Part shown: piece by piece, positions 1-64,000 of the stretch
Position numbering within the stretch: the stretch's first letter is position 1
Layout of the letters: the number at the start of each line of letters is the position of its first letter
NCBI RefSeq assembly: GCF_965641715.1
Contig: NZ_OZ282453.1
Direction: 5' to 3' (one strand)
Length of the DNA: 64,000 nucleotides
Source of the DNA: Escherichia coli
Lineage (GTDB): Bacteria; Pseudomonadota; Gammaproteobacteria; Enterobacterales; Enterobacteriaceae
The notes under the pieces: generated by a model
Databases searched by the model: none
What the model saw: only the letters and a program-made list of their open reading frames with translations
What the model was told of the DNA's origin: nothing
Made by a program: the position numbers and the translations under genes

Positions 1-396
1 ACGGAAAATTCCACTGTCAGTCCCTCCATTAGGCATGAACAATGAGTCTACGTTAAAACGTAACCTCAAATTAGTATGTGGATTTTGATATCACTTATGC
101 AAAAATTTCATTAATAATAGGGGACTGTAATTTCTCTATTATGGGAAAAATGAAGCAGACACAATGAGATTAATGACAAGCACAAAATTGCCCGATGCGC
201 TATGATTATCATGCCGACCAGAGAATCGCAATATATTGAATTTTCGCTATTTTTTAGGCGAGATAAGTTCCAGCATGCACAACCAGCGTTTGTCAAAAAT
301 CTGAGATACTGTCAGTCGCCTGGCCTCGGACCTTTCTGTTTTTGATACACTTATAGCCTTTGTCATACGAAAAATGTGCGAAATGGCGAAGGGTAA

Positions 397-1260
397 ATGG
401 AGAATGTTATGATCAGGCAGAAGATTTTGCAGCAACTCCTGGAGTGGATTGAGTGCAATCTCGAGCACCCTATCTCAATCGAAGATATCGCACAGAAATC
501 TGGCTACAGTAGACGCAATATCCAGCTCCTGTTCAGAAACTTCATGCATGTGCCGCTGGGAGAATACATTCGCAAACGAAGACTTTGCCGGGCAGCTATT
601 CTTGTCCGACTGACAGCGAAATCTATGCTTGATATTGCACTATCTTTGCATTTTGATTCACAGCAGTCATTCAGTCGTGAATTTAAAAAATTATTCGGAT
701 GCACTCCCCGAGAATACCGGCTCCGTGATTATTGGGATCTGGAAAATATCTTCCCTCCATTTTTAGCACGCCAACATCAAAAAACTGATTGCACATTAAT
801 CCATTTCCCAGAAACACGTATTTTTGGCAATGCATTTAAATATGATGTTGAAATATCGAATAAATCACCGGATGAAGAAGTTAAACTGCGACGTCATTAT
901 TTAGCCAGATATATGAAGAATTTTAAGACGGATATCTATTTCGTCTCAACGTTTAAACCATCAACAAAGTCGGTCGATTTACTCACAGTTGAAAGCTTTG
1001 CTGGTACGGTATGTGAACATGCTGACATGCCGAAAGAGTGGACAACGACCCGAGGACTTTATGCCTCTTTCCGTTATGAAGGAAACTGGAAACATTACTC
1101 TGACTGGGTGCGGAACATCTATCTAATAGAGTTGCCTGCAAGAGGGTTAGCCAGAGTGAACGGCAGCGATATTGAGCGCTTTTATTACAATGAAGATTTC
1201 GTAGAAAAGGATTGCAATGATGTTGTTTGCGAAATTTTTATCCCCGTTCGTCCTCTTTAG
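397..1260 (+). CDS. ykgA: AraC/XylS-family regulator, Rob-like (N-terminal HTH, C-terminal GyrI-like domain)
   Basis: 287-aa ORF; AraC-type double HTH in residues ~10-110 followed by a GyrI-like C-terminal region; position next to eaeH as I recall for K-12. Confidence 0.7.
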   Translation: MENVMIRQKILQQLLEWIECNLEHPISIEDIAQKSGYSRRNIQLLFRNFMHVPLGEYIRKRRLCRAAILVRLTAKSMLDIALSLHFDSQQSFSREFKKLFGCTPREYRLRDYWDLENIFPPFLARQHQKTDCTLIHFPETRIFGNAFKYDVEISNKSPDEEVKLRRHYLARYMKNFKTDIYFVSTFKPSTKSVDLLTVESFAGTVCEHADMPKEWTTTRGLYASFRYEGNWKHYSDWVRNIYLIELPARGLARVNGSDIERFYYNEDFVEKDCNDVVCEIFIPVRPL

Positions 1261-1287
1261 CCTGTAACTCCATCACATGAGATTTAC

Positions 1288-1323
1288 CCTACCCTGCCAC
1301 CGTCTAATCGGTAGCAGGGTAGG
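1288..1323. terminator. Hairpin between convergent ykgA and eaeH (10-bp stem cctaccctgc/gcagggtagg, 16-nt loop)
   Basis: Perfect inverted repeat read directly; sits between two convergent stop codons; no clear U-run. Confidence 0.35.
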
Positions 1324-1384
1324 TATTCAGTAAATAATGGCGCTGCGCATGTCAACGCCATTATTATTTATTACATCGTCGCTT

Positions 1385-4300
1385 TTATTTCTCCTCCGCG
1401 TCTTCAGTCTCTGCAGCAACGGCGTTAATTGTCACCTTCACAGGCGTCATTTCGTACCCGCCATACGTCAGTGCGTTGAATGTGAACGTATAGACACCTG
1501 GCTTGCTGGTACTAAATGTACGCGTGATTTTCCCACCTGAGAAATGGTCAGCCTTCGACGGCAGGAATTGATAATCCTTCTCCGTCACTCCTTCCGGAGC
1601 CTCAATGTCGACCCACATACTTCCTCCTACGGGATTGACTCCCGCCATCAGGGTAACCGTCATTGTTGCAGTAGTCTTCCCGTCCGCCACCAGAGAATCT
1701 ACACGTTCTGGAGATGCGGCGAGCACCGCGTTTTTATCATCCGCGACGAATTTAGATTCAGCAGTTTTCGTCGATACCTGACCGTTGGCCTGTTCCACTT
1801 TCGCCGTGAGTGTATATGTCGCTGCGATAGTGGTAGAGCCGGTGAAAACAGCCTGTCCTTGCTCATTAGTTTTCGCCGTCCCTTTAGGATCCAGAACTAA
1901 ATTTTCCGAGCTGGCAGTCAGCGTCACGTCGCTATCCTTCAACAGGTTGTTATTGGCATCAGTCACCGTAACTTTATACGTTTGTTTGGTTTTGCCATCC
2001 GCCACTGCACGGTTGCCAATCACCTCAATACTGGAGATGGTCGCCGTAGTCTTATCGGCCACAAACGTTACAGACTGCGCATTTGAAGGCTGGTCATTTC
2101 CTGCCGACGCCGTGATCTCATACGTTCCGGCAGTCACGGAGACCACTTTCAGTTCCGCTTTACCCTCCTTGTCGGCGTTCACCATGATATTACCGTCTGC
2201 AAGCGGTTTGACGCCCCGAGGCAGATTAAAGACGACCACAGCGCCAGGCAGAAGGTTGCCGTATTGATCCTTAACCGTTGCCGTCAGCGTAAAGGCATCA
2301 TTGTCGTTTGCCACTTTTGGCGTGCTGCCATCAACCTCCAGGGTCGCCTGACCGGTACTGAAATCCGCCTTGAATTTCACCGTAACCGTCTTCTGAGCAT
2401 TATTCACTGAGGCCGTGATGCTGTGTTCCCCGGCAACCGTTGACATAAGCTCAATGTCCACTTTCCCTGCCGCATTGGTTGTTACTGTATTCCCCGTCTT
2501 GCTGGTCACACCCTGCGGTAAAGTCAGCGTAACTTCTTGCCCCTGCAACGGGTTACCATAGCTGTCCACGACGGTCAGGGTTATCTGGTTAGCAGACTGT
2601 CCATTAGCCAGTTGGTTATTAACCTTCACTGTCATATCACGAATCTCAGCCTTAGATGCGTCACCTGCAACGTTCAGCACCAGTGGCTGAGCAACGGCAT
2701 TTTGGCCGTTCACTCGCGGCATCACAGACAACTGACCCGCGGCAGATCCCAGCGTTAAGGTCGACACGTAGACCCCATTACCTTTCTCTGTCCAGTTTCC
2801 TGCTGAAGGACGCTCACTCCCCGTGCTGGCGGCACCGCTAAACACTGGTGCATCTGGCTTCAGCCCGGTGACCGGGTTCCCGTACGCATCCTTCACGGTG
2901 AAGGTGAGTTCCGTCGTCGTTTTGACGGTCGGAGCCTTATTGTCCGCAACAAGCGTAGAGTTCGCTGATGACATCTCTCCGGCGATGACCGTCAACTGCG
3001 CGGCTTCGGTGGCTGCTGGCTGGCCGTTGAAGAGAGGCATGACGCGAAGCTCGCCCGTCTTTCCACCTGTAGTCAACGTAGCAACATAGGAACCGTTACC
3101 TTTTTCGGTCCAACTGGAAACGGTCGCCCCTTCAGAGGCGGTCCCCGTCAAACTTGCCGACAACGCAAGACCACTGATAGCGTTGCCATGCGCATCTTTC
3201 GCCACCAGCGTCACGGTTGTGCTTTCGCCGGCTTTTACGTGATCTTCTGCGACAGAGACTTTCGACTGGTTTGAAGATAACGCATCAGCCACCACGGTTA
3301 CTTTTGCCGCATTTGCTGCCGCATTCTGTCCATTTAGCTTCGGCATAACTTCTAATTCACCCGCCGTAGAGCCGAGAGTAATCTGCGCAGTCCACGTCCC
3401 ATCACCATTATTTGTCCAGCCCGATGCCGTAGAACCTTCAGCAGCGGCACCCGCTAATGACGGCGCTTCCGGCGTGAGGCTGGTCACAGGGTTGTCATAG
3501 GCATCTTTTACCGTCCAGATTGCCGTAACTGTACCCCCAACCACCGGTTTATCAGGATTCAGGGTGATGGACGAATGTGCTGCATCAAGCGGCCCGGCAA
3601 CAAACTTCAGCGTTTGTTGTAATGTGCCCAGCTGATACTGCTCGCTGAAAGCACGCACAACAACGTTTCCGGCACGGGTCGAAGAAACCGTGGCGCTGTA
3701 AACGCCTGGTTTTATTTCCGAAATGGCACCAACGGTTACACCATTAGTGTCTTGCGGAACAAATCGCAAGCGGCTGGCTTCTCCCGTCACCGGATTACCC
3801 TCGGAGTCCACCGCAGTCAACGTCAACGTATAGGCTTGCTGACCATCAGCAACCACGTCACCTGACGGCTCGTTAGCGCTCAGGGTGGAGTTTGCCACAT
3901 CCATCATCGTGGCCCGCAGTTCTGCAGTGACGGTTTTGCTCATGCCATCAACGCTAACAGTAATCGTTGCCTCACCTGACTGCGTTCCGGTAGTAAAGAC
4001 AGACTGATACACCCCTGCTTCAGTTTCGGTGAACTCACCCAGTGTTGGCTTTGCCTGTGATTTAGTGGCCTTCAGGGAACGAGTCACAATATTTCCAGCC
4101 GGTTTGAAAGTTAGTTCAGTCTTGATCTGATCTTTCATGCCCGTGACTGGCTGGCCCTCGGCGTCGCGCAGAGACAGCACCAGCGGTTTTTGCTCATTAC
4201 CGTTAGCAAGCATTTGAATACGGCTCTGACCGTCAAGCGTTAACGCCGTGCGATCGGCGCTCATACCTGCTCCGGTAATGACCACCTCTGTCTGCACGCG

Positions 4301-5635
4301 TTTTGAGGCATTGTCTTTGTTATCGTAGGCAACCGCAGAAATCGCATAATAATTGTCTTTGCCTGGACGATAAGCCGGGAGCGTTACTTGCCACTGACTA
4401 CCCTGACCGGTAATTTTGCCACCTTCAGCCAGTAATGACGGCGCTTCCCACTGCACATTTTTCAGTCCGTGAGTTGCTTTGCTGACCACAAGCCCCAGGG
4501 AAAGTGTCTGACCGCCCTTGCCTTCAATACGTTCAGGCAGAGCAATACGGATCACTTCAGATTTGCGGTACTCAAGAACGATGTTGTTATTACGCTCAAC
4601 CAGGTCATAGCGGCTGCCTGCCAGCATTCGACGCTCGCGAATGCTGTCTGTATCGAGTTGTTTCTCCAGAGGTTCGCCAATCCGATAATTAACTTCCAGG
4701 CCAAAGCGAGTGTCATTCTCACCACTCTTGCCCTGCTTATGCCCGGCACTCAGGGTCAGAAGAGGTACTGGCGTGTAATTCACTTCAGCGGTAATCGCAT
4801 GTGGATCTTTCTGGCGTTTATCTTTGCCAAACAGCCCGACTTCATCGCCATAATACTGCTCATACATCAGGCTTGCGCCAAGCTGCGGCCAGGCGGGTAA
4901 ATAGCCCTCAGCACGAATATCCCAGCCATTCGCCGGGCGTTCCTGATAATCCTCAACATCCGGCGATTTTTTCCAGCCAGAAGCCCGAATATAACCATTG
5001 GCGCTCAGTTTCAGATAATCGCGCCAGTATTCCGCACCAACACCAATGCGGGTATGACTACGGGATAAATCATGGTCGATAAAGGTGTTCACCCCCGCCA
5101 TCCAGTCATTTCCTGAAAAATGACGCCAGCCAAAACCAATATTTGACTGAGTACGATCGTCTGTACGATGTATTGCTCCCTGAGTGAACAACATATTTGT
5201 TGGCGTATCATAAATCGGATAAAGCATTTCCAGCGAAGAATCCTTCAGCGAGAAATCTTTATCGACATTCAGTTTGACGCGCGCAGTACCGTATTTCCCG
5301 AGCCACTCCTGTATTTCCTGGTTAGCTTTAGCGGTGGCCATTCCGGTAATAAAATTACGTGTCGCATCGCTATCTGGCTGACTGCTTAAAAATGTCCCGG
5401 CATTTGCGGCAAACGACGCGACATTTTTCTCCACGTTATTATCAGCAGTTACCGTAGTATTTCCCATGCTCAACCGTGGCTGAACAGCATGCTGCGCACG
5501 TGCCGCCATTACTGGGGTAAAAGTGACTGCGAGTGGAAAAAGAACCTGAACAGAGATATTTGCCCACGCCACGCAGCGGGCCAGAACTGAATAACGAAAT
5601 CGTGGTTGTTTATGACCTGTTTTATAACGTGACAT
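1385..5635 (-). CDS. eaeH: Intimin/invasin-family inverse-autotransporter adhesin with tandem Ig-like (Big) repeats, FdeC/EaeH-like
   Basis: 1416-aa ORF; N-terminal signal-like region and beta-barrel segment; more than 8 repeated xT(L/V)TxxDxxGNPVTG motifs and repeated GEL(E/R)VMPxxNGQ motifs. Confidence 0.8.
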   Translation of the reverse strand: MSRYKTGHKQPRFRYSVLARCVAWANISVQVLFPLAVTFTPVMAARAQHAVQPRLSMGNTTVTADNNVEKNVASFAANAGTFLSSQPDSDATRNFITGMATAKANQEIQEWLGKYGTARVKLNVDKDFSLKDSSLEMLYPIYDTPTNMLFTQGAIHRTDDRTQSNIGFGWRHFSGNDWMAGVNTFIDHDLSRSHTRIGVGAEYWRDYLKLSANGYIRASGWKKSPDVEDYQERPANGWDIRAEGYLPAWPQLGASLMYEQYYGDEVGLFGKDKRQKDPHAITAEVNYTPVPLLTLSAGHKQGKSGENDTRFGLEVNYRIGEPLEKQLDTDSIRERRMLAGSRYDLVERNNNIVLEYRKSEVIRIALPERIEGKGGQTLSLGLVVSKATHGLKNVQWEAPSLLAEGGKITGQGSQWQVTLPAYRPGKDNYYAISAVAYDNKDNASKRVQTEVVITGAGMSADRTALTLDGQSRIQMLANGNEQKPLVLSLRDAEGQPVTGMKDQIKTELTFKPAGNIVTRSLKATKSQAKPTLGEFTETEAGVYQSVFTTGTQSGEATITVSVDGMSKTVTAELRATMMDVANSTLSANEPSGDVVADGQQAYTLTLTAVDSEGNPVTGEASRLRFVPQDTNGVTVGAISEIKPGVYSATVSSTRAGNVVVRAFSEQYQLGTLQQTLKFVAGPLDAAHSSITLNPDKPVVGGTVTAIWTVKDAYDNPVTSLTPEAPSLAGAAAEGSTASGWTNNGDGTWTAQITLGSTAGELEVMPKLNGQNAAANAAKVTVVADALSSNQSKVSVAEDHVKAGESTTVTLVAKDAHGNAISGLALSASLTGTASEGATVSSWTEKGNGSYVATLTTGGKTGELRVMPLFNGQPAATEAAQLTVIAGEMSSANSTLVADNKAPTVKTTTELTFTVKDAYGNPVTGLKPDAPVFSGAASTGSERPSAGNWTEKGNGVYVSTLTLGSAAGQLSVMPRVNGQNAVAQPLVLNVAGDASKAEIRDMTVKVNNQLANGQSANQITLTVVDSYGNPLQGQEVTLTLPQGVTSKTGNTVTTNAAGKVDIELMSTVAGEHSITASVNNAQKTVTVKFKADFSTGQATLEVDGSTPKVANDNDAFTLTATVKDQYGNLLPGAVVVFNLPRGVKPLADGNIMVNADKEGKAELKVVSVTAGTYEITASAGNDQPSNAQSVTFVADKTTATISSIEVIGNRAVADGKTKQTYKVTVTDANNNLLKDSDVTLTASSENLVLDPKGTAKTNEQGQAVFTGSTTIAATYTLTAKVEQANGQVSTKTAESKFVADDKNAVLAASPERVDSLVADGKTTATMTVTLMAGVNPVGGSMWVDIEAPEGVTEKDYQFLPSKADHFSGGKITRTFSTSKPGVYTFTFNALTYGGYEMTPVKVTINAVAAETEDAEEK

Positions 5636-6185
5636 TGAGATAATTTCCTGATGAACGAATTAACGAACATAGGCAGACACAAATAATGGCGTCTGCTTGT
5701 CAGAAAAACCGGGGATTTCCCGATTTCCTTTTCCGCAGAAAAGGAAATACCTTTATGTAAGAAAGTGCACCGCCACCTAATATATCCAGTGTCTGTAGCC
5801 ACTCATCAGGTGGTTGGGCGCGGGATTATATTTTTATTTATGGGTGAAAATTTAGCTTTTTGTGCAAGTCATTAAATAGATACCTAAGTTATATTTTTTA
5901 CTCTGCGGACAGTGAATAATTCATTATTCAGAGTGAATAATAATGGCCTGCCTTTAATTAACAACTATTGGAAATACGTCGAAGTAGGTATATACGCCAG
6001 GATAAACCGATATATTTTTTATGGATATTCATTTTCCTTTATCGGACTGTAAATTGCGGGGATATCGAACTTGTACTACTCATCTCAACACTCAAACAGA
6101 TTTATGAATTTCGTTCATAACCCCTGACAAATCCTGCCGTCTAATCGAGCTCTTCTCTTTACGTTATGCTTCTCATGAACGATAA

Positions 6186-9052
<2,867 letters not shown>

Positions 9053-9192
9053 CTATTATTTTAGCCACATTATTAGTAACAATGATAATCTGGCTGTATC
9101 GAAAATAATTCTAAACTTTCAGGAGATTTATTATGAATAAACGTATCCTCACGATTGTGCCATTCTTCTTACCGATATTCTGACACATATCA

Positions 9193-10119
9193 TCAATTTT
9201 CGAGTTTTACTCTTTTCTCCACCATAAAATCAATAAAAGCACGAACTTTAGAGGGCATTCTCACCCGTGATGAAACATAAATATAAAATCCAGGAAATGA
9301 AACAGCCCAATCCTCAAGAATCGGCTGTAACTTGCCCGCATTGATATGTTCAGCGATTGCAAAATCCAGATGTTGAATGATACCCGTTCCATTCAGCGCC
9401 ATTCGTATCATGCTTTCGTCATCATTAGAAATATACTTACCTGAAACCTCTATTTCGAACTCTTCATTACCCCCCACAACATTAGAAAACTCCCATGCAG
9501 AGAGTGCACCGCTACTTTTATGCCGCAACCGAAGGCAATTATGGTTACTCAGTTCCTGAGGCGTTTCAGGAATACCGTGTTCTTTTAAATAATCTGGCGA
9601 TGCCACAGTAACCAGTTTAATAAGCGGAGAAACAGGAACGGCAGTCATATGCTCATCCAGTCCTTGCTCAAGACGTATGCCCACATCACAGCCGTCCGCA
9701 ATAATGTTAGATAAACCGTCATCCATAATGAGTTCTATCTTTGTTTTGGGGTAACGAGTAAGAAACTCGCCAATATGAGGCTCAACAAGCATCCGTGCTG
9801 CAACACGGGAGGAATTTATTCTCAACAGGCCTGTAGGTTCAAGTTGGGTATCACCAACATCTTTCAAAGCATCATCAATTTGCCCCAAAGCCGACACCAG
9901 CACTTCATACAGACGCTGTCCTTCCTCAGTAAGCGACATATTGCGGGTCGTACGGTATATCAGCTTGGTGTTAAGACGTTCCTCAAGAGATTTTAAATTC
10001 TGGGACAATGCGGCCCGCGTAATACCCATTTCAGAAGCGGCTCTGGAAAAACTGCCGGCACGAACAATCAGCGCAAACCAGGCAAGAGAAGGCAAAATTG
10101 AAGGCTCTATTTTCATCAT
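9193..10119 (-). CDS. LysR-family transcriptional regulator
   Basis: HTH FSRAASEMGITRAALSQNLK; divergent from the hydrolase gene at 10276; start chosen at internal Met. Confidence 0.75.
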   Translation of the reverse strand: MMKIEPSILPSLAWFALIVRAGSFSRAASEMGITRAALSQNLKSLEERLNTKLIYRTTRNMSLTEEGQRLYEVLVSALGQIDDALKDVGDTQLEPTGLLRINSSRVAARMLVEPHIGEFLTRYPKTKIELIMDDGLSNIIADGCDVGIRLEQGLDEHMTAVPVSPLIKLVTVASPDYLKEHGIPETPQELSNHNCLRLRHKSSGALSAWEFSNVVGGNEEFEIEVSGKYISNDDESMIRMALNGTGIIQHLDFAIAEHINAGKLQPILEDWAVSFPGFYIYVSSRVRMPSKVRAFIDFMVEKRVKLEN

Positions 10120-10275
10120 TGTAAACCTTAACTTAACACTGTGATAGATATTAGACCATTGATGATAACCAATACAAGTCATACTATTACGCCGTTCTCG
10201 ATATGAACACGAATGCCAGTTGCGGATAATAGAAATGATATTTAAATCTGTTTAGGCAAATCCCCGGAGCTTGAA

Positions 10276-11196
10276 ATGAAAACTGTTTCGATAAAACACA
10301 CTTACTGGGATATAGCTGCTGATATCTATTTCCCTGACGATTTTAATAGTGAAAAAAAGTATCCTGCCATTATCAGCGCCCATCCAATTGGAAGCTGCAA
10401 AGAACAGACATCGGGTAGTGTGTATGGTGCCGCCCTGGCAAAAGCTGGCTTTATCGTCATTGCTTTTGATGCCAGTTTTCAGGGTAGCAGCGGTGGGGAA
10501 CCGCGTTATCAGGAAGATCCAACAATGCGAGTAAAAGACTTCAGCATTGTCGTTGATTACCTTACCAGCTTACCTTACGTTGATGCCGGGCGTATTGGTG
10601 TACTGGGTATTTGTGGTGGAGGTGGATATGCCATTAATGCCGCAATGACAGAACGTCGAATTAAAGCTATTGGTACTGTCACGGGTGCAAACTACGGGCG
10701 TCTTATGCGTGAGGGATTTACAGCGTTTAATCCTATCGGAGCACTCGAAGCAATAGCGCAACAAAGAACAGACGAAGCTAACGGCGCAAAACTTCGCGTA
10801 GATGATTTACTCCCCTCTTCTCCGGATGCAGCTCTTGAAGCGGGATTAACAGAAATAGACCTTTTTGAAGCCACAGAATATTATCGTTCGCCACGAGGCT
10901 GTGCACCTAATGGGGTAAATCGTTCGCTATTCTCACATCAGACTGTTGCCGTGGGTTGGGATGCATTTCATCTTGCAGAAGTGCTGTTAACTCAACCAAT
11001 AATGGTTGTGGTGGGCGATAGAGTGGGCGCATTTGGTGCCTACCGTGACGGCTGCGAAATTATTGGCCGCGCTGCTTCAAAACATAAAGAGCTGGTCGTG
11101 GTTGAAGGTTATTCACATTACGACCTGTATGATAAGCCAGAACCTGTGAAACAGGCACTCGATAAATTAATTCCTTTTTATAAAACACATTTGTAA
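10276..11196 (+). CDS. Alpha/beta-fold hydrolase (dienelactone-hydrolase-like), cytoplasmic paralog
   Basis: 306 aa; nucleophile-elbow-like GICGGGG; C-terminal HYDLYD; paralog of the ORF at 29996-31132. Confidence 0.6.
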   Translation: MKTVSIKHTYWDIAADIYFPDDFNSEKKYPAIISAHPIGSCKEQTSGSVYGAALAKAGFIVIAFDASFQGSSGGEPRYQEDPTMRVKDFSIVVDYLTSLPYVDAGRIGVLGICGGGGYAINAAMTERRIKAIGTVTGANYGRLMREGFTAFNPIGALEAIAQQRTDEANGAKLRVDDLLPSSPDAALEAGLTEIDLFEATEYYRSPRGCAPNGVNRSLFSHQTVAVGWDAFHLAEVLLTQPIMVVVGDRVGAFGAYRDGCEIIGRAASKHKELVVVEGYSHYDLYDKPEPVKQALDKLIPFYKTHL

Positions 11197-11440
11197 TAAT
11201 TTTACAGGGAGATTTCTTATCTCCCTTATATTTATCCTTTACTGACTACACAACAATAATAAAATTACTCAAAAAGAAATTTCATTAAAGAAACAAAAAA
11301 GCAGCAACTCAATTATTAAGATTATTAGAAACCCTTTGAAGGGATTATAAATAAAGCCAGAAATCTTGGTTCCAAAGCTGGCAACAACTAACCAGTTAAA
11401 ACATACGCATCAAAATCAGATAAACATTTGAGGTATTGTT

Positions 11441-12583
11441 ATGACAAATAAACACCCATCATTGTTTTCTCCTTTTATGCTGACAGAAAAAATAAAGCTA
11501 CGTAATCGTATCGTTATGGCTCCTATGACGACCTGGTCAGCGAATCCTGATGGAACCATCTCTGAGCAAGAACTCGAATTTTATAAACGCCGCTCACAAA
11601 ATGTTGGTTTAGTAATAACAGGATGTACCTATGTCACGCCAAGCGGCATTGGGTTTACTCATGAATTTGCCGCGTATGACGACCGTTTCATTAACAGCCT
11701 TGAAAAGTTAGCAGCGGCAGCCAAAAGTGGGGGTGCTCCGGCTATTTTGCAGATTTTCCACGCCGGTAATAAAGCCATCCCGGAGCTTGTACCAAATAAC
11801 GATGTTATTAGTGCCAGCGCATCAAGCGTAAAATCTGGTGACTTTATGAAGAGAGTGGTACAAAGCAGGGAAATGACTGAAAACGAAATTCAGGAAACCA
11901 TTAGAGCATTCGGAGATGTCACAAAAAGGGCGATTAAAGCAGGTTTTGATGGCATTGAACTTCATGGTGCGCACGGATTCCTTCTACAGAATTTCTTCTC
12001 CCCTCTATTTAACCAGCGTAATGACCGATGGGGAGGAGATCTCGAAGGACGTATGCGCTTCCCGCTGGCCGTATTACAGGAAGTAAAAAATGTAGTCTAT
12101 GAATATGCGACAAAGCCCTTTGCCATCGGTTACAGAATATCTCCTGAAGAATCTGCAACAGGGGGGCTGCGGATAGAGGATACTTATAAACTCCTTGATC
12201 GGCTCATTTCATCCGGTATTTCGTATATACATACCTCGCTGGTCAGTATTAACGAAAGCTACCCTGTTGAGTCGCCAAATGGCCCCCGAACTATTGAATT
12301 GATTTTAAATCATATTGCAGGCAGAGTGCCGGTAATCGCTGCAGGTAAAATACGCACACCGTCTCAGGCTCAAGAAGCAATTTCCACTGGCCTGCCACTT
12401 GTTGCGATCGGTAAAGGGCTGGTGATAAATCCAGAATGGGTGACTTTAGCTGAATCAGGTAGAGGCCATGAAATTCAAACAACCCTTAATCCACAACTTG
12501 TTCCTGAATTAACCATTCCGGATAAACTATGGGATCAAATTCAGGCATCGAAAGGAACTGGCTGGTTTCCGTTAATGGATTAA
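11441..12583 (+). CDS. NADH:flavin oxidoreductase, Old Yellow Enzyme family
   Basis: 380 aa; OYE-like motifs (HGAHGFLLQNFFSP, TIM-barrel pattern). Confidence 0.75.
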   Translation: MTNKHPSLFSPFMLTEKIKLRNRIVMAPMTTWSANPDGTISEQELEFYKRRSQNVGLVITGCTYVTPSGIGFTHEFAAYDDRFINSLEKLAAAAKSGGAPAILQIFHAGNKAIPELVPNNDVISASASSVKSGDFMKRVVQSREMTENEIQETIRAFGDVTKRAIKAGFDGIELHGAHGFLLQNFFSPLFNQRNDRWGGDLEGRMRFPLAVLQEVKNVVYEYATKPFAIGYRISPEESATGGLRIEDTYKLLDRLISSGISYIHTSLVSINESYPVESPNGPRTIELILNHIAGRVPVIAAGKIRTPSQAQEAISTGLPLVAIGKGLVINPEWVTLAESGRGHEIQTTLNPQLVPELTIPDKLWDQIQASKGTGWFPLMD

Positions 12584-13056
12584 ATATCTATTACTCTCCC
12601 GAGAGTAAAACTATCAAATCAATGAGTAACTGATACAGCCTCACAAATTCTTTCAGATAATTAACCCGTCACTGCGGCACGTTCTCTCATAAGGCGTGCC
12701 TGCAGTGTAATCCAGTATGTATCCGGCATAGTTGACGGTTTAATAGAGCTCAATTCCTCGCCCAGGTTACCAACAACGATATCTTGTATAACACCCCAGG
12801 AGATACGACATTATGATGAGATGCGATATGCTCCTCAGCGCCAATCAACGCCAGGACTGGGCCAGTCTTGAGATCAGACTCATTCCCGGAACTGACTTCA
12901 GGCGACATATATCAATGACGTTGGTGCAATAAAAGATAGCCGATGTAATACATCTATTCAAATTTGTGATACATATCAAAAAATTGGTTGACCAAACTCG
13001 TTATTTATATAAGGGCACTTACGAAGTGCGCTCTTTTTTAAAGCGAGGAAGTACCA

Positions 13057-13158
13057 ATGAAAGAGAATAAAGTACAACAAATCAGTCATAAACTGATTAA
13101 TATCGTTGTTTTTGTCGCAATTGTAGAATACGCCTATTTATTTCTCCATTTCTATTAA
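13057..13158 (+). CDS. ykgR: Small hydrophobic peptide (33 aa), YkgR-like
   Basis: ATG with GAGGA Shine-Dalgarno 8 nt upstream; 33 codons; hydrophobic C-terminal half; not in the ORF track (below 60 aa). Confidence 0.5.
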   Translation: MKENKVQQISHKLINIVVFVAIVEYAYLFLHFY

Positions 13159-13492
13159 TAACGGCAATAAACTGTTCACTTCAGTGATATTTAAAATATG
13201 CATCCTCTCCCTTTTTGTAAGTAATTATTATATCCGTGGGAGAGGAATACACGCTGTCAGGTAATCAATCATACTGCGATAAATCATCGGCCAGTAAAGT
13301 GGAGATAACCTCCATTCTCGAAAAATCCATACTCTCAGCGAAACTATCATCAATCACTCATCCAGGCGTTTATGGGAGCGTCGCCAATGGCTGTTAACAA
13401 TGCCAGAGTTCCCCGTTGAGGAAATTCCACATACCACTAATGGTCACAGGGATTGGGTGTTGAAATGATCCGGATGAGCATGTATCTTTATG

Positions 13493-13510
13493 GTTATGTT
13501 ATAACATAAC
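13493..13510. promoter_or_regulatory. Perfect 18-bp palindrome gttatgttataacataac, Zur-box-like operator upstream of rpmE2
   Basis: Read directly; matches the Zur (Fur-family) AT-rich palindrome class; ends 9-12 bp before the rpmE2 start. Confidence 0.5.
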
Positions 13511-13521
13511 AGGCAAAAATG

Positions 13522-13785
13522 ATGAAGCCCAATATCCATCCTGAGTATCGTACTGTGGTGTTCCACGACACCAGTGTTGATGAGTACTTTAAAATCGGCT
13601 CGACTATCAAAACAGACCGTGAGATTGAGCTGGATGGCGTAACGTATCCGTACGTAACAATTGATGTCTCTTCGAAATCGCACCCGTTCTATACAAGGAA
13701 GCTGAGAACAGTGGCATCAGAAGGAAATGTTGCACGGTTCACCCAACGTTTTGGTCGTTTTGTTAGCACGAAAAAGGGGGCATGA
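13522..13785 (+). CDS. rpmE2: Ribosomal protein L31 type B (zinc-independent paralog)
   Basis: 87-aa product [16 protein letters not shown], no Cys zinc ribbon; followed by rpmJ2. Confidence 0.85.
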
Positions 13786-13925
13786 TGAAAGTCCTTAACT
13801 CTCTGCGTACCGCAAAAGAACGCCATCCAGACTGTCAGATTGTGAAGCGAAAAGGACGGCTATATGTGATTTGTAAATCTAATCCACGCTTTAAGGCCGT
13901 TCAGGGTCGTAAGAAAAAACGTTGA
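13785..13925 (+). CDS. rpmJ2: Ribosomal protein L36 paralog (zinc-independent)
   Basis: 46-aa [49 protein letters not shown]; start overlaps the rpmE2 stop (tgATG); not in the ORF track. Confidence 0.8.
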
Positions 13926-14940
13926 TTTAAAATTCGACGAATTAACGATATTTGTCTGATTAATAATCAGACCGGATTAATGTTGGTGTATTTATTACAC
14001 CAGCATTAATTTTCCTGGGGATGTATCTTCCTGTTCATTTAAGGTCAACTGCCTGACGTTTCTCTCCGAATATTCCATTATATTAATGTTGACTTGTTGA
14101 CCAGCTTCGCCCCTGTATGCTGGCATCAACCCTCTTTTAGACTGAACACGCCACTCAGTTTCCTCCCTTTGCGACGCAGCCTGCATTTACACTCAAACTG
14201 TTAAGATGATAAATGTGGTAAATCTGTTGGTACTGACATAAAAACGTTTACGCCACAGGAACGGCCTGATCCACCGGTAACCCCGTCGCCGACGTTCGAG
14301 TGCCAGTTAGAGTAACGCGCACAGATGACTGAATGCAGTGCCCTGGCAAAGAGGCCATCGTTCCGGTGACAACTGGCAGTCTTCGTTTAACTTCACTTAA
14401 TCTGGCTCTTAGGGGGCTTACCGGACAGATGACGTACTTACACCTGTTTAATTTTTCATCACTTATTGGGATGAACACCCATAACCATTTTGTGCGGCAT
14501 GTTAACCCATTAAAACACCTTACTGATTGGCAAATCATCTTTAATTATGACTCATGATAGTTTTATATTCTATTTCTTATCATTTAGACTTGTTTTTTTA
14601 CTAGTCCATTACACAACACATTAAGACTATTCCTAACATCTCAGGGCAAAGTTCCTGGCTAATATAAAATGCAAGTAAGAATTGAACGTTATATTGCCAA
14701 TAACCTTATGAAACTGAATGTCTTTTTCTTCTTATCAAAAAAGCAATATTTTCATTTTTTGTAAATATTGACTTAACCATGGAATTCATTTTCTGTTCAC
14801 ATATTGACACTCATCAGGAAAAAAACATAAATTTAAACCTAATCGAAATAATTAAAACTTAATCTCGTTTAACCTATATTGATATGTGCTACGTATCTTA
14901 TTTACTTCCGATTTACTAAAGAAACTGAATGTACCTGTAA

Positions 14941-15552
<612 letters not shown>

Positions 15553-15626
15553 ACTCCAGGCAAGTTAGTTTTAAAAAATGACTCACTGGGACATCACGTC
15601 CTCAATTCAACTCGGGAAGAAATACA

Positions 15627-16214
15627 ATGAAAAAAAAGGTTCTGGCAATAGCTCTGGTAACGGTGTTTACCGGCATGGGTGTGGCGCAGGCTGCTGATGT
15701 AACAGCTCAGGCTGTAGCGACCTGGTCGGCAACAGCCAAAAAAGACACCACCAGTAAGCTGGTTGTGACGCCACTCGGTAGCCTGGCGTTCCAGTATGCC
15801 GAAGGCATTAAAGGTTTTAACTCACAGAAAGGTCTATTTGACGTGGCTATCGAAGGTGACTCAACGGCTACCGCCTTTAAACTGACCTCACGTCTTATCA
15901 CCAACACATTAACCCAGTTGGATACCTCAGGTTCCACACTGAATGTGGGCGTGGATTATAACGGCGCGGCAGTCGAAAAAACTGGCGATACCGTGATGAT
16001 CGATACCGCCAACGGCGTACTGGGCGGCAACCTTAGCCCGCTGGCAAACGGTTACAATGCCAGCAATCGTACCACCGCACAGGATGGTTTCACTTTCTCC
16101 ATCATCAGCGGCACCACCAATGGTACCACCGCAGTAACCGATTACAGCACTCTACCGGAAGGCATCTGGAGCGGCGACGTTAGCGTACAGTTCGACGCGA
16201 CCTGGACCAGTTAA
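15627..16214 (+). CDS. ecpA: E. coli common pilus major subunit
   Basis: 195 aa with signal peptide; operon context. Confidence 0.85.
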
Positions 16215-16271
16215 TCTCTCTGATGTACCAGCAGGGGTAGCCCCCCTGCTTTATTCCTGGACGGAATTGTT

Positions 16272-16940
16272 ATGAAAAAGCACCTTCTGCTTCTCGCTCT
16301 GCTGTTATCCGGAATATCTCCGGCCCAGGCGCTGGATGTCGGCGATATATCATCGTTTATGAACAGTGACAGCAGCACGCTGAGCAAAACGATCAAAAAC
16401 AGTACCGACAGTGGTCGCCTTATCAATATCCGTCTCGAACGGCTCTCTTCACCGCTTGACGACGGGCAGGTTATCTCAATGGACAAGCCGGACGAGTTGC
16501 TACTCACTCCCGCCAGCTTGCTGCTACCCGCCCAAGCCAGCGAAGTGATCCGCTTCTTCTATAAGGGACCAGCAGATGAAAAAGAGCGCTACTACCGCAT
16601 TGTCTGGTTTGATCAGGCCCTCAGTGATGCGCAGCGCGATAATGCCAACCGCAGCGCTGTGGCCACTGCTTCCGCCCGCATCGGCACCATTCTGGTCGTC
16701 GCCCCCCGCCAGGCAAACTACCACTTTCAGTACGCCAACGGCACCCTGACAAATACAGGAAATGCGACGCTGCGGATCCTCGCCTACGGCCCCTGCCTGA
16801 AAGCCGCCAATGGTAAAGAGTGTAAAGAGAATTACTACCTGATGCCGGGCAAGTCGCGTCGTTTTACCCGCGTGGACACTGCGGATAACAAAGGACGGGT
16901 TGCACTTTGGCAGGGTGATAAGTTCATTCCCGTGAAATAG
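16272..16940 (+). CDS. ecpB: Pilus periplasmic chaperone
   Basis: 222 aa with signal peptide; operon position. Confidence 0.85.
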
Positions 16941-16965
16941 ATAGCTGTGCAGATGGATAACGACA

Positions 16966-19491
16966 ATGCCTTTACGACGGTTCTCCCCAGGACTGAAAGC
17001 CCAGTTTGCCTTCGGCATGGTCTTTTTGTTCGTTCAGCCCGATGCCAGCGCTGCTGACATAAGTGCGCAGCAAATAGGTGGGGTGATTATTCCGCAGGCC
17101 TTCAGTCAGGCGCTCCAGGACGGCATGAGCGTCCCGCTTTACATTCATCTCGCCGGTAGCCAGGGTCGCCAGGACGATCAGCGAATCGGCAGCGCTTTTA
17201 TCTGGCTGGATGATGGACAGCTACGCATCCGGAAAATACAGCTGGAAGAGAGTGAAGATAACGCCAGTGTCAGCGAACAAACTCGACAGCAGCTGATGGC
17301 TCTGGCGAACGCCCCGTTCAATGAGGCCCTTACCATCCCCCTGACTGACAACGCGCAGTTGGATCTCAGCTTGCGCCAACTGCTGCTGCAGCTGGTGGTC
17401 AAGCGCGAAGCGCTGGGCACCGTACTACGCTCACGTAGCGAAGACATCGGGCAGTCCAGTGTTAACACCCTCAGCAGCAATCTGAGCTATAACTTGGGCG
17501 TCTATAACAACCAGTTGCGTAACGGCGGGAGCAACACATCCAGCTATCTGTCGCTGAATAACGTTACTGCGCTGCGCGAACATCATGTGGTGCTCGACGG
17601 CTCGCTGTACGGGATCGGTAGCGGTCAACAGGACAGTGAATTATATAAAGCGATGTATGAACGCGATTTTGCCGGTCACCGATTTGCCGGTGGAATGCTC
17701 GACACCTGGAACTTGCAGTCCTTAGGGCCGATGACCGCCATTTCAGCAGGGAAGATTTACGGCCTTTCCTGGGGAAACCAGGCCAGCTCCACCATCTTCG
17801 ACAGCAGCCAGTCAGCCACGCCAGTGATCGCCTTTTTACCGGCGGCGGGCGAAGTACATCTCACCCGTGATGGGCGGTTACTAAGCGTTCAGAACTTCAC
17901 CATGGGCAATCATGAAGTGGATACCCGGGGTCTACCGTACGGTATTTACGATGTGGAAGTTGAGGTGATCGTTAACGGTCGCGTGATCAGCAAACGCACT
18001 CAACGGGTCAATAAGCTGTTTAGCCGGGGGCGCGGCGTCGGTGCACCACTGGCGTGGCAGATATGGGGCGGTAGCTTTCATATGGATCGCTGGTCGGAAA
18101 ACGGGAAAAAGACGCGACCAGCTAAAGAGAGTTGGCTGGCAGGTGCCTCGACCTCCGGCTCACTGAGTACGCTTAGCTGGGCGGCAACGGGATATGGATA
18201 CGATAATCAGGCGGTGGGTGAAACCCGTCTGACGCTGCCGCTTGGGGGAGCGATCAACGTTAACCTGCAAAATATGCTGGCCAGTGACAGCTCATGGAGC
18301 AACATCGCCAGCATCAGCGCCACTCTACCGGGAGGCTTTAGTTCGCTGTGGGTTAACCAGGAAAAAACCCGCATTGGCAATCAATTGCGACGTAGCGATG
18401 CCGACAACCGTGCAATCGGCGGCACACTCAACCTGAACTCACTGTGGTCGAAGCTGGGCACATTCAGCATCAGCTACAATGATGACCGCCGTTACAACAG
18501 CCATTATTACACGGCAGATTACTATCAAAATGTCTACAGCGGTCCCTTTGGTTCGCTTGGCCTGCGGGCCGGTATTCAGCGCTATAACAACGGCGACAGC
18601 AACGCCAATACAGGGAAATATATCGCTCTCGATCTCTCGCTACCACTGGGCAACTGGTTTAGCGCAGGGATGACTCATCAAAACGGCTACACCATGGCAA
18701 ACCTGTCAGCACGCAAGCAGTTTGATGAAGGGACCATTCGCACTGTTGGTGCCAATCTGTCACGAGCCATCTCCGGCGATACCGGTGATGACAAAACTCT
18801 CAGTGGTGGGGCGTATGCACAGTTCGACGCTCGCTACGCCAGCGGAACGCTGAACGTCAATAGCGCGGCGGACGGCTACGTCAATACCAATTTAACCGCC
18901 AATGGCAGCGTCGGCTGGCAGGGTAAAAACATTGCTGCCAGCGGGCGGACTGATGGCAACGCTGGGGTGATATTCAACACCGGGCTGGAGGACGACGGTC
19001 AGATCAGCGCCAAAATCAACGGGCGGATTTTCCCGCTTAACGGCAAGCGTAACTATCTCCCGCTCTCTCCCTATGGAAGATATGAGGTGGAGTTACAGAA
19101 CAGCAAAAACTCACTCGACAGTTACGATATCGTCAGCGGTCGCAAAAGTCATCTGACTCTCTATCCAGGCAATGTCGCTGTCATTGAGCCAGAGGTGAAG
19201 CAGATGGTTACCGTCTCCGGTCGTATCCGTGCGGAAGACGGCACACTGCTGGCTAACGCACGGATTAACAACCATATCGGCCGAACCCGAACCGATGAAA
19301 ACGGCGAGTTTGTCATGGATGTGGACAAGAAATACCCCACTATCGATTTTCGCTACAGTGGCAATAAAACCTGCGAAGTGGCACTGGAACTCAACCAGGC
19401 GCGCGGTGCCGTCTGGGTCGGTGATGTGGTCTGCAGCGGCCTCTCATCGTGGGCGGCGGTGACGCAGACAGGAGAAGAGAATGAGAGTTAA
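16966..19491 (+). CDS. ecpC: Pilus outer-membrane usher
   Basis: 841 aa; signal peptide; beta-rich; operon position. Confidence 0.85.
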
Positions 19492-21124
19492 CCTACTGAT
19501 AGCGATGATAATCTTTGCGCTAATCTGGCCTGCAACCGCGCTCAGAGCTGCAGTGAGCAAAACAACCTGGGCGGATGCACCGGCACGCGAGTTTGTGTTT
19601 GTCGAAAACAACTCAGACGACAACTTTTTCGTCACTCCTGGCGGGGCGCTGGATCCGCGCCTGACCGGTGCCAACCGCTGGACCGGTTTAAAATACAATG
19701 GTTCAGGAACCATCTATCAGCAAAGCCTCGGCTATATTGATAACGGTTACAACACCGGCCTTTATACCAACTGGAAGTTTGATATGTGGCTGGAAAATTC
19801 ACCAGTTTCATCTCCTTTAACTGGCTTGCGCTGCATCAACTGGTACGCTGGGTGTAATATGACCACCAGTCTTATCCTGCCGCAAACCACCGACGCCAGT
19901 GGATTTTATGGCGCGACGGTGACCAGCGGCGGCGCGAAGTGGATGCACGGCATGTTGTCAGACGCGTTTTACCAGTATCTGCAACAAATGCCCGTCGGCA
20001 GCAGCTTTACAATGACCATCAATGCCTGCCAGACCTCTGTGAACTATGACGCCAGCAGCGGCGCACGCTGTAAGGATCAGGCCTCCGGCAACTGGTATGT
20101 TCGCAACGTCACCCATACGAAAGCAGCAAATCTACGGTTGATAAATACCCACTCGCTGGCGGAAGTATTTATCAACAGCGACGGAGTACCGACTCTGGGC
20201 GAAGGGAACGCCGACTGCCGGACGCAAACCATCGGCAGCCGTTCAGGATTAAGTTGTAAGATGGTTAACTATACCCTGCAAACAAACGGACTCAGCAACA
20301 CCTCAATCCATATATTCCCGGCGATCGCCAACTCGTCGTTAGCCTCGGCCGTCGGGGCGTACGATATGCAGTTCAGTCTGAATGGCAGTTCATGGAAACC
20401 GGTGAGCAATACTGCCTATTACTACACCTTCAACGAGATGAAGAGCGCAGACTCGATCTATGTTTTCTTCTCGAGCAACTTCTTTAAGCAGATGGTGAAC
20501 CTCGGGATCAGCGATATCAACACCAAAGATCTATTCAACTTTCGCTTTCAGAACACCACATCACCGGAGTCTGGCTGGTATGAATTTTCTACCTCCAACA
20601 CGCTGATTATCAAACCCCGTGATTTCAGCATCAGTATTATCTCCGATGAATATACTCAGACACCGTCGCGGGAGGGATATGTTGGCAGCGGCGAGTCGGC
20701 ACTCGATTTCGGCTATATCGTAACCACCAGCGGTAAAACAGCTGCCGACGAAGTGCTGATCAAGGTGACCGGACCCGCGCAGGTGATTGGCGGGCGCTCC
20801 TATTGTGTCTTCAGCTCCGATGACGGTAAGGCGAAAGTACCGTTCCCGGCGACGCTTTCCTTTATTACCCGCAACGGAGCTACAAAAACCTACGATGCCG
20901 GGTGCGATGATAGCTGGCGGGATATGACCGATGCGCTGTGGCTGACCACACCGTGGACTGATATCTCTGGCGAAGTGGGGCAGATGGATAAGACCACAGT
21001 CAAATTTTCGATTCCAATGGATAACGCCATTTCGCTGCGTACGGTAGATGATAACGGCTGGTTTGGCGAAGTCAGCGCTTCAGGAGAAATTCATGTTCAG
21101 GCGACGTGGCGTAACATTAACTAA
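19481..21124 (+). CDS. ecpD: Pilus tip adhesin/polymerised subunit
   Basis: 547 aa; start overlaps the ecpC stop; signal peptide. Confidence 0.8.
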
Positions 21125-21803
21125 GGCCCTGCTGACAGCGGTCTGTATGCTGGCGGCACCTTTGACACAGGCGATTTCGGTCGGCAATCTGACATTTTCG
21201 CTGCCGTCCGAGACTGACTTTGTCAGCAAACGTGTAGTGAATAACAACAAAAGCGCACGGATATACCGTATTGCCATCAGTGCTATTGATAGCCCGGGCA
21301 GCAGTGAATTGCGCACCCGACCGGTGGATGGTGAACTGCTTTTCGCCCCCCGCCAGCTGGCGTTGCAGGCTGGTGAGAGCGAGTATTTTAAATTTTACTA
21401 TCATGGTCCACAGGATAACCGCGAGCGCTACTACCGGGTCTCATTTCGCGAGGTCCCCACTCGTAACCAGACAAGACGCAGCCCAACCGGCGGCGAGGTC
21501 AGCACGGAGCCGGTGGTGGTGATGGATACCATTCTGGTAGTACGACCACGTCAGGTTCAGTTTAAATGGTCCTTCGACAAGGTGACAGGAACGGTAAGTA
21601 ACACTGGCAACACATGGTTTAAGCTACTGATTAAGCCAGGATGTGATTCGACCGAAGAGGAAGGCGATGCCTGGTATCTACGTCCGGGAGACGTGGTTCA
21701 TCAGCCTGAGTTACGTCAGCCGGGGAATCATTATCTGGTCTATAACGACAAATTCATTAAGATTAGCGATTCCTGTCCGGCTAAGCCCCCTTCGGTGGAC
21801 TAA
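21093..21803 (+). CDS. ecpE: Pilus chaperone (second)
   Basis: Start placed at the internal Met ([14 protein letters not shown]..., signal peptide), giving 236 aa; the ORF track starts at 21048. Confidence 0.75.
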
Positions 21804-22115
21804 GACTTATCCATCGGTCGAGGGAAGAATTCCACCTCAGAGACTCAAAAATCGTTTAAATGATGTGGAAGCGATCGTCAATATCACCTGTAACGATGGG
21901 CTTTCCCATATGCACACCATAGTGTTCAGGAGACACGGAAAGGTACCAGGCAGCCTGCTAACGAGTGGTTTATTCACGAATTAGTACGTAAAATCGGTAA
22001 CGGCTGGAAATCATTCAATACTCACACTATCGAAAGTACACCAGCCAACCGCGGTACGTTCTTACATACGATGTACCGCTGTTCTCTTTACGATTTATAG
22101 CTGTACTGGTGAATT

Positions 22116-22445
22116 ATGAGCAATCTGAATCCATGCATGACGTGTGGTGCCTGTTGTGCATTTTTCCGCGTCTCTTTTTACTGGGCCGAAGCCGACGATG
22201 CTGGCGGCACTATTCCCGCCAGGCTCACTGAACAAATATCCCCTTTTCACCGATGCATGAGCGGTACCAATCAGAAAAACCCCCGATGTATTGCCCTTGC
22301 AGGAACCCCGGGCAAAAATGCCTGCTGCACGATATATAAAAATCGATCGTCCACATGCAGAGAATTCGCCATGTCTGGTGAGAACGGAGTCGTCAATGAG
22401 GCTTGCAATCGTGCAAGGGCTAAATACGGGCTGACACCGTTATAA
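22116..22445 (+). CDS. ykgJ: Cys-rich putative zinc/iron-binding protein (YkgJ family)
   Basis: 109 aa; CxxCxxCC cluster at the N-terminus and further Cys pairs. Confidence 0.7.
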
Positions 22446-22646
22446 ACATAAATTAATTGCACTGCCCCGCCAGCGATAATAGCGGGGCTTCGTTTTTCAG
22501 GGGTAACAAAACCCGAAACTTCTTCTATTTGCCAGCAACAATGCCTCTCTTCTGTAGCGTTCTTCGGATCTACATCATCCTAAAGTAGCGCGATATACTC
22601 ACTGACTATCTGAATCAGAATATAAAAAGCAATGTTTTTAACCTAT

Positions 22647-22675
22647 AAAAATGGCGCTGTATTTGCGCCATTTTT
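22647..22675. terminator. Bidirectional intrinsic terminator hairpin (aaaaatggcgc / gcgccattttt)
   Basis: Perfect inverted repeat flanked by an A-run and a T-run, between convergent ykgJ and yagU. Confidence 0.45.
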
Positions 22676-22688
22676 ATCATTCAATGCA

Positions 22689-23303
22689 TTATCTGTTTGA
22701 GCCTAAGGGGATCTCAGGGTCTGGCTCATGAGTAATTCTGTTTCGTAAATCTCTGCGAATAATTTCAATGGACCAGAACCAGACTAAATGTCCAAAAATT
22801 TCAGAAACATTCTCATACCACGGGAGATCAAACAGAGGTGGTGTCAGTCCCATGAGAGGGAATGAAATCATATGAACAAAAAGTTGGGCTAAAGCACCTG
22901 CCAGTAAGCCCTGCCAGAGTTTAATTTTTGGAAATACTTCAGCGACCACACAATAACCGACAGCAAACACTATCGAAAAGATAATGTGCGTAACACCAAC
23001 CCAGTTAAAGACATGCCCGGCAAAGGTATAAACAGCCGCATTGGGATCTGTCAGCCCCAGCCAGTCTCGAAGAAAAATATACGGAGGATTGAGAAAATTA
23101 CGCGAGCAATCAATTTGCCCAGCAGCCCTGATTAATGATTCCGGGCCACACGCTGCATTAAACATATCCACCGGGCTACGTGGCGGCAATGGAACTTCAG
23201 CCCCCCACTTCACAAATGCGGAAACAACGCCAGCAATCAGCCCAATGAATGCAGCAAGACCATAACGTCTGCGGTTCGGTGGAGTTTGTTCAAATATATT
23301 CAT
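22689..23303 (-). CDS. yagU: Inner-membrane protein, DUF1440 family
   Basis: 204 aa with several hydrophobic helices; position between ykgJ and paoA. Confidence 0.75.
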
Positions 23304-23742
23304 ATCTACCCTGCTTGTACCATTATGTTATACACCTCTTTAGGAGTATTCATAAAACAAGGTAAATGTAAAGAACTGTATTGTTTTGTATAACAAGATG
23401 GTTGTCTAATCGCCAAAGAATAGTTGTCTAATCGCCAAAGAATATAAGCACCATCATTTCTCCCTATTTTTATATTAGAAGTGACATAGATTTGCAGGGT
23501 GATGCAGAGCTGACAATCACAGGTTTCCTTATCGGTTTTTGCATCGTACAACTAAAGCAATAAACCAGCTCCCATCATCATCAACATCCCGGCGAACATG
23601 AATTTATTAGCCGGGCTCATAGCTGCATTCGCGTTTTAAGAATAATCCTCCTGCTGTCGCCGACTATGCTTAACGTTTAAAAAAGCATCAGCACTCTCGC
23701 AACGCACTCTTATTTTCCCCTTTAGAATACCGGAGGCCTGGT

Positions 23743-24432
23743 ATGAGCAACCAAGGCGAATACCCCGAAGATAATCGGGTTGGGAAGCACGAGCCGCACG
23801 ATTTTAGTTTGACCCGTCGCGATCTGATTAAAGTGAGCGCCGCAACGGCGGCGACCGCCGTGGTTTATCCTCATTCTACGCTTGCGGCAAGCGTTCCGGC
23901 AGCTACACCCGCGCCTGAGATAATGCCCCTGACACTTAAGGTGAACGGCAAAACCGAGCAGCTTGAAGTGGATACCCGAACCACGCTACTGGACGCTTTG
24001 CGTGAAAATCTGCATTTGATCGGTACCAAGAAAGGTTGCGATCACGGACAGTGCGGAGCCTGTACCGTGCTGGTCAATGGTCGCAGGCTTAATGCCTGCC
24101 TGACGCTGGCAGTCATGCATCAGGGGGCCGAGATCACCACCATTGAAGGACTGGGTTCACCAGATAATCTTCACCCCATGCAGGCGGCCTTTATCAAGCA
24201 TGATGGCTTCCAGTGCGGCTACTGCACCTCCGGGCAAATTTGCTCATCAGTAGCGGTGCTAAAAGAGATTCAGGACGGCATTCCCAGTCACGTCACGGTC
24301 GATTTGGTTTCCCCTCCAGAAAGAACTGCCGATGAGATCCGTGAACGTATGAGCGGCAACATCTGTCGCTGTGGTGCATACGCTAACATCCTTGCCGCCA
24401 TTGAAGACGCTGCGGGGGAGATAAAATCATGA
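23743..24432 (+). CDS. paoA: Periplasmic aldehyde oxidoreductase, 2Fe-2S subunit (Tat-exported)
   Basis: Twin-arginine motif ([17 protein letters not shown]); two 2Fe-2S Cys clusters. Confidence 0.85.
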
Positions 24433-25385
24433 AGGCGTTTACCTATGAACGAGTGAACACCCCCGCCGAGGCGGCACTTAGCGCTCAGCGCGTACCCGGC
24501 GCAAAATTTATCGCGGGCGGGACCAATCTGCTGGACCTGATGAAGCTGGAAATTGAAACGCCCACCCACCTTATCGATGTGAACGGCCTCGGGCTCGATA
24601 AGATCGAAGTGACCGACGCGGGTGGGCTGCGCATCGGCGCACTGGTACGGAACACCGACCTGGCGGCTCACGAGCGCGTGCGTCGTGATTACGCGGTACT
24701 CTCCCGCGCCCTGCTCGCTGGCGCGTCTGGTCAGTTACGTAATCAGGCAACCACCGCAGGTAATCTGCTCCAGCGCACGCGCTGCCCCTATTTTTACGAC
24801 ACCAATCAGCCCTGCAATAAGCGCCTGCCCGGGAGCGGCTGCGCGGCGCTTGAAGGCTTTAGCCGTCAGCACGCGGTGGTAGGCGTAAGCGAAGCCTGCA
24901 TTGCCACCCATCCGAGCGATATGGCGGTCGCAATGCGGTTGCTGGATGCGGTGGTGGAAACCATCACGCCGGAGGGAAAGACTCGCAGTATCACACTGGC
25001 TGATTTTTATCACCCACCGGGGAAAACGCCGCACATTGAAACCGCCCTGCTTCCCGGTGAGCTTATCGTTGCGGTGACGTTACCTCCGCCGCTCGGCGGA
25101 AAACATATCTACCGTAAAGTGCGCGATCGCGCCTCCTACGCCTTTGCCCTGGTATCGGTCGCGGCGATTATTCAGCCTGACGGCAGCGGGCGCGTCGCGC
25201 TGGGCGGAGTAGCACATAAGCCCTGGCGCATTGAGGCTGCGGATGCTCAGCTATCCCAGGGGGCGCAGGCCGTATATGACGCGCTGTTCGCCAGCGCCCA
25301 TCCCACCGCTGAAAACACCTTTAAACTCCTGTTGGCGAAGCGAACGCTTGCCTCCGTACTGGCTGAAGCGAGGGCACAAGCATGA
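24429..25385 (+). CDS. paoB: Aldehyde oxidoreductase FAD-binding subunit
   Basis: 318 aa; CO-dehydrogenase flavoprotein-like; translationally coupled to paoA and paoC. Confidence 0.85.
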
Positions 25386-27580
25386 AATTTGATAAACCCG
25401 CAGGGGAAAACCCGATCGATCAGCTGAAGGTTGTCGGTCGTCCCTATGACCGCATCGACGGACCGCTGAAAACTACCGGCACGGCACGCTACGCCTACGA
25501 ATGGTTTGAAGAAGCTCCCAACGCCGCCTATGGCTATATCGTCGGTTCCGCCATTGCCAAAGGACGCCTCACCGCCCTTGATACGGACGCCGCGCAAAAA
25601 GCGCCGGGCGTACTGGCTGTCATTACCGCCAGTAACGCCGGGGCACTCGGCAAAGGCGACAAAAACACCGCCAGGCTGTTAGGCGGTCCCACTATTGAGC
25701 ACTATCATCAGGCCATTGCGCTGGTAGTGGCCGAGACCTTCGAACAGGCGCGAGCGGCGGCCTCGCTGGTGCAGGCGCACTATCGCCGTAATAAAGGAGC
25801 TTACTCCCTGGCGGACGAAAAACAGGCCGTCAGTCAGCCGCCGGAAGACACGCCCGACAAAAACGTCGGTGACTTTGACGGGGCTTTCTCCTCCGCTGCG
25901 GTGAAGATTGATGCTACCTACACGACCCCGGACCAGAGCCATATGGCGATGGAGCCGCATGCCTCGATGGCCGTCTGGGATGGAAATAAGCTTACTCTCT
26001 GGACCTCAAATCAGATGATTGACTGGTGCCGCACCGATCTGGCAAAAACGCTGAAAGTGCCCGTGGAGAATGTGCGTATTATCTCCCCGTATATCGGCGG
26101 AGGGTTTGGCGGCAAGCTGTTCCTGAGAAGCGATGCGCTGCTGGCGGCCCTCGCCGCCCGAGCGGTGAAACGTCCGGTTAAAGTGATGCTCCCCCGCCCC
26201 TCTATTCCCAATAACACCACGCACCGCCCCGCCACCCTTCAGCACTTGCGTATCGGTGCCGACCAGAGCGGGAAAATCACCGCTATCTCACATGAAAGCT
26301 GGTCTGGAAACCTGCCCGGCGGCACGCCGGAAACGGCGGTACAGCAAAGCGAATTACTCTACGCCGGGGCAAACCGTCATACCGGCCTGCGGCTCGCCAC
26401 GCTTGATTTGCCGGAAGGGAACGCCATGCGTGCGCCCGGCGAAGCCCCCGGTCTGATGGCGCTCGAAATCGCGATCGACGAACTGGCGGAAAAAGCGGGC
26501 ATCGATCCCGTCGAGTTTCGCATCCTGAATGACACTCAGGTTGACCCCGCCGACCCGACGCGCCGCTTCTCTCGCCGTCAGCTTATCGAGTGCTTGCGCA
26601 CCGGAGCGGATAAATTTGGTTGGAAGCAGCGCAACGCCACACCCGGACAGGTGCGCGACGGGGAGTGGCTAGTCGGCCACGGCGTCGCGGCGGGCTTTCG
26701 CAATAATCTGCTGGAAAAATCGGGGGCTCGGGTTCACCTCGAACAAAACGGCACCGTTACCGTGGAAACGGACATGACCGACATTGGCACCGGCAGCTAC
26801 ACCATTCTGGCCCAGACGGCAGCGGAAATGCTTGGCGTACCGCTGGAGCAGGTTGCGGTTCACCTCGGCGATTCCAGTTTCCCGGTTTCTGCGGGTTCTG
26901 GTGGACAATGGGGCGCGAATACCTCCACCTCCGGCGTTTACGCCGCCTGTGTGAAGCTTCGCGAAATGATTGCCTCGGCAGTCGGGTTTGATCCTGAGCA
27001 GTCGCAGTTTGCCGACGGCAAGATTACCAACGGTACCCGAAGCGCCACGCTAAATGAGGCCACCGCAGGCGGCAGACTGACAGCGGAAGAGAGTATTGAA
27101 TTCGGAACACTGAGCAAGGAGTACCAGCAGTCGACCTTTGCCGGGCATTTTGTGGAGGTCGGCGTGCATAGCGCGACGGGAGAAGTTCGGGTCCGGCGTA
27201 TGCTCGCTGTGTGTGCTGCAGGACGCATCCTGAATCCGAAAACTGCACGCAGCCAGGTCATTGGCGCAATGACTATGGGCATGGGCGCGGCACTGATGGA
27301 GGAGCTGGCGGTGGATGACCGTTTGGGCTACTTCGTTAATCACGATATGGCGGGGTATGAGGTGCCGGTCCATGCGGATATCCCAAAACAGGAAGTGATT
27401 TTCCTGGATGATACCGACCCCATATCCTCCCCGATGAAGGCCAAAGGTGTCGGTGAGCTGGGCCTGTGCGGCGTGAGCGCGGCTATCGCCAACGCGGTGT
27501 ATAACGCCACCGGTATTCGGGTACGCGATTATCCCATCACTCTGGATAAGCTGCTCGATAAGCTGCCGGATGTGGTTTAA
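25382..27580 (+). CDS. paoC: Aldehyde oxidoreductase molybdopterin-binding subunit
   Basis: 732 aa; xanthine-dehydrogenase-family large subunit. Confidence 0.85.
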
Positions 27581-27589
27581 GGAGGAACA

Positions 27590-28546
27590 ATGTCATACCC
27601 GCTTTTTGATAAAGACGAACACTGGCATAAGCCAGAGCAGGCGTTTCTCACCGATGACCACCGGACCATTCTGCGCTTCGCCGTAGAGGCGCTAATGTCC
27701 GGTAAAGGAGCGGTGCTGGTGACGCTGGTGGAGATACACGGCGGCGCGGCGCGCCCGCTCGGGGCGCAGATGGTGGTGCGCGAAGATGGTCGTTACTGCG
27801 GTTTTGTCTCTGGCGGCTGCGTGGAGGCCGCTGCCGCTTTTGAAGCGCTGGAGATGATGGGCTCAGGCCGCGATCGCGAAATTCGCTATGGTGAAGGTTC
27901 GCCGTGGTTTGACATCGTTCTGCCCTGCGGCGGTGGGATCACGCTGACGCTCCATAAACTACGCACGGCACAGCCTCTGCTCGCCGTGCTGAACCGCCTG
28001 GAACAGAGAAAACCGGCGGGTCTGCGCTACGATCCGCAAGCACAATCGCTGGTGTGCCTGCCCACGCAAACCCGGACGGGCTGGAATCTCAATGGCTTTG
28101 AGGTGGGGTTCAGGCCATGCGTCAGGCTGATGATTTACGGACGTTCTCTTGAGGCGCAGGCGACCGCGAGTCTTGCAGCAGCCACAGGCTATGACAGCCA
28201 TATCTTCGATCTTTTTCCGGCCTCAGCCAGCGCTCAGATCGATACCGATACGGCGGTCATTTTGCTGTGCCATGATCTCAACCGGGAGCTGCCAGTGTTG
28301 CAGGCCGCGCGAGAAGCAAAACCCTTTTATCTCGGCGCATTGGGCAGCTATCGAACCCACACGTTACGTCTGCAAAAGCTCCACGAGCTGGGATGGTCCA
28401 GGGAGGAGACAGCGCAAATCCGGGCGCCCGTCGGGATATTCCCCAAAGCCCGGGATGCGCATACTCTGGCACTCTCCGTGCTGGCAGAAGTCGCCTCTGT
28501 ACGTCTCCATCAGGAGGAGGATTCATGCCTGCCCCCGTCGTCCTGA
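27590..28546 (+). CDS. paoD: Molybdenum cofactor insertion chaperone (XdhC family)
   Basis: 318 aa; operon position after paoC. Confidence 0.8.
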   Translation: MSYPLFDKDEHWHKPEQAFLTDDHRTILRFAVEALMSGKGAVLVTLVEIHGGAARPLGAQMVVREDGRYCGFVSGGCVEAAAAFEALEMMGSGRDREIRYGEGSPWFDIVLPCGGGITLTLHKLRTAQPLLAVLNRLEQRKPAGLRYDPQAQSLVCLPTQTRTGWNLNGFEVGFRPCVRLMIYGRSLEAQATASLAAATGYDSHIFDLFPASASAQIDTDTAVILLCHDLNRELPVLQAAREAKPFYLGALGSYRTHTLRLQKLHELGWSREETAQIRAPVGIFPKARDAHTLALSVLAEVASVRLHQEEDSCLPPSS

Positions 28547-28657
28547 TCCTTGCGGCCGGGCGTGGAGAGCGCTTTCTCGCCTCTGGGGGAAATACCCATA
28601 AATTAAGAGAAAAAATCTGCAGTAGCCGTTTTAGAAAATCACCTAAATCGTTTAAAA

Positions 28658-28683
28658 GAGCGCCCAACCCATAGTGGGCGCTC
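28658..28683. terminator. Hairpin (gagcgccca / tgggcgctc) between convergent paoD and the MFS transporter gene
   Basis: 9-bp inverted repeat with an 8-nt loop, read directly. Confidence 0.35.
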
Positions 28684-28726
28684 ATCGCCTTGGGTAACTT
28701 ATTCAGCAACGCGCGCCCTCGCCGGA

Positions 28727-29920
28727 CTAAAGCGCACCGGCCTTCTGGCGTGCGGTAACAAAGGTCAGTACGCCCGCGCAAAGGAGCAGCACACTACTCA
28801 TGGCAAACGTACTCTGCCAGCCAAGGCGGTCAAACACGATGCCTCCTGCCGTTGATCCAAGGGCGATTGAGAGCTGAATCACCGCGACCATGAGCCCGCC
28901 TCCGGCTTCGGCGTTGTCAGGCAACGTACGCGCAATCCATGTCCACCATCCGGTTGGCGCGGCGGTGGCCAGCATGCCCCAGAGTCCTAACAGCAGCGAG
29001 ACCGTCCAGACGTGATGCCCGGTAAGCATCAGACCGATGGCAATGACGGCCATCAGTCCGGGTATGGCCATCAGCGTGGGGTAGAATTTTCTGTTGAGAA
29101 ATGTCGAAACAACCAGCGTGCCAATAAAACCGGCCACGCCGATAATCAGCAAAATCAACGACAAGCCTAAGGAATTAACCCGTGTCACCGACTCCAGAAA
29201 CGGGCGCACATAGGTGAATAGCGCAAACTGCCCCATGAAAAACAGGCCACAAGCTATCATGCCGACCACAACCATGCGGCGGCTAAATAAGCGGAATACC
29301 GCGCCACATGACGTGTGGCTTTTATTCGCATCCATGCTGGGCAGACTAATGCACTGCCAGATAAAGGCGACAACCGCCATGGGCACCAGGCACAAGAAAG
29401 CGCCTCGCCATCCGACCGTAGCCCCCAGATAGCTTCCCAGCGGCGCGGCCACGACCGTCGCCAGCGCATTACCGGCGTTGAAAATCGCCAGCGCACGCGT
29501 GACCTGATGCTGCGGCACCAGACGAATCGCCGTTGCCGCTGACATCGACCAGAATCCGCCAATGGCCACACCAATCATCGCACGACCGACCATATACATC
29601 AGATAACTGGTAGCCAGCGCAATAATAAGCCCCGATACGGCCATCAGAACCGTCATCCCCAGCAGCAGGAACTTACGATTCATCTTTCCAGCTAGCGTTG
29701 AAAGCGTCAGGCTGGTCAGAACCGCCAGCGCGCCGGAGATAGCAATCCCCTGCCCTGCCAGCCCCTCCGTCACGCCTAAATCGCGGGTAATCGGCGTGAG
29801 CAGGCTGACGGGCATAAATTCAGAAGCAATCAGCACAAACACGCACAGGGTCATGGCAAAAATACCGCCCCAGTATGCGCGCTGATGATGAGGTGATAGT
29901 GTTTGGCTTAGTGTCGACAT
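28727..29920 (-). CDS. MFS-family transporter
   Basis: 397 aa; about 12 predicted hydrophobic helices. Confidence 0.7.
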   Translation of the reverse strand: MSTLSQTLSPHHQRAYWGGIFAMTLCVFVLIASEFMPVSLLTPITRDLGVTEGLAGQGIAISGALAVLTSLTLSTLAGKMNRKFLLLGMTVLMAVSGLIIALATSYLMYMVGRAMIGVAIGGFWSMSAATAIRLVPQHQVTRALAIFNAGNALATVVAAPLGSYLGATVGWRGAFLCLVPMAVVAFIWQCISLPSMDANKSHTSCGAVFRLFSRRMVVVGMIACGLFFMGQFALFTYVRPFLESVTRVNSLGLSLILLIIGVAGFIGTLVVSTFLNRKFYPTLMAIPGLMAVIAIGLMLTGHHVWTVSLLLGLWGMLATAAPTGWWTWIARTLPDNAEAGGGLMVAVIQLSIALGSTAGGIVFDRLGWQSTFAMSSVLLLCAGVLTFVTARQKAGAL

Positions 29921-29995
29921 AGTGAAATTTCACAAAGATCAGGATAAAAGCCACCGGCCATAGACCGGTGGCTTTGCATCAATTCAGGAGAGGTT

Positions 29996-31132
29996 TTATT
30001 TCAGTTTGGCCTGGAAAAATTGTTCGAACTTCGCGAAAGGTATTTTTCCGGCCACGTTATCGTACAGGTCCACGTGATTTGCTCCTGGTACCACCACCAG
30101 CTCTTTGTCGTTACTGCCAACCACCTTGTAAGCATCTTCAGCAAAATAGCGTGAATGCGCTTTCTCACCGGTCACAATCAGCGTCGGGATGGTGATTTCA
30201 CTGGCGTAGCTCAACAGCGGCATATTCATAAATGACAGCGGCATCGTTGCCGTCCACGCCCCGGTAGAGTTAACGGAACGTTCGTGGAAGCCGCGCGGCA
30301 TGCGATAGTAGTCAAAGAACTCTTTCAGTACCGGATGAGGATTTGCCGGCAGCGTTTCTGGCAGAATACGCTCGCCCGCACTGACCTTGCCGTTGCTATC
30401 GACATTAATATCATGACCACCGTGAGCGAACGTTCCGCTCTGCGCATCCTTCCAGCGCTGTTCATTCAGATATTGCAGAACAGCACGACGGTCGGCGGTA
30501 GAATAACGGTCTTCGCCATCCCCCACACCATGGCCCATCGCCCGGCTCATGTCATACATCACGCTGGTAGCAACCGCTTTAACGCGGGTATCCATCGCCA
30601 CGTCGTTCAGCGCCATGCCACCCCAGCCACAAATACCGAGCAGCCCGATACGGTTGCGATCTACCTCTTTTTGCAGCCCTAAGAAATCCACCGCCGCGCT
30701 GAAATCTTCAGTGTTGATATCCGGTGAGGCGACGTTTCGCGGATAGCCGCCGCTTTCCCCGGTGTAAGAAGGATCGAACGCCAGGGTAACAAACCCTCGT
30801 TCCGCCAGCGTCTGCGCATACAAGCCGCTGGATTGCTCTTTCACCGCGCCAAATGGCCCACTGACCGCAATCGCCGCCAGCTTGCGATCGCCACGGTCTT
30901 TAGGCAGGTAAAGATCGCCCACTAAGGTGATGCCATATCGGTTCGGGAACGATACTTTACGGTGATCGACTTTCTGGCTCTCGGCGAACGTTTTATCCCA
31001 TTTATCGGTCATGGACACAGGGGCATTAGGATTGGTTGAATCAGCATAACTCATTGTCGTGACTCCACTTAATGATGCGAAAAGCAGCATGGCCGGCATC
31101 GCGGTTTTTAGCGTTCGGGTGAAGGCTTTCAT
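29996..31132 (-). CDS. Secreted alpha/beta-fold hydrolase, paralog of the 10276-11196 protein
   Basis: Signal peptide (AMPAMLLFASLSGVTTMSYA); GLLGICGWGG nucleophile elbow; C-terminus LVVVPGANHVDLYD parallels the paralog; start ambiguous (ORF reaches 31153). Confidence 0.6.
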   Translation of the reverse strand: MKAFTRTLKTAMPAMLLFASLSGVTTMSYADSTNPNAPVSMTDKWDKTFAESQKVDHRKVSFPNRYGITLVGDLYLPKDRGDRKLAAIAVSGPFGAVKEQSSGLYAQTLAERGFVTLAFDPSYTGESGGYPRNVASPDINTEDFSAAVDFLGLQKEVDRNRIGLLGICGWGGMALNDVAMDTRVKAVATSVMYDMSRAMGHGVGDGEDRYSTADRRAVLQYLNEQRWKDAQSGTFAHGGHDINVDSNGKVSAGERILPETLPANPHPVLKEFFDYYRMPRGFHERSVNSTGAWTATMPLSFMNMPLLSYASEITIPTLIVTGEKAHSRYFAEDAYKVVGSNDKELVVVPGANHVDLYDNVAGKIPFAKFEQFFQAKLK

Positions 31133-31318
31133 AAAAATCCCCATAAAAAACAACAGAGAGATACAGGTTTCCGACGGACAACGCTGCGGTGCTTTACTTT
31201 GATGGGGTCATTATAGTGAGCAGAATTAGTGCTGATTAGGGGGCGATTAATGCTAAGATTAATACCATATTGTTATAAATTAATGCGAAGATTGCCGGCA
31301 TGAAGGGGGGATGTTTCA

Positions 31319-32203
31319 ATGGCGAAAAGGGAGAACTACAACGAGCTGTACCTGTTTATGCAGGTGGTTCGAGAAGGCAGCTTTACCGCAGCGGCTCAGC
31401 GGCTGGGTCTTGCTCAGTCAGGAGTCAGCCGTTCTGTTCGCGAGCTTGAAGAAAGGCTGGGTGTCCAGCTGCTAGTGCGCACCACGCGTAAACTGTCGCT
31501 GACACAAGCAGGCGAGCAGCTCTACCAGAAGACGGCATCTGGATTTGAAATGTTAGATCTTGGGCTTGCCACACTGGCGCACTATCGAGAGACGCCCTCC
31601 GGCACGGTGCGTATCAATGCCAGCCAGCACGCGATTGATAAATGCCTGCTGCCAAAGCTGGCGGTATTTAAACAGCGATATCCTGATATCCGGCTTGAAC
31701 TGATAAATGAGAGCCGGTTCGTCGATATCATCGAGGAAAGATTCGATGCAGGTGTCCGCCTGGGGCCTGAAGTCGGCCAGGGTATGGTCGCGGTACGCAT
31801 CACGCCCGATATGGAGATGGCAATTGTGGGGACTCCGGAACATTTTCGTCGCTATGGTTTTCCGCAAACTCCGGCGGATTTAAAGGCGCATCCCTGTATC
31901 GCCTATCAGTTTGCCGACGGCAGCGTATACCAGTGGGAACTCAATCAGGATGATAAAAAAATCACTCATCGCCCTGAAGGGCAATGGGCCCTATCCGACA
32001 GCTATATGGAAGCAGAAGCCGCCCGGCTGGGCCTCGGATTGGCCTATGTTCCTGTTGAACTGGTCGCGGATGATTTAGAACACGGTAAGCTTATCAGGGT
32101 GTTGCAGCGTTACAGCCTGCGAATGGAGGGATTGTTTCTCTATTACCCTCATCGCAACGTCTCCCCCGCTCTGCGGATGGTCATTGATACATTGAAAATC
32201 TGA
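31319..32203 (+). CDS. LysR-family transcriptional regulator
   Basis: 294 aa; HTH FTAAAQRLGLAQSGVSRSVR; divergent from the hydrolase/MFS genes. Confidence 0.75.
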   Translation: MAKRENYNELYLFMQVVREGSFTAAAQRLGLAQSGVSRSVRELEERLGVQLLVRTTRKLSLTQAGEQLYQKTASGFEMLDLGLATLAHYRETPSGTVRINASQHAIDKCLLPKLAVFKQRYPDIRLELINESRFVDIIEERFDAGVRLGPEVGQGMVAVRITPDMEMAIVGTPEHFRRYGFPQTPADLKAHPCIAYQFADGSVYQWELNQDDKKITHRPEGQWALSDSYMEAEAARLGLGLAYVPVELVADDLEHGKLIRVLQRYSLRMEGLFLYYPHRNVSPALRMVIDTLKI

Positions 32204-32440
32204 ACGTTAACAACGACCGACTCTTCACTGTGCAATATTGTGTCAGGTAGTCACTCTGCGTTCAATTCCAGGGGCCGCTTTGAGCGAGAAAGAGCGGACT
32301 TATCTGTACAAGGGGACTATCCAGCAATGGAGATCACCCAAAAGAAAAAACTACCTGGCTCCCTCAACAACCTTCATCCGGGAATTTAGCCTCAATCAAC
32401 ATTTTTATATCTGTCAGGTTACTTCATTATGAAAACCGAT

Positions 32441-32705
32441 CAATATCGTTGTTTTTGTTGCAATAGTAGAATACGCGTATTTATTCCTCCATTTCTATTA
32501 ATAACGGCCATAAACTGTTCATTTCACTGATATTTAAAATATGCATCCTTTTCAAGCTGTTCAGCGGCGTAAGAAAACGTATTAAATATGAATTCGACGA
32601 TTTAACCATTTCTGTCTGATTGGTAATCATCTGTGATTAATGCTGGTCTATTGATTACGCCAGCATTAACCGCTTAGGGATGTATTCTTCCTGTTGATAT
32701 ACAGC
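32441..32705 (+). repeat. Degenerate second copy of the ykgR-rpmE2-rpmJ2 locus with the central ~680 bp missing
   Basis: 32441-32546 aligns to 13099-13215 (ykgR 3' end plus downstream); 32550-32705 aligns to 13896-14046 (rpmJ2 last codons plus downstream flank); about 80-85 percent identity by eye. Confidence 0.6.
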
Positions 32706-32903
32706 CTCGAAAAAGAGAGAAAATAAAACTGTGTCCAATATTACTTTACTACTCCAGACCGAAGCATCGGTAGAATTAGCAGAACGACTGGTACAGAAGG
32801 TGGGTATAGCGTCATTTGTCAGGTATTCCATTGCCTGACAAATGACAATTTTGAGTCAATAGACGTGCTTCTTGATCATGTCTTAAAAATTATACCATGA
32901 GCC

Positions 32904-33134
32904 TTATGAAGCATTATTTTTACTGACTGGTGTTAACTTTGCTATCATATAAACTCTGTTCTTAAAAAACGCGCCCAGAATTTTATATGATTTCCCTTGT
33001 TTTTCTGCCTGTAAAGAAATTTCTTTTTCAGTGCTGTTAATGGTTGAACCGACGGCAGTAATCGTTTTGGCGACGCTACTGAATGATAATAAAGACAGTG
33101 CAACCACAACAATTAAAGAACAGATAGTATTCAC
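32904..33134 (-). CDS. Small secreted protein, DUF1471 (BhsA/YdgH/McbA-like) family candidate
   Basis: GTG start 7 nt after an AGGAG Shine-Dalgarno; signal peptide; C-terminal AEKQGKSYKILG resembles the DUF1471 signature. Confidence 0.45.
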   Translation of the reverse strand: MNTICSLIVVVALSLLSFSSVAKTITAVGSTINSTEKEISLQAEKQGKSYKILGAFFKNRVYMIAKLTPVSKNNAS

Positions 33135-33347
33135 GCTAATTCTCCTGACAATTGAGAGGATGAGTTTTATATATAAAGGCATTAAACATGAGTCATGTTT
33201 ACTTCCTGTGAAAATAATCTTTCTGTAATTAAACCCTCATCTCCTTCGGGGTGAGCAATACATAATGCATCTTGCTATGAAAAACACAGGGATATATAAA
33301 TCTTCCTTCTGACCTATTTAATAAAACGTGAATGTAAAAATTATTCT

Positions 33348-34070
33348 TCAGTTTGCAGATGCAGTGGGTCTGATGGTAATTTCGGTTGTATCAACGCTTT
33401 CGGGAGATTCAATAATATGCCTTACCGCACGGGCAATATCCGCAGGTTGAAGTGCAACAGAACGGTAGGCGTCCATTGCCTTCATGGTTTCCACATGGGT
33501 AATGGTTGAAGCCAGTTCACTTTCGACAACGCCAGGATTTACGCAGGTCACACGGATTTTCGAGCTTTCCTGCCGTAAGCCATCAGAAATAGCCCGTACT
33601 GCAAATTTGGATGCACAATAGACTGCGCCTGTGGGCACAACAGAAAGGGCACCAATAGAACCAAGATTGATTATCTGACCGGAACCCTGTGCTTCCATCA
33701 CCGGAAGTACAGCGCCAATTCCCCACAGTACACCTTTGATATTCACGTCAATAGTGAGCTCCCATTCATCCTGTTTTCCTGCTGCAAGCGGTGAAAGCGG
33801 CATAACGCCCGCATTATTGATAAGAACATCAACTCGCCCCCAGCTATCCAGCGCTACTTGCACGAAATCTGCCATGGACTGTCGGTCTGTGACATCCAAC
33901 TCCCGAGCTTTAGCAATTCCTCCTGCGCGGCAAATTTCGGTTGCAATGGCTTCGATACGCTCAACTCTGCGTGCTCCCAGTAAAGTCTTTGCACCTGTCG
34001 TTCCCAGCTCTCTGGCAATACCTTCCCCAATACCACTTGATGCGCCGGTGATTAATATGACCTTATCCAT
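33348..34070 (-). CDS. Short-chain dehydrogenase/reductase (SDR)
   Basis: TGASSGIG Rossmann motif and catalytic YxxxK (YCASK). Confidence 0.75.
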   Translation of the reverse strand: MDKVILITGASSGIGEGIARELGTTGAKTLLGARRVERIEAIATEICRAGGIAKARELDVTDRQSMADFVQVALDSWGRVDVLINNAGVMPLSPLAAGKQDEWELTIDVNIKGVLWGIGAVLPVMEAQGSGQIINLGSIGALSVVPTGAVYCASKFAVRAISDGLRQESSKIRVTCVNPGVVESELASTITHVETMKAMDAYRSVALQPADIARAVRHIIESPESVDTTEITIRPTASAN

Positions 34071-34168
34071 TACGTTCTCCTTCAAATGTGTTCGGAGAGA
34101 GAATAGAACTTTATGATTGGTTCCAGTATCCTGCTTTCAATGTACTCAGTGGTTAGCGGCATTAAACA

Positions 34169-35068
34169 ATGAAAATCGATCTTAATCTTTTACCCATTTT
34201 TATCGCGGTAGCAGAAGAAAGTAATTTTAGTAAAGCCGCCGCACGACTGGGCGTTACCCGTTCAGCGGTCAGTCAGGGAATAAGACGCCTTGAAGATGCA
34301 TTCGGGACAATGCTTGTAATGCGGACCACGCGCTCAGTTAATTTGACGGAAGCGGGAGAACGGCTGCATAAATCGTTGTCATTACCTTTATCCGGTATTG
34401 AGACAGCGTTCGAAGAGATGGTTTCTGATCATGTACCACGTGGACTTCTCAGAATCGCAGTGACGTCAATAGCTGAAGAATTTCTTTCAGGTCCGCTAAT
34501 CGCTTCGTTTGCAGCAGCCAATCCAGCCGTTACGCTTGATATTGTTGTCACGGATGAGGAATTCGATATCGTGGCCGCAGGTTACGATGCTGGCGTAAGG
34601 CTCGGAGAGGTCATTGAAAAAGACATGATTGCTGTGCCCCTTACCGGCAGTCAGCGTGAAATGGTCGTTGCCTCTCCCTCCTATCTCGCAGCCAACAGCA
34701 CACCTGTTCATCCGCGTGAACTTGTGAATCATAAGTGTATCGGCTGGCGTCAGTCCCCGGAGGTTGCGCCTTATCGCTGGCCATTTGAAGAAAACGGGAG
34801 AGCTTTCGACCTTGCGATTGAACCGCAGATTACGACTAATGATCTGCGTCTGATGTTGAGGCTGGCTCTTGCCGGCGGAGGAATAACAATTGCCACTCAG
34901 GAAACTTTCAGGCCGTATATTGAAAGCGGTAAGCTTGTATCTCTGCTTGATGACTTTCTTCCACAATTTCCGGGCTTCTATCTGTATTTCCCACAGCGTC
35001 GCAATATTGCACCAAAGCTCCGCGCCCTGATTGACCACGTCAAGGAATGGCGGCAGCAATTGGCTTAA
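34169..35068 (+). CDS. LysR-family transcriptional regulator
   Basis: 299 aa; HTH FSKAAARLGVTRSAVSQGIR; divergent from the SDR gene. Confidence 0.75.
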   Translation: MKIDLNLLPIFIAVAEESNFSKAAARLGVTRSAVSQGIRRLEDAFGTMLVMRTTRSVNLTEAGERLHKSLSLPLSGIETAFEEMVSDHVPRGLLRIAVTSIAEEFLSGPLIASFAAANPAVTLDIVVTDEEFDIVAAGYDAGVRLGEVIEKDMIAVPLTGSQREMVVASPSYLAANSTPVHPRELVNHKCIGWRQSPEVAPYRWPFEENGRAFDLAIEPQITTNDLRLMLRLALAGGGITIATQETFRPYIESGKLVSLLDDFLPQFPGFYLYFPQRRNIAPKLRALIDHVKEWRQQLA

Positions 35069-35193
35069 ATGTCTGCACCTGCATTGCCTGATGTCAGAAC
35101 AGTATTTTGATTAATTGCCAGGGTTACAATGGCATAAATACGGCACAGGAGGAAACGTGGTGTATTTAAATATGGGGTAACTACTTGATTTAA

Positions 35194-35211
35194 ATGGTGC
35201 CGATAATAGGA
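35194..35211. repeat. attL: 18-bp direct repeat (atggtgccgataatagga) identical to the thrW 3' end at 46821-46838
   Basis: Exact match read directly; marks the island boundary distal to the integrase. Confidence 0.7.
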
Positions 35212-35391
35212 ATAAAATAAAACAATAACATACTGAAAAATATACAAAAAAGAAACACACCGTTAAGTAATGCCCCCGAAAATGCCCCCATAATAGATGC
35301 CGCAGTAAGTCGACTTGTCCCAAGGACTGGTAAGTAATGTCAATAGCGGGAACAAAGAGACATTACTTACCGAGAATGGAATCCATTTAGG

Positions 35392-36621
35392 TTATGCTGG
35401 CCAATCCCACTGCTGATAGGCAGAGAATAGGCGCGTGAGCTCAGCAGGCGCAAGAATATCAACAATATTAGCTCTGTAGCTATGCGATTTACCTAATGGA
35501 ACATTTTCGAAATGATTAGCTTGATAAGGATTAAAATCGTGAAGCTCACCTAATGTTGAGATATCGGTATTAATAGTTTTAAGCCAAGAAACAAGAATTA
35601 CTTTTGCCCCTGTTCTCTGTATGTAAGCTCTTGCCGATTCAAAACTATAGCCTCGAGTTGTTATATCATCTATAAGAAGTACTGTTTTACCAGGGCCTAA
35701 AGGTGGTTTTTTATAGGTAGTTCTAGGATTTCTGTGTGGCTGAGAATTAAGACAAATTGTATTAAGTTGATTGCAATGGTCAATTGCAACTCCCTCATTT
35801 CTTGCTTTTTGAGATTTTTTGGAAGTCGTATGCCTTAAAATAAGATCTGGGATATACGTCTTGCGAAAACATTTTCCAAATATTGAAATCGCTTCATCCA
35901 TGATATTATTCCCATATCCTTGCTTATGCCCTGGATAAACACTAACATAATTAATCATCTTATGAATGCCACTAAAATAGAGACTGGATATTAAGGCACT
36001 CGTCCAAAATTCAGGATGGCCTAATCCATGTTTAGCAGCAGCACGAGCATCTTCAGAGTAAAGAGTATACTCTTCCTTCATGGTGCTGAAAGGAGCAAGT
36101 GCATAGAAATTAAAATCACCATCGTGAATTTCATGACACCAAAGATGCTCTCTTAAACAGAAGGTATCTATAAATCTAGCAATATCTTTAGGGGTTGAAA
36201 ACTCGAAACCATAATCTGTTTTGTCTGCCCACCATGTAGCTCTTAAAAAGAGCAACTCACCATTAACTGCTGTTTGCATGTCGTTTATCGAAGCACCAAT
36301 GTACAAAGTTTCTGTACTTTCCCAACCCATCAAATCAAGGACATATTTTGTAGCATCCGCAGTTGGCTTCCCTGGAATGCTCTTATCTTTCGCTCGACAA
36401 AGATATTTAAATTCTCCCCAATGCTTTTGTAACACATCCTCTAAAGGGGTTCTTTCATCTCCGACAACCCAACCCCTGTTAGTGAATACAACAAACTCGA
36501 TCTTTTTAGTTCTGAAATATCTAATTAATTTATCTACCTCTGCAAAGATTTCGCTATCGATCTTTCCCTTAGGCACAAGAATATCTTCAACACTAAGAAT
36601 CACACCCTTAATTTTGCTCAT
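35392..36621 (-). CDS. Protein with C-terminal phosphoribosyltransferase (PRTase) domain; ShosT-like candidate effector
   Basis: 409 aa; PRPP-binding motif VLLIDDITTRGYSF near the C-terminus; N-terminal ~250 aa unassigned; AT-rich; 11 bp downstream of the DprA-like gene. Confidence 0.65.
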   Translation of the reverse strand: MSKIKGVILSVEDILVPKGKIDSEIFAEVDKLIRYFRTKKIEFVVFTNRGWVVGDERTPLEDVLQKHWGEFKYLCRAKDKSIPGKPTADATKYVLDLMGWESTETLYIGASINDMQTAVNGELLFLRATWWADKTDYGFEFSTPKDIARFIDTFCLREHLWCHEIHDGDFNFYALAPFSTMKEEYTLYSEDARAAAKHGLGHPEFWTSALISSLYFSGIHKMINYVSVYPGHKQGYGNNIMDEAISIFGKCFRKTYIPDLILRHTTSKKSQKARNEGVAIDHCNQLNTICLNSQPHRNPRTTYKKPPLGPGKTVLLIDDITTRGYSFESARAYIQRTGAKVILVSWLKTINTDISTLGELHDFNPYQANHFENVPLGKSHSYRANIVDILAPAELTRLFSAYQQWDWPA

Positions 36622-36631
36622 TTCATCTTCC

Positions 36632-37612
36632 TTAGAGATCTAAGCTCTGCTGTATCGGCTGTGCTTTTAAATCATGATTATTATTCAAAATATAATTACT
36701 CATCTCATTCAATTCAAAAGGCATTAAAAAAGATAAAGAATTTCTATTTTCTTCAGCAAACTTCAATTCTGGTCTACTTTCATACGTAGTAGGAAGATAT
36801 GGACTCGCTATCTTTTTTGCATACTTAAAAGCATAATCAACAGTATGTGATGTTCCACTTTTAATATTCCATTCGACTGGTATTAGTGAATCACATAAAG
36901 CAGCCTGGATTCTGTTACGCCTTACAAAATTTTCTGCGCTATATGTTTGTTCAGGTAGATACTCGGTAACGATAGCCCCACCATTAGAAACTATTGCTCG
37001 ATATAACTCTTTAGAACCTTTCGGATACTCGACAAAAATCCCATTACCCAATACCGCAATAGTTGGAATGCCATATCTCAGCGATTCATAATGACAACAT
37101 TGATCTATTCCTGTCGCCAAACCACTGACTGTTGAAACATCTTTAGAATATAGAGAAGAAACAATCAGTTTTACTAGAAAAATACCATCATCCGTTGGCT
37201 TTCGTGTCCCCACAATTGCAACAGATTTCTTATTAAGAAGTTCATAATTACCATGAACAAAAATCCAAAATGGCGGATCGCTTATGTTCTTTAATGATTG
37301 AGGAAATGTAGCCTGATCATAAAAGGTGAGCACAATACCATTTTTATTGAGTTCACGAGCTCTCTCCAGTCCCTTAGACCAAAGGTCTTGTTGAAATGTT
37401 TCCCAAGATATATTTTTAGGCAAGGAAACTCTTAGATATCCTGCCAAGGCATCAGCTGTATTATCTTTTAATATATTCTTAAATCCAATTTTGGATTGAT
37501 AGATTTTGCGAAGCGTCCAGTAACCAACCCCCTTTAGACAAGTTAAGGCAAGAAACGCAATAATTTCATTTTTCCAAAACTCTCTAACTTCAGTGTAATC
37601 TTTATATTCCAT
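36632..37612 (-). CDS. DprA/Smf-like (SLOG-superfamily Rossmann) protein; ShosA-like candidate
   Basis: DprA signature region (VAIVGTRKPT ... SGLATGIDQCCH ... TIAVLGNGIFVEYP ... FVRRNRIQAAL); start set at the internal Met MEYKDY. Confidence 0.65.
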   Translation of the reverse strand: MEYKDYTEVREFWKNEIIAFLALTCLKGVGYWTLRKIYQSKIGFKNILKDNTADALAGYLRVSLPKNISWETFQQDLWSKGLERARELNKNGIVLTFYDQATFPQSLKNISDPPFWIFVHGNYELLNKKSVAIVGTRKPTDDGIFLVKLIVSSLYSKDVSTVSGLATGIDQCCHYESLRYGIPTIAVLGNGIFVEYPKGSKELYRAIVSNGGAIVTEYLPEQTYSAENFVRRNRIQAALCDSLIPVEWNIKSGTSHTVDYAFKYAKKIASPYLPTTYESRPELKFAEENRNSLSFLMPFELNEMSNYILNNNHDLKAQPIQQSLDL

Positions 37613-38027
37613 TTTACGTTTGCCTTTTAGATTACAACCCGTACTCAACACAAAAAATTTAGAAAATTGTTGCCAAAAGCATATTATAAATAGCATCTTA
37701 CCGCAGATTTGTGAAGCAACAACATCCCTAGGAGAAACCTTAACCTAGCGGGACAACTTACTGACCAATCCTCAGCTAGCTCATTGAATTGCCCCCATAT
37801 CGCACAGCCCCGCACGCCTGCCCGCTTCGCTTAACAGACTGGTTTTCATGCACCTCATAAATCGTCTCAGAAGCCACCAAACAAGGGCTTTCTCGTCAAA
37901 AATGGTGCATAAGACTCATGCGTTTTCATGCGCCATAGACATGCACTCATGCGCTCTCAGGCCAGCCAGGGAAAAGGTGTTAAAAATCCCGGTACTCGAC
38001 CGGGATTACGTAGGCGTTTTTTTCTAA

Positions 38028-38300
38028 TCAGACAGGAATCTGCTGACGGCTTGACAGTTTTGACGCGGAGCCATAGCGATTGAGCGTTTGCTGTTGTTTT
38101 ACCGGGGTTTGTGATTTGTCTGGTTCCTGTTCATTGCGCCGGGGTTTCATGATTATCTTATCCACACTCTCCAGTGCCGTAAATGTGCAGGAACATTCCA
38201 GATTCTGGCACTGATACCACGAGCGTTTAACTGACGGAGCTTCATAGGCTGCTGTTCTGGCGTGTGCAACTGTACCGCATTCCGGACATTTAAGTGCCAT
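38028..38300 (-). CDS. Ogr/Delta-family zinc-finger late-gene activator
   Basis: CPECG...(H)...YQCQNLECSCTF zinc-finger spacing as in P2 Ogr / P4 Delta. Confidence 0.75.
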   Translation of the reverse strand: MALKCPECGTVAHARTAAYEAPSVKRSWYQCQNLECSCTFTALESVDKIIMKPRRNEQEPDKSQTPVKQQQTLNRYGSASKLSSRQQIPV

Positions 38301-38305
38301 TAATA

Positions 38306-38857
38306 TCACTCCTGTATATCGTTAATGTCATTCAGGCGTTGCTGAAAACGCAGATGTTGTGCCGGGGTGTAAGAGCCCTGGCAATCACGAATCATACTGG
38401 GGTCAGGCATCAAACCGGATTCATCCAGGATCTCACGATAATCCCCGGCAATTTCAGGCGGTGTTATTGCCAGCTGGCGAACCAGAGCACTGCGTAATAT
38501 ACGGGACGCAACGTCAACCCCTCCGCGCCCCTTCAGGAACGGAGCCAGTGCAGATGTCAGGGCTGCCCCATTCGCCTGCATAAAATTGCTGAGAGCGGCT
38601 TCTGTGCAGGCCTCCATCAGTAAATGCTGCGAGTAAATGCATTCGCGCGCAGCACAGTTAATTTGCCATTTCAGCACATCCAGACGTTCCCGCAGGAATT
38701 CGAGCTGTCGGGCATAATCTGCTGGTTTTTCTGTGGCAGCGAGGAGAGATGTTATCTGTTGTTCAACGGCTTTTCGGCTCTCACTATGTCTGGCCCACAG
38801 AATACGGGCATTCCGAAAACTGGTAAGTACCTGGTCAGGTGTGCCTCGGGCCGTCAT
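38306..38857 (-). CDS. Psu-like (polarity suppression / capsid decoration) protein
   Basis: 183 aa; resembles my recollection of P4 Psu (LKWQINCAAR ... FMQANGAALTSALAPFL); overlaps neighbours by 4 bp. Confidence 0.55.
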   Translation of the reverse strand: MTARGTPDQVLTSFRNARILWARHSESRKAVEQQITSLLAATEKPADYARQLEFLRERLDVLKWQINCAARECIYSQHLLMEACTEAALSNFMQANGAALTSALAPFLKGRGGVDVASRILRSALVRQLAITPPEIAGDYREILDESGLMPDPSMIRDCQGSYTPAQHLRFQQRLNDINDIQE

Positions 38858-39597
38858 ACTGCTTTCTCCTTCTCAGCAAGTTCCTGACGAACCTTTATTT
38901 TATGCATAGCTGCTGGAGAGAGTTGATTACTGAAATCCAGACGCGCCGCATAATCCGGGGCAACTCCCGCCAGTTTAAACACCGGGTCCTGTTCAGGCAT
39001 CGCATCGTTAGCCAGAGCCGGTCTGGTGATATGTTTATGAATAAAGTCTTTCAGCACTGTGTCCGGGTCATTAACTGAATTCACCACACCCACAACGGCA
39101 CTGGCTTCCCGGCCCATTGTGGATTTAAGCAGGCTCAGCGTCTGAATAAGCGCTTTTCCATGCGACTGCATAAAATCCTCCCAGATTTGTTTTGCGCGAA
39201 TATCCACAAGAATGTTATGCGCGTGGATATACTTTCCGGCTAATTCCGCAGCTTTCTGCGGCAAAAGTGCATTTTCGCTTTCCTGAGCCGCCAGCAGCTC
39301 ATCAAAATCCTCAAGCGTTTCTCGTCCCAGCGCAATTTCCGTGCGCAGTTTTTTCATTTCCTTTGAGACCACGCCCTGACTTTCACGAAACAGCGTGCGC
39401 CACTCCTCATTCAGTGTATTCGTCGTGGATTCCATTTCAGCGCGACGCTGGCGGATTGTCGCAATATTATCCGCTGCCGCTTTCTGCTGACGACGTGCTT
39501 CAAGCCATGCGTTTCTGGCTGTGTTCATGGTTTCCAGTGCCCGCTGCGTTACAGCCGGAAAAGTGGAAAGGTTGTTATTCACTGCGGTGTTGTTCAT
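38854..39597 (-). CDS. Sid-like (capsid size determination) protein candidate
   Basis: 247 aa; Psu/Sid-fold-like segment; position upstream of psu-like. Confidence 0.45.
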   Translation of the reverse strand: MNNTAVNNNLSTFPAVTQRALETMNTARNAWLEARRQQKAAADNIATIRQRRAEMESTTNTLNEEWRTLFRESQGVVSKEMKKLRTEIALGRETLEDFDELLAAQESENALLPQKAAELAGKYIHAHNILVDIRAKQIWEDFMQSHGKALIQTLSLLKSTMGREASAVVGVVNSVNDPDTVLKDFIHKHITRPALANDAMPEQDPVFKLAGVAPDYAARLDFSNQLSPAAMHKIKVRQELAEKEKAV

Positions 39598-39776
39598 GAC
39601 TTCTCCTGTCGGGTTGGTTCGTTACGTCAATTGTGTCGTGGCTGACACAAGCACACTATCGGTGCTCAGTGTGTGGTGGCTGGCACAACGGGCGCTTGCG
39701 GTTATTCAGACGTGGCTATGAAAGCCAGCCAGATAAAAATGCCCACTGTTTCAGTCTGCTTTATGTCCCTGATGCG

Positions 39777-39964
39777 GTGGAACAGGTGAAACATGTGTTA
39801 CAGCTTTGTTTTATAAATCATTTATATACACTGCACCGGTGGAACATCGCGGGTAACAAGGTGGAACAGCGGATTGGCTGGCGTTACATCTGTTCCACCT
39901 CACTATTTCAGAAGGTGGAACAGGTTCAGCCCCTGTAAAATACGGTTGTTCCACCTGTTTCACC
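39777..39964. repeat. Iteron cluster: at least 8 copies of GGTGGAACA / TGTTCCACC (and GGTGAAACA variants) in both orientations; candidate replication region
   Basis: Copies at 39777, 39785, 39838, 39860, 39891, 39914, 39947, 39956; similar to the P4 type-I iteron TGTTCACC; immediately 3' of the alpha gene. Confidence 0.55.
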
Positions 39965-39998
39965 TGTTACCCTTAATAAATAAGACTCACGCAAAGCC

Positions 39999-42671
39999 TT
40001 AACCCGGCACCTCGCTGTTGAAGACATAGAGCCTGCGGGGATTCATCTCTGGCGGGCGAATGGTTGTCTGGAGTTTGCCATCAGTGGAGGGCAGCAGGTA
40101 TCCACGATCTGCGCACAGACGCGCCACCTTGCGCGGGTCAAATCCCCTGCAGATTTCTTTCCAGCCGGACGGCATGACATAAAACGTAGTGACAGCTTCC
40201 GTGCCCTGCGCGGTACTGCCTTTCTCCACCCTGCGCCAGCCCACCATATTGGCGGGGCGGTTGCGCTCGTCATACCAGTCTGCAAAGCGGCTGTACTGAT
40301 TCGCGGTAAAGAAACTGCGAACCTGCTCCAGTGCGGCGATATCTTCCTGATTGGCGGTGTGCCCGCGCTCTTTCAGCCATGCGTTCAGGCAGACGCGGGT
40401 TGCCCGCAATGCTTCACCCTCAGGCCAGCCGGTGATACCCTGACGGGTTGCCAGTTCACCTGCCATCGCCACCAGTGCAAAGCGGTTCACAGCCCGGCCC
40501 ACCTGATTGCCTGCATCTTTCGGAGTCAGGGCGGCAGCATATTCCTTCATCAGCGATTTTGCCTGTGCCGTTAGTCCGTTAAGATCAGCGGTCAGTGCTT
40601 TCAGCCACTCCCGGAACGGCGAACCGTAGTAGCAGGACGTGGCCCATTCAAGATGCTCTGCCAGAGCCTTGCCGCTGTCGAAGCCGTGCAGCTCCTCAAA
40701 AACGCCAAACTTCCCGGAATCGCTGGGGATCTGGATCATCCTGACTTCCATCCCGGCAAAAGTACGCTCACCGGCCTTTGCCGCATGTTCGGTCAGAGAT
40801 AACTCGCCAGTTGAAAAGAACAACAGGCGCCACTGCTTACGGGTACGCAGTTCACCGTCCGTACCGGCACGACCCTTGCCCTGACCGTTTGCCAGCATGT
40901 AGGCGATATTGCCTGCCTCGCGTCCGTCAACTTCCCGGATCTCATCAAGCATCATGGCGGCATCGTTGCGGCGGCTGGCACATCCCTCCAGCGCGTTGCC
41001 GGTGGCCCGCCATGTCTGCCAGTAGTCAGGCCCGCCGCAGACGGAGGTTGCCGCTTTCATGGTGGTGGTCTTACCGTCTGTCGATTCCCCTTTGAGGTGG
41101 TAGCCGCCGCCGTCCATACCAACCAGCCGTAACAGTGGTGCAGCAAAGGCCAGGCTGACAGCAAATGCCACGCGGGAGTTGCCGGTACAGTAGCGGGATA
41201 CGTTCTCCCGCCATTCCTCTGTTGTGCCCGACACGCGGAAATCACGCCCCTGCACGGAAGTGGTCTGGAGAATGACACCCTCTGCACCTTCACCGCTGAC
41301 CTCATCCTGCAGGACGTAAACCTGACCATGCCAGCCAGTACGGCTGACGCAGGTCACGCGACGTTCCGGTTTACACAGTGAGATATATTCCATCAGGCGT
41401 GCGCGTGCCTCACCGGTGGTGCTGATATAAGACAGCCCGTTAACAAGCAGTACCCGGCGCAGTTCCTCACCACTGCCGCTCAGCATTTCCATCGGCATCG
41501 CCCAGCGGCGACGCTCACCCCACGTATCTTCCCATTCCAGCAGTCGTCCGAAGTTACCGCCATCGGCATCGCAGGTGATTGCCGTCACGCGCAGCGGGCT
41601 GCATATTTTGACGTTCTGGATCTCCGTCTCACCGTTGCGCTGTACCTGCTTTTCATACCAGAGATATTCCTGGGTAAGACGGAACCCGTGCGGCAGTTGC
41701 GTGCGGCCTTCCCCGCACAGTACCAGACCGTTGCGAAAGGCTTCACGGGCACGGGTAATACCGTGCTCCCGATGAAAGTCATTCCAGTCAGCCTTAATCT
41801 CTCCTGGTGGCAGCGTCATCCAGCCGCCAACAGCTTTTGCCGCCCGTTCAGCAAAGGCTCTGCCGGGATTCTCCCCCCCGTCCTGAAAATCGTTATCACC
41901 GGCGATGATAATTTTTACCTCAGGCCAGCGTGCCCGCAGCGACTGCGCCACATTGGGCAGGTTGCCCGCAGATATGGCAGCCACTACGCATCCGGCAGTG
42001 AGCTGGCTTACCGTCAGCGCCGTAGCGTAACCTTCGGTAATCACCACCTGTACCGGTGGTTCAGACGGTAACGGGCTGAGCGACACAAACGCGCCTTTCA
42101 TCGTGCTGCCGGGCAGTATGCTTTTTTCACCCGTCGGGGCGATAAGCTGTGCACCGGTCACGGCTCCGGTGTTGGTCGTGAGTGGTAACAGCAGGGAACC
42201 AGCAGGAAAATCCTTACCGCTGATATGCTGCACGCTTCCGGTCAGAGAGGCCGGGTATCCGGCGAACCCTTTTCCTGCCAGATAGGCACTTTCTCCCGTG
42301 TGGCTCTCTTTCATCAGCGTCGCCACGGTAAGGCTCATGTCGCGTTTAGGGGCTTTTTGTCTGGCAGGCTTAACAGGCAGTTCCTGCACATCCGGCACAT
42401 TAAGCACCTGCGCCACCTGCTGCGCAGCCTTTCTGACGTTGTAGCCGGTTACGAGCTTAACCAGATCCAGACCGTCACCATTGCCACACTGGCTGCAGAT
42501 CCACGTCCCGCGCCCGTCAAGGTCATCGAGGCGAAAACGATCCTTGCCCCCACATTTCGGGCAGGGACCGTGCCTGCCGTTTTCAGGTACATCAATACGC
42601 AGCATATGCAGAATAACGGGCCATTTCCCCCGCGCGGCGGCTGAAATCTGCGTAACCGTCTGTATTGTCAT
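39999..42671 (-). CDS. P4 alpha-like primase/helicase
   Basis: 890 aa; N-terminal zinc-binding CPKCGG...CSQCG; Walker A GESTDGKTT. Confidence 0.8.
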   Translation of the reverse strand: MTIQTVTQISAAARGKWPVILHMLRIDVPENGRHGPCPKCGGKDRFRLDDLDGRGTWICSQCGNGDGLDLVKLVTGYNVRKAAQQVAQVLNVPDVQELPVKPARQKAPKRDMSLTVATLMKESHTGESAYLAGKGFAGYPASLTGSVQHISGKDFPAGSLLLPLTTNTGAVTGAQLIAPTGEKSILPGSTMKGAFVSLSPLPSEPPVQVVITEGYATALTVSQLTAGCVVAAISAGNLPNVAQSLRARWPEVKIIIAGDNDFQDGGENPGRAFAERAAKAVGGWMTLPPGEIKADWNDFHREHGITRAREAFRNGLVLCGEGRTQLPHGFRLTQEYLWYEKQVQRNGETEIQNVKICSPLRVTAITCDADGGNFGRLLEWEDTWGERRRWAMPMEMLSGSGEELRRVLLVNGLSYISTTGEARARLMEYISLCKPERRVTCVSRTGWHGQVYVLQDEVSGEGAEGVILQTTSVQGRDFRVSGTTEEWRENVSRYCTGNSRVAFAVSLAFAAPLLRLVGMDGGGYHLKGESTDGKTTTMKAATSVCGGPDYWQTWRATGNALEGCASRRNDAAMMLDEIREVDGREAGNIAYMLANGQGKGRAGTDGELRTRKQWRLLFFSTGELSLTEHAAKAGERTFAGMEVRMIQIPSDSGKFGVFEELHGFDSGKALAEHLEWATSCYYGSPFREWLKALTADLNGLTAQAKSLMKEYAAALTPKDAGNQVGRAVNRFALVAMAGELATRQGITGWPEGEALRATRVCLNAWLKERGHTANQEDIAALEQVRSFFTANQYSRFADWYDERNRPANMVGWRRVEKGSTAQGTEAVTTFYVMPSGWKEICRGFDPRKVARLCADRGYLLPSTDGKLQTTIRPPEMNPRRLYVFNSEVPG

Positions 42672-43051
42672 ACTTCCCCCTGATACAACGTCACACCAGT
42701 ACTGCAGAAGTCATCAAAGGTCGCCGGAAGCGTGCGGTACATCTCCGCCATTACTTCACAGCCGCGCGCGGTCAGTACCGGCGGCGCGGTCAGCAGTGAC
42801 GGCTCCAGCATGTCAGTCAGCAGTGCCAGCGCGGCAGCGGCGCCCTGTGCTTCGCCGTACTCGTTAATCAGTGCGCACTCGATATGCAGCGCAATGGCCA
42901 TTTCAATACGCTCCACCGTCAGGCTGTGCGGACCATACTGATCACTGCCAGTTTCGTTCAGCATTTTCTGCCGCCATGCTGAAGCAATAGCCCGCCGGTA
43001 AAGCGCGGTTGTCATTTCTGCCGGGAAAATGGAAACCTGCGGCTGGTTCAT
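42668..43051 (-). CDS. Hypothetical protein, satellite left operon
   Basis: 127-aa ORF; 4-bp overlap with the alpha start and the upstream ORF. Confidence 0.4.
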   Translation of the reverse strand: MNQPQVSIFPAEMTTALYRRAIASAWRQKMLNETGSDQYGPHSLTVERIEMAIALHIECALINEYGEAQGAAAALALLTDMLEPSLLTAPPVLTARGCEVMAEMYRTLPATFDDFCSTGVTLYQGEV

Positions 43052-43332
43052 CTGGCACCTCCTTCAATCAGTGCACAGCTGTGCGCAATATCCGTCAAAT
43101 CTGCCCGCAGGTACTCCATCAGCGCGGCGACACCATGCGCACAGCCAGCGTCCAGTGCTCCGGCCTGAGACGGGTATTCAGAAAAGAGAAGCTGGAGCAT
43201 GTCGCAGGCATTTCTTGCGCGGGTCAGCTTTCCGAAACTGTCCTCTGACAACCCATAGGCAAAAGCACCGGTATTGTGTTTTTCAGGCAAAGTGTGGCCC
43301 TGAGCACCGTTGTGCCCGTTTGAAATATTCAT
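43048..43332 (-). CDS. Hypothetical protein, satellite left operon (epsilon-position)
   Basis: 94-aa ORF in an overlapping gene train. Confidence 0.4.
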   Translation of the reverse strand: MNISNGHNGAQGHTLPEKHNTGAFAYGLSEDSFGKLTRARNACDMLQLLFSEYPSQAGALDAGCAHGVAALMEYLRADLTDIAHSCALIEGGAR

Positions 43333-43363
43333 CGTGGATTACTCCGTTTTCAGCGGTATTTTG

Positions 43364-43723
43364 TCAGAGAAACTTTGAATAGTGACCGTCGTCAGGCTCA
43401 GCAGAACGCCGTATGCTACGCTCCCGCCAGCGGATAAATAGCACAGACGGATGCAGTGTCAGCGGGCCGGAACCACTACCGCCTGCAGGAGCTGGTGCAG
43501 GCTTAAAGAGCGGTACATCAAACAGGCGCGTATACCGCTGTTCAAACCATGCCAGAGGGCAGGAAGAAAGCTGGTTGTCGCTGTCATGACGTATCAGCAC
43601 TTCACAGCTGAATTCAGGATTAACCAGCGCCACAGAGGGCGAGGCTTCAATTAATCGGATAATCGTGACCGTCCAGCCACGTTCATGCTGCCAGCGTTCG
43701 CCGGGGTGCGGATAATTACGCAT
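43364..43723 (-). CDS. Hypothetical protein, satellite left operon
   Basis: 119 aa from the internal Met MRNYPHPGERW; ATG overlaps the stop of the upstream small ORF. Confidence 0.4.
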   Translation of the reverse strand: MRNYPHPGERWQHERGWTVTIIRLIEASPSVALVNPEFSCEVLIRHDSDNQLSSCPLAWFEQRYTRLFDVPLFKPAPAPAGGSGSGPLTLHPSVLFIRWRERSIRRSAEPDDGHYSKFL

Positions 43724-43892
43724 GTTCACCTCCGCAGGGAATGCGCCCGGCAAAGCTCAGTACATAATCCGGGGCAAGTCTTCGCCGCGCTGACCGCTCG
43801 TTATCTGCGGTGATCCTTAACATCACAGGACGGGCATTGCGTTGACTGCGGTTGATCGCCGCAAATAACCAGGTACACTTCTGTTTAGCCAT
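43716..43892 (-). CDS. Small basic protein (58 aa), first gene of the left operon
   Basis: ATG with AAGAGG Shine-Dalgarno 8 nt upstream; MAKQKCTWLFAAINRSQRNARPVMLRI...; not in the ORF track. Confidence 0.3.
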   Translation of the reverse strand: MAKQKCTWLFAAINRSQRNARPVMLRITADNERSARRRLAPDYVLSFAGRIPCGGEHA

Positions 43893-43983
43893 CTTCGTTA
43901 CCTCTTATAACGGTTGGTTAAATGCCCGATTTGTGTTCCCGCACAATCGGGCATTGCTTTTACAAGCGAACTATACTTACAAT

Positions 43984-44023
43984 GGTAATTACCATGTAGT
44001 CATCATATTCCAGGGTAATTACC
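43984..44023. promoter_or_regulatory. Two copies of the perfect 10-bp palindrome GGTAATTACC (43984-43993 and 44014-44023); candidate operators
   Basis: Read directly; between the divergent left operon and the RHH ORF. Confidence 0.4.
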
Positions 44024-44197
44024 ATGTCAACACCACAAGAGAAACGTTCCCCACCATTCCAAATGCGTCTTACCGACGATTTTAGGTTGCAACTCGAAAA
44101 AGAAATGCGCAAAGATGGAGATAGCGCGTTGGCAACTTGGATTAAAAGAATTTTACGTAAAGAACTACAATCACGCGGGATTGACCCTAAAGGTTAA
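44024..44197 (+). CDS. Ribbon-helix-helix (Arc/MetJ-like) candidate repressor, 57 aa
   Basis: MSTPQEKRSPPFQMRLTDDFRLQLEKEMRKDGDSALATWIKRILRKELQSRGIDPKG; beta-strand plus two helices pattern; not in the ORF track. Confidence 0.45.
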   Translation: MSTPQEKRSPPFQMRLTDDFRLQLEKEMRKDGDSALATWIKRILRKELQSRGIDPKG

Positions 44198-44229
44198 TCA
44201 GTTAAATATTACTAACTATCAATTAAGGC

Positions 44230-44520
44230 TTAGGGAGTAGGTGATAATCTATTCCCTTTATTAATTGCTCTTGCCTTATTTCTCATCCCCTCAAACTGTT
44301 GACCTGAGTTTTCTTCAAACCCATCTCGCCACTTATAATAATCAGCAGCGCGCCATCGGGACATCCGACCTATTTTTATAGGTTTTGGAAAGCGATTCAG
44401 AGAAATCAATCGATAAATCCATTTGTCACTTAATAAACAATCGGAAGTAATAAACTTCATATCGATCAGAGAATCCATTGAAGGTCGTTGCAAAGTAGTA
44501 TTATCATGTTTAGATAACAT
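44230..44520 (-). CDS. alpA: AlpA-family prophage regulatory protein
   Basis: Motif IYRLISLNRFPKPIKIGRMSRWRAADYYKW typical of AlpA; true start may be an internal Met. Confidence 0.65.
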   Translation of the reverse strand: MLSKHDNTTLQRPSMDSLIDMKFITSDCLLSDKWIYRLISLNRFPKPIKIGRMSRWRAADYYKWRDGFEENSGQQFEGMRNKARAINKGNRLSPTP

Positions 44521-44645
44521 TCATCATTCTCCGTTTATCTAAGTCTATTGGCTTCAACACGGAAAATTAAAACATAGGTTATAAATGAGAAAAATGTGAC
44601 TAATGAAAAAAATCCAAAATCATTAGTCACAATAATTGTTAACAT

Positions 44646-45470
44646 TTAGTTAAACTTAATGTTTTTCATGCAACTACGTAGCAAGCTAACAACAGTATCA
44701 TAGCTCAAAGGTGGTTCTCCGGTCTTAGGCCAGAACTCACTGGCATGTTGAAAAAGATAATCAGCTATCGCTGCTGGACTCTCTCTTCTTAGCCTCATAT
44801 CACGATGATAGAGCGAAATAATAGCCATGAGTATTTCAGTTCGAGGAACAGCATGTTTTTGTTTTTGCGCCTCAGATTGTGATTTATATTTATTGGCGTT
44901 TTTTATCCGTTTTTGTTCGCATAAGACTATATCAATGAATTTTTGAATCTGTACCTTTGTAATCCACAAAACCTCAAAAAGATAATAATTTTCTTTTTCA
45001 TCATAATTTACATAAAGAATTACCTTACAATTTATATTAGGCGTACCCGCCAGTAGAAAATGAATAGGCCAGGAATCCGGTTGCCCCTCATGCTTAACTA
45101 ACAGATCTTTATATTCATAATCAACAGCCCATAAACCGGATATAAAGCATCGAATAAAACCATTTTTATCAATTAAATTATTTTCATCAGGGATTCTTAT
45201 AGAGCTTAAGTCTGACAACATAATATTGCCATTTCTATCTCGTGGTAAATATTTCAGATTAGATAAGAACTCATCCAGTTGACCATCAATCTTCAAACCA
45301 CATGAAACATCATACTCATCATCATGGAATTCCATGCATAGCTCTACATCTCGTTCTCTGGCAAACCAGAGTATATCCTTTTCACTACAACCAATTTTTT
45401 CTGAAGCTTCATCCAACTGGTAGTAATCTCTGAGCAGAGAATCAGTATTATTAATTTTTAAAATATTCAT
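44646..45470 (-). CDS. Hypothetical protein (274 aa), AT-rich island cargo
   Basis: Long ORF; start overlaps the integrase stop by 4 bp; no motif recognised. Confidence 0.5.
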   Translation of the reverse strand: MNILKINNTDSLLRDYYQLDEASEKIGCSEKDILWFARERDVELCMEFHDDEYDVSCGLKIDGQLDEFLSNLKYLPRDRNGNIMLSDLSSIRIPDENNLIDKNGFIRCFISGLWAVDYEYKDLLVKHEGQPDSWPIHFLLAGTPNINCKVILYVNYDEKENYYLFEVLWITKVQIQKFIDIVLCEQKRIKNANKYKSQSEAQKQKHAVPRTEILMAIISLYHRDMRLRRESPAAIADYLFQHASEFWPKTGEPPLSYDTVVSLLRSCMKNIKFN

Positions 45471-46657
45471 TTATGAGTACCAATTAGCTCAGATAAATAA
45501 TTAGCATACCATTGCATCATTTCTCTTCTCCCTTCGAGATATTGGGCATGGTTATAAATTCCACGAATAGAGTTTTTGTCCGAATGAGCAAGCTGGGTTT
45601 CAATCCAAGCGCTGTTAAATCCTTTCTCATGTAGAATTGTACTCATCGTATGCCTGAAACCATGTCCCGTAACACGCCCTGCATATCCAATACGTTTAAA
45701 CACCTGATTGATGCTTGCTTCACTCATAAATTTGCTAGGATCGTTGCGTCCAGGGAACATCAGCGGGTAGTTCCCAGTTAGTTCTTTCAAACTTTTGAGA
45801 TGGGATAATGCTTGTTTTGGTAACGGGACAATATGGCTCCTACGCATTTTCATACGTTCTTTTGGGATCTCCCACACCGCATTATCAAAATCCACCTCTC
45901 GCCACTCACCTGCTCGTAGTTCTCCAGTTCGTAGACCTGTCAGGATAAGTAAATGCGCCCCCAACAATACAATTGGACTTCCTGAATAAGAATTAAGGGC
46001 ATTAAAGAACTCCGGTAGTTCGTTGGCTTTGAGGAATGGATAGTGGACTGCTTCATGTCCTTGCATCGCACTGGCAAGATCCGGTGCCGGATTGTAGATT
46101 GCCCTACCCGTTACGATGGCATAGCGAAAAACTTCACCGCATCGCTGACGGACTTTCTTCGCTTTCTCCATAGCGCCTCGAGCTTCTATCAACCTCAGAA
46201 CTTCAAGCAGTTCAAGGGGCTGAATATCAGCTATAGGTCTGTGCCCAATATGCGGAAAAATGTCTTTCTCAAATGCCTCAATGATGTCGGAAGCATAGCC
46301 CTCAGACCATTTGGATGATTTCATTTTGTGCCACTCTAACGCCACTTCTCTGAATGGGTTAAGTGTCTCAATCGCTGCGTTTAAAGCCTGCTTTTTGGCT
46401 TTTTTGACTTCGCCGGGATCTTCACCTGCTGCGAGTAGTTTCTTTGCGTCTTCTCGTTTTTGTCTGGCATCAGCAAGTGTGACTGTTGGATAAACACCAA
46501 AGGACAATCGTTTCTCTTTACCAGCAAAACGGTATTTCATACGCCAGTAACGCGAGCCATTAGGTTCGACCTGAAGGTATAGGCCACCTCCATCAAACAG
46601 CTTATAGCTCTTCTCTTTTCCTTTCGCAGCTTCAACCTTGCGGGCATTCAGCATCAT
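45467..46657 (-). CDS. int: Tyrosine integrase (P4-type), tRNA-adjacent
   Basis: N-terminal SYKLFDGGGLYLQVEPNGSRYWRMKYRF; C-terminal catalytic HxxR...Y (HGFRHT ... GIYNHAQYLEGR); ORF extends to 46726. Confidence 0.85.
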   Translation of the reverse strand: MMLNARKVEAAKGKEKSYKLFDGGGLYLQVEPNGSRYWRMKYRFAGKEKRLSFGVYPTVTLADARQKREDAKKLLAAGEDPGEVKKAKKQALNAAIETLNPFREVALEWHKMKSSKWSEGYASDIIEAFEKDIFPHIGHRPIADIQPLELLEVLRLIEARGAMEKAKKVRQRCGEVFRYAIVTGRAIYNPAPDLASAMQGHEAVHYPFLKANELPEFFNALNSYSGSPIVLLGAHLLILTGLRTGELRAGEWREVDFDNAVWEIPKERMKMRRSHIVPLPKQALSHLKSLKELTGNYPLMFPGRNDPSKFMSEASINQVFKRIGYAGRVTGHGFRHTMSTILHEKGFNSAWIETQLAHSDKNSIRGIYNHAQYLEGRREMMQWYANYLSELIGTHK

Positions 46658-46821
46658 TGGGGGCACATTTCCTAGACCGAACAGAACATGCCCCTGATTG
46701 TGCCCCCAACCGCGTGTTGATTTCAAGAGACAAGGGTTGACCTCAAACGTATGAAAACAACGTAATATATATGTTTTTAAATGATTTTGTTGATGTGGGT
46801 TGACTTGGGAAAACTAGGTGA

Positions 46822-46897
46822 TGGTGCCGATAATAGGAGTCGAACCTACGACCTTCGCATTACGAATGCGCTGCTCTACCAACTGAGCTATATCGGC
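46822..46897 (-). tRNA. thrW: tRNA-Thr (anticodon CGU)
   Basis: 76-nt cloverleaf GCCGATATAGCTCAGTTGGTAGAGCAGCGCATTCGTAATGCGAAGGTCGTAGGTTCGACTCCTATTATCGGCACCA on the minus strand; 3' end duplicated at attL. Confidence 0.9.
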
Positions 46898-47011
46898 CCT
46901 GAAAGGACATGTTCACGAACGTGAATCACGGTGGACAAGGGTAAAACTAACCGGGCGATGCGTCAATGGCCTTGTGAATCAAATGGCTACTTTTGCATCA
47001 CCCGGTTTTAT

Positions 47012-48265
47012 TTACGCACGAATGGTGTAATCACCAATGCCGATCCACTTGTAAGTGGTCAGTGCTTCCAGCCCCATTGGGCCACGCGCGTGGAGTTTTT
47101 GTGTGCTTACCGCCACTTCCGCACCCAGTCCAAACTGGCCGCCGTCGGTAAAACGCGTAGAGGCGTTAACGTAAACAGCGGACGAATCCACTTCGTTAAC
47201 AAAACGCTGGGCGTTGCGCATATCGCGGGTCAGGATCGCATCGGAGTGTTGTGTGCCGTGTTCACGAATATGGGCGATGGCATCGTCAAGATCGCTGACG
47301 ATTTTGACGTTCAAATCTAATGACAGAAACTCATCGTCATACTCTTCGGCTTTAACCGCCACCACCTTCGCGGGGCCTGCCTGCAACTGTGTCAGCGCAG
47401 CTGCATCTGCGTGTACTGTCACGCCGCTTTCCGCCATTTGTTTGCTTAATGCGGGCAGGAAGCTATCGGCGATGTTTTTATTCACCAGCAACGTTTCTAC
47501 CGTATTACATGTGCTCGGACGCTGAGTTTTCGCGTTGACGATCACTTTTAATGCTTCAGCGATCTCTGCACTTTCATCAACGTAAATATGGCATACGCCT
47601 ATACCACCTGTGATCACCGGGATCGTCGACTGTTCGCGGCACAGTTTATGCAAACCAGCCCCGCCGCGCGGGATCAGCATGTCGATGTATTTATCCATAC
47701 GCAGCATTTCACTGACCAGCGCACGGTCAGGATTATCAATCGCCTGCACGGCACCCGCCGGTAAGCCACAGGATTTCAGGGCGTCCTGAATCACCGCCAC
47801 CGTTGCAGCGTTAGTGCGACAGGTTTCTTTGCCACCGCGCAGGATCACCGCGTTACCTGTTTTCAGGCACAGCGAAGCGACATCAACCGTCACGTTCGGG
47901 CGCGCTTCATAAATCACGCCAATAACCCCCAGCGGTACGCGACGACGCTCAAGACGCAGGCCGCTGTCCAGTACGCCGCCATCGATTACCTGCCCCACCG
48001 GATCGGCGAGGTTGCACACCTGGCGCACATCATCGGCAATGCCTTTCAGCCGTGCGGGCGTCAGTGCCAGACGGTCAAGCATCGCTTCGCTAAGGCCATT
48101 GGCACGCGCGTCAGCAACATCCTGGGCGTTAGCGTTGAGGATGATTTCGCTTTGTGCTTCCAGTTCATCGGCGATTTTTTCCAGCACGCGATTTTTTTCG
48201 CGGCTGGAGAGTTGCGCTAATTTATACGAGGCTTGCTTCGCGGCAATGCCCATTTGTTCCAGCAT
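47012..48265 (-). CDS. proA: Gamma-glutamyl phosphate reductase
   Basis: 417 aa, full-length match to ProA by recollection. Confidence 0.95.
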
Positions 48266-48276
48266 CGGCCAGCTCC

Positions 48277-49380
48277 TTAACGGGTAATCATGTCATCACG
48301 GTGAACGGCAACCGGGCCGTATTCATATCCCAGTATTGCATCAATTTCTTGCGAGTGGTGTCCGGCAATACGGCGTAATGCATCGCTGTTGTAACGACTG
48401 ACGCCGTGGGCGATATCGCGACCTTCGAGGTTACAAATGCGGATGACTTCACCACGCGAGAAATTGCCAGTCACGCTTTTAATGCCTTTCGGCAACAGGG
48501 AGCTGCCGCGTTCAAGAATGGCGGCAGTTGCCCCTTCATCTACCGTGATTTCACCCGCCGGCGGCGCACCGAAAATCCAGCGTTTACGGTTTTCAAGCGG
48601 AGTCGCCTGGGCATGGAACAGCGTACCGACGGAAATGCCTTCCATCACATCACCAATGACGCCCGGCTTGCTGCCCGCGGCAATAATGGTGTCGATACCC
48701 GCACGGCAAGCCACGTCCGCGGCCTGCAATTTGGTACTCATGCCGCCAGTTCCGAGGCCTGAAACGCTGTCACCGGCAATCGCGCGCAGTGCGTCATCAA
48801 TGCCGTAAACATCTTTAATCAGTTCTGCCTGCGGATTGCTGCGCGGGTCAGCGGTATACAAACCTTTTTGATCGGTCAGCAGCAACAGTTTATCGGCACC
48901 CGCCAGAATCGCCGCCAGCGCAGAAAGGTTGTCGTTATCGCCGACTTTAATCTCTGCCGTAGCGACAGCATCGTTCTCATTGATTACCGGAACGATATTG
49001 TTATCGAGCAACGCACGCAGGGTGTCGCGGGCGTTCAGGAAGCGTTCACGGTCTTCCATATCAGCACGAGTCAGCAGCATTTGCCCGACGTGAATGCCAT
49101 AAATCGAAAACAGCTGTTCCCACAGTTGAATCAGTCGACTCTGCCCTACCGCCGCCAGCAGTTGTTTCGAGGCGATAGTCGCTGGCAGTTCCGGGTAACC
49201 CAGGTGCTCACGTCCGGCGGCGATCGCGCCCGACGTCACAATAACAATCCGATGCCCGGCGGCATGTAACTGCGCGCACTGGCGAACAAGTTCAACGATA
49301 TGGGCACGGTTCAGACGGCGCGATCCGCCTGTTAGCACACTGGTGCCGAGTTTTACCACCAGCGTCTGGCTGTCACTCAT
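48277..49380 (-). CDS. proB: Glutamate 5-kinase
   Basis: Start at [19 protein letters not shown] (367 aa); the ORF track extends 29 codons upstream. Confidence 0.95.
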
Positions 49381-49667
49381 GATTCTCTGCCATTCAATTT
49401 TAGGAAAAATGATATCAAACGAACGTTTTAGCAGGACTGTCGTCGGTTGCCAACCATCTGCGAGCAAAGCATGGTGTTTTGTTGCGCGGGATCAGCAAGC
49501 CTAGCGGCAGTTGTTTACGCTTTTATTACAGATTTAATAAATTACCACATTTTAAGAATATTATTAATCTGTAATATATCTTTAACAATCTCAGGTTAAA
49601 AACTTTCCTGTTTTCAACGGGACTCTCCCGCTGAATATTCGCGCGTTAATTAAAATCAGGAATGAAA

Positions 49668-50723
49668 ATGAAAAAGAGCACTCTGGCATTAGTGGTGATG
49701 GGCATTGTGGCATCTGCATCCGTACAGGCCGCAGAAATATATAACAAAGACGGTAATAAACTGGATGTCTATGGCAAAGTTAAAGCCATGCATTATATGA
49801 GTGATAACGACAGTAAAGATGGCGACCAGAGTTATATCCGTTTTGGTTTTAAAGGCGAAACACAAATTAACGATCAACTGACTGGTTATGGTCGTTGGGA
49901 AGCAGAGTTTGCCGGTAATAAAGCAGAGAGTGATACTGCACAGCAAAAAACGCGTCTCGCTTTTGCCGGGTTGAAATATAAAGATTTGGGTTCTTTCGAC
50001 TATGGCCGTAACCTGGGCGCGTTGTATGACGTGGAAGCCTGGACCGATATGTTCCCGGAATTTGGTGGCGACTCCTCGGCGCAGACCGACAACTTTATGA
50101 CCAAACGCGCCAGCGGTCTGGCGACGTATCGGAACACCGACTTCTTCGGCGTTATCGATGGCCTGAACTTAACCCTGCAATATCAAGGGAAAAACGAAAA
50201 CCGCGACGTTAAAAAGCAAAACGGCGATGGCTTCGGCACGTCATTGACATATGACTTTGGCGGCAGCGATTTCGCCATTAGTGGGGCCTATACCAACTCA
50301 GATCGCACCAACGAGCAGAACCTGCAAAGCCGTGGCACAGGCAAGCGTGCAGAAGCATGGGCTACAGGTCTGAAATACGATGCCAATAATATTTATCTGG
50401 CAACTTTTTATTCTGAAACACGCAAAATGACGCCAATAACTGGCGGCTTTGCCAATAAGACACAGAACTTTGAAGCGGTCGCTCAATACCAGTTTGACTT
50501 TGGTCTGCGTCCATCGCTGGGTTATGTCTTATCGAAAGGGAAAGATATTGAAGGTATCGGTGATGAAGATATGGTCAATTATATCGATGTCGGGGCTACA
50601 TATTATTTCAACAAAAATATGTCAGCGTTTGTTGATTATAAAATCAACCAACTGGATAGCGATAACAAATTGAATATTAATAATGATGATATTGTCGCGG
50701 TTGGCATGACCTATCAGTTTTAA
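49668..50723 (+). CDS. phoE: Outer-membrane phosphoporin
   Basis: 351 aa from [21 protein letters not shown]; porin C-terminus ...GMTYQF. Confidence 0.95.
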
Positions 50724-50761
50724 TGATTATTGCCGGATGTGATGCATCCGGCATATTTCAC

Positions 50762-51220
<459 letters not shown>

Positions 51221-52465
51221 TTAACACAAACGTTTTTCGATCCATTCTGTGATTTCCTGAAGACCTTTGTCAAAATTCCGATACACCGGGTTAAATGGGA
51301 TCTCTAATAATTTACCGTCAGCAGATGATGAGGTGATTAAGCGTGAGTCCTCTTCCGGGCTGAACGGATCGTTCTTCCAGTAGCCTGATAACATTGGCGT
51401 TGGGCAGCGACGTCCCAGCAATCCTTGCACTTTTAATGAATAGCGATTCAGCTCCACGCGCAACGCTTCGTCGGAAGCATCATGCATCCCCAAACGACTG
51501 GCCAGAACGTCAAGATACATTTCCGGCACCTGTTGCTGGCACTTAAAATCACTCAACAGGGTATGAACTACCGGACCAAGACAGGCAACCGCTTTCAGAC
51601 GCGGCGATTCAAGGTATGCCAGACGCACGGCAACGTTAGCGCCGAAACGGAAACCAAAGGCCGCGACGCGAGTGTGATCCACCCACGGTACGTTAGGCAG
51701 TGCCTTTAAGACGTGCTGATGCAACAGGCTGGAGTCCTGGGTGAGCTTCCATTTTGAAGAAAAGCCCACCGACGGCATATCAATAGTCAGCATCGCAATG
51801 CCGCGCGGCGCAAAATAACGTTCATACAGGCTGTAATAGTCCGTCTGCATCGCATCCAGACCACCACACATTAATACCGTCGGGAACGGGCCATCGCCTT
51901 TCGGCATATGCAAAAAGCCGGTGATGGGCGCACCGCCAGGTACGGTAAACTCCATCTGCCGCATCGTGCCCGGTAGACGCTGAGCGGCCTCTTCATAGGC
52001 GCGGTTTGACAAAGCCTGCGCTTGCTCGGCCAGGTCATCTCCTTTCAGATGAGGATAGGCGGCAATGTTGTACAACGTAGCCGCATGCAGCCAGTGACGA
52101 CCACTGAGTTGCGGATCTTCTTCCGCACAGGCTTTTTGTTGCCACACCATCGCCTGGGTGGCCCACTCATAAATCCAGTTGCCGCCACGGTAGCCAATCA
52201 CCGTATCGTATAAATCATCGTCGGTACGTTCGGCATCGCTCATCACAATACGTGCCTGGACGTCGAGGATTTCGCGTGGGTCAATGCCGCGCCAGATCCA
52301 CATCAGACGGTTAATCATGCGATACCAGTGAGGGATGGTTTTACCATCAAGGGCCGACTGCACAGGCGGTTGTGCGCCGTGATTAAAGCGGCGGACTAGC
52401 GTCGAGGTTTCAGGATGTTTAAAGCGGGGTTTGAACAGGGTTTCGCTCAGGTTTGCCTGTGTCAT
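51221..52465 (-). CDS. frsA: Fermentation/respiration switch esterase
   Basis: 414 aa; alpha/beta hydrolase. Confidence 0.9.
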
Positions 52466-52556
52466 GGATGCAGCCTCCAGAATACTTACTGGAAACTATT
52501 GTAACCTGCCTGAAGTTAAAAAGAACAACGCCCGGCAATGCCAGGCGTTGAAAAGA

Positions 52557-53015
52557 TTAGCGACCGGAGATTGGCGGGACGAATACGACGCCCATATCCC
52601 ACGGCTGTTCGATCCAGGTATCTTGCGGGATATCAACAACATAATCATCAACCAGCGGACGACCAGCCGGTTTTGCAAAGATGGTGACAAAGTGCGCTTT
52701 TGGATACATTTCACGAATCGCAACCGCAGTACCACCGGTATCCACCAGGTCATCAATAACGATGAAGCCTTCGCCATCGCCTTCTGCGCGTTTCAGCACT
52801 TTAAGCTCGCGCTGGTTGTCGTGATCGTAGCTGGAAATACAAACGGTATCGACATGACGAATACCCAGTTCACGCGCCAGTAACGCACCCGGTACCAGAC
52901 CGCCACGGCTTACGGCAATAATGCCTTTCCATTGTTCAGAAGGCATCAGTCGGCTTGCGAGTTTACGTGCATGGATCTGCAACATGTCCCAGGTGACGAT
53001 GTATTTTTCGCTCAT
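52557..53015 (-). CDS. gpt: Xanthine-guanine phosphoribosyltransferase
   Basis: 152 aa [20 protein letters not shown]...; PRTase motif [12 protein letters not shown]. Confidence 0.95.
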
Positions 53016-53275
53016 GTGAAGTGTCCCAGCCTGTTTATCTACGGCTTAAAAAGTGTTCGAGGGGAAAATAGGTTGCGCGAGATTATAGAGATCTGGCGCA
53101 CTAAAAACCAGTATTTCACATGAGTCCGCGTCTTTTTACGCACTGCCTCTCCCTGACGCGGGATAAAGTGGTATTCTCAAACATATCTCGCAAGCATGTC
53201 TTGTGTTGACAACATTTTCTGCTAACCCTGTGACCTGCAATACTGTTTTGCGGGTGATCGACAAGGAGACTTAAC

Positions 53276-54733
53276 GTGTCTGAACTGTCTCAATTATCTC
53301 CACAGCCGCTGTGGGATATTTTTGCCAAAATCTGTTCTATTCCTCACCCGTCCTATCATGAAGAGCAACTCGCTGAATACATTGTTGGTTGGGCAAAAGA
53401 GAAAGGTTTCCATGTCGAACGCGATCAGGTAGGTAATATCCTGATTCGTAAACCTGCTACAGCAGGTATGGAAAATCGTAAACCGGTCGTCTTGCAGGCC
53501 CACCTCGATATGGTGCCGCAGAAAAATAACGACACCGTGCATGACTTCACGAAAGATCCTATCCAGCCTTATATTGATGGCGAATGGGTTAAAGCGCGCG
53601 GCACCACGCTGGGTGCGGATAACGGCATTGGTATGGCCTCTGCACTGGCGGTTCTGGCTGACGAAAACGTGGTTCACGGTCCGCTGGAAGTGCTGCTGAC
53701 TATGACCGAAGAAGCCGGTATGGACGGTGCTTTTGGCTTACAGAGCAACTGGTTGCAGGCTGATATTCTGATTAACACCGACTCCGAAGAAGAAGGTGAA
53801 ATCTACATGGGTTGCGCGGGGGGTATCGACTTCACCTCCAACCTGCATTTAGATCGTGAAGCGGTTCCAGCTAGTTTTGAAACCTTCAAGTTAACCTTAA
53901 AAGGTCTGAAAGGCGGTCACTCCGGCGGTGAAATCCACGTTGGCCTCGGTAATGCCAACAAACTGCTGGTGCGCTTCCTGGCGGGTCATGCAGAAGAACT
54001 GGACCTGCGTCTTATCGATTTCAACGGCGGCACACTGCGTAACGCCATCCCGCGTGAAGCCTTTGCGACCATTGCTGTCGCAGCTGATAAAGTCGACGCC
54101 CTGAAATCTCTGGTGAATACCTATCAGGAGATCCTGAAAAACGAGCTGGCAGAGAAAGAGAAAAATCTGGCCTTGTTGCTGGACTCTGTAGCGAACGATA
54201 AAGCTGCCCTGATTGCGAAATCTCGCGATACCTTTATTCGTCTGCTGAACGCCACCCCGAACGGTGTGATCCGCAATTCCGACGTGGCAAAAGGTGTGGT
54301 CGAAACCTCCCTGAACGTCGGTGTGGTGACCATGACTGACAATAACGTAGAAATTCACTGCCTGATCCGTTCTCTGATCGACAGCGGTAAAGACTACGTG
54401 GTGAGCATGCTGGATTCGCTGGGTAAACTGGCTGGCGCGAAAACCGAAGCGAAAGGCGCATATCCTGGCTGGCAGCCGGACGCTAATTCTCCGGTGATGC
54501 ATCTGGTACGTGAAACCTATCAGCGTCTGTTCAACAAAACGCCGAACATCCAGATTATCCACGCGGGCCTGGAATGTGGTCTGTTCAAAAAACCGTATCC
54601 GGAAATGGACATGGTTTCTATCGGGCCAACAATCACCGGTCCACACTCTCCGGATGAGCAAGTTCACATCGAAAGCGTAGGTCATTACTGGACACTGCTG
54701 ACTGAACTGCTGAAAGAAATTCCGGCGAAGTAA
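53276..54733 (+). CDS. pepD: Cytosol nonspecific dipeptidase (aminoacyl-histidine dipeptidase)
   Basis: 485 aa; M20-family metallopeptidase. Confidence 0.95.
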   Translation: MSELSQLSPQPLWDIFAKICSIPHPSYHEEQLAEYIVGWAKEKGFHVERDQVGNILIRKPATAGMENRKPVVLQAHLDMVPQKNNDTVHDFTKDPIQPYIDGEWVKARGTTLGADNGIGMASALAVLADENVVHGPLEVLLTMTEEAGMDGAFGLQSNWLQADILINTDSEEEGEIYMGCAGGIDFTSNLHLDREAVPASFETFKLTLKGLKGGHSGGEIHVGLGNANKLLVRFLAGHAEELDLRLIDFNGGTLRNAIPREAFATIAVAADKVDALKSLVNTYQEILKNELAEKEKNLALLLDSVANDKAALIAKSRDTFIRLLNATPNGVIRNSDVAKGVVETSLNVGVVTMTDNNVEIHCLIRSLIDSGKDYVVSMLDSLGKLAGAKTEAKGAYPGWQPDANSPVMHLVRETYQRLFNKTPNIQIIHAGLECGLFKKPYPEMDMVSIGPTITGPHSPDEQVHIESVGHYWTLLTELLKEIPAK

Positions 54734-54789
54734 TTATTTGATTTGCTGCCGGATGGCGTTTAATCGCCTTCCGGCAGTTTCATCCTTCA

Positions 54790-55336
54790 TTATCCTTCGA
54801 TAAATGCCATCCCTGTAAACGTTCGTCGCGGGTTGCCACGTTCAATCTGGTGATGGAACATTCGCCGCTGCGATTTCAGCGCCGCGCTATTTTCCTGTTG
54901 CTGTTGCTCCAGCTTCCAGGCAATCAGCAATCGCGCCAGCCGTTTGTTAGCATGCTGGCTGCGTTCTGACTGAACCTTCACGCTAATCCCGGTTGCCAGA
55001 TGCGTGGCGCGTACCGCCGAGTCGGTTTTATTGACATGTTGACCGCCCGGCCCCGACGAACGCAGCGTGTCAGGATAACGCCCGGCTTCGGTTTCCAGCA
55101 CCGTTACCGCGACGTCTTGTCGGGTAAAAACGACCAACAGAGAAGAACGCTGCGCCAATCGGGTAGCCGCGTCCGGGGTGTAAATCTGGCATCCCCACTA
55201 CGCGCTGCATGTTGGGTAAATTTGCCGTGGTGTGTAATTGTTGGATCGCTAAACTCTCGATCCACAGGTCATCAGATGCGATGGTAAATACCGCATCGGA
55301 TAAGGGACGAATATATTTGCCCATGTACCATTCCAT
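54790..55336 (-). pseudogene. prfH: Remnant of an rtcB-like / prfH module: RtcB N-terminal fragment fused out of frame to the PrfH C-terminal part
   Basis: 55070-55336 encodes an RtcB-like N-terminus ([18 protein letters not shown]); 54790-55158 encodes the release-factor GGQ region ([10 protein letters not shown]); overlapping, frame-discordant ORFs. Confidence 0.55.
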
Positions 55337-55465
55337 TTATACTCGTCATACTTCAAGTTGCATGTACTGCGACTGCGTTCGTTCACCCCAGTCACTTACT
55401 TATGTAAGCTCCTGGGGATTCACTCGCTTGTCGCCTTCCTGCAACTCGAATTATTTAGAGTATAT
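55337..55465. repeat. ERIC (enterobacterial repetitive intergenic consensus) element
   Basis: Contains atgtaagctcctggggattcac and aagtaagtgactggggtgaacg (reverse strand), matching the ERIC core as I recall it; terminal inverted repeats. Confidence 0.7.
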
Positions 55466-55641
55466 AAATATAAAAATCAGGAAATGGCAGACGAATCCAG
55501 GGCAAGAAAAAAAGAATTAATCCTGGAAAGGTCTGCAAAGAGTCATTGATAAAGGATTTGTCATGATTTACCTCCTTGCAGTTTGTGGAATAAGAAAACG
55601 CGCACATACCAGGCGGGCGTTATTTTCATTGCAAGCTGGAT

Positions 55642-56094
55642 TTAATGTTGCGGTTTATATCGCATATAAAAATTAGTAAACCAAGCTCCACGGCATTCAA
55701 CGCGCTGCTGCTTAACTGTCTGAAAACCATAACGTTCAAAAAAGGGTTTTGCGGTTATGCTGGCGTCCACCGTAAGTTCGGATTCAGACTTAATCAAAGG
55801 TTTTAACAAAGCGCTGGCAACCCCACGGCGGGTGTATTCAGGGTCAACAAATAACATATCGATATAATGTTCAATGCGGGAAATAAAACCAACCGGTTGT
55901 GCATTAATGACTGCAACCCGCACTTGTGATTTCGCGAGTTTCTCCTTCCAGCGAGATTCGTCAATCTGCGCCCAGGCGGCAATTTGTTGTGGTGAATAAT
56001 GCTGACTGGCGGTCATCATAACCGCTCTAATGAAAATAGCGCATAGTTGCTGAAAATCGCCAGGCTGATAGTTTCTTATTTGTATGTTATTCAT
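55642..56094 (-). CDS. yafP: GNAT-family acetyltransferase
   Basis: 150 aa from MNNIQIRNYQPGDFQQL; the ORF track includes a 20-codon upstream extension. Confidence 0.85.
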   Translation of the reverse strand: MNNIQIRNYQPGDFQQLCAIFIRAVMMTASQHYSPQQIAAWAQIDESRWKEKLAKSQVRVAVINAQPVGFISRIEHYIDMLFVDPEYTRRGVASALLKPLIKSESELTVDASITAKPFFERYGFQTVKQQRVECRGAWFTNFYMRYKPQH

Positions 56095-56123
56095 AATGTA
56101 AGTTTTGTTTTGAATACCCGCAT
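56091..56123 (-). pseudogene. yafO: yafO toxin remnant: 10 codons (MRVFKTKLTL, stop) between yafN and yafP
   Basis: ATG 2 bp after the yafN stop encodes MRVFKTKL (as the K-12 YafO N-terminus, by recollection) then terminates; the ~130-codon body is absent. Confidence 0.5.
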
Positions 56124-56125
56124 CC

Positions 56126-56419
56126 TTATTCCTTAAAGTCATTGAAATCATCATCCGTCATATCATTAAGATATTGTTCAGCGCGGCGTGTAATTTCCTC
56201 TAATCTTGCAGCACTTGGACGGAAGCGCGCCTTTATGGGCTTTTTCTCCTCTTGTTCAGCAAGCATGTCCATTAACGCTTCGAATGCGCTGGCACTTAAG
56301 AGATATCCTGCGGGGCGATTATTAGAAAGAACCGCAACCGGTTGATCAATAAAGTATTTAGCTGGGTTTTTACGTAACTCAGTAATATTGACCGATTTTT
56401 CAGCGAGAATTCGATGCAT
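56126..56419 (-). CDS. yafN: Type II antitoxin YafN
   Basis: 97 aa MHRILAEKSVNITELRKNPAKYF... Confidence 0.85.
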   Translation of the reverse strand: MHRILAEKSVNITELRKNPAKYFIDQPVAVLSNNRPAGYLLSASAFEALMDMLAEQEEKKPIKARFRPSAARLEEITRRAEQYLNDMTDDDFNDFKE

Positions 56420-56470
56420 ACAGTGATCCCCTCATAATAATGCACACTAGAATAGACATAATAGTATACA

Positions 56471-57526
56471 TCATAATCCCAGCACCAGTTGTCTTTCCAT
56501 TTGAGGGTCAAGCAACGTCACATGCAGCCCCACCAGTCGCACACCGCGCCCACCGCGGCGTTCATCCCAGGTTTTACGCGCGGTGGCGATTAGATCAGCT
56601 TTATTCAGCCGCGGCCAGACGTGCTCCTGGGTGGTTTGCTGAAAATCGTCGAACTTTAATTTCACCCCCTGGCGAGCAATCAGTAAATCAGGTTTTACCT
56701 TTGCCAGACGGCGTTCAAGTTCCGGATACAGCCGCTCGATAATCGCTTCACATTCAGACCAGTGATGAATATCTTCCGCCATCGTGCGTTCCACGCCGAC
56801 GGATTTTCGTAACCGTTCGCTGTTAACATCGCGCTCGTCAATCCCCTGACTACGCTCCCACAAAATGCGGCCAAATTTGCCAAAGCGTTTAAGCAGAATC
56901 ACCAGATCACACTTTTGTACATCACCGCAGGTCCGCAGCCCCATCGCTTCCAGTTTTGCCGCCGAGACTTTGCCGACGCCGGGGATTTTTGCCAGCGGTA
57001 AGGTTTGCAGAAATGCCGGAACTTCTGCCGGAGTAATCACAAACTGGCCGTTGGGTTTATTCATGTCGGAGGCGATTTTGGCGAGAAACTTTACTGGTGC
57101 CACGCCCGCAGACGCCGTCAGTTGCAGCTCGCTGAAAATCGTCTGGCGGATTTCCTGGGCGATGAGGGTCGCAGAACCGTGGCAATGGACGCTGTCGGTG
57201 ACATCGAGATAAGCCTCATCCAGTGACAACGGCTCAATGCGCGAGGTGTAGCGCGAGAAGATTTCACGGATATGATTTGAGGCTTCTTTGTAGGCGTCAA
57301 AGCGCCCCGGAAGCAAGGTGAGATGTGGGCATAATTTGAGCGCCATCCCTGTCGGCATAGCGCTGCGTACGCCAAATTTACGCGCGGGATAATTGGCGGT
57401 GCTGATCACCCCCCGACGTTCGCGGCTGCCGCCAATAGCAATAGGGATATCGCGCAGGGCGGGATTGTCGCGCATCTCCACTGCGGCGAAAAAGCAGTCC
57501 ATATCCACATGAATGATTTTACGCAT
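56471..57526 (-). CDS. dinB: DNA polymerase IV (Y-family)
   Basis: 351 aa [22 protein letters not shown]... Confidence 0.95.
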
Positions 57527-57596
57527 TACTCACCTCTCAACACTGGTAAAGTATACAGTGATTTCAGGGTTTGAGAAATGCGTAAAGATTCAGCAT

Positions 57597-58340
57597 TTAG
57601 CGCGTTCGCTGCGAAAGCACCTGCTGCTTATCCAGCTTTTGCACCAGCGGCTGCACCACTTTATCCCCATGCTGACCAAAGTATTGATACAGCGTATCGG
57701 ACGCACTTTTGGTCAGCACCATAATCTCAATACGCCGATTGCCCGCGCTTTGCGGATTTTTGGCATCCAGCAGCATCTGGTCAGCCATTGCGCTTACCTG
57801 CATCACTTTATCTTCCGGCATTCCGGCCTCTTCCAGCACCCGACGAGCCGAAAGCGCGCGATCGCCCGAAAGGTTCCAGTTGTTGTAGATATTGTTTTTG
57901 TAGGCCATCGCATCGGTATGCCCGGTAATAATAATTTTGTTATCGAGCGAGTCGAACACTGGCGCGAGCTCCACCAGCAGCGTTTTAAAGAACGGCATAA
58001 TCTGCGCGCTGCCGCGTTCAAACATATTGCGGTTCTGGTCGTCTTTAATCAGCACGCGTAATCCCTGCGGGACAATCTCCATCTCCAGATTCGCTTCCAT
58101 ATGCGCATCACGGGCAATGGTGTTGATACTGGTTGCCAACTCGCCAAGCTCGGTGGCGGATTTCTTCTTCAGCAGCGCCGTTTTCTCATTCACATCACGC
58201 GCTTTTTTCTCCGTCTCTTCCGGCACCGCCACGGTGGCAGGTTTTGGCGGATGAGACGGGCTGATTTTATTTAACGGCGACAGCCCACCACCGTTAAAAA
58301 TCGACTGCCCGTGCAGCGCGGCGATAATGCTTTCACGCTC
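57597..58340 (-). pseudogene. mbhA: MotB-like (LafU/MbhA) fragment lacking N-terminal TM region; Flag-2 remnant
   Basis: C-terminal OmpA-like domain (IIITGHTDAMAY...NRRIEIMV); the N-terminal 50 codons of the ORF are antisense readthrough of the flhA-like sequence. Confidence 0.6.
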
Positions 58341-60066
58341 GGATTTACTGACGCTGTTGACAATCAACTTTATCGTCGTCACCAAAGGGGCCGAGCGTAT
58401 TTCCGAGGTTTCTGCCCGCTTTACCCTGGACGCGATGCCCGGCAAACAGATGGCGATTGACGCTGACCTTAACGCCGGGTTGATCAACCAGGCGCAGGCG
58501 CAAACCCGGCGTAAAGATGTCGCCAGCGAGGCCGATTTCTACGGCGCGATGGACGGGGCGTCGAAGTTTGTGCGCGGGGATGCCATCGCCGGGATGATGA
58601 TTCTGGCGATCAACCTGATCGGTGGTGTCTGTATCGGGATCTTCAAATACAACCTGAGCGCTGACGCTGCCTTCCAGCAATATGTGCTGATGACCATCGG
58701 CGACGGGCTGGTGGCGCAGATCCCTTCCCTGCTGCTCTCCACCGCGGCGGCGATTATCGTCACCCGCGTCAGCGACAACGGCGATATCGCCCATGACGTA
58801 CGCCACCAACTGCTGGCAAGCCCGTCGGTGCTCTACACCGCTACCGGAATTATGTTTGTGCTGGCGGTAGTGCCGGGGATGCCCCACCTGCCGTTTTTGC
58901 TGTTCAGCGCCCTGCTTGGCTTTACCGGCTGGCGGATGAGCAAACGCCCGCAGGCGGCGGAGGCGGAAGAGAAAAGCCTCGAAACGCTGACCCGTACCAT
59001 CACCGAAACCAGCGAGCAACAGGTCAGTTGGGAGACTATTCCGCTGATCGAGCCTATCAGTTTAAGCCTCGGCTACAAGCTGGTGGCGCTGGTGGACAAA
59101 GCCCAGGGCAACCCGCTCACCCAGCGTATTCGCGGCGTGCGACAGGTGATATCCGACGGCAACGGCGTGCTGCTGCCGGAGATCCGCATTCGGGAAAACT
59201 TCCGCCTTAAGCCCAGTCAGTACGCTATTTTCATCAACGGCATTAAGGCCGATGAAGCAGATATTCCGGCGGATAAACTGATGGCCCTGCCCTCCAGCGA
59301 AACCTACGGCGAGATAGACGGCGTGCTGGGGAACGACCCGGCGTACGGGATGCCGGTGACCTGGATCCAGCCCGCGCAGAAGGCGAAGGCACTAAATATG
59401 GGGTATCAGGTGATCGACAGCGCCAGCGTGATTGCCACCCATGTGAATAAGATTGTACGCAGCTATATTCCTGATTTGTTTAACTATGACGACATCACAC
59501 AGTTGCATAACCGTTTGTCGTCGATGGCACCGCGCCTGGCGGAGGATTTAAGCGCGGCGCTGAATTACAGCCAGTTGCTGAAAGTGTACCGCACACTACT
59601 GACCGAAGGCGTTTCCCTGCGCGACATCGTCACCATCGCCACCGTGCTGGTCGCCAGTAGCGCGGTGACCAAAGATCACATTCTGCTGGCGGCCGATGTG
59701 CGCCTGGCGCTGCGGCGCAGCATTACTCATCCGTTCGTTCGCAAACAGGAGCTGACGGTGTATACGCTGAATAATGAGCTGGAAAATCTGCTCACCAACG
59801 TAGTGAATCAGGCGCAACAGGGCGGCAAAGTGATGCTCGACAGCGTGCCGGTCGACCCGAATATGCTCAACCAGTTCCAGAGCACGATGCCGCAGGTGAA
59901 GGAGCAGATGAAAGCGGCGGGGAAAGATCCGGTGCTGCTGGTGCCGCCGCAGTTGCGTCCTTTGCTGGCGCGCTATGCAAGGTTGTTTGCGCCGGGGCTG
60001 CATGTGCTGTCGTATAACGAAGTGCCGGACGAGCTGGAGTTGAAGATTATGGGGGCCTTGAGTTGA
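58327..60066 (+). pseudogene. fhiA: FlhA-like (LfhA/FhiA) export-gate protein lacking ~130 N-terminal residues; Flag-2 remnant
   Basis: Similarity begins at TINFIVVTKGAERISEVSARFTLDAMPGKQM (FlhA ~residue 130); no N-terminal TM1-3; junction with mbhA near 58330-58350. Confidence 0.6.
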
Positions 60067-60096
60067 TTGAGGAGGCTATATAAGGGCCAGGACCGT

Positions 60097-60184
60097 CCCC
60101 TCGCCCCTTTGGGGAGAGGGTTAGGGTGAGGGGAAAGTGCGCGCTGAGCCCCTCACCCCGGCCCTCTCCCCAAAGGGGCGAGGG
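60097..60184. repeat. Imperfect palindromic element (~34-bp arms) between convergent fhiA and yafL
   Basis: cccctcgcccctttggggagagggttagggtgagggg versus cccctcaccccggccctctccccaaaggggcgaggg; read directly. Confidence 0.4.
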
Positions 60185-60227
60185 AGAAAATCGTGTACGA
60201 CTTTAGCTTTTTCGCGGTATTGCCGTC

Positions 60228-60977
60228 CTACAAAATCGTCTCTTCCGTCAAAATCCGCCGCGCGCCTAAAAAATGATCCTGCCAGAAAGGTTCAGCTAAC
60301 CGACTTACCCGAATGGTTTCCCCGGTGCGCGGTGACTCAATAAACTGACCGTCGCCCAGATACACCCCCATATGGTCGGCAATCTCGCGGCTGTGGATAT
60401 GGAAAAACAGCAAATCTCCCCGGCGCAGGTCGTTATTCGCCACAATCGTTGCCCGATGGTAGTGATACATCTCATTAGCCGTACGCGGGAGCTTCGCCTC
60501 GAGGATCTTGTTGTAGGCATAAAAAACCAACCCGCTACAGTCAAAGCCTTTATCAGGCCGCGTGCCGCCCCAGACGTAAGGCTTGCCAAGCTGCTGCTCC
60601 AGGCGGTGAATCGCCACTTCGGTGATGTTATGCAGATGGTCGCTGCTTAAAAAGTGGTTATTTTCCGCCAGCGCCTGCCAGCGTCTGTCACTCGCCTTGA
60701 GCGGCGCAGGAAACCATTCTGGATGCTGTTTTATCTGTTCGCGGTTGTGCTGGCGCAGCGCCCTTCTGCTTTCGGCATTGCCTTCCACAATATAGCTGGC
60801 CTGCTTTTTCAGATGGGTTTGGTACTGTTTTAATAAACGCGCACGGTTTTGCATCCGCTGGCGGGCGGCGTAGCTGAAAGAGATATGTGATGTGGTGGCG
60901 CAGGCAAATGAAGAAAACGGCAAGCAAAGCAACAGTAATCCCGACAACACAAAAGAGGGAATCGACGGCAAAGACAT
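60228..60977 (-). CDS. yafL: NlpC/P60-family lipoprotein peptidase
   Basis: 249 aa from MSLPSIPSF...; catalytic Cys context GFDCSGLVFYAY. Confidence 0.8.
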   Translation of the reverse strand: MSLPSIPSFVLSGLLLLCLPFSSFACATTSHISFSYAARQRMQNRARLLKQYQTHLKKQASYIVEGNAESRRALRQHNREQIKQHPEWFPAPLKASDRRWQALAENNHFLSSDHLHNITEVAIHRLEQQLGKPYVWGGTRPDKGFDCSGLVFYAYNKILEAKLPRTANEMYHYHRATIVANNDLRRGDLLFFHIHSREIADHMGVYLGDGQFIESPRTGETIRVSRLAEPFWQDHFLGARRILTEETIL

Positions 60978-61186
60978 TCTCAATAATGGCTGGTCATGCA
61001 TTGATGTTGCAGTGTATCCTGGCCCGTACCTGAACAAACTTAATAAACCATTATTATAAAATTAATAAATATATTTCAGTTTATTATGTAAAAACATCCG
61101 TTTATTAAATTACTCATGGATTGTCGCTGTTGCTCATTTGAGCTACAATTCAAGCTGAATAAATATACAGCACAGGAGATACCCCA

Positions 61187-61447
61187 ATGGCTGCTAACGC
61201 GTTTGTTCGCGCCCGAATCGATGAAGATCTGAAGAATCAGGCGGCGGACGTACTGGCCGGGATGGGGCTGACCATCTCTGACCTGGTTCGCATAACCCTC
61301 ACAAAGGTCGCGCGTGAAAAGGCATTGCCGTTTGATTTACGCGAGCCTAATCAATTAACCATTCAATCAATCAAAAACAGCGAAGCTGGCGTTGATGTTC
61401 ATAAGGCCAAAGACGCCGATGATTTATTTGATAAATTAGGAATTTAA
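61187..61447 (+). CDS. dinJ: Type II antitoxin DinJ
   Basis: 86 aa MAANAFVRARIDEDLKNQAADVLAGMGLTISD... Confidence 0.9.
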   Translation: MAANAFVRARIDEDLKNQAADVLAGMGLTISDLVRITLTKVAREKALPFDLREPNQLTIQSIKNSEAGVDVHKAKDADDLFDKLGI

Positions 61448-61449
61448 AT

Positions 61450-61727
61450 ATGATTCAAAGGGATATTGAATACTCGGACAATTTTCAAAGGATGTAAAAC
61501 TTGCACAAAAGCGTCATAAGGATATGAATAAATTGAAATATCTTATGACGCTTCTTATCAATAATACTTTACCGCTTCCAGCTGTTTATAAAGACCACCC
61601 GCTGCAAGGTTCATGGAAAGGTTATCGCGATGCTCATGTCGAACCGGACTGGCTCCTGATTTACAAACTTACCGATAAACTTTTACGATTTGAGAGAACT
61701 GGAACTCACGCGGCGCTCTTTGGGTAA
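61450..61727 (+). pseudogene. yafQ: yafQ toxin gene with an apparent -1 frameshift (split into a 15-codon N-terminal ORF and a C-terminal ORF from 61476)
   Basis: ATG at 61450 gives MIQRDIEYSDNFQRM then stop at 61495; the conserved remainder (GQFSKDVKLAQKRHKDMNKLKYL...) is in the +2 frame; consistent with loss of one G in the tcggga run near 61476. Confidence 0.55.
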
Positions 61728-61882
61728 AGCCCGCTTCCGATGAAATTTGTAAACCCTGCGCCGACAGGCTTGCGTAAAACTCTTTTGGTGATAATGTGAG
61801 CCTTCCAAATCCAGACTATTCCGATTTGGGATCCATTTTGCCGTCCTGGCGTGTGTAACCGTTTTATCAAGGAATAAGCAGT

Positions 61883-62623
61883 ATGCGTAAAATCGCATTA
61901 ATTCTTGCGATGTTGTTGATCCCGTGCGTTTCGTTTGCCGGTTTGCTGGGCAGCAGTAGCTCGACCACGCCAGTGAGCAAAGAGTATAAGCAGCAGTTGA
62001 TGGGATCCCCTGTCTACATCCAGATCTTCAAGGAAGAACGTACGCTCGATCTCTACGTCAAAATGGGCGAGCAATATCAACTGCTCGACAGCTATAAAAT
62101 CTGTAAATATTCCGGCGGCTTAGGGCCAAAACAGCGTCAGGGCGATTTCAAAAGCCCGGAAGGGTTTTATAGCGTCCAGCGTAATCAGTTAAAACCAGAC
62201 AGCCGTTACTACAAAGCGATTAATATTGGTTTCCCCAATGCCTATGACCGTGCGCATGGTTATGAAGGGAAATACCTGATGATCCACGGCGATTGTGTTT
62301 CCATCGGCTGCTACGCGATGACCAATCAGGGCATTGACGAGATTTTCCAGTTCGTTACTGGCGCACTGGTATTTGGTCAGCCGAGCGTGCAAGTGAGCAT
62401 TTACCCGTTCCGCATGACCGACGCTAATATGAAGCGCCACAAATATTCCAACTTTAAGGACTTCTGGGAGCAACTGAAGCCGGGTTACGACTACTTTGAG
62501 CAAACCCGTAAGCCACCGACCGTTTCTGTGGTCAATGGTCGTTACGTGGTCAGCAAGCCGTTAAGCCACGAAGTTGTGCAACCACAGCTGGCATCAAACT
62601 ACACGCTCCCCGAGGCAAAATAA
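61883..62623 (+). CDS. yafK: L,D-transpeptidase-like periplasmic protein
   Basis: 246 aa with signal peptide; YkuD-like HGDCVSIGC catalytic region. Confidence 0.85.
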
Positions 62624-63361
62624 GCGCCATTCGCCTGGCATAATTTTTTGCCAGGTTTCATTGCCCGTCAGCGGCTGTGTCGCAATCACCGTGACCACAT
62701 CATTCGGTGTGGTCTGCGAGCTGAAGTCGATTTCCACATCCTGATCCAGCAACGTTGCCACGCCAAACGGCGCGCGGCGGGTGATCCAGTGTAAATTAGT
62801 CGAGCAATACGCCATTACATAGCGCCCGTCCGAAAGCAGCATGTTGAAAACGCCCTTCGCCCGCAGTTCATCCGCCAGTGAGGCGATATATTTAAACACT
62901 GCCGCCATGTTGCCCGGCGTGCGCGGGTAACGCTGCGTTAATTTATGCAGCAGCCAGCAAAAGGCTTTTTCGCTGTCGGTTTCACCGACCGGGCGGAAGT
63001 TGCCGGTTTCCAGTGATTTGTAGCCCGTCAGTTGCCCGTTATGGGCATAAGTCCAGTTACGCCCCCATAACTCGCGGGTAAACGGGTGAGTATTTTCCAG
63101 CGCCACCTCGCCCCGATTAGCCTGGCGAATATGAGCCACCACCGAACAAGATTTTATCGGGTAGTCCTGGACCAGTTTGGCGATAGGTGAGTTAAAGCTG
63201 GGTTGCGGATCTTTAAATGTGCGACAGCCTTTACCTTCGTAAAAGGTAATGCCCCAGCCATCTTTATGTGGCCCGGTTCCACCACCACGCTGCACCAGAC
63301 CGGTGAAACTAAAGCAGATATCGGTAGGGACGTTGGCGCTCATCCCGAGCAATTCGCACAT
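62594..63361 (-). CDS. yafJ: Class II glutamine amidotransferase-like protein
   Basis: Start at [10 protein letters not shown] (N-terminal Cys nucleophile), 255 aa. Confidence 0.85.
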
Positions 63362-63427
63362 GGGTAACCTCCACAACAGCGGGAGCGCATGGCCCCCGGC
63401 GAAGATTGATTTAAGAATTTTCAGGTC

Positions 63428-63556
63428 GGATGCGGCGTGAACGCATTATTCGGCCTACGGTTCGCGTACAGATTTGTAGGCATGATAAGACGCGTCAGCG
63501 TCGCATCAGGCATCAGCGCACAAATGCCGGATGCGGCGTAAACGTCTTATCCGGCC
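63428..63556. repeat. REP/BIME cluster (three REP units in alternating orientation)
   Basis: gccggatgcggcgtaaacgtcttatccggcctacg and related units read directly, between yafJ and gmhA. Confidence 0.6.
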
Positions 63557-63566
63557 TACGCCAGAC

Positions 63567-64000
63567 TTACTTAACCATCTCTTTTTCAATCAACTGGATC
63601 AGGATATGGATCACTTTAATGTGAATCTCCTGAATGCGGTCGGCATAACCAAAGTGCGGTACGCGAATTTCGATATCCGCCGTGCCAGCCATTTTGCCGC
63701 CGTCTTTACCGGTCAGGGTGATCACTTTCATTCCCTTCTCACGCGCCGCTGCGATCGCTTTGATCACGTTTGCAGAGTTACCGGAGGTGGAGATCCCCAG
63801 CAGTACATCGCCTTCGCGACCTACCGCTTCAACGTAACGGGAGAAAATATCATTGAAACCGAAATCGTTACCGACGCATGAAATATGACTAACGTCAGAA
63901 ATAGCAATCGCCGGGTAGCCCGGACGGTTTTCACGGTAGCGACCGGTCAACTCTTCGGCAAAGTGCATAGCGTCGCAATGGGAACCGCCGTTGCCGCAGG
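63567..64000 (-). CDS. gmhA: Phosphoheptose isomerase, partial (5' end beyond the window)
   Basis: C-terminal ~144 aa of GmhA (SIS domain, ...[29 protein letters not shown]...); gene continues past 64000. Confidence 0.85.

Follow-up and report, generated by a model that had tools for sequence, protein, structure and literature searches.

An intact chromosomal copy of fdeC (eaeH) in Escherichia coli, encoding an inverse-autotransporter adhesin with a diverged Ig-like repeat array

The 64,000-nucleotide stretch of Escherichia coli DNA analysed here (the window) almost certainly carries an intact chromosomal fdeC (eaeH) gene, encoding a type Ve (inverse autotransporter) adhesin. The reading frame is whole, the domain layout is that of FdeC, and the gene is conserved and stands at its orthologous locus. 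Variation in fdeC takes the form of substitutions and mosaic alleles, concentrated in the distal domains R6-R9, together with occasional inactivation by insertion sequences (IS) or deletion. As FdeC has been published both as an adhesin and as a vaccine antigen, finding it whole adds a routine item to the list of virulence and colonisation genes of this strain. The copy is ordinary, belonging to a well-studied surface adhesin gene present in most E. coli strains, and it matters little beyond annotation.

Gene identity

The ORF listing of the window contains a single open reading frame lying exactly at 1385..5635, with an ATG start and 1416 codons followed by a TAA stop. Its translation holds that one terminal stop, confirming the uninterrupted 1416-aa frame described in an earlier note on this DNA. 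The strand, absent from that note, is minus.

The gene is annotated as fdeC in matching complete E. coli genomes, at 92-98.8% DNA identity, and a protein of identical sequence is already on record as E. coli FdeC (EFO3605806.1 and others), in a cluster that groups 17,949 members at 90% identity. A predicted mass of 149.8 kDa, computed from the window protein, agrees with the roughly 150 kDa reported for FdeC (PMC4943183) and was counted towards the identity. Because NCBIfam yielded no FdeC-specific model among its matches, all of which fell under cutoff, membership is drawn from orthology, PDB matches and Pfam. These lines, with the deposited exact protein, bear out the EaeH/FdeC-type assignment made from the sequence earlier, and no evidence was found against it.

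Domain architecture

All coordinates in this section lie on the minus strand. The protein begins with an extended signal region (aa 1-47; 5495..5635), in which a basic n-region with six K/R residues in aa 1-20 precedes a hydrophobic core at about aa 21-44 and then AARA/Q. By a heuristic check of hydropathy and residue count, this has the makings of an N-terminal Sec signal peptide with a presumed cleavage site. A short segment (aa 48-75; 5411..5494), in which Pfam lists no LysM, leads from the signal region to the barrel and is presumably periplasmic, given inverse-autotransporter topology. The beta-barrel and its linker follow (aa 76-357; 4565..5410): PF11924 (IAT_beta) scores 368.9 bits over aa 76-350, where the cutoff is 22.3 (E 2.4e-110), and the solved barrels of invasin (PDB 4E1T) and intimin (PDB 4E1S) match aa 113-357 (E 9.4e-84) and aa 115-357 (E 4.5e-72), respectively. 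A profile search had been put forward as a check on the earlier assignment, and Pfam returned both the inverse-autotransporter barrel and Big_1 matches.

The passenger comprises ten Ig-like domains, namely a D00-like domain and nine repeats of about 100 aa, in keeping with the 10 Big domains described for FdeC (PMC4943183). The D00-like domain (aa 358-475; 4211..4564) was recognised only through intimin PDB 6TQD (aa 358-474, E 1.2e-10) and had no match when scanned alone with Pfam. Self-BLASTP of the protein, run where a self dot-plot had been suggested, gave no off-diagonal matches because the repeats are too diverged; an iterated self-profile was used instead. This delineated nine repeats of about 100-105 aa each, from aa ~476 to 1408. 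The previous estimate of at least eight repeats in the C-terminal two thirds was therefore accurate, aa 476-1416 making up 66% of the protein.

On the full protein, Pfam places Invasin_D3 in nine stretches and Big_1 in four, and when the repeats are scanned singly, R1-R8 (eight repeats) pass a Pfam gathering score. R1-R5 (aa 476-1008; 2612..4210) are of Invasin_D3 type, scoring 42-50 bits each against a cutoff of 33, with boundaries approximate to ~15 aa (R1 3854-4210, R2 3542-3853, R3 3239-3541, R4 2936-3238, R5 2612-2935); the solved FdeC fragment PDB 4E9L matches aa 595-1008 (E 4e-248). R6-R8 (aa 1009-1315; 1691..2611) are of Big_1 type, each scoring 54-74 bits where the cutoff is 34.9 (R6 2315-2611, R7 2006-2314, R8 1691-2005). 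The terminal repeat R9 (aa 1316-1416; 1388..1690) is Ig-like but divergent, and carries both an insertion and an acidic tail; the self-profile recovers it at E 9e-23, whereas its Invasin_D3 score, a weak 21.9 bits, stays under the Pfam cutoff.

The barrel and Ig-like domains are common to intimin and invasin, and NCBIfam intimin_all matches aa 58-481 (E 6e-115), which could suggest a true intimin or invasin with Tir or integrin as its ligand. That match, however, reaches 385 bits, far under the cutoff of 1400. At E<=0.01 Pfam lists neither LysM nor a C-type lectin tip, an absence expected of FdeC, and it gave no Intimin_C or other lectin-like C-terminal domain either. PDB invasin 1CWV aligns only at Ig-like chain residues 20-151 (query aa 1008-1140), and so does not supply the C-terminal integrin-binding D4-D5 superdomain of Yersinia invasin. 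An intimin or invasin identity thus has practically no probability and is refuted, the domains that define those proteins being absent.

Repeat number and sequence divergence

The repeat array had been proposed as a likely site of repeat-number variation, which would make fdeC a contingency locus gaining and losing tandem Ig-like units from strain to strain. At the protein level the array does hold nine to ten tandem repeats, and the number of Big domains differs among proteins of the wider inverse-autotransporter family (PMC4943183). At the DNA level, however, Tandem Repeats Finder reports no tandem repeat in the gene even at a score threshold of 30, and the longest direct repeat is 33 nt at 73% identity. 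Compared pairwise, the repeats share 20-51% protein and 28-51% nucleotide identity, with a longest exact common word of 16 nt.

Allele lengths argue in the same direction. About 75 full-length alleles, sampled from 5,087 matching records, depart from the query's span by no more than 6 nt, and only 12 extra match places occur among the 5,087 records, suggesting that duplications are rare or absent. The cluster members listed are 1416-1418 aa long, and five alleles that were translated measure 1415-1418 aa. Rare deletions in fdeC are out-of-register pseudogenes: the one mapped, in CFSAN061761, is frameshifted, does not align to repeat units and is annotated as a pseudogene. Near-identical tandem DNA repeats are thus lacking in the gene, as are differences of whole units among the sampled alleles. 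The repeats are too diverged for fdeC to be a repeat-number-variable locus, and the contingency-locus reading, which we rejected on this divergence and on sampled lengths no more than 6 nt apart, is extremely improbable. Given no DNA-level repetition and a constant domain count in the sampled alleles, the earlier proposal is not supported; a useful correction is to keep any variable-number label off the array.

Allelic variation and mosaicism

The domain layout of the window allele is the same as in the alleles of UTI89, EDL933 and ST131, to which it is 94.8%, 93.4% and 92.8% identical in protein sequence. The most allele-variable part of the gene is R6-R9, at 73-89% identity to the characterised alleles. 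From the pattern of identities, the window allele appears to be a mosaic, its proximal part of EDL933 type and its distal R6-R9 of D7/PS10-3 type. With R6-R9 so divergent from characterised alleles, ligand specificity could differ. A further suggestion is that the allele is a recombinant mosaic, and that distal modules exchanged among lineages, and not changes in repeat number, could diversify FdeC binding or allow immune escape. This would hold only if ligand specificity, or the main antigenic surface, resides in R6-R9, and we regard it as rather unlikely; if true, it would matter for FdeC-based vaccine design.

Locus and distribution

Of 5,426 complete E. coli genomes, 5,082 contain similar DNA, and in 4,585 of them coverage reaches at least 80%. 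The locus is syntenic and in the orthologous position: fdeC is convergent with a ykgA-like gene (397-1260, plus strand), encoding an AraC/GyrI-like regulator by its domains, and adjoins a reductase/LysR cluster, with the ecp operon nearby. The convergent spacer between fdeC and the ykgA-like gene (1261..1384) holds two inverted repeats, at ~1333-1365 and 1289-1322, which were seen by eye and were not reported by a terminator scan. An origin by horizontal transfer was considered and rejected, as the GC content of fdeC (52.2%) is close to that of the window (49.6%).

The K-12 copy of fdeC is known to be a pseudogene (PMC3324786), and the earlier statement that it is disrupted by an IS element was correct. 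In MG1655, eaeH (b0297, 314357-315244) is a stub of about 876 nt abutting IS3A (315229-316483). Only query nt 1-876 match K-12-type genomes; these first 876 nt are 96.9% identical between MG1655 and the window gene, and beyond the junction with IS3A, MG1655 lacks the rest of eaeH as well as the 3' end of ykgA.

Upstream region and expression

Upstream of fdeC, an AT-rich divergent intergenic region (5636..6200) extends to an aldo/keto reductase gene. Its GC content is 37.5%, against 49.6% for the window, and it presumably serves as the fdeC promoter and regulatory region. A scan of 5636..6200 identified no promoter above chance level: the single promoter-like site (minus strand, 5964-5937) is no more than chance expects. 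An AGGAA motif lies 9 nt upstream of the fdeC ATG.

Published FdeC expression is conditional, occurring on host-cell contact (PMC3324786) or at 39 C and above (PMC11143625), and the protein was not detected under routine culture (PMC3324786, PMC11143625). Control of fdeC by H-NS and temperature is attributed to Easton 2014 in passages of PMC11143625 and PMC4943183. The gene might accordingly be intact yet effectively cryptic in this strain, silenced by nucleoid proteins through the AT-rich upstream region and contributing little as an adhesin. The base composition, the want of a promoter-like site beyond chance and the restriction of FdeC to host contact or high temperature would all fit such silencing. 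Conditional expression nevertheless differs from loss of function, and the ORF is kept intact in ~85% of complete genomes, which argues for purifying selection and hence for use under some condition. We therefore hold crypticity to be possible though doubtful.

Proposed mechanism and function

Going by the family and by near-identical alleles, the long N-terminal signal peptide would direct the protein through Sec, and the barrel (aa ~76-357) would be put into the outer membrane with the help of BAM and TAM, the latter reported to enhance FdeC assembly (PMC4943183). The C-terminal passenger would then thread out through the barrel and fold into a surface-projecting rod of ten Ig-like domains. 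In characterised alleles, to which the window protein is 93-95% identical, the passenger binds collagens I, III, V and VI as well as epithelial cells, and it promotes aggregation and biofilm; fdeC would normally be silent, and be switched on by host-cell contact, alkaline pH or heat (at least 39 C). Cell and collagen binding with induction on host contact (PMC3324786) and temperature-dependent expression (PMC11143625) come from other alleles; export, binding and regulation in this strain would probably follow them. A functional adhesin here is plausible rather than firm, because published expression is conditional.

'Adhesin' may not be the whole story, since deletion of fdeC in APEC raised adhesion instead of lowering it (PMC11143625). 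In that study adhesion and motility both rose at 42 C on deletion, transporter abundance was altered, and constitutive FdeC expression causes aggregation (PMC3324786), as would be expected if FdeC were mainly a modulator of aggregation, biofilm and motility. Against this, recombinant passenger showed a Kd of ~1e-8 M in binding to epithelial cells and collagens, and FdeC expression in K-12 W3110 leads to more adherence (both PMC3324786); the sequence itself holds nothing to tell the two roles apart. A mainly modulatory FdeC seems fairly improbable to us.

Comparison with known relatives

The nearest characterised counterpart is FdeC of the ExPEC strains IHE3034, UTI89 and CFT073 (ECOK1_0290; Nesta et al. 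2012, PMC3324786), which shares the gene, the locus and the ten-domain layout, the UTI89 protein also being 1416 aa long. Relative to UTI89 FdeC, substitutions are concentrated in D0, R3, R6, R8 and R9 (85-93% identity there), and the architecture is unchanged. FdeC of EHEC O157:H7 EDL933 (Easton et al. 2014) is an orthologue as well: R1 and R3-R5 are 100% identical to the window allele, whereas R6-R9 are only 73-87% identical. EaeH of ETEC H10407 is likewise an orthologue, these domain figures being those for EDL933. FdeC resembles intimin (EaeA) and Yersinia invasin in its type Ve topology, its Big-type domains and a barrel homologous to theirs. Unlike them, FdeC is without LysM and a C-terminal lectin-like receptor-binding domain, and it carries ten Ig-like domains against the four to five of intimin and invasin.

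Identity of the fdeC gene and its product

The gene at 1385..5635 on the minus strand is an intact, wholly ordinary and already known fdeC (eaeH), whose reading frame, domain order, orthology and conservation are directly observed. The ORF listing of the window gives one long frame there, opening with ATG, encoding 1416 aa and carrying only its terminal stop, in agreement with the coordinates and length in an earlier note, which had omitted the strand. In Pfam, the inverse-autotransporter beta-domain (PF11924) occupies aa 76-350 (368.9 bits vs a cutoff of 22.3), followed C-terminally by Invasin_D3 in nine stretches and Big_1 in four; neither LysM nor Intimin_C is among the matches to this protein. 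Its NCBIfam matches are all partial and under their cutoffs, and the intimin model was set aside at 385 bits against a cutoff of 1400. Searching solved structures related aa 595-1008 to the FdeC fragment 4E9L (E 4e-248), the barrel to invasin 4E1T and intimin 4E1S, and aa 358-474 to intimin entry 6TQD. In aa 1-47, a basic n-region leads into a hydrophobic core, with an AARA/Q motif after it. The computed mass of 149.8 kDa agrees with the published ~150 kDa (PMC4943183), supporting the identification as FdeC. E. coli FdeC entries with the identical sequence already exist (EFO3605806.1 and others; 30 contigs), and their 90%-identity cluster holds 17,949 members with listed lengths of 1416-1418 aa.

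Distribution and genomic setting

Among complete E. coli genomes, 5,082 of 5,426 contain matches to fdeC DNA at 92-98.8% identity, annotated 'fdeC: inverse autotransporter adhesin FdeC', and in 4,585 a single place spans at least 80% of the query. The gene sits in its usual surroundings, which fit the locus description in PMC3324786: a ykgA-like AraC/GyrI-like regulator gene (397-1260) is convergent with fdeC, and upstream lie two aldo/keto reductases, two LysR regulators, an alpha/beta hydrolase and an NADH flavin oxidoreductase (6201-12583), then the ecp and pao operons.

The K-12 allele, described earlier as IS-disrupted, is indeed so: MG1655 eaeH (b0297, 314357-315244) is a pseudogene abutting IS3A (315229-316483), with a truncated ykgA next. 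In K-12-type genomes the match is confined to query nt 1-876; rather than a simple insertion, the K-12 allele is an IS3-associated truncation lacking ~3.4 kb of its 3' end, as PMC3324786 likewise states. Upstream of eaeH, K-12 keeps only a ykgP fragment where the window has the reductase/LysR cluster (6201-12583), so K-12 lost DNA on both sides of the eaeH stub; strain HS-02 has the same upstream arrangement.

Several further observations concern the genome search and the window at large. Eleven fdeC-matching places in the E. coli genome search are plasmid-borne, not chromosomal. By eye, the 124-nt spacer between fdeC and the ykgA-like gene contains two inverted repeats (1289-1365; AATAATGGCG...CGCCATTATT and CTACCCTGCTACC...GGTGGCAGGGTAG), neither of which was called by a terminator scan. 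For positions 1-12000, the best full-length match among complete RefSeq E. coli genomes is at most ~97.6%, and the exact FdeC protein is known from draft assemblies; the complete-genome set thus seems to lack the source lineage. In a neighbourhood comparison, similarity with other E. coli ended near 35.2 kb, and an island at 35200-46900 adjoins the tRNA-Thr(CGU) gene thrW (46822-46897, minus strand). This island looks like a P4-type satellite, judging by its integrase (45467-46726), Zn-ribbon/Toprim/DUF927 primase (39999-42671), Psu (38306-38857) and Psu-related protein (38854-39597), and it also carries the Shosta defence pair ShosA (36632-37696; PADLOC E 3.3e-90) and ShosT (35392-36621; E 3.1e-94). 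Two Rfam matches exceed their gathering scores, both on the minus strand: IS009 at 22484-22683, beside a yagU-like ORF (189.8 bits), and naRNA4 at 63479-63556 (74.1 bits).

Repeat architecture and repeat number

A self-profile, built from a single repeat and run iteratively on the FdeC protein, recovered nine repeats with a period of ~100-105 aa: R1 (~aa 476-570), R2 (~595-670), R3 (~699-775), R4 (~800-877), R5 (~901-983), R6 (~1009-1085), R7 (~1108-1185), R8 (~1211-1288) and R9 (~1316-1408), boundaries that are approximate and lie ~12-15 residues off the Pfam domain starts. Scanned singly against Pfam, R1-R5 pass the Invasin_D3 cutoff and R6-R8 that of Big_1, R9 is weak (21.9 bits) and the preceding D00-like domain (aa 358-475) has no match. 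The nine repeats and D00 make ten Ig-like domains, the count given for FdeC in a passage of PMC4943183 citing Nesta 2012.

The array had been thought a likely site of repeat-number variation, an expectation contradicted by both the sequence and a population sample. Tandem Repeats Finder reported zero tandem repeats in fdeC, even when the score threshold was 30, and direct repeats are short (the longest 33 nt, at 73% identity), a size at which, by the tool's own warning, matches often arise by chance. Pairwise, the repeats share 20-51% protein and 28-51% nucleotide identity, and the longest exact word common to any two is 16 nt, usually 10 nt or less, so that slippage or homologous recombination has nothing to act on. 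Among ~75 distinct full-length records, drawn as two evenly spaced samples of ranked matches, spans differ from that of the query by no more than 6 nt. Match places exceed records by only 12, so fdeC duplications are rare or absent. Five translated alleles measure 1415-1418 aa, with only single-residue indels at one internal column and the extreme C-terminus.

Exceptions to this uniform length are inactivated copies: an IS66-family insertion in the RM9387 chromosome (match H22 of the genome search), a degraded copy in HS-02, and a ~665-nt deletion in CFSAN061761. In the last, an imperfect 17-nt microhomology marks the junction of codons ~1011 and ~1232; this deletion does not keep to the repeat register, and its frameshift leads to a stop at codon 1013. 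Published FdeC 'variants' are sequence variants, differing at variable sites (PMC11143625).

Predicted export, binding and expression

From type Ve secretion and near-identical alleles, we infer the steps of export, binding and regulation. FdeC would be exported by Sec and its barrel inserted with the assistance of BAM/TAM (PMC4943183), after which the passenger would pass through the barrel to form a rod of ten Ig-like domains. The adhesin may then bind epithelial cells and collagens I, III, V and VI, and promote aggregation (PMC3324786). Expression is probably conditional, triggered by host contact or by temperatures from 39 C up (PMC3324786; PMC11143625), and may be under H-NS control, as a passage of PMC11143625 citing Easton 2014 indicates. 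The intergenic region upstream of fdeC is AT-rich (37.5% GC), which is compatible with H-NS silencing; a promoter scan of this region found no site above chance level.

Allelic variation and mosaicism

Set against the alleles of UTI89, EDL933 and ST131, the window allele shows 97.5-100% identity in the barrel and in R1, R2, R4 and R5; the D00-like domain (D0) and R3 drop to 87-93% vs UTI89 and ST131, and R6-R9 to 73-89%. R1 and R3-R5 of the window allele (within 2612-5635) are 100% identical to EDL933, and R6-R9 (within 1385-2611) are 73-87% identical to EDL933 vs 97-100% to strains D7 and PS10-3; the window allele is thus a mosaic, which suggests a putative recombination breakpoint within the gene, near where R5 meets R6. 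This pattern of divergence fits the published conservation gradient among FdeC subtypes, which runs from proximal to distal (PMC4943183).

Follow-up and report, generated by a model that had tools for sequence, protein, structure and literature searches.

The operator through which Zur controls the ykgM-ykgO operon (L31B/L36B) of Escherichia coli is already known and characterised. For K-12, PMC4219657 cites its prediction by Panina et al. (2003), and the site has since been described at the level of its sequence, its thermodynamics and its function in vivo, together with a Zur-DNA crystal structure obtained on the related znuABC operator. On the basis of that structure, Gilston et al. (2014) put forward the 18-bp skeleton RxxxYRxxR*YxxYRxxxY and the 20-mer TGWNAYRWTATAWYRTNWCA (PMC4219657). 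The same work gives a Zur footprint of about 30 bp, an apparent dissociation constant (Kd-app) of 0.025e-18 M2 for the E. coli L31p operator, the tightest of four Zur operators, and a 560-fold repression of the L31p operon by Zur in vivo, determined by RT-PCR (PMC4219657). An older matrix ranks znuABC first, though it is the L31p operator that binds tightest, as remarked by Gilston et al. (PMC4219657). Moreover, Aseev et al. (2020) found the expression of a ykgM-lacZ fusion to be negligible in the wild type and to rise about 1000-fold in a zur::kan strain or in the presence of the chelator TPEN (PMC7297116). In Yersinia pestis, Li et al. (2009) footprinted Zur with DNase I at the promoter of ykgM and found it to overlap the -10 element (PMC2706843).

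The window analysed here, a stretch of 64,000 nucleotides of E. coli DNA, carries at 13493-13510 the sequence GTTATGTTATAACATAAC. This palindrome is almost certainly the Zur operator of the ykgM-ykgO operon, with binding assigned by analogy with K-12, in which the palindrome is identical. The identification follows from the motif fit, the score given by a leave-one-out matrix and the conserved position in 80/80 loci, and none of the data speak against it. What was observed directly in this analysis is the sequence itself, its fit to the motif, the absence of a second such site from the window, and the conservation and placement of the site; Zur binding, affinity and zur- or zinc-dependent expression would carry over from published work on K-12 DNA that is identical or nearly so. 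In particular, the gel-shift probe Cy5-L31P (Gilston Table S2) agrees with 13477-13524 at 47/48 bases, the sole difference being C13514 in place of T. The features of the locus, and those of a related remnant elsewhere in the window, are collected in Table 1.

Table 1. Coordinates of the ykgM-ykgO control region, the operon and the related remnant within the window (a dot marks features assigned to no strand)
Feature	Coordinates	Strand	Basis
-35-like hexamer TTGAAA, putative ykgMO promoter	13460..13465	+	Consensus scan; TTG conserved at matching distance from the box
-10-like hexamer TATCTT, putative	13483..13488	+	Consensus scan; TAnnnT conserved 17 bp after TTG
Zur box, 20-bp register TGWNAYRWTATAWYRTNWCA	13492..13511	.	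19/20 on either strand
Zur operator core, palindrome halves GTTATGTTA and TAACATAAC	13493..13510	.	18/18 to RxxxYRxxR*YxxYRxxxY
Predicted Zur dimer 1 site, RNNNYxxxRNNNY = G-TTA-T-GTT-A-TAA-C	13493..13505	.	Sequence against the dimer motif of PMC4219657
Predicted Zur dimer 2 site, G-TTA-T-AAC-A-TAA-C, 5 bp from dimer 1	13498..13510	.	Sequence against the motif of PMC4219657
Shine-Dalgarno-like AGG, 8 nt before ATG 13522	13511..13513	+	Sequence; invariant in the Escherichia alignment
ykgM (rpmE2), type B zinc-free ribosomal protein L31, 87 aa	13522..13785	+	NCBIfam NF002462; RefSeq
ykgO (rpmJ2), type B ribosomal protein L36, 46 aa	13785..13925	+	NCBIfam NF002021; RefSeq
Probable operon terminator, 15-bp hairpin followed by UUUU	13976..14010	+	Inverted repeat; RNA fold
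Ghost copy: ykgR 3' fragment (32433-32549) and ykgO tail/terminator remnant (32550-32701)	32433..32701	+	blastn, tblastn

The original prediction had described a perfect 18-bp palindrome ending a few bases before the rpmE2 start, and both statements were borne out. The sequence equals its own reverse complement around a dyad centre at 13501/13502, the symmetry being broken at the next outward bases, G13492 and A13511, and it is the only perfect palindrome of at least 16 bp in the 64 kb. Its 3' end lies 8 nt from the first in-frame ATG (13519) and 11 nt from the ykgM ATG annotated by RefSeq (13522).

The R/Y skeleton, written as RNNNYRNNRYNNYRNNNY (two overlapping RNNNYxxxRNNNY dimer sites), is matched at 18/18 positions of 13493-13510 on both strands; being unspecific, with 472 exact matches within the window, it constitutes weak evidence when taken on its own. 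At no more than one mismatch, the 20-mer, whose register includes the central TATA at 13500-13503, matches the window once, at 13492-13511, and none of 100 dinucleotide-preserving shuffles gives any such match. A leave-one-out matrix was built in the 20-mer register from the K-12 znuC, zinT and pliG operators (NC_000913.3) and their reverse complements, the ykgM site being excluded in order to avoid circularity. The Zur matrix scan that had been proposed as a check on the original prediction thus came out positive, 13492-13511 being the single outstanding match in the window (23.2 bits, versus 10.4 bits for the next non-overlapping match). The training sites score 23.5-25.8 bits against their own matrix, and the maxima of 200 shuffles have a mean of 13.3 bits and a largest value of 19.0 bits. 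Secondary matrix matches at offsets of -5 and +5 (13487 and 13497) reflect a 5-bp periodicity, that is, the internal GTTAT/ATAAC repeat forming the overlapping dimer sites; the assignment of each dimer to its site in Table 1 is a prediction.

The classical 9-1-9 consensus AATGTTATAWTATAACATT fits less tightly. It has 4/19 mismatches in two registers, 13490 and 13495, 5 bp apart, which are the sole matches in the window at up to five mismatches, and a scan of the window at up to three mismatches gave no match. The site has an even centre and can be read as a pair of overlapping 9-1-9 boxes, each with four mismatches. Compared with the 23-mer, it shows 7/23 mismatches. The only moderate fit to the 9-1-9 model agrees with the remark of Gilston et al. 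on the older matrix (PMC4219657).

Relatives of YkgM were searched in one genome per species, which yielded 80 loci of about 3.2 kb each, from Escherichia, Citrobacter, Kluyvera, Phytobacter, Kosakonia, Enterobacter, Klebsiella and Salmonella, as well as from Atlantibacter, Cedecea, Serratia, Photorhabdus, Brenneria, Vibrio, Pseudoalteromonas and others. In 80/80 of these loci the best matrix match of the whole locus starts 29-49 nt 5' of the ATG. The information-content profile of 81 upstream regions anchored on the box shows a sharp island on box positions 1-20, preceded a few bases 5' by TAnnnT and, 17 bp further 5', by TTG, which is the spacing of a sigma-70 promoter. Among seven aligned Escherichia sequences the palindrome and the AGG that follows are invariant and the flanks vary, and the 101-nt promoter/operator stretch is present in 5,049/5,426 complete E. 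coli genomes.

A consensus scan found TTGAAA-17-TATCTT 5' of the palindrome. The TTG is conserved in the 81 orthologous upstream regions (T in 95%), and TATCTT ends 4 nt before the palindrome (13489-13492 in between), the distance from the -10 to the box being one base longer in Escherichia than in other genera. With these hexamers, transcription is predicted to start near 13495, within the box. The box may itself contain another -10 of the extended type, TGtTATAAC (13497-13505), and Zur would occlude either -10 candidate. A literature search yielded no experimentally mapped start of E. coli ykgM transcription, and the exact start, the hexamer chosen as -10 and the footprint boundaries given for this strain are to be read as predicted.

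As regards translation, a GAGG-like peak occurs near the ykgM start across genera in the 81 upstream regions. The ATG at 13519 is not conserved in the seven-sequence Escherichia alignment, so that 13522 is the likelier ykgM start, and the latter is the start used by RefSeq in a 99.5%-identical E. coli locus. The base directly after the AGG, 13514, is C in this strain (AGGC) and T in K-12 and most E. coli (AGGT); it lies 3 nt outside the 20-mer.

Three other explanations of the palindrome deserve consideration, one being that it arose by chance, without function, in an AT-rich intergenic region. Palindromy per se is indeed not beyond chance, since first-order Markov simulations of the window contain on average 0.26 perfect 18-bp palindromes each, and 23% of the simulated windows hold at least one. 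What goes beyond chance is the Zur-motif match together with the position: an independently derived motif and matrix are matched far above shuffles, and the site keeps the same place in 80/80 loci, over many genera, while the flanking bases drift. A chance origin, to which hardly any probability can be given, is refuted by this conservation combined with the published binding data. The palindrome could also be an iron-responsive Fur box, or the site of some other Fur-family regulator: Fur and Zur are homologous proteins, and each recognises an AT-rich inverted repeat about 19 bp long. However, the Fur consensus GATAATGATAATCATTATC is mismatched at 9/19 positions even in its best register, and the central TATA is described as Zur-specific, distinguishing Zur from Fur boxes (PMC4219657). 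Moreover, expression in K-12 responds to zur and to zinc chelation (PMC4219657, PMC7297116), and a Fur-type site is extremely improbable.

Finally, the palindrome might act at the RNA level, as a 5'-leader hairpin that exerts translational control or serves autoregulation by binding L31/L31B. With the upstream promoter, whose start would fall near 13495, most of the palindrome would be transcribed; folding gives a short hairpin at 13497-13511, and proteins of the L31 family are known to regulate the rpmE leader (PMC7297116). Against this, the leader folds at -7.4 kcal/mol with z = +0.85, a value that 160/200 shuffles equal or better, and 39 distinct orthologous boxes display no covariation: 78.2% of the cells are paired, versus 79.0% in shuffles, the covariation score is 0.129 versus 0.139 in shuffles, and the changes break the symmetry without compensation. 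This lack of covariation is the pattern of a base-specific protein site. Furthermore, bL31 supplied in trans was without effect on ykgM-lacZ (PMC7297116), and an Rfam search returned nothing significant, the only match being folP 3' of ykgO, at 20 bits versus a gathering score of 99. A leader hairpin as the function of the palindrome is thus scarcely credible.

For the Zur operator, the following mode of action can be proposed. In zinc-replete cells, a pair of Zur dimers loaded with zinc would bind cooperatively to opposite faces of the operator, one at 13493-13505 and the other at the overlapping 13498-13510. Centred on the dyad, their footprint of about 30 bp would extend roughly from 13487 to 13516; it would reach the -10 hexamer at its 3' edge and cover the predicted start as well as the first transcribed bases, so that RNA polymerase would be excluded and the operon would stay silent. 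As free zinc drops, Zur would lose its regulatory zinc and leave the DNA, upon which sigma-70 RNA polymerase could transcribe ykgM-ykgO, and the cysteine-free paralogues would then substitute for the zinc-binding L31 and L36 in ribosomes. The site would in this way control the exchange of ribosomal proteins that contain zinc for zinc-free ones in zinc starvation, which is relevant to survival in the host.

The proposal that Zur represses the zinc-independent L31/L36 paralogues is supported by the motif and matrix match at this locus and by the published zur- and zinc-dependent expression in K-12. The zinc-dependent reporter assay that had been suggested as a further check has in fact already been done, in K-12, where the box is identical, with the predicted result (about 1000-fold, PMC7297116; 560-fold, PMC4219657). 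The locus therefore offers no new biology, and its rediscovery shows that a real operator can be recognised from sequence alone.

The genes 3' of the box are cysteine-poor type B paralogues of the kind found in zinc-starvation regulons. YkgM, which contains no cysteine and is 99% identical to K-12 YkgM, scores 117 bits with NF002462 (cut-off 86), and YkgO scores 91 bits with NF002021 (cut-off 70); ykgO overlaps the ykgM stop by 1 nt. The RNA fold of 13926-14025, which includes the probable terminator, reaches -30.8 kcal/mol (z = -5.5, 0/200 shuffles), although a simple terminator scan found none 3' of ykgO. On the minus strand, opposite the ykgO terminator region, a 63-aa reading frame (13995-14186) corresponds to a hypothetical protein in RefSeq strains, and K-12 annotates ykgL in the corresponding interval. 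The small gene 5' of ykgM is ykgR, and the surrounding genes (flavin oxidoreductase, ykgR, ykgM, ykgO, ecpR, ecpA) mark the stretch as E. coli chromosomal DNA. The zur gene is located far from ykgM on the K-12 map and hence is not expected in the window.

Codon 59 of ykgM (13696-13698, the change being at 13696) encodes Arg, giving FYTRKLRT within the conserved HPFYTGK motif, and the residue is Gly in K-12, in strain XH990, in E. albertii and in one divergent E. coli. The 121-nt segment around G59R is 100% identical in 0/4,931 matching complete E. coli genomes, the best reaching 99.2%, and the change is either a private substitution or a sequencing error. It is very unlikely, albeit conceivable, that the strain differences C13514 and G59R alter the behaviour under zinc starvation, or that the transcribed palindrome plays an additional role in the mRNA leader; were it so, one outcome of C13514/G59R could be an alternative L31 that is weakened or altered.

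A second region of the window, the ghost copy at 32.4 kb, had been contrasted with the ykgM locus as lacking the operator. This is literally true, and the leave-one-out matrix finds no match in the ghost region, but the contrast is misleading, since the promoter, ykgM and most of ykgO are missing as well. By blastn, 32433-32549 is 92% identical to 13090-13206 (the 3' portion of ykgR with the bases that follow) and 32550-32701 is 76% identical to 13890-14041 (the last ykgO codons and the terminator). The two halves abut directly, with no equivalent of 13207-13889, the stretch that holds the promoter and box, ykgM in full and the greater part of ykgO. At the ghost, tblastn recovers residues 12-33 of YkgR and 36-44 of YkgO, and over the 64-kb window it found no second copy of ykgM. 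The idea of an rpmE2 copy that has lost its operator was rejected on the grounds that no ykgM remnant is present (blastn, tblastn). The region constitutes what is left of a second ykgR-ykgMO-like locus. Its ykgR piece, which is preceded by a stop codon, is annotated by RefSeq in other strains as a pseudogene 'missing N-terminus', and the region is accessory, being found in 923/5,426 genomes. The ghost looks as if 683 bp had been deleted, and its two halves differ markedly in divergence. A diverged copy of the ykgO terminator hairpin is kept at about 32636-32669.

Elsewhere in the window, 43000-47000 contains genes for an integrase, an Icd-like cell-division inhibitor and a helix-turn-helix regulator, together with several hypothetical genes, adjoining a tRNA-Thr gene, a gene content that points to an integrated mobile element. 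The full stretch occurs in only 64 complete E. coli genomes. Within it, AT-rich DNA at 44513-45122 holds a cluster of several weak matches to the Fur consensus, with 4-5 mismatches each, which are probably due to chance.

Among the known systems, the Fur box resembles the present site in being an AT-rich inverted repeat bound by a pair of Fur-family dimers, and differs from it by the 9/19 mismatches at the palindrome and by the central TATA, which is Zur-specific. The box of the orthologous ykgM-rpmJ2 operon of Y. pestis (PMC2706843) likewise lies just 5' of ykgM, has been footprinted, overlaps the -10 and mediates repression by Zur, but its sequence, GATGTTACATTATAACATA, is an imperfect repeat described by the odd-centred 9-1-9 model. 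The K-12 ykgMO operator (PMC4219657) has the same 18-bp palindrome, at the same position relative to ykgM, with the same downstream operon and promoter hexamers; the differences are limited to the T at 13514, a few substitutions further 5' and the Gly at YkgM residue 59. Finally, the E. coli znuABC, zinT and pliG operators share the 20-bp register, the R/Y skeleton and the central TATA, and are bound by two Zur dimers, as indicated by the crystal structure on znuABC (PMC4219657). These three sites are imperfect palindromes, whereas the ykgM site alone is perfectly symmetric and is the one with the highest reported affinity (PMC4219657).

Follow-up and report, generated by a model that had tools for sequence, protein, structure and literature searches.

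A decayed partial copy of the ykgR-ykgM-ykgO locus in Escherichia coli and its relation to a short form of that locus

A 263-bp segment within a 64,000-nucleotide stretch of Escherichia coli DNA (the window) is very probably a non-functional relic, homologous to the ykgR-ykgM-ykgO locus in the same window and sharing a deletion scar with a short haplotype of that locus. The segment, called the ghost below, is an ordinary pseudogene plus a rearrangement scar and has in part been annotated already. What is new is that three Escherichia lineages, non-coli or cryptic, and 3 of 5426 complete E. coli genomes have the same scar and the same right-hand genes together with a complete and sole ykgR. We use the term short haplotype for the arrangement in which a complete ykgR, without a second ykgR locus, is combined with the scar and ykgMO, ecp and pao are absent at the locus. 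The ghost can be regarded as a historical marker of two old structural haplotypes of the fdeC-thrW segment in Escherichia: one carries ykgM/ykgO, the E. coli common pilus (ecp) and the Pao aldehyde oxidoreductase, and the other is without them at this place. In the explanation we favor, the usual E. coli arrangement would be a composite of both.

The ghost and its primary counterpart

The primary ykgR-ykgM-ykgO (rpmE2-rpmJ2) locus is repressed by Zur and encodes zinc-independent paralogs of the ribosomal proteins L31 and L36 (PMC9825181, PMC7363858). In the window it is located on the plus strand, with an annotated intact ykgR (33 amino acids, PF28062) at 13057–13158, ykgM at 13519–13785 and ykgO at 13785–13925. 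The Zur box GGTTATGTTATAACATAACAGG at 13492–13513 is the only one in the window, even when up to three mismatches are allowed. The window is E. coli-like, its primary locus being 99.4% identical to that of O145 RM9872.

A BLASTN search of positions 32400–32750 against the whole window returned the query itself and two matches, with no third copy within the window. The first match, repeat A, pairs 32433–32549 with 13090–13206 on the plus strand; it is ungapped, with 108 of 117 positions identical (92.3%, E = 9e-44) and perfect runs of 17 and 22 nt, and comprises ykgR codons 12–33, the stop codon and 48 nt of 3' flank. The second, repeat B, pairs 32550–32695 with 13890–14035 (116 of 150 columns, 77.3%, 7 gap openings, E = 3e-18) and contains the last 11 codons of ykgO/rpmJ2 and the terminator. 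A sequence-only reading of the window had already pointed to these matches; they are real, with positions that were a few bases off. Its view of a decayed ykgR-rpmE2-rpmJ2 homologue from which the ribosomal-paralog genes are deleted is borne out by the alignment: repeats A and B abut in the ghost (32549/32550), and 683 bp separate them in the primary locus, where the intervening segment (13207–13889, plus strand) holds the ykgR hairpin, the Zur box, ykgM and ykgO up to codon 35, all absent from the ghost.

What is left of ykgR in the ghost is a pseudogene fragment at 32433–32501 (plus strand), identified by alignment and by PGAP, which covers codons 12–33 and the TAA stop (KPINIVVFVAIVEYAYLFLHFY*) and is without start codon or promoter. 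Codons 1–11 (33 nt) are absent together with the promoter. The sequence-only reading had explained the missing start by a frame offset; instead, the copy is truncated at its 5' end by an illegitimate junction at 32432/32433, 229 nt past the stop codon of a LysR gene (31319–32203), so that homology begins at codon 12. Just upstream of the ykgR-homologous frame lies an in-frame TGA (32430–32432, plus strand), and no in-frame ATG, GTG or TTG is available to give a complete 33-codon ykgR ORF; the ATG at 32429 belongs to unrelated junction sequence and to another frame than ykgR. The fragment keeps 21 of 22 residues of the primary protein, with five synonymous and one non-synonymous differences, and the homologous C-terminal transmembrane segment of YkgR (...NIVVFVAIVEYAYLFLHFY*). 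The ancestral ghost allele matches the primary protein in 22 of 22 residues, Leu13 being retained in alleles L003 and L004. The following 48 nt (32502–32549, plus strand), which end at the deletion junction, are identical at 45 of 48 positions to the counterpart 3' of primary ykgR (13159–13206).

Beyond the junction, 32550–32585 (plus strand) aligns with the last 11 codons and stop of the 46-codon ykgO (type B L36, PF00444), the only part of this gene that remains. The tail had been called degenerate, and this is correct: it reads FQAVQRRKKTY*, with 7 of 11 residues as in the primary protein. Alignment and folding identify 32586–32702 (plus strand) as the counterpart of the ykgO 3' region and terminator. 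In the primary locus this region is part of repeat B (13890–14042, plus strand), in which the ykgO tail is followed by a two-hairpin terminator with a U-tract (z = -5.95) that overlaps the 3' end of the minus-strand ykgL. No ykgM coding sequence (type B L31, PF01197) is present in the ghost and no tblastx signal for it was detected in the flanks. Likewise, longer paralogy in the 5-kb flanks was not found with tblastx or in a BLASTP comparison of ykgL with the 92-aa neighbor, which limits the duplication to about 265 bp at most. The primary locus is the sequence source, and homology covers the C-terminal half of ykgR, its 3' flank, the ykgO tail and the terminator hairpin; in contrast to it the ghost lacks the upstream Zur palindrome, ykgM and the ykgR start and promoter and keeps 11 ykgO codons, and therefore has neither zinc regulation nor a ribosomal protein.

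Repeat A runs in the same orientation at both places and exceeds the 25–50 bp of near-identity expected of a direct repeat that can mediate RecA-dependent deletion. In agreement with the earlier reading, two direct repeats 19.3 kb apart thus surround ecp and pao. They delimit a block of 19,343 bp (13090–32432) which is missing at this locus in short-haplotype genomes and contains the 3' part of ykgR, ykgM, ykgO, ykgL, ecpRABCDE, ykgJ, yagU, paoABCD and genes for an MFS protein, an alpha/beta hydrolase and the LysR regulator. Two alpha/beta hydrolase genes (10276–11196 and 29996–31153) were considered as a further part of the repeat and rejected, their identity of about 32% being at family level.

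A chance AT-rich resemblance or a dispersed repetitive element is suggested by nothing more than the AT-richness of the region. Against this stand the E-values of both matches, the missing third copy and the one or two places per genome among 5426 E. coli genomes, as well as the conservation of the YkgR frame at the codon level. In a scan with the back-translated YkgR C-terminus over one genome per GTDB species, matches were confined to Escherichia, apart from two obvious contaminant contigs, and within Escherichia to loci of the primary or ghost type. REP, MITE and IS-remnant assignments were discarded on the same copy numbers and since no Rfam family applies. With 92.3% and 77.3% identity and two copies in the window, the similarity is neither that of a multi-copy element nor an AT-rich resemblance below 70%, and we consider the probability of either practically negligible.

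The ghost and the short haplotype in Escherichia

We determined how widespread the ghost is among 5426 complete E. coli genomes. The 601 bp around it were found in 919 of them, with a median of one and a maximum of two places per genome. The BW25113 (K-12) record has one place for the primary query and hence lacks a second repeat A. In every record inspected PGAP lists a pseudogene "small membrane protein YkgR; incomplete; missing N-terminus", within the gene order paoD, MFS, alpha/beta hydrolase, LysR, ghost, 92-aa hypothetical, SDR, LysR. The pseudogenes ECSP_RS34325 (O157:H7 TW14359) and G6Z93_RS17645 (PapM-32-1) represent this locus and its 69-nt fragment. Unlike our description, this annotation covers the ykgR fragment only and is without the ykgO tail, the scar, the terminator homology and the relation to the short haplotype. 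The literature searched for ykgR, ykgM, ykgO and cryptic clades contained no mention of the remnant. Public annotation thus already includes the ykgR fragment, and the ykgO tail and deletion scar are newly recorded.

In about 300 genomes there is an apparent, at most putative second ykgMO place; the one inspected is a 78-nt stub in front of a P4-like satellite insertion. The divergent homologues of the 92-aa protein, at 67–80% identity, are E. coli alleles with a shortened N-terminus and an ordinary ghost beside them.

Recombinant arrangements between the repeats had been proposed as a check. We used a chimeric query in which the primary left flank, ykgR and repeat A were joined to repeat B and the right flank of the ghost. 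It gave one contiguous match in 3 of the 5426 complete E. coli genomes (6EVA, wlxctx60 and GF4-3), and the expected arrangement was also recovered from three other Escherichia lineages. Locus and flank annotation was inspected for 6EVA and GF4-3, and wlxctx60 is counted on its search match. In 6EVA and GF4-3, fdeC is followed by an intact ykgR, the 92-aa gene, SDR, LysR and further on thrW and proA; their housekeeping flanks are 98.5–98.8% identical to the window, which places them in E. coli proper. Both alleles (L011 from 6EVA, L012 from GF4-3) align to 12930–13206 and to 32433–35119 of the window, repeat A taking part in both alignments. The window accordingly corresponds to a short haplotype with 19,343 bp (13090–32432) inserted at ykgR codon 11/12.

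Outside E. coli the short haplotype was observed in six loci of the lineage of E69, a separate GTDB species representative carrying ghost-type sequence. These loci have a complete 33-aa YkgR (PF28062) with promoter in the order proA, LysR, SDR, small hypothetical, scar plus terminator remnant, ykgR, Oxidored_FMN oxidoreductase, hydrolase. The genes for the old-yellow-enzyme-type oxidoreductase and the hydrolase are those preceding ykgR in the window, and the proA-frsA region of E69 is about 93% identical to the window. Three further loci belong to the lineage typified by Escherichia sp. KTE114, and one to an assembly labelled E. fergusonii (L046), with 95.6% identity to the window in the proA-frsA region. 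All scar loci have the same right-hand neighbors, a BhsA-like small protein, an SDR oxidoreductase and a LysR regulator, followed by thrW-proA. Outside E. coli the scar is always accompanied by full-length ykgR; the truncated form was seen in E. coli-type sequence only. The short-haplotype locus resembles the ghost in the scar, in the terminator region of repeat B (84–94% identical) and in the right-hand neighbors. It differs in that its ykgR is complete, has a promoter and is present as a single copy, whereas the window has the end of the 19.3-kb block in place of codons 1–11, and with this block a second, intact ykgR.

The scar itself (32549–32550) reflects an original loss of about 675 bp and the loss of a further 9 bp in the allele of the window. 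Its least-altered form, CCTCTCCCT / GCTTTTCAAG, occurs in L047 and L048 of the KTE114-like lineage and places the original deletion at about 13213–13887. Of the nucleotides missing from the window at the scar, the E69 lineage and three E. coli alleles (the PapM-32-1 ghost L001, 6EVA and GF4-3) keep 6–9, the E. coli alleles having 9. Small secondary changes at the scar were seen in E. coli alleles, the 9-bp loss in the window and a 9-nt tandem triplication in GF4-3. The scar was found in Escherichia lineages about 89–93% identical to the window; it is common to several lineages and old. It provides a simple typing marker which flags cryptic lineages and rare E. coli that are probably without ykgMO, ecp and pao.

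The long arrangement can also be traced beyond E. coli. A divergent lineage (L007 and L036) has the order ykgR-ykgM-ykgO-ykgL-ecp and E. albertii has ykgR-ykgM-ykgO, indicating that the adjacency of ykgMO to ykgR is old. Look-ups with EcpB, PaoB and PaoA for the right end of the L007/L036 arrangement led to a prophage-truncated locus (L036) or to E. coli-type contigs. The earlier reading had suggested looking at the syntenic site for a second ykgM/ykgO that is intact; none was found among the E. coli and other Escherichia loci inspected. As a side observation, the protein of the LysR neighbor is 80–90% conserved across many Enterobacterales, with all Escherichia in one cluster.

Origin of the ghost

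All 11 distinct ghost alleles (20 loci) have one and the same left junction, CATTATGA / AAAC, which indicates that the ghost arose once. Junctions such as the one between position 229 past the LysR gene and ykgR codon 12 most commonly arise by tandem duplication with an arbitrary join point, a point in favor of duplication. Like the join-point relics of tandem duplications and the scars of homology-facilitated illegitimate recombination, the ghost is a gene fragment that abuts unrelated DNA arbitrarily, and short direct repeats surround a large block, as in those relics; either mechanism may have produced the junction. Two explanations were weighed. In the one that we favor, and hold to be probable, the ghost is the stranded remnant of a short-haplotype ykgR that was disrupted when the long block joined the chromosome. 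The other, which we consider rather unlikely, assumes a tandem duplication of about 19.3 kb in an ancestor that E. coli shares with the cryptic clades, joined between the LysR 3' flank and ykgR. The second copy would then have been mostly deleted, first from ykgL to LysR and then at ykgMO, leaving the ghost. Short haplotypes would be independent RecA-dependent deletions between the copies of repeat A in several lineages, and intragenomic gene conversion would keep repeat A similar.

Codon states in the ykgR fragment bear on both explanations. At codons 14, 20, 22, 26 and 29, all 10 sampled E. coli primary alleles read ATT, GTC, ATT, GCC and TTT, all ghosts ATC, GTT, ATA, GCG and TTC, and the E. 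coli short haplotypes ATC, GTT, ATA, GCC and TTT. All five fixed differences between the ghosts and the sampled primary alleles are synonymous, as compared to six non-synonymous changes and one synonymous change private to single ghost alleles (Fisher p = 0.015). On the ghost branch, four of four ykgR changes are synonymous, with a probability of about 0.002 under neutrality. This indicates that the ghost ykgR was under selection and full-length after its split from the primary gene and was truncated later; a copy truncated at birth, as duplication predicts, should have changed neutrally. Substitution patterns even in a 22-codon fragment can in this way separate the functional phase of a pseudogene from its decay phase. 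The short-haplotype ykgR of E. coli and the ghost have two derived synonymous states in common (ATC14 and ATA22), and the ghost-only states GCG26, TTC29 and CACTG are all absent from it (0 of 3). The codon states give a tree free of homoplasy in which the primary gene branches first and short haplotype and ghost group together. A variant of the duplication, in which the second ykgR was full-length and functional and was truncated later, escapes the objection from neutrality; it needs more events, however, and no intermediate was seen among the 919 ghost-bearing genomes.

The two repeats have different histories. Repeat B of the ghost and short copies clusters across lineages with 84–94% identity and is only 70–73% identical to primary B, and E. 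coli primary B is 78% identical to primary B of L007. Repeat B does not follow the species tree, whereas repeat A does: all E. coli copies, whether primary, short or ghost, have the E. coli-specific ACGGCAATAAACTGTTC, and the short copies of cryptic lineages keep the ancestral ACRTCAWAAAACAATT, as in outgroup primaries. Since repeat A follows the species, allelic recombination or gene conversion must have made its copies alike within E. coli, which accounts for its identity of 92% as opposed to 77% in repeat B. The long vertical descent of both versions of repeat B in E. coli would be explained most simply if they were located in one genome, a point in favor of duplication. Repeat A of the E. 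coli short haplotypes resembles the ghost in its left part and the primary copy in its right part, the reverse of a simple crossover product and thus contrary to a secondary deletion between the repeats; such a mosaic could nevertheless be produced by heteroduplex patch repair in a single crossover.

Distribution and flanks give a divided picture. In a neighbor-joining tree of the 2.5-kb right flank, the short haplotypes of E. coli are nested among ghost-bearing alleles and are not basal. Together with their rarity (3 of 5426) this is what secondary deletions would give, and it speaks for duplication and against a joining of haplotypes; a further point for duplication is that the stretch downstream of ykgR is a hotspot for deletions. 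Flank trees are weak evidence, however, since recombination in the interval is rampant, as seen in the mosaic L037/L038, where ykgR-ecp is 76–91% identical to the window and yagU-pao-ghost 96–99%, the right half being of E. coli type. An illegitimate join with a 117-bp duplication inside its homologous anchor is also not what homology-facilitated illegitimate recombination usually yields, a point against the joining of haplotypes. Duplication, for its part, requires at least four independent deletions (in the E69 lineage, the KTE114-like lineage, L046 and E. coli), and no non-coli lineage has retained a ghost.

We favor the joining of haplotypes because the scars outside E. coli are all found in the intact short form, because of the single left junction and because of the codon evidence. 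Ancestral Escherichia would have had coexisting long (ykgR-ykgMO-ykgL-ecp-pao and further genes) and short (ykgR-scar-92-aa gene and further genes) haplotypes. In the E. coli lineage, recombination would have joined the long block to a short-haplotype chromosome, at one end through the homologous left flank and ykgR and at the other by an illegitimate join from 229 nt past the LysR gene to ykgR codon 12. The 3' half of the resident ykgR and the scar would have been left behind as the ghost, which presumably decayed neutrally from then on. The ykgR alleles of the two haplotypes would have gone on recombining in E. coli, keeping repeat A at 92%, and repeat B, isolated by the scar, would have diverged to 77%. 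The postulated donor arrangement, a long block followed by the 92-aa gene without a ghost, was found in no genome. Of the ancient duplication followed by decay that the sequence-only reading had proposed, decay is borne out by the alignment and age by the presence of the scar in other lineages; duplication is one of two possible origins and the one that fits less well.

Present state of the ghost

The ghost has no apparent present function. A search against Rfam at a permissive threshold gave no match between 31000 and 34000, and a promoter and terminator scan called neither a promoter-like site nor a terminator inside the ghost. The only role it could still have is that of a short direct repeat able to mediate loss of the 19.3-kb block.

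We also assessed whether the segment might function through an ORF created by the junction or through its hairpin, as a terminator or RNA-stability element for the neighboring LysR or BhsA-like genes, and regard this as improbable. The ORF at 32429–32530 has 33 codons from ATG to TGA (MKTDQYRCFCCNSRIRVFIPPFLLITAINCSFH), the ATG coming from the DNA on the LysR side, and reads the old ykgR sequence in another frame, in which an ATT-to-ATC change removed a stop. If translated, it would give a small hydrophobic protein rich in Cys that arose de novo out of pseudogene sequence, a prediction from the reading frame that we hold to be very doubtful. It is open in 7 of 8 translated alleles and the other three distinct alleles keep the TGA stop; four private O157 substitutions are all synonymous in its frame, and there are six synonymous and six non-synonymous polymorphisms against an expected ratio of about 1:3.5. 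However, this synonymous excess is not significant given three frames and many lineages, the stop codon is lost in one allele group, and upstream of the ATG there is neither a promoter-like site in the ghost nor a convincing Shine-Dalgarno sequence, the closest being an AGG 12 nt upstream.

Of the two hairpins of the primary terminator, the first is degenerate in the ghost and the main one is kept at about 32633–32673. It still folds (-22 to -26 kcal/mol, z = -2.95), and its 10-bp stem (ATTAATGCTGG/CCAGCATTAA) is invariant in most alleles and lineages, as would be expected of a functional element. As an intrinsic terminator it nevertheless fails, since a U-tract is missing on both strands, in contrast to the primary copy: past the hairpin the plus strand reads AACCGCUUAGGG and the minus strand AUCACAGAUG. 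The left arm is mutated in alleles L020 and L021. In many strains an AbiE island cuts the ghost segment inside the hairpin with no apparent consequence.

Rearrangements around ykgR and the ghost

The DNA directly 3' of ykgR and around the ghost, the decayed remnant of ykgR-ykgM-ykgO, is a rearrangement hotspot. Among the loci retrieved from other genomes, rearrangement sites lie at 9924–10370 of L009, 2430–2580 of L045, 6075–6790 of L019, 4345 of L004 and 4483 of L003. One E. coli carries a P4-like satellite (ogr/psu/retron) 78 nt past the 3' flank of ykgR, and one E. coli has IS1 inserted 75 nt into the 3' flank of LysR. An AbiEi/AbiEii island interrupts the ghost within its hairpin in many strains, in an ST131-like strain a LysR fragment is followed by an integrase island, and in Escherichia sp. 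E1V33 the ykgR hairpin is fused to DNA lying 3' of the second LysR gene.

Variation is also seen at the deletion scar itself. In E. coli GF4-3 (L012), which carries the short haplotype with an intact sole ykgR and the same scar, the 9-nt unit TTCAAGCTG is present as a tandem triplication exactly at the scar (about 12285–12310). At the same point a 9-bp presence/absence polymorphism segregates among ghost and short alleles, and its distribution is discordant with the flank tree.

A mosaic locus and the thrW region

Two loci of the same genome type, L037 and L038 (99.98% identical to each other), differ from the window in a stepwise manner: ykgR, ykgMO and ecp share only 76–91% identity with it and resemble the divergent L007 lineage, while from about ykgJ/yagU onwards (pao, MFS, hydrolase, LysR and ghost) identity is 96–99%. 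The locus is a mosaic, and the step in identity points to ecpE–yagU as the likely site of an introgression breakpoint.

To the right of the second LysR gene the window carries about 11.6 kb of extra DNA (35200–46800), which contains an integrase-sized ORF (45467–46726) and extends to thrW, a tRNA-Thr(CGT) gene on the minus strand (46822–46897) that adjoins proA. Other loci, those of the short haplotype included, lack this DNA or have different DNA in its place, so that it probably represents an island that integrated at thrW.

Reading frames and hairpin at the ghost

The junction creates an ORF of 33 codons on the plus strand (32429–32530; MKTDQYRCFCCNSRIRVFIPPFLLITAINCSFH*), in which the ykgR remnant is read in a different frame. 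Seven of the eight translated ghost alleles keep this ORF open, and its stop is common to the other three distinct alleles. All private substitutions of O157 are synonymous in this frame; in total the polymorphisms comprise six synonymous and six non-synonymous changes. The ORF is preceded by a weak ribosome-binding site.

Between the ghost and the adjoining 92-aa gene (32904–33182, minus strand) lies a hairpin with a perfect 15-bp stem followed by AATTTTGAGT (32811–32846, plus strand), the sole terminator-like site in this interval. The short haplotypes of E. coli, L046 (labelled E. fergusonii) and the E69 lineage share the initial 10 nt of its left arm, differing by one substitution at most; these alignments end inside the left arm, and the comparison covers only those 10 nt. 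The 92-aa protein, named BhsA-like (multiple stress resistance protein) in one source, is nearly confined to Escherichia and Shigella; differences at the N-terminus account for annotated lengths that range from 62 to 92 aa.

Further matches to ykgR-ykgMO

A ykgMO query found a second, partial place in about 300 E. coli genomes; the one example inspected is a 78-nt stub. In the E. coli genome summaries, 13–14 matches to the ykgR-ykgMO region fall on plasmid-classed records. Contigs of 403 bp from Sulfoacidibacillus thermotolerans Y002 (L006) and 264 bp from Alkalicoccobacillus porphyridii P16 (L010) each show 98% identity to the E. coli ykgR region; these tiny contigs are almost certainly E. 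coli contamination of the respective assemblies.

Follow-up and report, generated by a model that had tools for sequence, protein, structure and literature searches.

A short-form DUF1471 protein with a probable GTG start, encoded beside a LysR-type regulator and an SDR-family oxidoreductase in Escherichia coli

Results

Organization of the locus

The window, the whole 64,000-nucleotide stretch of E. coli DNA analyzed here, carries a small gene on its minus strand at 32904–33134, and direct reading of the sequence gave 76 codons followed by TAA at 32906–32904. The first codon of this frame is a GTG at 33134–33132, preceded by the Shine–Dalgarno (SD) sequence AGGAG at 33146–33142 and the 7-nt spacer AATTAGC at 33141–33135. 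The minus strand around these elements reads GTCAGGAGAATTAGCGTGAAT..., and the product of the 76-codon open reading frame (ORF) is VNTICSLIVVVALSLLSFSSVAKTITAVGSTINSTEKEISLQAEKQGKSYKILGAFFKNRVYMIAKLTPVSKNNAS. An AGGAG 7 nt before a GTG, as claimed in an earlier sequence-only reading of this DNA, was thereby borne out to the base. Within the product, residues 1–22 (MNTICSLIVVVALSLLSFSSVA; encoded at 33069–33134) form a predicted Sec signal peptide, and the mature 54-residue domain, which begins with KTITAVG, is encoded at 32907–33068.

Upstream of the GTG, the frame remains open for 34 more codons, with a single ATG among them at 33182. The mechanical ORF list contained solely the 92-amino-acid form that starts at this ATG (32904–33182, minus strand), just as the sequence-only reading had stated. 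In all E. coli records inspected, the RefSeq/PGAP model was likewise a 92-amino-acid, 279-nt "hypothetical protein" whose ATG lies 16 codons upstream of the GTG. Gene callers other than PGAP often gave the 76-amino-acid form, as did IMG, where one such product is named "multiple stress resistance protein BhsA"; two GenBank depositors named the protein "putative membrane protein". The gene corresponds to ECs_0307 of O157:H7 Sakai, and the sole match in a literature search for ECs0307 was false (KEGG map ecs03070).

The local gene order comprises a LysR-family gene (31319–32203, plus strand), a 3' fragment of ykgR, the small gene, a gene for a short-chain dehydrogenase/reductase (SDR)-family oxidoreductase (33348–34070, minus strand; PF00106, 181 bits) located upstream of the small gene across a 213-nt gap, and a LysR-family regulator gene divergent from the SDR gene (34169–35068, plus strand), identified from its ORF and annotation as the yagP orthologue. 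The block is adjoined by paoABCD. In Sakai, ECs_0307 is found beside ECs_0306 (oxidoreductase) and ECs_0305 (yagP, LysR). The K-12 genome has a deletion at this locus that left only a yagP fragment abutting paoD, and the K-12 region between ykgR and ykgP contained nothing resembling the small gene. The GC content of the gene and its flanks is approximately 35%, compared with approximately 50% for the neighbors.

The ykgR fragment (32430–32530, plus strand) lacks the first ~9 codons, and the homology that it shares with the full-length ykgR genes of K-12 and the cryptic Escherichia clades breaks off at ~32432. Since ykgR is complete in the cryptic clades, where it is convergent to the small gene, a rearrangement appears to have its breakpoint here, ~370 nt downstream of the small gene. 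PapM-32-1, the strain nearest to the window here, carries a second, complete ykgR ~19 kb away, beside ykgM.

The terminator scan revealed a perfect 15-bp hairpin with a 6-nt loop at 32811–32846, located 58 nt past the stop codon of the small gene. A T-run accompanies this hairpin on the plus strand only, and the hairpin may end the convergent plus-strand transcript from the ykgR side rather than that of the small gene. The same scan yielded no minus-strand terminator for the small gene and no terminator-like site between the SDR gene and the small gene. In the promoter scan, minus-strand promoter-like sites were located only inside or overlapping the coding sequence, with none convincing in the gap between the SDR gene and the small gene. 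No known RNA family matched positions 32200–33500 at E ≤ 1, and searches with PHROGs phage profiles and PADLOC defence profiles gave nothing meaningful.

Distribution among E. coli genomes

A 701-bp stretch around the ORF had at least a partial match in 615 of 5426 complete genomes. With a tighter 421-bp query, 436 of the 5426 matched and 426 carried nearly all of it, so that the gene is present in approximately 8% of complete E. coli genomes, mostly O157:H7 and its relatives, and absent from approximately 92%, including K-12. The label "accessory block" that the locus had been given is fair in view of this distribution, the deletion in K-12, and the low GC content.

Coding status and allelic variation

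We aligned 15 copies of the locus: that of the window, those of eight other E. coli records, and six from two lineages of cryptic Escherichia obtained via protein look-ups. The 76-codon frame was open in all 15, being unbroken in 14 and restored by two compensating deletions in the remaining one (L012; NZ_CP021844.1). In this allele, deletions of 2 and 1 nt in A-runs at the equivalent of ~33010–33035 scramble seven residues and keep the frame, converting EKEISLQAEKQ to EKNFFTGRKQ inside the predicted helix (P0019; a 90%-identity cluster with 30 member sequences). In one lineage, the C-terminal tail is frameshifted. Frameshifted or scrambled products are also found in the databases (P0019 and P0078–P0084), several of them broken at the same A/T runs; P0078–P0084 occur on few contigs, whereas the intact forms reach contig counts of at least 1000 and of 809.

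Comparison of E. coli with the cryptic lineages gave pS values of 0.25–0.33 and dN/dS values of 0.13–0.24 for the whole coding sequence, and pS values of 0.21–0.31 and dN/dS values of 0.09–0.18 for the mature part. The frame also stays open in a 56–58% identical paralogue, for which dS was ~0.9 and dN/dS 0.33. Between the window and this paralogue, identity in the adjacent upstream intergenic DNA is only 52%, which indicates that the flank has been effectively randomized. These substitution patterns indicate that the ORF at 32904–33134 is a real gene under purifying selection.

Position of the start codon

Of the 15 aligned alleles, six have GTG and nine have ATG at 33134. Exact 30-mer counts in complete genomes gave 345 with GTG and 28 with ATG at this position, distributed as AGGAG with GTG in 37, AGGAG with ATG in 28, AGGGA with GTG (the O157 type) in 308, and AGGGA with ATG in none. 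Switching between GTG and ATG is a change that a genuine start codon tolerates. The SD sequence itself varies among alleles, being AGGAG in most E. coli, AGGGA in the O157 type, and AGGAT in L006–L008, and it is lost (ATGAT) in L003–L005; the corresponding region of the closest paralogue is purine-rich (AAGGGG / ACAGGAAAA). In this paralogue, the frame ahead of the homologous ATG is open for 19 codons, none of which is ATG, GTG, or TTG, so that translation can start only at the homologous ATG. Moreover, Met1 of distant relatives of 68–73 amino acids aligns with the codon at 33134. In a single Logan contig, ATA occupies the position of the proposed start.

Eight of the 15 aligned alleles either lack the upstream ATG or have a stop codon that blocks it. 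Two of these, L009 and L012, have ATA at codon −16, on which their RefSeq coding sequences nevertheless open (positions 418–420 of L009, NZ_AP022540.1, and 405–407 of L012, NZ_CP021844.1). Because neither ATG, GTG, nor TTG is present there, the 92-amino-acid model has apparently been propagated by protein homology. The six cryptic-lineage loci (L003–L008) lack the extension owing to an indel of 1 nt and an in-frame TAA (−12), and their remaining upstream in-frame ATGs lie at differing sites (−9 or −4). Within E. coli, seven of the eight variable sites in the 48-nt extension (33135–33182) are non-synonymous, and pN/pS is 1.66 in the extension versus 0.30 in codons 2–76, a pattern indicating that the extension evolves neutrally. 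No SD or purine-rich element was found ahead of the ATG at 33182. The 16 extra codons of the RefSeq model most likely represent an untranslated 5' leader harboring the SD sequence, and the model itself was most likely extended too far and then copied between genomes by homology.

A four-codon mini-ORF (ATG ACT CAT GTT TAA; 33196–33182, minus strand) with AGGAAG ahead of it overlaps the RefSeq ATG as TAATG. Translational coupling of the upstream ATG through this mini-ORF was considered and rejected, as the mini-ORF ATG is deleted in L003–L008, and the mini-ORF is probably fortuitous. A Tat signal in the 92-amino-acid form (V-R-R-I-S-V) was also rejected; in O157, RR is replaced by RE, the extension is absent in the cryptic clades, and the hydrophobicity of the h-region is Sec-like.

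The GTG had been proposed as the true start from the sequence, and its conservation, together with the ATG of the paralogue and the lack of conservation of the upstream ATG, upheld that proposal. Translation very probably starts at the GTG at 33134 and yields a 76-residue pre-protein.

Signal peptide

The N-terminus of the pre-protein contains a hydrophobic core, LIVVVALSL, with a Kyte–Doolittle 9-mer mean of 3.3, followed by polar SFSS and the predicted cleavage site S-V-A|K, which places Ser at −3 and Ala (Ala22) at −1. Ala at −1 was present in at least 90% of 40 aligned family members, and the hydrophobic core and S-V-A|K line up with the cleavage position of the family. No lipobox cysteine follows the predicted cleavage site. 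The n-region of the short form, MNTICS, contains neither Lys nor Arg, an unusual feature in a Sec signal. The signal peptide noted in the sequence-only reading is thus visible in its core and cleavage site and atypical in its uncharged n-region, and the word "secreted" used there would be better replaced by "putatively exported to the periplasm". From these features, the protein is likely exported and cleaved after Ala22.

Relationship to the DUF1471 family

Direct profile matches of the single sequence were weak. PF07338 (DUF1471) matched the 76-amino-acid form at 13.6 bits (E = 0.07) and the 92-amino-acid form at 13.1 bits, below the gathering threshold of 27 bits. The BhsA equivalog NCBIfam NF047859 matched at 22.5 bits (E = 1.3e-4), below its cut-off of 90, with only the C-terminal 44 positions aligned, and the YhcN profile matched at 11.5 bits. 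All of these sub-threshold matches cover the same C-terminal two-thirds. A word-indexed protein search retrieved Escherichia/Shigella orthologues only.

We then built a profile from 13 orthologues and searched it exhaustively against 1.84 billion representatives. This search retrieved 62 proteins at E ≤ 1e-3, 17 of them at E ≤ 1e-10, nearly all of 68–73 amino acids. In a 40-protein alignment comprising the window protein, three orthologues, and 36 relatives, PF07338 matched 35 proteins, and its gathering score was exceeded by at least 12 relatives tested individually (28.6–45.2 bits). Alignment of the orthologue profile with these 12 relatives by hhalign gave a probability of 99.6% (E = 1.4e-24; 48% identity), with columns 1–69 aligned on 1–69. 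In Enterobacter and Pantoea, the relatives bear the source name "YdgH/BhsA/McbA-like domain containing protein". The named sources of all inspected orthologues and relatives were Enterobacterales (Escherichia, Shigella, Enterobacter, Pantoea, Atlantibacter, and Klebsiella), with the sole exception of a metagenome bin labelled Bacteroides, which is probably mis-binned. A sequence search of the PDB with the Escherichia-only profile gave no match, and the 40-sequence profile retrieved only SrfN and YahO (E = 0.035–0.3), which is too weak alone.

These profile comparisons establish the homology of the small protein to DUF1471, even though it falls below the curated single-sequence thresholds, and identify it as a member of a short-form branch (68–76-amino-acid precursors) of this Enterobacterales-specific family. 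The BhsA/YdgH-like C-terminal motif reported from the sequence is accordingly real, albeit weak when judged on the single sequence; the proposed HMM search against PF07338 fell short directly and succeeded through the orthologue profile and the relatives above the gathering score. The RefSeq name "hypothetical protein" reflects a divergence too great for the Pfam and NCBIfam cut-offs. Contrary to the IMG name, the score of 22.5 bits against the 90-bit equivalog cut-off indicates that the protein is not BhsA.

The short-form proteins of Enterobacter (WP_248243945.1; P0091) and Pantoea (P0096 cluster) resemble the small protein in their length class, in a predicted signal peptide ending in Ala, and in the strand-helix-strand-strand core, with 41–48% identity. 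They differ in passing the PF07338 cut-off, in carrying Lys rather than Asn in the n-region, and in lacking its 8-residue C-terminal tail; the genomic context of P0091, between lpxH and purE, is also different. By profile and fold, BhsA (YcfR), YhcN, McbA, YahO, and SrfN belong to the same superfamily as the small protein, and they are likewise small and restricted to Enterobacterales; they are exported, as is predicted for the small protein. The classical single-domain members have 85–91 amino acids and carry one more strand and a short helix at the N-terminus (PMC4092069).

Predicted fold

AlphaFold prediction of the whole pre-protein with the 40-sequence alignment gave a pLDDT of 84.6 and a separate N-terminal helix at residues 3–19, which corresponds to the predicted signal peptide. 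The model of the mature 54 residues reached a pLDDT of 93 and consisted of a strand (2–7), a helix (10–23), two further strands (27–35 and 39–46; E-H-E-E), and a disordered tail of eight residues. Structural comparison of the mature model retrieved the YdgH N-domain (PDB ID: 2m2j; score 5.9, 1.5 Å over 48 residues), the YdgH C-domain (4evu; 5.7, 1.6 Å over 47 residues), YahO (2ma4; 5.0), SrfN (2jna; 4.9), and a putative periplasmic protein, the NESG target StR106 (2noc; 4.5). RcsF, UPF0145, and an archaeal Se-binding protein were also among the matches, and all three were listed by Eletsky et al. as sharing the DUF1471 fold (PMC4092069). A Foldseek search with the full-length model was not significant.

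The core of the DUF1471 fold, a three-stranded antiparallel sheet with a packed long helix, is present in the mature model. Solved DUF1471 domains have four strands in the order 2-4-3-1 and an extra short helix (PMC4092069). The first strand and the short helix are absent from the model, in which the mature part opens with the equivalent of strand 2, and they are absent throughout the 68–76-amino-acid branch. The predicted fold of the small protein thus matches solved DUF1471 domains in a minimal form.

A conserved LysR/SDR/small-gene module

The LysR, SDR, and small genes occur together in E. coli and in the cryptic Escherichia clades, and mobile islands carry a second copy of the trio that has diverged from the first. 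In this second copy (L020–L023, positions 3035–5582, from public contigs), the SDR is 90%, the LysR 86%, and the small protein 56–58% identical to those of the window. The LysR gene is again divergent from the SDR gene, and the small gene follows ~240 nt downstream, and then a gene for an Atu4866-domain protein. The mobile contexts differ case by case and include prophage tail genes and islands of the CbtA/CbeA-YfjT type. Between the two copies, dS was 0.76 for SDR, 1.0 for LysR, and 0.9 for the small gene, and these similar values indicate that the three genes have travelled together since the two versions split. The corresponding dN/dS values were 0.08, 0.08, and 0.33, so that the small, putatively exported protein evolves approximately four times faster at the protein level than SDR and LysR.

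The small protein of the second copy is the closest paralogue of the window protein, an unnamed 73-amino-acid "hypothetical protein [Enterobacterales]" (P0087/P0148 cluster) found in E. coli, Atlantibacter, and Klebsiella. It shares with the small gene the same module and an ATG at the homologous start, and it is also below the Pfam cut-off. It differs in its location on prophage-like or integrative islands, in the Atu4866-domain gene that follows, and in an n-region with His/Arg.

Co-transcription of the SDR gene with the small gene is plausible, and the LysR protein encoded at 34169–35068 is presumed to be the regulator of the module; no LysR-box-like inverted repeat was found in the SDR–LysR intergenic region. 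In an allele group of 92–96% identity (L009–L011, positions 1–253; E. coli THO-010, CFIAFB20140388, and TUM14759), the SDR gene is annotated as a pseudogene lacking its N-terminus, and the small ORF is intact.

Discussion

Alternative explanations

The RefSeq model could itself be correct, with translation from the ATG at 33182 and a 92-residue pre-protein whose charged n-region (K6, R13, and R14) drives export, or both starts could be used. The upstream ATG is present in eight of the 15 aligned alleles, including those of the window and O157, and is consistently chosen by PGAP; it would supply the basic residues that the short form lacks, and even the cryptic-clade alleles retain some upstream in-frame ATG. 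The short form has weak points of its own in the degraded SD of O157, its loss in L003–L005, and the ATA of the Logan contig. Against this stand the missing SD ahead of 33182, the ATA codons of L009 and L012, the loss of the extension in L003–L008, its predominantly non-synonymous polymorphism, the change from RR to RE in O157, and the lack of any such extension in the paralogue and the 68–73-amino-acid relatives, which together make the longer product quite unlikely. The uncharged n-region of the GTG-initiated form, with its strongly hydrophobic helix, also raises the question of whether the N-terminus is an uncleaved signal anchor, in which case the product would be a small single-pass membrane protein, as the name used by the two GenBank depositors implies, and not a soluble DUF1471 protein of the periplasm. 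We consider this very unlikely, given the small residues at −3 and −1, the Ala at −1 in at least 90% of 40 relatives, a hydrophobic stretch of only ~12–16 residues before SFSS, which is short for a membrane span, and the experimentally demonstrated signal-peptide cleavage of the family members SrfN and YahO (PMC4092069).

Alternatively, the low-GC accessory patch could contain no more than a gene remnant in decay or an orphan ORF without function, whose conservation would simply reflect the youth of the locus. Its restriction to ~436 of 5426 complete genomes, the loss from K-12, the frameshifted and scrambled alleles, the drop in GC content, the adjoining truncated ykgR and rearrangement breakpoint, and the SDR pseudogene of some strains would all fit such a history. 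Nevertheless, dN/dS is well below 1 despite substantial synonymous divergence, and the frame has been kept across the Escherichia clades and in a paralogue so distant that its intergenic flank is randomized. Also retained are the start codon and an SD-like element; the structural model is confident and typical of the family, and intact alleles far outnumber broken ones by contig count; decay is accordingly a highly improbable explanation. The reading that we favor is that of a genuine gene with a GTG start, encoding an exported short-form DUF1471 protein as the last gene of a three-gene module, to which we assign a probability of approximately 85%.

Putative function

For this gene, AGGAG would position the ribosome at the GTG at 33134 for synthesis of the 76-residue pre-protein, whose first 22 residues would serve as a Sec-type signal peptide and be cut after S-V-A. 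Cleavage would free the mature part, 54 residues in length, into the periplasm; its fold would be a three-stranded antiparallel sheet on one long helix, the core of DUF1471 (PF07338). By analogy with BhsA, YhcN, and RclB, whose stress roles are summarized in PMC12096828, the product may be a small protein of the envelope stress response, with LysR controlling its synthesis jointly with that of the SDR.

The closest analogy in gene layout is with RclB (YkgI), encoded at rclR/rclABC, where a divergent regulator and an oxidoreductase are likewise followed by a gene for a small periplasmic DUF1471 protein. RclB contributes to resistance to the oxidant hypothiocyanite (HOSCN) by a mechanism that is not known (PMC12096828). 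Here, in contrast, the regulator is of the LysR type, the oxidoreductase is an SDR rather than the rcl flavoprotein, and an RclC-like membrane partner is absent. The rcl locus of K-12 lies ~20 kb from the deletion site, and this neighborhood had suggested orthology with RclB; we rejected orthology, as BLASTP gave no alignment at E ≤ 100. We tentatively suggest that the LysR regulator induces the small protein along with the SDR and that the protein acts in the periplasm in response to envelope stress, with the balance of probability somewhat against this function.

A broader and more doubtful proposal is that LysR, SDR, and the mini-DUF1471 protein constitute a self-contained, horizontally mobile stress cassette working like rclR-rclAB. 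It would exist in two versions (dS ~0.8–1.0), one chromosomal beside paoABCD and the other on prophage-like islands. LysR would sense an electrophile or oxidant, the cytoplasmic oxidoreductase would detoxify it, and the fast-evolving minimal DUF1471 protein would protect or remodel the envelope. If true, this cassette would represent a new functional pairing together with a minimal three-strand form of DUF1471.

Significance

The result is an annotation correction and the addition of one more divergent short-form member to a well-known, functionally obscure family. Its main value lies in annotation hygiene, as a gene of O157:H7 is listed as "hypothetical" in RefSeq with an N-terminus that is probably 16 residues too long, and the corrected start alters both the predicted signal peptide and the mature product. 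It also reveals that one branch of DUF1471 falls beneath the Pfam and NCBIfam thresholds. Mild novelty is confined to the conserved, mobile LysR/SDR/mini-DUF1471 module, which leaves the current understanding of the family unchanged and provides a concrete, testable context for a family of obscure molecular function.

Follow-up and report, generated by a model that had tools for sequence, protein, structure and literature searches.

Within the window analysed here, a 64-kb stretch of Escherichia coli DNA, the 18-bp sequence ATGGTGCCGATAATAGGA occurs as two exact direct copies, at 35194-35211 and 46821-46838, with no extension of the match in either direction, and none of 100 dinucleotide-preserving shuffles of the window contained two such matches. 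An intact thrW gene encoding tRNA-Thr(CGU) lies at 46822-46897 on the minus strand (ARAGORN; Rfam tRNA, 71.8 bits), with proA and proB as its neighbours, as in K-12; the right-hand repeat copy therefore consists of the terminal 17 nt of the tRNA with its CCA, plus one downstream base. This copy represents the tRNA-proximal att core, and the copy at 35194-35211 the distal one. Candidate integrase arm-type sites are present at both ends. Beside the distal core, the motif ATGCCCCC occurs twice, 12 bp apart (35270-35289, plus strand); this pair, predicted to be bound by the integrase, is conserved in relatives with unrelated cargo. Near the int start, motif positions at 46659-46707 (plus strand) comprise GGGGGCA and the pair ATGCCCCT/TGCCCCC, which matches the pair at 35270-35289. 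Judged from these motifs, both groups may serve as arm-type sites.

An 818-bp empty-site query, made by joining the two flanks around one repeat copy, matched as one uninterrupted piece in the listed genomes (99.1-99.5% identity); in 948 of 5,426 complete E. coli genomes, a single place covers 80% or more of the query. The 18-bp repeat is present as a single copy in the empty-site genomes. Since the empty site is contiguous in other genomes, the segment between the repeats is a precise insertion, with a length of 11,627 bp when one att core copy is counted. A P4-type tyrosine integrase put the element into the 3' end of thrW, duplicating the 18-bp core. The first-pass annotation had claimed an exact 18-bp repeat of the tRNA-Thr 3' end, which is confirmed by the two copies and the shuffles, and had named as refuting evidence either absence of the repeat from empty-site genomes or collinearity of the int-to-repeat segment in strains that have no integrase at thrW; what those 948 genomes contain is a contiguous empty site. 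Its statement that K-12 carries a much larger element at this tRNA is also correct, as MG1655 has the 34.3-kb CP4-6 at thrW, bounded at both ends by the same 18-bp core. CP4-6 differs from the present element in its size, its many IS elements and the position of its integrase gene intF at the far end, and has no annotated Sid, Psu, Delta or cos.

The tyrosine integrase gene adjoins the tRNA (45467-46657, minus strand; 396 aa as annotated, ORF up to 46726; PHROG 1, NCBIfam PRK09692), and its product shares 43% identity with P4 Int (E 3e-112). Its stop is overlapped by 4 nt by the start of orf274 (44646-45470, minus strand), which encodes an unknown protein without a match in Pfam, PHROG or PADLOC. 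Homologs of orf274 adjoin int in Pantoea, Citrobacter and Erwinia; its AlphaFold model (pLDDT 81) gave no fold match in the PDB, and the AFDB matches were all uncharacterised proteins. An alpA-like excisionase/regulator gene follows (44230-44478, minus strand; 82 aa as annotated, ORF up to 44520), supported by PHROG 66 (E 1e-6), similarity to P4 ORF88 (E 4e-5) and the RefSeq product name 'AlpA family'.

A divergent gene for a 57-aa Arc/RHH-like regulator (44024-44197, plus strand) overlaps the left-operon promoter. The protein resembles the Arc-like repressors of PHROG 228 (E 0.002) and has no Pfam match, while relatives with 72-75% identity carry the NCBI name 'Arc family DNA-binding protein'; its sequence weakly suggests an RHH protein. 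The promoter region (43982-44030, minus strand; promoter and motif scans) contains the best promoter match in the element (11/12; TTGACA, 17 nt, TATGAT, from 44030 to 44002) and two palindromic candidate operators ATGGTAATTACCAT at 43982-43995 and 44012-44025, a motif with four matches (two palindromes, each on both strands) where 0.16 would be expected for the entire window. The 122-nt leader has a predicted fold of -35.9 kcal/mol (z = -3.8) with a strong hairpin at 43917-43950 (minus strand). On the opposite strand, this hairpin lies inside a symR-like Rfam match (43887-43958, plus strand), which is sub-threshold at 31.6 bits against a gathering cutoff of 61. The first gene of the operon encodes a 58-aa Icd-like protein (43716-43892, minus strand; NCBIfam phage_ICD_like, 84 bits against a cutoff of 25) matching the C-terminal portion of the old P4 'cI ORF' with 54% identity. 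It is followed on the same strand by orf119 (43364-43723; PHROG 30862), weakly homologous to P4 ORF151 (24% identity over 88 aa, pairwise E 8e-4), by orf94 (43048-43332; PHROG 14861, unknown function), which has no similarity to P4 epsilon, and by a gene for a 127-aa DUF5375 protein (42668-43051; PHROG 5991), a homolog of P4 ORF106 (40% identity, E 8e-17) that overlaps the primase start. No epsilon homolog and no CI/C4 or IsrK RNA was found in the element, and the same search detects both RNAs in P4 and Sakai Sp2. Because these RNAs were not found here though detectable in P4, the helper derepression and immunity circuits of P4 are not simply transferable to this element.

The 890-aa primase-helicase (39999-42671, minus strand; PHROG 1139, E 1e-183) combines the Pfam domains Zn_Ribbon_Prim, Toprim_3 and DUF927. 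Residues 6-316 share 38% identity with residues 5-311 of P4 alpha, whereas the helicase part beyond residue ~316 is DUF927, without similarity to P4 alpha; the 'alpha-type' label previously given to this gene thus holds for the Zn-ribbon and Toprim portion and fails for the helicase. Between alpha and sid lies an origin-like iteron cluster with an AT-rich core (39776-39964), identified by motif scan, in which GGTGRAACA, resembling the P4 type I iteron TGTTCACC, occurs eight times in both orientations. All eight window matches fall inside this interval, against 1.08 expected by chance window-wide.

The late module starts with a Psid-like promoter region (39632-39687, minus strand) carrying two TGT-N12-ACA boxes (39632-39649 and 39670-39687) 38 bp apart. 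The proximal box stops 35 nt short of the sid ATG, and P4 shows identical geometry (boxes at 9493-9510 and 9531-9548, sid at 9583). The three late genes, all on the minus strand, are sid (38854-39597; 247 aa, a capsid size determination homolog; PHROG 6165, E 7e-93), psu (38306-38857; 183 aa, polarity suppression/capsid decoration; PHROG 6366, E 2e-69) and delta (38028-38300; 90 aa, a single-domain Ogr/Delta zinc-finger activator; NCBIfam PRK09678, RefSeq). Their products are related to P4 Sid (24% identity over 226 aa, E 7e-13), to P4 Psu (29% identity, E 2e-15) and to both halves of P4 Delta (E 5e-11 and 3e-8), respectively. A terminator-like hairpin read from the sequence after delta (37982-38007, minus strand) consists of AATCCCGG, a 7-nt loop, CCGGGATT and TTTT, and falls below the T-run rule of the terminator scan.

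Downstream, homology identifies a P2-family cos region (37800-37852, minus strand), consisting of TGCATGAAAACC, 22 nt and GGCGTGCGGGGCTGTGCGA. It is homologous to the interval between the replication genes and the portal gene of Fels-2/RE-2010-type P2-like phages and also to the P4 cos, and has the same spacing as, and 16/19 core bases in common with, the site beside the portal and terminase genes of an E. coli P2-family prophage. Its core is one base shorter than in P2 and P4, with five additional bases upstream; a P2-family prophage with precisely this variant was observed only once, and the variant is common to ~850 genomes. A flanking conserved block with repeated GCATGA motifs (37905-37960, minus strand) aligns with phage RE-2010 and related satellites. 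Among the ~850 satellite-bearing genomes, conservation ends exactly at cos. It starts again at the candidate arm-type sites beside the att core, and in other strains backbones that are ~98.6% identical carry either an S8 peptidase with an AAA ATPase or a SMEK protein with a DUF2326 protein in between. Elements that are otherwise near-identical differ in what they carry between cos and the att arm, which makes this segment a swap site. Its position matches the published hotspots of P2 and P4, where a variable cassette beside cos differs in its defence systems from one near-identical backbone to the next (Rousset et al. 2022, PMC9122126).

Here, the segment, noted previously as unspecified 'cargo', is occupied by two adjacent genes on the minus strand, shosT (35392-36621; 409 aa, phosphoribosyltransferase toxin; PADLOC ShosT, E 3e-94) and shosA (36632-37612, with the start as in RefSeq, giving 327 aa, ORF up to 37696; DprA-like antitoxin; PADLOC ShosA, E 3e-90), which refines the earlier description to a known ShosTA anti-phage toxin-antitoxin pair, predicted to be active. 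Both match the published pair at full length (PMC11961720, PMC12961424; PDB 8zva-8zvd, 9vzo, 9w2p): ShosT, over its full length, with 8zvb and 9w2p (E 2e-88), and ShosA with 9vzo and 8zva (E 2e-71). The genes are homologous rather than identical in sequence to the published ones, and this allele occurs in only 9 of 5,426 E. coli genomes. In the studied system, the PRTase/pyrophosphatase ShosT disrupts purine metabolism and the DprA-like ShosA counteracts it, the trigger being the shutoff of host protein synthesis by T7 Gp0.7 (PMC11961720, PMC12961424). A DprA + PRTase pair was also validated as protective against T7 and lambda in a P2-like phage hotspot (PMC9122126), whereas the present pair resides in a satellite hotspot.

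The element thus carries modules for replication and for late functions, together with a P2-family cos that is separated from the att arm by the ShosTA cassette. All genes listed in the first-pass annotation were found between the repeats, and its 'P4-like' designation is supported by homology to P4 Int, Sid, Psu, the Delta zinc finger, the alpha primase domain and ORF106; it applies to the components, and the layout, without epsilon and the CI/IsrK RNAs, is unlike that of P4. The cos site, Delta/Ogr boxes, candidate operators and candidate arm sites are features additional to that list. With P4 (NC_001609), the element shares an integrase family that targets the 3' end of a tRNA gene, the capsid proteins Sid and Psu, an activator of the Ogr/Delta type, Psid with two boxes, an iteron origin directly upstream of Psid, the Zn-ribbon/Toprim primase domain, an ORF106 homolog whose gene overlaps the start of the primase gene, a late operon followed by a P2-family cos, and an accessory region beside cos, and their genome sizes are close (11,624 bp in P4). 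In contrast, P4 is ordered att, alpha leftward to vis, ori, sid, delta, psu, cos, cargo and int, whereas the order here is int, orf274, alpA, left operon, alpha, ori, sid, psu, delta, cos, cargo and att, with nearly all genes on one strand and the late operon downstream of alpha in the same direction. Further differences from P4 are the single Delta domain (two in P4), the DUF927 helicase part, the lack of epsilon and of C4/CI or IsrK RNA, and the Arc-like gene at the early promoter. P4's own integration site is leuX rather than thrW, and no DNA-level similarity to P4 is detectable. Sakai Sp2 of E. coli O157:H7, annotated as a 'P4-like phage', occupies the same thrW locus and shares the sid-psu-delta order, the cos variant, the cargo hotspot after cos and ~91% DNA identity from delta to cos, but follows the canonical P4 layout, encodes a 777-aa primase of the P4 type, has C4 and IsrK RNAs and different cargo, and stands in tandem with the lambdoid Sp1. 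Taken together, we consider it about 85% probable that this locus holds a P4-like phage satellite, integrated, apparently intact and 11,627 bp long, with a helper-dependent cycle as proposed below.

It is unlikely, although conceivable, that the locus is instead a domesticated remnant, a defence island fixed at thrW that kept its satellite genes and lost packaging. The missing epsilon and CI RNA, the cos variant, the failure to find an excised form (the attP junction) among the viral contigs of IMG/VR, the decay of K-12 CP4-6 at the same site and a decayed derivative in strain SW070917, in which sid-psu-delta-ShosTA is fused to a lambdoid prophage fragment, would all fit such a history. However, 14/14 genes are full length with sizes equal to their RefSeq counterparts, the element is within 3 bp of P4 in size, and conservation extends to the Psid boxes, the iterons, cos and the arm sites, with the cos variant common to ~850 genomes and a P2-family prophage. 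Moreover, near-identical backbones with different cargos, together with the 948 empty-site genomes, imply ongoing movement, and the architecture is maintained across genera, Pantoea cypripedii having the same gene order.

A PICI-type island that gained a P4 late module and acts in a PICI-like mode is considerably less probable still. The co-orientation of int, alpA and primase beside a tRNA resembles Gram-negative PICIs, the helicase domain is unlike that of P4, and SatelliteFinder scores a typical P4-like element as a Type C PICI (PMC10085698); yet the left operon is P4-like (Icd-like region, ORF151-like gene, DUF5375/ORF106 and alpha primase domain), the element has Sid, Psu and Delta as well as a P2-type cos, and none of its ORFs matches a small terminase, packaging-redirecting or capsid morphogenesis family in PHROGs. 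That the repeat arose by chance in ordinary strain-specific chromosome, a reading favoured by its shortness alone, is ruled out by the precise empty-site allele, and the shuffles, its coincidence with a tRNA 3' end beside an integrase gene and the use of the same core by CP4-6 also speak against it.

For the intact P4-like satellite, anatomy and knowledge of P4 suggest the following cycle. In the resting state, the Arc/RHH-like protein would occupy the two operators and silence the left-operon promoter, keeping the replication genes off, while ShosTA, expressed from its own promoter, may guard the host against other phages by abortive infection. No helper phage was found in the 64-kb window; upon activity of a P2-family helper, an Ogr-type activator and the satellite Delta would bind the TGT-N12-ACA boxes and turn on the sid-psu-delta genes, the element would be excised by AlpA and Int, and the primase-helicase would replicate it from the iterons. 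Sid would then drive the helper capsid protein into small shells, which Psu would decorate, and the helper terminase would cut cos and package the 11.6-kb genome. The backbone also occurs in Pantoea and, with other cargos, in about 324 E. coli genomes, 324 being the number that contain the alpha-ori-sid junction. The element is an ordinary member of a common, catalogued satellite family with known cargo, whose layout and regulation are unlike those of P4.

The genes of the element follow the order int, alpA, alpha, sid, psu, delta, with int-alpA immediately followed by the replication operon and then, downstream of alpha and in the same orientation, by the late operon, whereas P4 runs from att through alpha (leftward to vis), ori, sid, delta, psu, cos and cargo to int. 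Among the seven components that define P4-like satellites (Moura de Sousa & Rocha; SatelliteFinder), int, Psu, Sid, Delta and AlpA were found and epsilon was not. The canonical order int, psu/delta/sid, alpA, epsilon, alpha is not seen in the element, and its own order is absent from the organisational variants presented by Moura de Sousa & Rocha (PMC8628076), according to whom P4-like satellites are present in >30% of Enterobacterales genomes. The alpha-ori-sid junction occurs in 324 E. coli genomes, ~6% of the complete ones, and Pantoea cypripedii shares the order gene for gene with a different cargo; on sequence grounds, the variant layout is a real lineage. Type C elements lacking epsilon and alpha have been described as a distinctive Escherichia subfamily (PMC10085698), which may be this same lineage. 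Eight RefSeq records, representing seven strains, contain this exact element at 99.7-99.9% identity.

Several early genes confirm what the first-pass annotation had read from the sequence. The tyrosine integrase next to the tRNA is 43% identical to P4 Int across 410 aa (E 3e-112), and the AlpA-like regulator gives matches that are weak yet consistent (PHROG 66, E 1e-6; P4 ORF88, E 4e-5; RefSeq 'AlpA family'). The start of orf274 (45470-44646, minus strand) overlaps the int stop by 4 nt, and the gene is translationally coupled to int. Its product has no Pfam, PHROG, PADLOC or P4 cII similarity; the AlphaFold model is confident (pLDDT 81) and finds no fold match in the PDB, that is, nothing similar among solved folds, while its 252 AFDB50 fold matches, all unnamed or uncharacterised, reach other gamma-proteobacteria. 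Sequence homologs of orf274 occur in Enterobacterales, the gene adjoins int in Pantoea too, and our own reading of the model suggests an N-terminal helix-turn-helix. The left operon was likewise recovered, comprising in order the Icd-like gene, orf119 (43723-43364, minus strand), orf94 (43332-43048, minus strand), the gene for a DUF5375 protein and that for the 890-aa primase-helicase. The Icd-like protein shares 54% identity with a portion of the old P4 'cI ORF', orf119 is weakly similar to P4 ORF151, and the DUF5375 protein is 40% identical to P4 ORF106.

The proposed alpha-type primase/helicase held for the primase part (residues 6-316, 38% identity to P4 alpha, E 3e-48) and not for the helicase part, which is DUF927. 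The protein carries Zn_Ribbon_Prim, Toprim_3 and DUF927 domains and resembles P4 alpha over the primase third only, its helicase and C-terminal parts being unrelated. The predicted iterons are present as eight copies of GGTGRAACA in both orientations at 39776-39964, the sole matches to this motif in the entire window, where chance alone would give 1.08. BLASTP aligns neither orf94 nor orf119 with P4 epsilon, and the PHROG matches of the other ORFs include no derepression protein.

The early control region differs from that of P4, and no P4-type RNAs were found. C4/CI RNA and IsrK-like leader RNA yield no Rfam match in the element, even at E <= 0.1, whereas the same tool detects both in P4 and in Sp2, the P4-like phage at thrW of O157:H7 Sakai. 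The best promoter in the element (TTGACA, 17 nt, TATGAT; 44030 to 44002) overlaps the start of a 57-aa gene at 44024-44197, which lies on the plus strand, opposite to the other early genes, and its -10 is flanked by two palindromes ATGGTAATTACCAT, 30 bp apart. This gene corresponds to the RHH regulator of the first-pass annotation, and its Arc/RHH-like fold is assigned from a weak PHROG match and the names of close relatives, with no Pfam match and no PDB sequence match. We infer that the left operon is repressed by a protein acting at its promoter. The left-operon leader, which contains a 14-bp hairpin at 43917-43950, folds unusually well (z = -3.8). A sub-threshold symR-like Rfam match (43887-43958, plus strand), antisense to the ribosome-binding site and start codon of the Icd-like gene, scored 31.6 bits where the gathering score is 61; it reflects the strong hairpin, and a SymR-like antisense RNA gene at the icd start is not claimed. 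Two Rfam matches above the gathering score that are unrelated to the satellite lie elsewhere in the window, namely IS009 (189.8 bits; 22484-22683, minus strand) and naRNA4 (74.1 bits; 63479-63556, minus strand).

In the late module, the three homologs named by the first-pass annotation were supported. Sid matches PHROG 6165 (E 7e-93) and is 24% identical to P4 Sid (E 7e-13); Psu matches PHROG 6366 (E 2e-69) and is 29% identical to P4 Psu; and the Ogr/Delta homolog is a single-domain Delta that matches both halves of P4 Delta and NCBIfam PRK09678. In Pantoea cypripedii (L010, 17199-19952), a single Psu-family gene replaces the separate sid and psu. At Psid, two TGT-N12-ACA boxes are spaced 38 bp apart and 35 nt separate the end of the proximal box from the sid ATG; the box geometry upstream of P4 sid is identical. 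A further TGT-N12-ACA box, TGTTGATTTCAAGAGACA at 46715-46732, precedes the annotated int start by ~60 nt and may be due to chance, as the window-wide count of this motif equals the chance expectation.

A direct search with up to 3 mismatches did not find the P2/P4 cohesive-end cos, and a local alignment with the cos junction of P4 gave a weak score; the cos of the element was found solely via homology to P2-like phages of the Fels-2/RE-2010 type. A block ~210 bp downstream of delta matches these phages, with weak E-values (0.04-6), in the region between their replication genes and portal gene, which alignment with P4 identifies as cos. The core reads TGCATGAAAACC, 22 nt, GGCGTGCGGGGCTGTGCGA from 37852 down to 37800; relative to P4 and RE-2010, there are five additional bases upstream and the core is one base shorter. 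This variant is common to ~850 E. coli genomes, including Sp2 of O157 Sakai, and a P2-family prophage in Z1323PEC0014 shows the same spacing and 16/19 core bases beside portal and terminase genes; it is therefore not private damage. These sequences indicate a P2-family cos site for a helper terminase, at which cleavage is predicted. Megablast with the cos region of the P2-family prophage returned one full match, and the one short cos-core match that was inspected sits in another satellite, so the number of helpers carrying the variant is uninformative. In the same prophage (L009, 3388-4700), a GTPase-domain protein and a hypothetical protein are encoded between the replication gene and cos, which is where P2 has its hotspot.

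Across hundreds of genomes, conservation of the backbone ends exactly at the cos core (37802-37805) and restarts only at a ATGCCCCC motif pair beside the distal att core; this pair has a counterpart close to the start of int, and both are candidate integrase arm sites. The cargo noted in the first-pass annotation lies in this swap site and can now be named, the genes being shosA (DprA-like) and shosT (PRTase), 10 nt apart. Both proteins give full-length matches, ShosT to PADLOC PDLC03012 (E 3e-94) and ShosT in the PDB (E 2e-88), and ShosA to PADLOC PDLC03961 (E 3e-90) and ShosA in the PDB (E 2e-71). By analogy, the pair would act in this host as a toxin neutralised by its antitoxin, with anti-phage activity. 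Sister elements with ~98.6% backbone identity carry an S8 peptidase and an AAA ATPase, or SMEK and a DUF2326 protein. A defence hotspot adjacent to cos was described by Rousset et al. (PMC9122126), who showed that a DprA-PRTase pair taken from the hotspot of a P2-like phage protects against T7 and lambda, and the ShosTA mechanism has since been published (PMC11961720); the cargo site of the element is this published hotspot. The present ShosTA allele is rare, occurring in 9 of 5,426 genomes, one of them a decayed hybrid with a lambdoid fragment. In that derivative (SW070917, thrW; L033), a lambdoid fragment encoding an integrase, a LexA-type repressor and Cro is joined to sid-psu-delta-cos-ShosTA, and the locus lacks the int-to-alpha part of the satellite itself. 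At the hotspot position of Pantoea cypripedii lies a gene for a 917-aa protein with an SMC_N match and fainter PHP_C and AAA_21 matches, possibly a defence gene.

It is possible that the element is a domesticated, immobile remnant, yet its genes are intact, its cis sites are conserved, its cargo turns over and its organisation is conserved across genera, all of which argue against this explanation. Operation as a phage-inducible chromosomal island (PICI) fails on two counts: the left operon is itself P4-like, and the PHROG matches of the ORFs include none of the PICI packaging or capsid-redirecting genes (small terminase, Ppi/Rpp, capsid morphogenesis). The comparisons with P4 were made pair by pair. 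Kinship at the DNA level was sought by sensitive blastn of 7.9 kb of the backbone against 50,697 phage records and rejected, the search returning short integrase-gene matches and one other (217 bp, 70% identity, Pasteurella phage Pmp8); kinship with P4 is thus visible at the protein level only. The Pmp8 match, the sole phage DNA match of the backbone beyond the short integrase-gene ones, falls on the 57-aa Arc-like gene, whose product is unusually conserved from one family to another, with at least 70% identity in Erwinia, Pantoea, Xenorhabdus, Photorhabdus, Gilliamella and Pasteurella. Base composition is mosaic: the cargo has a GC content of 37%, the late module 51%, the replication module 58% and the alpA-orf274 segment 35%.

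The boundaries of the satellite are those of a precise insertion. As the first-pass annotation had noted, an 18-bp direct repeat, ATGGTGCCGATAATAGGA, is exact; it occurs twice only in the window (35194-35211 and 46821-46838), and two copies appeared in 0 of 100 shuffles. The right-hand copy consists of the final 17 nt of tRNA-Thr(CGU) (46822-46897, minus strand) plus one base, and the tRNA gene is identified as thrW by its flanking genes, proA/proB on one side and the LysR gene yagP on the other, which are as in close relatives and K-12. The predicted empty site, assembled from the left flank, a single repeat copy and the right flank, was recovered as a single uninterrupted match of 99.1-99.5% identity in the genomes listed and was at least 80% covered at one place in 948 of 5,426 complete E. 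coli genomes. This empty-site result establishes an 11,627-bp insertion, counting one copy of the core, and excludes a chance origin of the repeat. The locus thus combines a repeat that is a tRNA 3' end, an integrase beside the tRNA and a precise empty-site allele, the features of a tRNA-targeting integrative element. A P4-like element at thrW is already annotated in the Sakai genome, and CP4-6 does occupy this site in K-12, as a 34.3-kb element bounded by the identical 18-bp core. The predicted attP junction of the excised element, AACTAGGTG-ATGGTGCCGATAATAGGA-ATAAAATAAAAC, had no exact match in IMG/VR, where an excised or packaged form was sought. Viral contigs encoding close Sid relatives were mostly prophage calls from isolate genomes, and the only one whose layout was read, a 9,965-bp metagenome contig (L029), has the canonical P4 layout. 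Outside the element, ~5.6 kb with four ORFs (397, 385, 294 and 245 aa; 28727-34085) separates paoD from an intact 299-aa yagP-type LysR gene; yagP is a truncated remnant directly after paoD in K-12 and LR-64-2, and O157 Sakai is similar to the window here, with an intact yagP, an oxidoreductase and a regulator.

By analogy with P4 and P2, the Arc-like protein would maintain the resting state, AlpA and Int would drive excision, and the primase-helicase would fire the iteron origin. Ogr and Delta would then activate Psid, Sid would redirect capsid size, Psu would decorate the capsid, and the helper terminase would cut at cos, while ShosTA might protect the host by abortive infection. The element is close to P4 in size (11,627 vs 11,624 bp), which fits such a mechanism and is compatible with packaging into small capsids.

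The thrW lineage could be a separate, uncharacterised P4-like branch with a different control circuit, a reading to which we assign a probability of roughly 0.4. In such a branch, the 57-aa Arc/RHH repressor, bound to two palindromic operators, could replace the CI-RNA immunity of P4, and a DUF927 helicase could replace the P4 helicase. Having no epsilon anti-repressor, the satellite could be unable to wake a resting helper and respond only to an active one through Ogr/Delta, and the position of the late operon downstream of the replication operon in the same direction could couple the two by read-through.

Both the hotspot and ShosTA are already published, and the one mildly interesting point is the variant layout and control circuit; together with the absent RNA immunity and absent epsilon, the layout is a modest lead for satellite specialists and no surprise. 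The main practical value lies in correct annotation, as RefSeq labels the genes singly ('hypothetical protein', 'septation initiation protein', 'DprA'), while taken together they form a satellite with a ShosTA cassette in its swap site. The locus offers a clean natural illustration of the published rule by which satellites of the P4 type swap defence systems beside cos, and the DprA-PRTase pair, first validated in a P2-like phage hotspot, also sits in a satellite hotspot.

Follow-up and report, generated by a model that had tools for sequence, protein, structure and literature searches.

The original description of ShosTA is reportedly that of Kimelman in 2012. [quoted passage not shown] The reference system is a two-gene operon with shosA upstream, in which ShosT combines a HAD-like with a PRTase domain and ShosA a SAM with a DprA domain. 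Its carrier is an element of the P2/P4 family, a P2-like prophage, in which the pair is inserted as cargo between the gpA and gpQ genes, close to the cos region. The cargo position of P4-like satellites has been described as a defence hotspot (Rousset 2022), and the P4 hotspot table of that paper includes HAD/Hydrolase/Pribosyltran and DNA_processg_A pairs, e.g., WP_021501220 with WP_001393214.

The locus described here lies in a 64,000-nt stretch of an E. coli contig (the window). ShosTA as a type of system has already been published, including the mechanism, the structures and the occurrence in P2/P4 hotspots, and the locus adds little that is new. It provides a well-delimited case in which a P4-like satellite integrated at thrW carries ShosTA as a cargo module. 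[quoted passage not shown]

The gene pair and its expression signals

Both open reading frames were located on the minus strand, shosA at 36632-37612 (326 aa) and shosT at 35392-36621 (409 aa), and the RefSeq annotation of an identical locus gives the same coordinates for the two genes. The open frame of the 326-aa protein can be extended to 37696. The start at 37612 is supported by RefSeq and by the lengths of the homologues (325-327 aa). The genes are separated by a junction of 10 nt (36622-36631, minus strand) with a Shine-Dalgarno-like GGAAGA before the second ATG, and this short gap together with the GGAAGA implies a single operon. The GC content of the cassette is 0.35-0.39, versus ∼0.5-0.6 in its surroundings, so that the pair was rightly portrayed in the first-pass annotation as two tightly linked, AT-rich minus-strand genes. 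The same annotation had pointed out that the DprA-like gene precedes the PRTase gene. This order is indeed present, and it is not unusual, since the validated APEC O1 system is arranged in the same way.

Upstream of shosA, a non-coding region specific to the cassette (37613-37801, minus strand) presumably harbors the promoter and includes a perfect TATAAT at 37683-37688 on the minus strand. A promoter consensus scan yielded 9 promoter-like sites versus 9.2 expected, with nothing above background, so that the promoter and the expression signals of the cassette are presumptive; the terminator consensus scan returned 0 terminators versus 2.0 expected. Downstream, 21 nt past the shosT stop, a 13-bp perfect inverted repeat forms a stable hairpin (35329-35371, minus strand). 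The 81-nt stretch that contains it (35315-35395) had a predicted folding energy of -24.9 kcal/mol (z = -4.7), equalled by none of 200 shuffled sequences. The hairpin is possibly a 3′-end or terminator structure, though it lacks a U-tract. A search for distant DNA similarity between the intergenic region that separates the ogr/delta gene from the cassette (37613-38320) and phage records gave no match.

The P4-like satellite and its cargo position

The pair is carried by an 11.6-kb P4-like satellite, integrated at tRNA-Thr (thrW) and bounded at both ends by 18-bp att repeats. The tRNA-distal repeat, ATGGTGCCGATAATAGGA, marks the end of the satellite at 35194-35211 (plus strand), and the tRNA-proximal repeat at 46821-46838 (plus strand) overlaps the 3′ end of the tRNA-Thr(CGT) gene (46822-46897, minus strand); exactly two copies of the repeat occur in the window, versus 0.01 expected by chance. 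Between them, all on the minus strand and in agreement with their RefSeq names, were recognized an ogr/delta-like gene (38028-38309; phrog_603, 7.5e-22), psu (38306-38857; phrog_6366, 1.7e-69), a sid-like gene (38854-39597; phrog_6165, 7.2e-93), a P4 alpha-like primase/helicase gene with TOPRIM and DUF927 domains (39999-42671; phrog_1139, 1.2e-183) and a tyrosine integrase gene adjoining tRNA-Thr (45467-46726; phrog_1, 1.3e-74). This gene content, together with the att pair at tRNA-Thr, bears out the earlier identification of the element as a P4-like satellite, with the pair placed between the ogr/delta gene and the tRNA-distal att repeat. In its integrated form the satellite carries the integrase gene at the opposite end, which distinguishes it from P4 itself. 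An Rfam search over the satellite called the tRNA alone; neither a retron-like nor a P4 CI-type RNA was called.

The variable module that holds the gene pair spans ∼35221-37801. On one side, the chromosomal flank common to other strains stops at ∼35211-35220; on the other, similarity to satellites with different cargo breaks at ∼37802-37805. The satellite backbone (37802-46838) is ∼98.6% identical in many E. coli genomes in which the segment 35194-37801 is missing, and in the two satellites inspected (in MS1665 and CD09) the position of the pair is occupied by other gene sets (AAA ATPase with S8 peptidase; SMEK with DUF2326). The occurrence of other gene sets at the same position in such similar backbones argues for the pair being cargo. 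The cassette is thus precisely the part that differs among near-identical satellites, as the designation of a variable cargo position had implied, and the ShosTA pair is swappable cargo in a known defence hotspot of P4-like satellites.

The cargo is bordered by a conserved block of ∼57 nt (37794-37850), common to 756 of the 5,426 E. coli genomes. Within it, a cos-like sequence, GCGAAGCGGGCAGGCGTGCGGGG (37808-37830, minus strand), was detected by local BLAST as a match to the P4 cos junction that is weak when taken alone (83% over 24 nt, E=0.15). The exact 19-nt cos end of P2/P4 is absent, even with three mismatches allowed. The APEC O1 cassette is likewise carried close to cos in an element of the P2/P4 family; for the pair described here, proximity to cos is tentative.

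ShosT and ShosA compared with the reference allele

The 409-aa protein matched the PADLOC ShosT profile PDLC03012 at 3.1e-94 (residues 4-408, profile 6-426/427) and the crystallised ShosT (PDB 8zvb/9w2p) at 2e-88 (residues 4-408), and is, to judge from these alignments, a full-length, high-confidence member of the ShosT family. The PRPP-binding PRTase motif noticed in the first-pass annotation, VLLIDDITTRGYSF, occupies residues 314-327. The ∼250 residues that had been left unassigned proved to comprise an N-terminal HAD-like domain of the pyrophosphatase type (Pfam Hydrolase PF00702, residues 24-119, 2.2e-5) and the N-terminal part of a non-canonical, C-terminal PRTase fold. The PRTase signal obtained with generic libraries was weak (PF00156, E=0.015; NCBIfam APRT, 0.003), so that, of the two Pfam profiles which had been proposed as a check, PF02481 gave a strong match to the partner protein and PF00156 did not, while E<1e-88 was reached with the profile built for ShosT and in the PDB search.

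The 326-aa protein was recognized by the PADLOC ShosA profiles (PDLC03961, 2.5e-90; PDLC02997, 2.5e-77) and by the PDB entries of ShosA (9vzo/8zva, 1.3e-71, alignment from residue 12), and appears by the same token to be a full-length, high-confidence ShosA. Its DprA/Smf-type Rossmann domain corresponds to Pfam DNA_processg_A (PF02481, residues 88-287, 4e-58), and the region before it could be aligned, in the crystal structure of ShosA, with residues 1-94, which form the SAM domain, as anticipated from its SAM-like appearance. The two proteins therefore align with the reference proteins in full and share their domain architectures. Whether the pair would represent a close homologue or a divergent variant of ShosTA had been left undecided; with identities to the APEC O1 allele of about 38-40% for ShosT and 42-46% for ShosA (38-46% overall), the alignments mark it as a clear yet divergent copy of the system already characterised.

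The residues essential for toxicity and neutralisation in the reference allele are conserved. In ShosT of APEC O1/KTE181, mutations of H240, K280, R285, D331 and D332 abolish or reduce toxicity; the equivalent H232, K269, R274, D318 and D319 are all present, and across 117 family members these PRPP-related columns carry H in 117, K in 114, R in 113 and D in 117 and 117 sequences. In ShosA, the single mutation of either of the ssDNA-binding arginines R139 and R234 abolishes neutralisation, and both are retained (R137 and R232), as is K200 (K198 here), the mutation of which weakens RecA binding most.

Several other positions differ from the reference. In the putative pyrophosphatase pocket of ShosT, N53 and K92 are kept as N48 and K85, K54 is replaced by R49 and R56 by W51. 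A tryptophan occupies the R56 position in 103 of the 117 relatives retrieved, and in the reference protein R56 contacts phosphate in the pocket, its mutation to alanine having lowered toxicity just marginally. In ShosA, the RecA-contacting R206 is replaced by Y204 (with R205 alongside) and the ssDNA residue R261 by D259, while the dimer-interface positions L144, L181, F182 and L275 correspond to D142, R179, Y180 and L273; D142 and R179 might replace the dimer contact by a salt bridge. The C-terminal tail, the source of instability in APEC O1 ShosA, is unrelated in the protein of the window and could not be aligned.

Function, alternative explanations and relatives

Taken together, the pair very probably represents a type IV toxin-antitoxin system of the abortive-infection type, ShosTA, which serves as exchangeable cargo of the P4-like satellite at thrW. 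Several observations favor ShosTA: both proteins match the profiles and PDB structures over their full length, the genes are as tightly linked as in the reference and follow in the same order, the PRPP-binding residues, the neutralisation arginines and K200 are conserved, and a DprA-like gene lies directly upstream of ShosT homologues in Pseudomonas, Shewanella and Salmonella, in which the mobile elements differ. Counting against it are the low identity, the substitutions W51, Y204, D259 and D142/R179, the unalignable tail and the promoter and terminator scans at background level. Toxicity, rescue, trigger and phage range of this allele are matters that we infer by analogy with the reference. 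[quoted passage not shown] For its part, ShosA would act without binding ShosT: as a dimer on ssDNA, it would engage RecA and stimulate repair by recombination, thereby offsetting the damage. Upon infection, the function of ShosA, an unstable protein in the reference system, would be lost when the phage shuts off host transcription, as T7 does through Gp0.7, or when ssDNA intermediates flood the cell, and pre-existing ShosT would then kill the cell before the phage cycle is completed.

Several other explanations were weighed. The pair could be mainly an addiction or stabilisation module that retains the satellite in the chromosome by killing cells devoid of it, and contribute little or nothing to defence against phages. 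Such a role would suit a mobile toxin gene that is accompanied by a gene for a labile antitoxin and adjoins the att site of a satellite able to excise, and homologues likewise adjoin resolvases and plasmid or conjugation genes; the protection conferred by the validated homologue and the alternation of unrelated gene sets at a position described as a defence hotspot nevertheless make this explanation improbable, and the two roles are in any case not mutually exclusive. Less probable still, indeed slight in its chances, is an inactive remnant with intact frames and neither expression nor activity. The promoter scan, which called none, and the divergence at several tested residues are compatible with decay, as are the copies disrupted by IS3 in two other strains, both NCTC strains. 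There, however, shosT is broken and shosA intact; decay should take this direction with ShosT as the toxic member of the pair, and the observation counts in favor of ShosTA. Against a remnant, the pair was found in 9 of the 5,426 complete E. coli genomes, from different sources, with both frames intact and at least 99.8% identical, and the essential residues are conserved; that the toxin gene has stayed intact beside a likewise intact gene for the antitoxin speaks for an active system.

A housekeeping, competence-type pair of DprA/Smf and a ComF-like PRTase, merely situated near the satellite, is refuted for practical purposes. Pfam and NCBIfam do recognize the DprA domain, the RefSeq name of the protein is "DNA-processing protein DprA", and competence DprA/Smf shares with this ShosA the Rossmann fold and the conserved ssDNA-binding arginines. 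Its scores are, however, below the NCBIfam cut-offs for the competence DprA equivalogs TIGR00732 and PRK10736 (162.4 versus 191.15 and 130.9 versus 495), and a far better fit was obtained with the profiles of ShosA and ShosT. Moreover, in contrast to competence DprA, the gene is mobile, located within the att repeats, paired with a toxin gene, rare in the species and missing from near-identical satellites.

It is also conceivable, though rather unlikely, that the allele belongs to a functionally distinct ShosTA subfamily, which would be the majority type among the relatives retrieved. With respect to the reference, the HAD pocket has R49/W51 in place of K54/R56, a possible D142-R179′ salt bridge takes the place of the dimer contact L144-L181′, and neither the RecA contact R206 nor the destabilising tail is conserved. 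Should these differences be of consequence, the N-terminal domain may lack pyrophosphatase activity, or the turnover and triggering of ShosA may depart from what is modelled for APEC O1; phage range or trigger could then differ, possibly tuned to the life of the satellite with its P2-type helper.

PsyrTA (RqlHI), which also has a DprA-like antitoxin, was considered as well. The PsyrA profile matched the Rossmann domain at 1.4e-24, ∼65 orders of magnitude below the ShosA match, and covered residues 87-259 only; the candidate was rejected.

The subfamily to which the allele of the window belongs covers many gammaproteobacterial genera. In the truncated versions of the supplementary tables of Rousset 2022 that were covered, the accessions of the window (WP_001716168 and WP_001567470) were not found; the listed pair WP_021501220 and WP_001393214 resembles it, according to the domain listing, in the combination of domains and in the kind of satellite hotspot. 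A nearer relative is the satellite allele of E. coli R12 / LI60C3, 68% (ShosT) and 61% (ShosA) identical to that of the window and also located downstream of the ogr/delta gene of a P4-like element. It shares the W51, R49, D142/R179 and D259 states but differs at the R206 position, where it has Arg instead of Tyr, and the backbone of its satellite is a different one, with a gene for a major capsid protein of the P2 family. In RefSeq, the names "phosphoribosyltransferase" and "DNA-processing protein DprA" mask the defence-system nature of the pair.

Identification of a ShosTA-type gene pair

Both minus-strand open reading frames proposed in the first-pass annotation were recovered, namely shosA (36632-37612, minus strand; 326 aa) and, downstream of it, shosT (35392-36621, minus strand; 409 aa). 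The two genes are arranged as an operon, with a gap of 10 nt and a GGAAGA preceding the second ATG. A longer frame of shosA extends to an ATG at 37696, but the start at 37612 is favoured by the RefSeq annotation of an identical locus and by the lengths of the homologues (325-327 aa). The cassette is AT-rich, as had been noted earlier, with a GC content of 0.35-0.39 versus a background of 0.5-0.6.

The 409-aa protein matched the PADLOC ShosT model over its full extent (3.1e-94; positions 6-426 of the 427-position profile), and its best PDB match, at 2e-88 over residues 4-408, was to crystallised ShosT (8ZVB and relatives). Similarly, the 326-aa protein matched the PADLOC ShosA models (2.5e-90 and 2.5e-77), with crystallised ShosA (9VZO/8ZVA; about 1e-71) as its best PDB match. 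These matches bear out the original reading of a DprA-like and phosphoribosyltransferase (PRTase) pair of the ShosTA type. Among the Pfam profiles, the DprA assignment was clear (DNA_processg_A, 4e-58), while Pribosyltran was marginal on the toxin (0.015), which is instead recognized by the dedicated ShosT model. Some 250 toxin residues previously left unassigned comprise a HAD-like pyrophosphatase domain together with the N-terminal part of a non-canonical PRTase fold, as judged from a HAD-type Hydrolase match (2.2e-5, residues 24-119) and the published ShosT structures. The observation is thus confirmed, and its interpretation as a member of the ShosTA defence family is supported by these comparisons.

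A housekeeping competence pair was also considered and is refuted. In addition to the ShosA and ShosT profile matches, the 326-aa protein scored under the cut-offs of the NCBIfam DprA equivalogs that it matched, evidence that it is no housekeeping DprA. Of 5,426 complete E. coli genomes, 9 carry the exact cassette, and near-identical satellites lack it.

Comparison with the characterised allele

The family and its hotspot are already known, and the former is structurally characterised; the window allele represents a new member. Rousset et al. (2022) validated a DprA and PRTase pair from the P2 hotspot of E. coli APEC O1 against T7 and lambda, and their P4-hotspot table includes "HAD_2/Hydrolase/Pribosyltran + DNA_processg_A" pairs. 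The name ShosTA was given by Millman et al., who did not achieve deletion of shosA. Structures and mechanism were described by Pu et al. (2025) and Yang et al. (2026): ShosT causes a PRPP-dependent disturbance of purine metabolism and has an accessory PPase, and the antitoxin ShosA binds ssDNA and engages RecA but does not bind ShosT; the trigger is transcription shut-off mediated by T7 Gp0.7, possibly also phage ssDNA. Of the two mechanistic studies considered, one used the APEC O1 allele and the other that of E. coli KTE181, which appear to be the same allele, since the window protein gives equal scores with both PDB sequences. For the window locus, the present analysis establishes family membership, domain architecture, residue conservation, operon structure and cargo status. 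The locus would be expected to share this type IV toxin-antitoxin abortive-infection mechanism, and homology likewise predicts its toxicity, rescue, trigger and phage range.

The APEC O1 locus belongs to a P2-like prophage, in which it is flanked by the gene for the replication endonuclease and the portal gene. There too the DprA-like gene precedes the toxin gene, so that the DprA-first order flagged earlier is canonical. The window proteins share 38-39.5% (ShosT) and 42-46% (ShosA) identity with their APEC O1 counterparts. Residues mutated in the published work were mapped onto the window proteins by alignment. In ShosT, H240, K280, R285, D331 and D332 are all conserved (window H232, K269, R274, D318 and D319), in columns that are invariant or nearly so among 117 family members; in ShosA, R139, R234 and K200 are conserved as R137, R232 and K198. 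In contrast, ShosT R56 is replaced by W51, the majority state (103 of 117 retrieved relatives), and K54 by R49; the published R56A mutant was only marginally reduced in toxicity. ShosA R206 and R261 correspond to Y204 and D259, and the R261E mutant kept function. The C-terminal tails of ShosA could not be aligned. The window-type subfamily (W51, D142/R179, Y204 and a different tail) is the majority type among the retrieved relatives.

In the published ShosA dimer, L144 and L181 touch each other across the interface. The window allele (D142 and R179) and that of E. coli R12 have oppositely charged residues at these two positions, suggesting that a compensatory salt bridge may replace the leucine contact.

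The pair may possibly serve the satellite that carries it as an addiction module, a role compatible with defence. That the cassette is an inactive remnant is unlikely, in view of its conserved essential residues and of two intact frames whose identity across nine genomes is 99.8% or higher.

The satellite and its cargo position

The cassette is cargo of an 11.6-kb P4-like satellite (35194-46838). A direct repeat of 18 bp, ATGGTGCCGATAATAGGA, marks the two ends of the satellite (35194-35211 and 46821-46838), and its second copy falls within the tRNA-Thr(CGT) gene thrW, beside proA/proB. The backbone encodes an integrase, AlpA-like, Icd-like and Sid-like proteins, an alpha-type primase, Psu and an Ogr/Delta-like zinc-finger protein. 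In many genomes this backbone (37802-46838) is present with an identity of about 98.6%, while 35194-37801 is missing. As anticipated for a variable cargo position, other gene sets occupy the site in strains MS1665 (an AAA ATPase and S8 peptidase pair) and CD09 (SMEK, a hypothetical protein and DUF2326). Local alignments placed the module edges at about 35220, just beyond the att core, and at about 37802-37805. A conserved block bordering the cargo (37794-37850), common to 756 of the 5,426 E. coli genomes, holds a weak cos-like sequence; the exact P2/P4 cos 19-mer was not found, so that adjacency of cargo and cos is plausible, not established. Near the cos-like sequence, in the conserved ogr/delta-to-cargo intergenic region, an 18-nt motif (ACTCATGCGTTTTCATGC-like) occurs three times in imperfect form (37834-37962).

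In P4, attP lies between int and alpha, and the prophage cargo is therefore flanked by psu/cos and int. The window satellite has a different layout, with int on the tRNA side and the cargo at the distal end; because the P4 attP is on the other side of int, integrase and cargo of the window element stand at opposite ends when integrated. Psu-to-integrase extraction, as used by Rousset et al., would probably miss elements of this class.

A 274-aa ORF (44646-45470, minus strand) occupies a very AT-rich patch (GC about 0.33) between the integrase and AlpA-like genes. It had no match in PHROGs, NCBIfam or PADLOC, belongs to the conserved backbone and is annotated as hypothetical in other strains; it may be a second accessory gene.

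Relatives and flanking sequence

ShosT homologues (54-96% identity) were found in Klebsiella, Salmonella, Cronobacter, Yersinia, Serratia, Pseudomonas, Shewanella, Vibrio and other genera. Contigs of Pseudomonas, Shewanella and Salmonella were inspected, and in these the homologue is directly preceded by a DprA-like gene; the surroundings are resolvases together with conjugation genes, or McrBC with Abi_2, or a P4-like satellite. The R12 allele, a third one in E. coli (68% and 61% identity), holds the corresponding position in another type of P4-related satellite, which encodes a 'P2 family phage major capsid protein' (16219-17223 of the R12 locus, L003) and has no annotated psu or sid genes. 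In NCTC11121 (1643-4133 of its locus, L007) and NCTC9966, an IS3 element splits shosT into ORFs of 189 and 1044 nt while shosA is intact. The toxin partner seems to have been inactivated naturally in these two strains; although anecdotal, decay in this direction is what one would predict if ShosT is the toxic member.

At 35329-35371, 21 nt past the shosT stop, a perfect inverted repeat of 13 bp encloses a 17-nt loop; the surrounding 81 nt fold at -24.9 kcal/mol (z = -4.7). The hairpin lacks a U-tract and is therefore not a classical intrinsic terminator. Nearby, AATGCCCCC occurs twice in tandem (35269-35289).

Between paoD (27590-28546) and the satellite att site, the region 28727-35068 contains five ORFs that match known families (a NepI-like MFS transporter, a lactonase-like protein, an SDR oxidoreductase and two LysR regulators, the second of them full-length) and a 92-aa ORF without family assignment (32904-33182). 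Only a 339-nt LysR fragment follows paoD in strains LR-64-2, MS1665 and CD09, which seem to carry a deletion beside the integration site.
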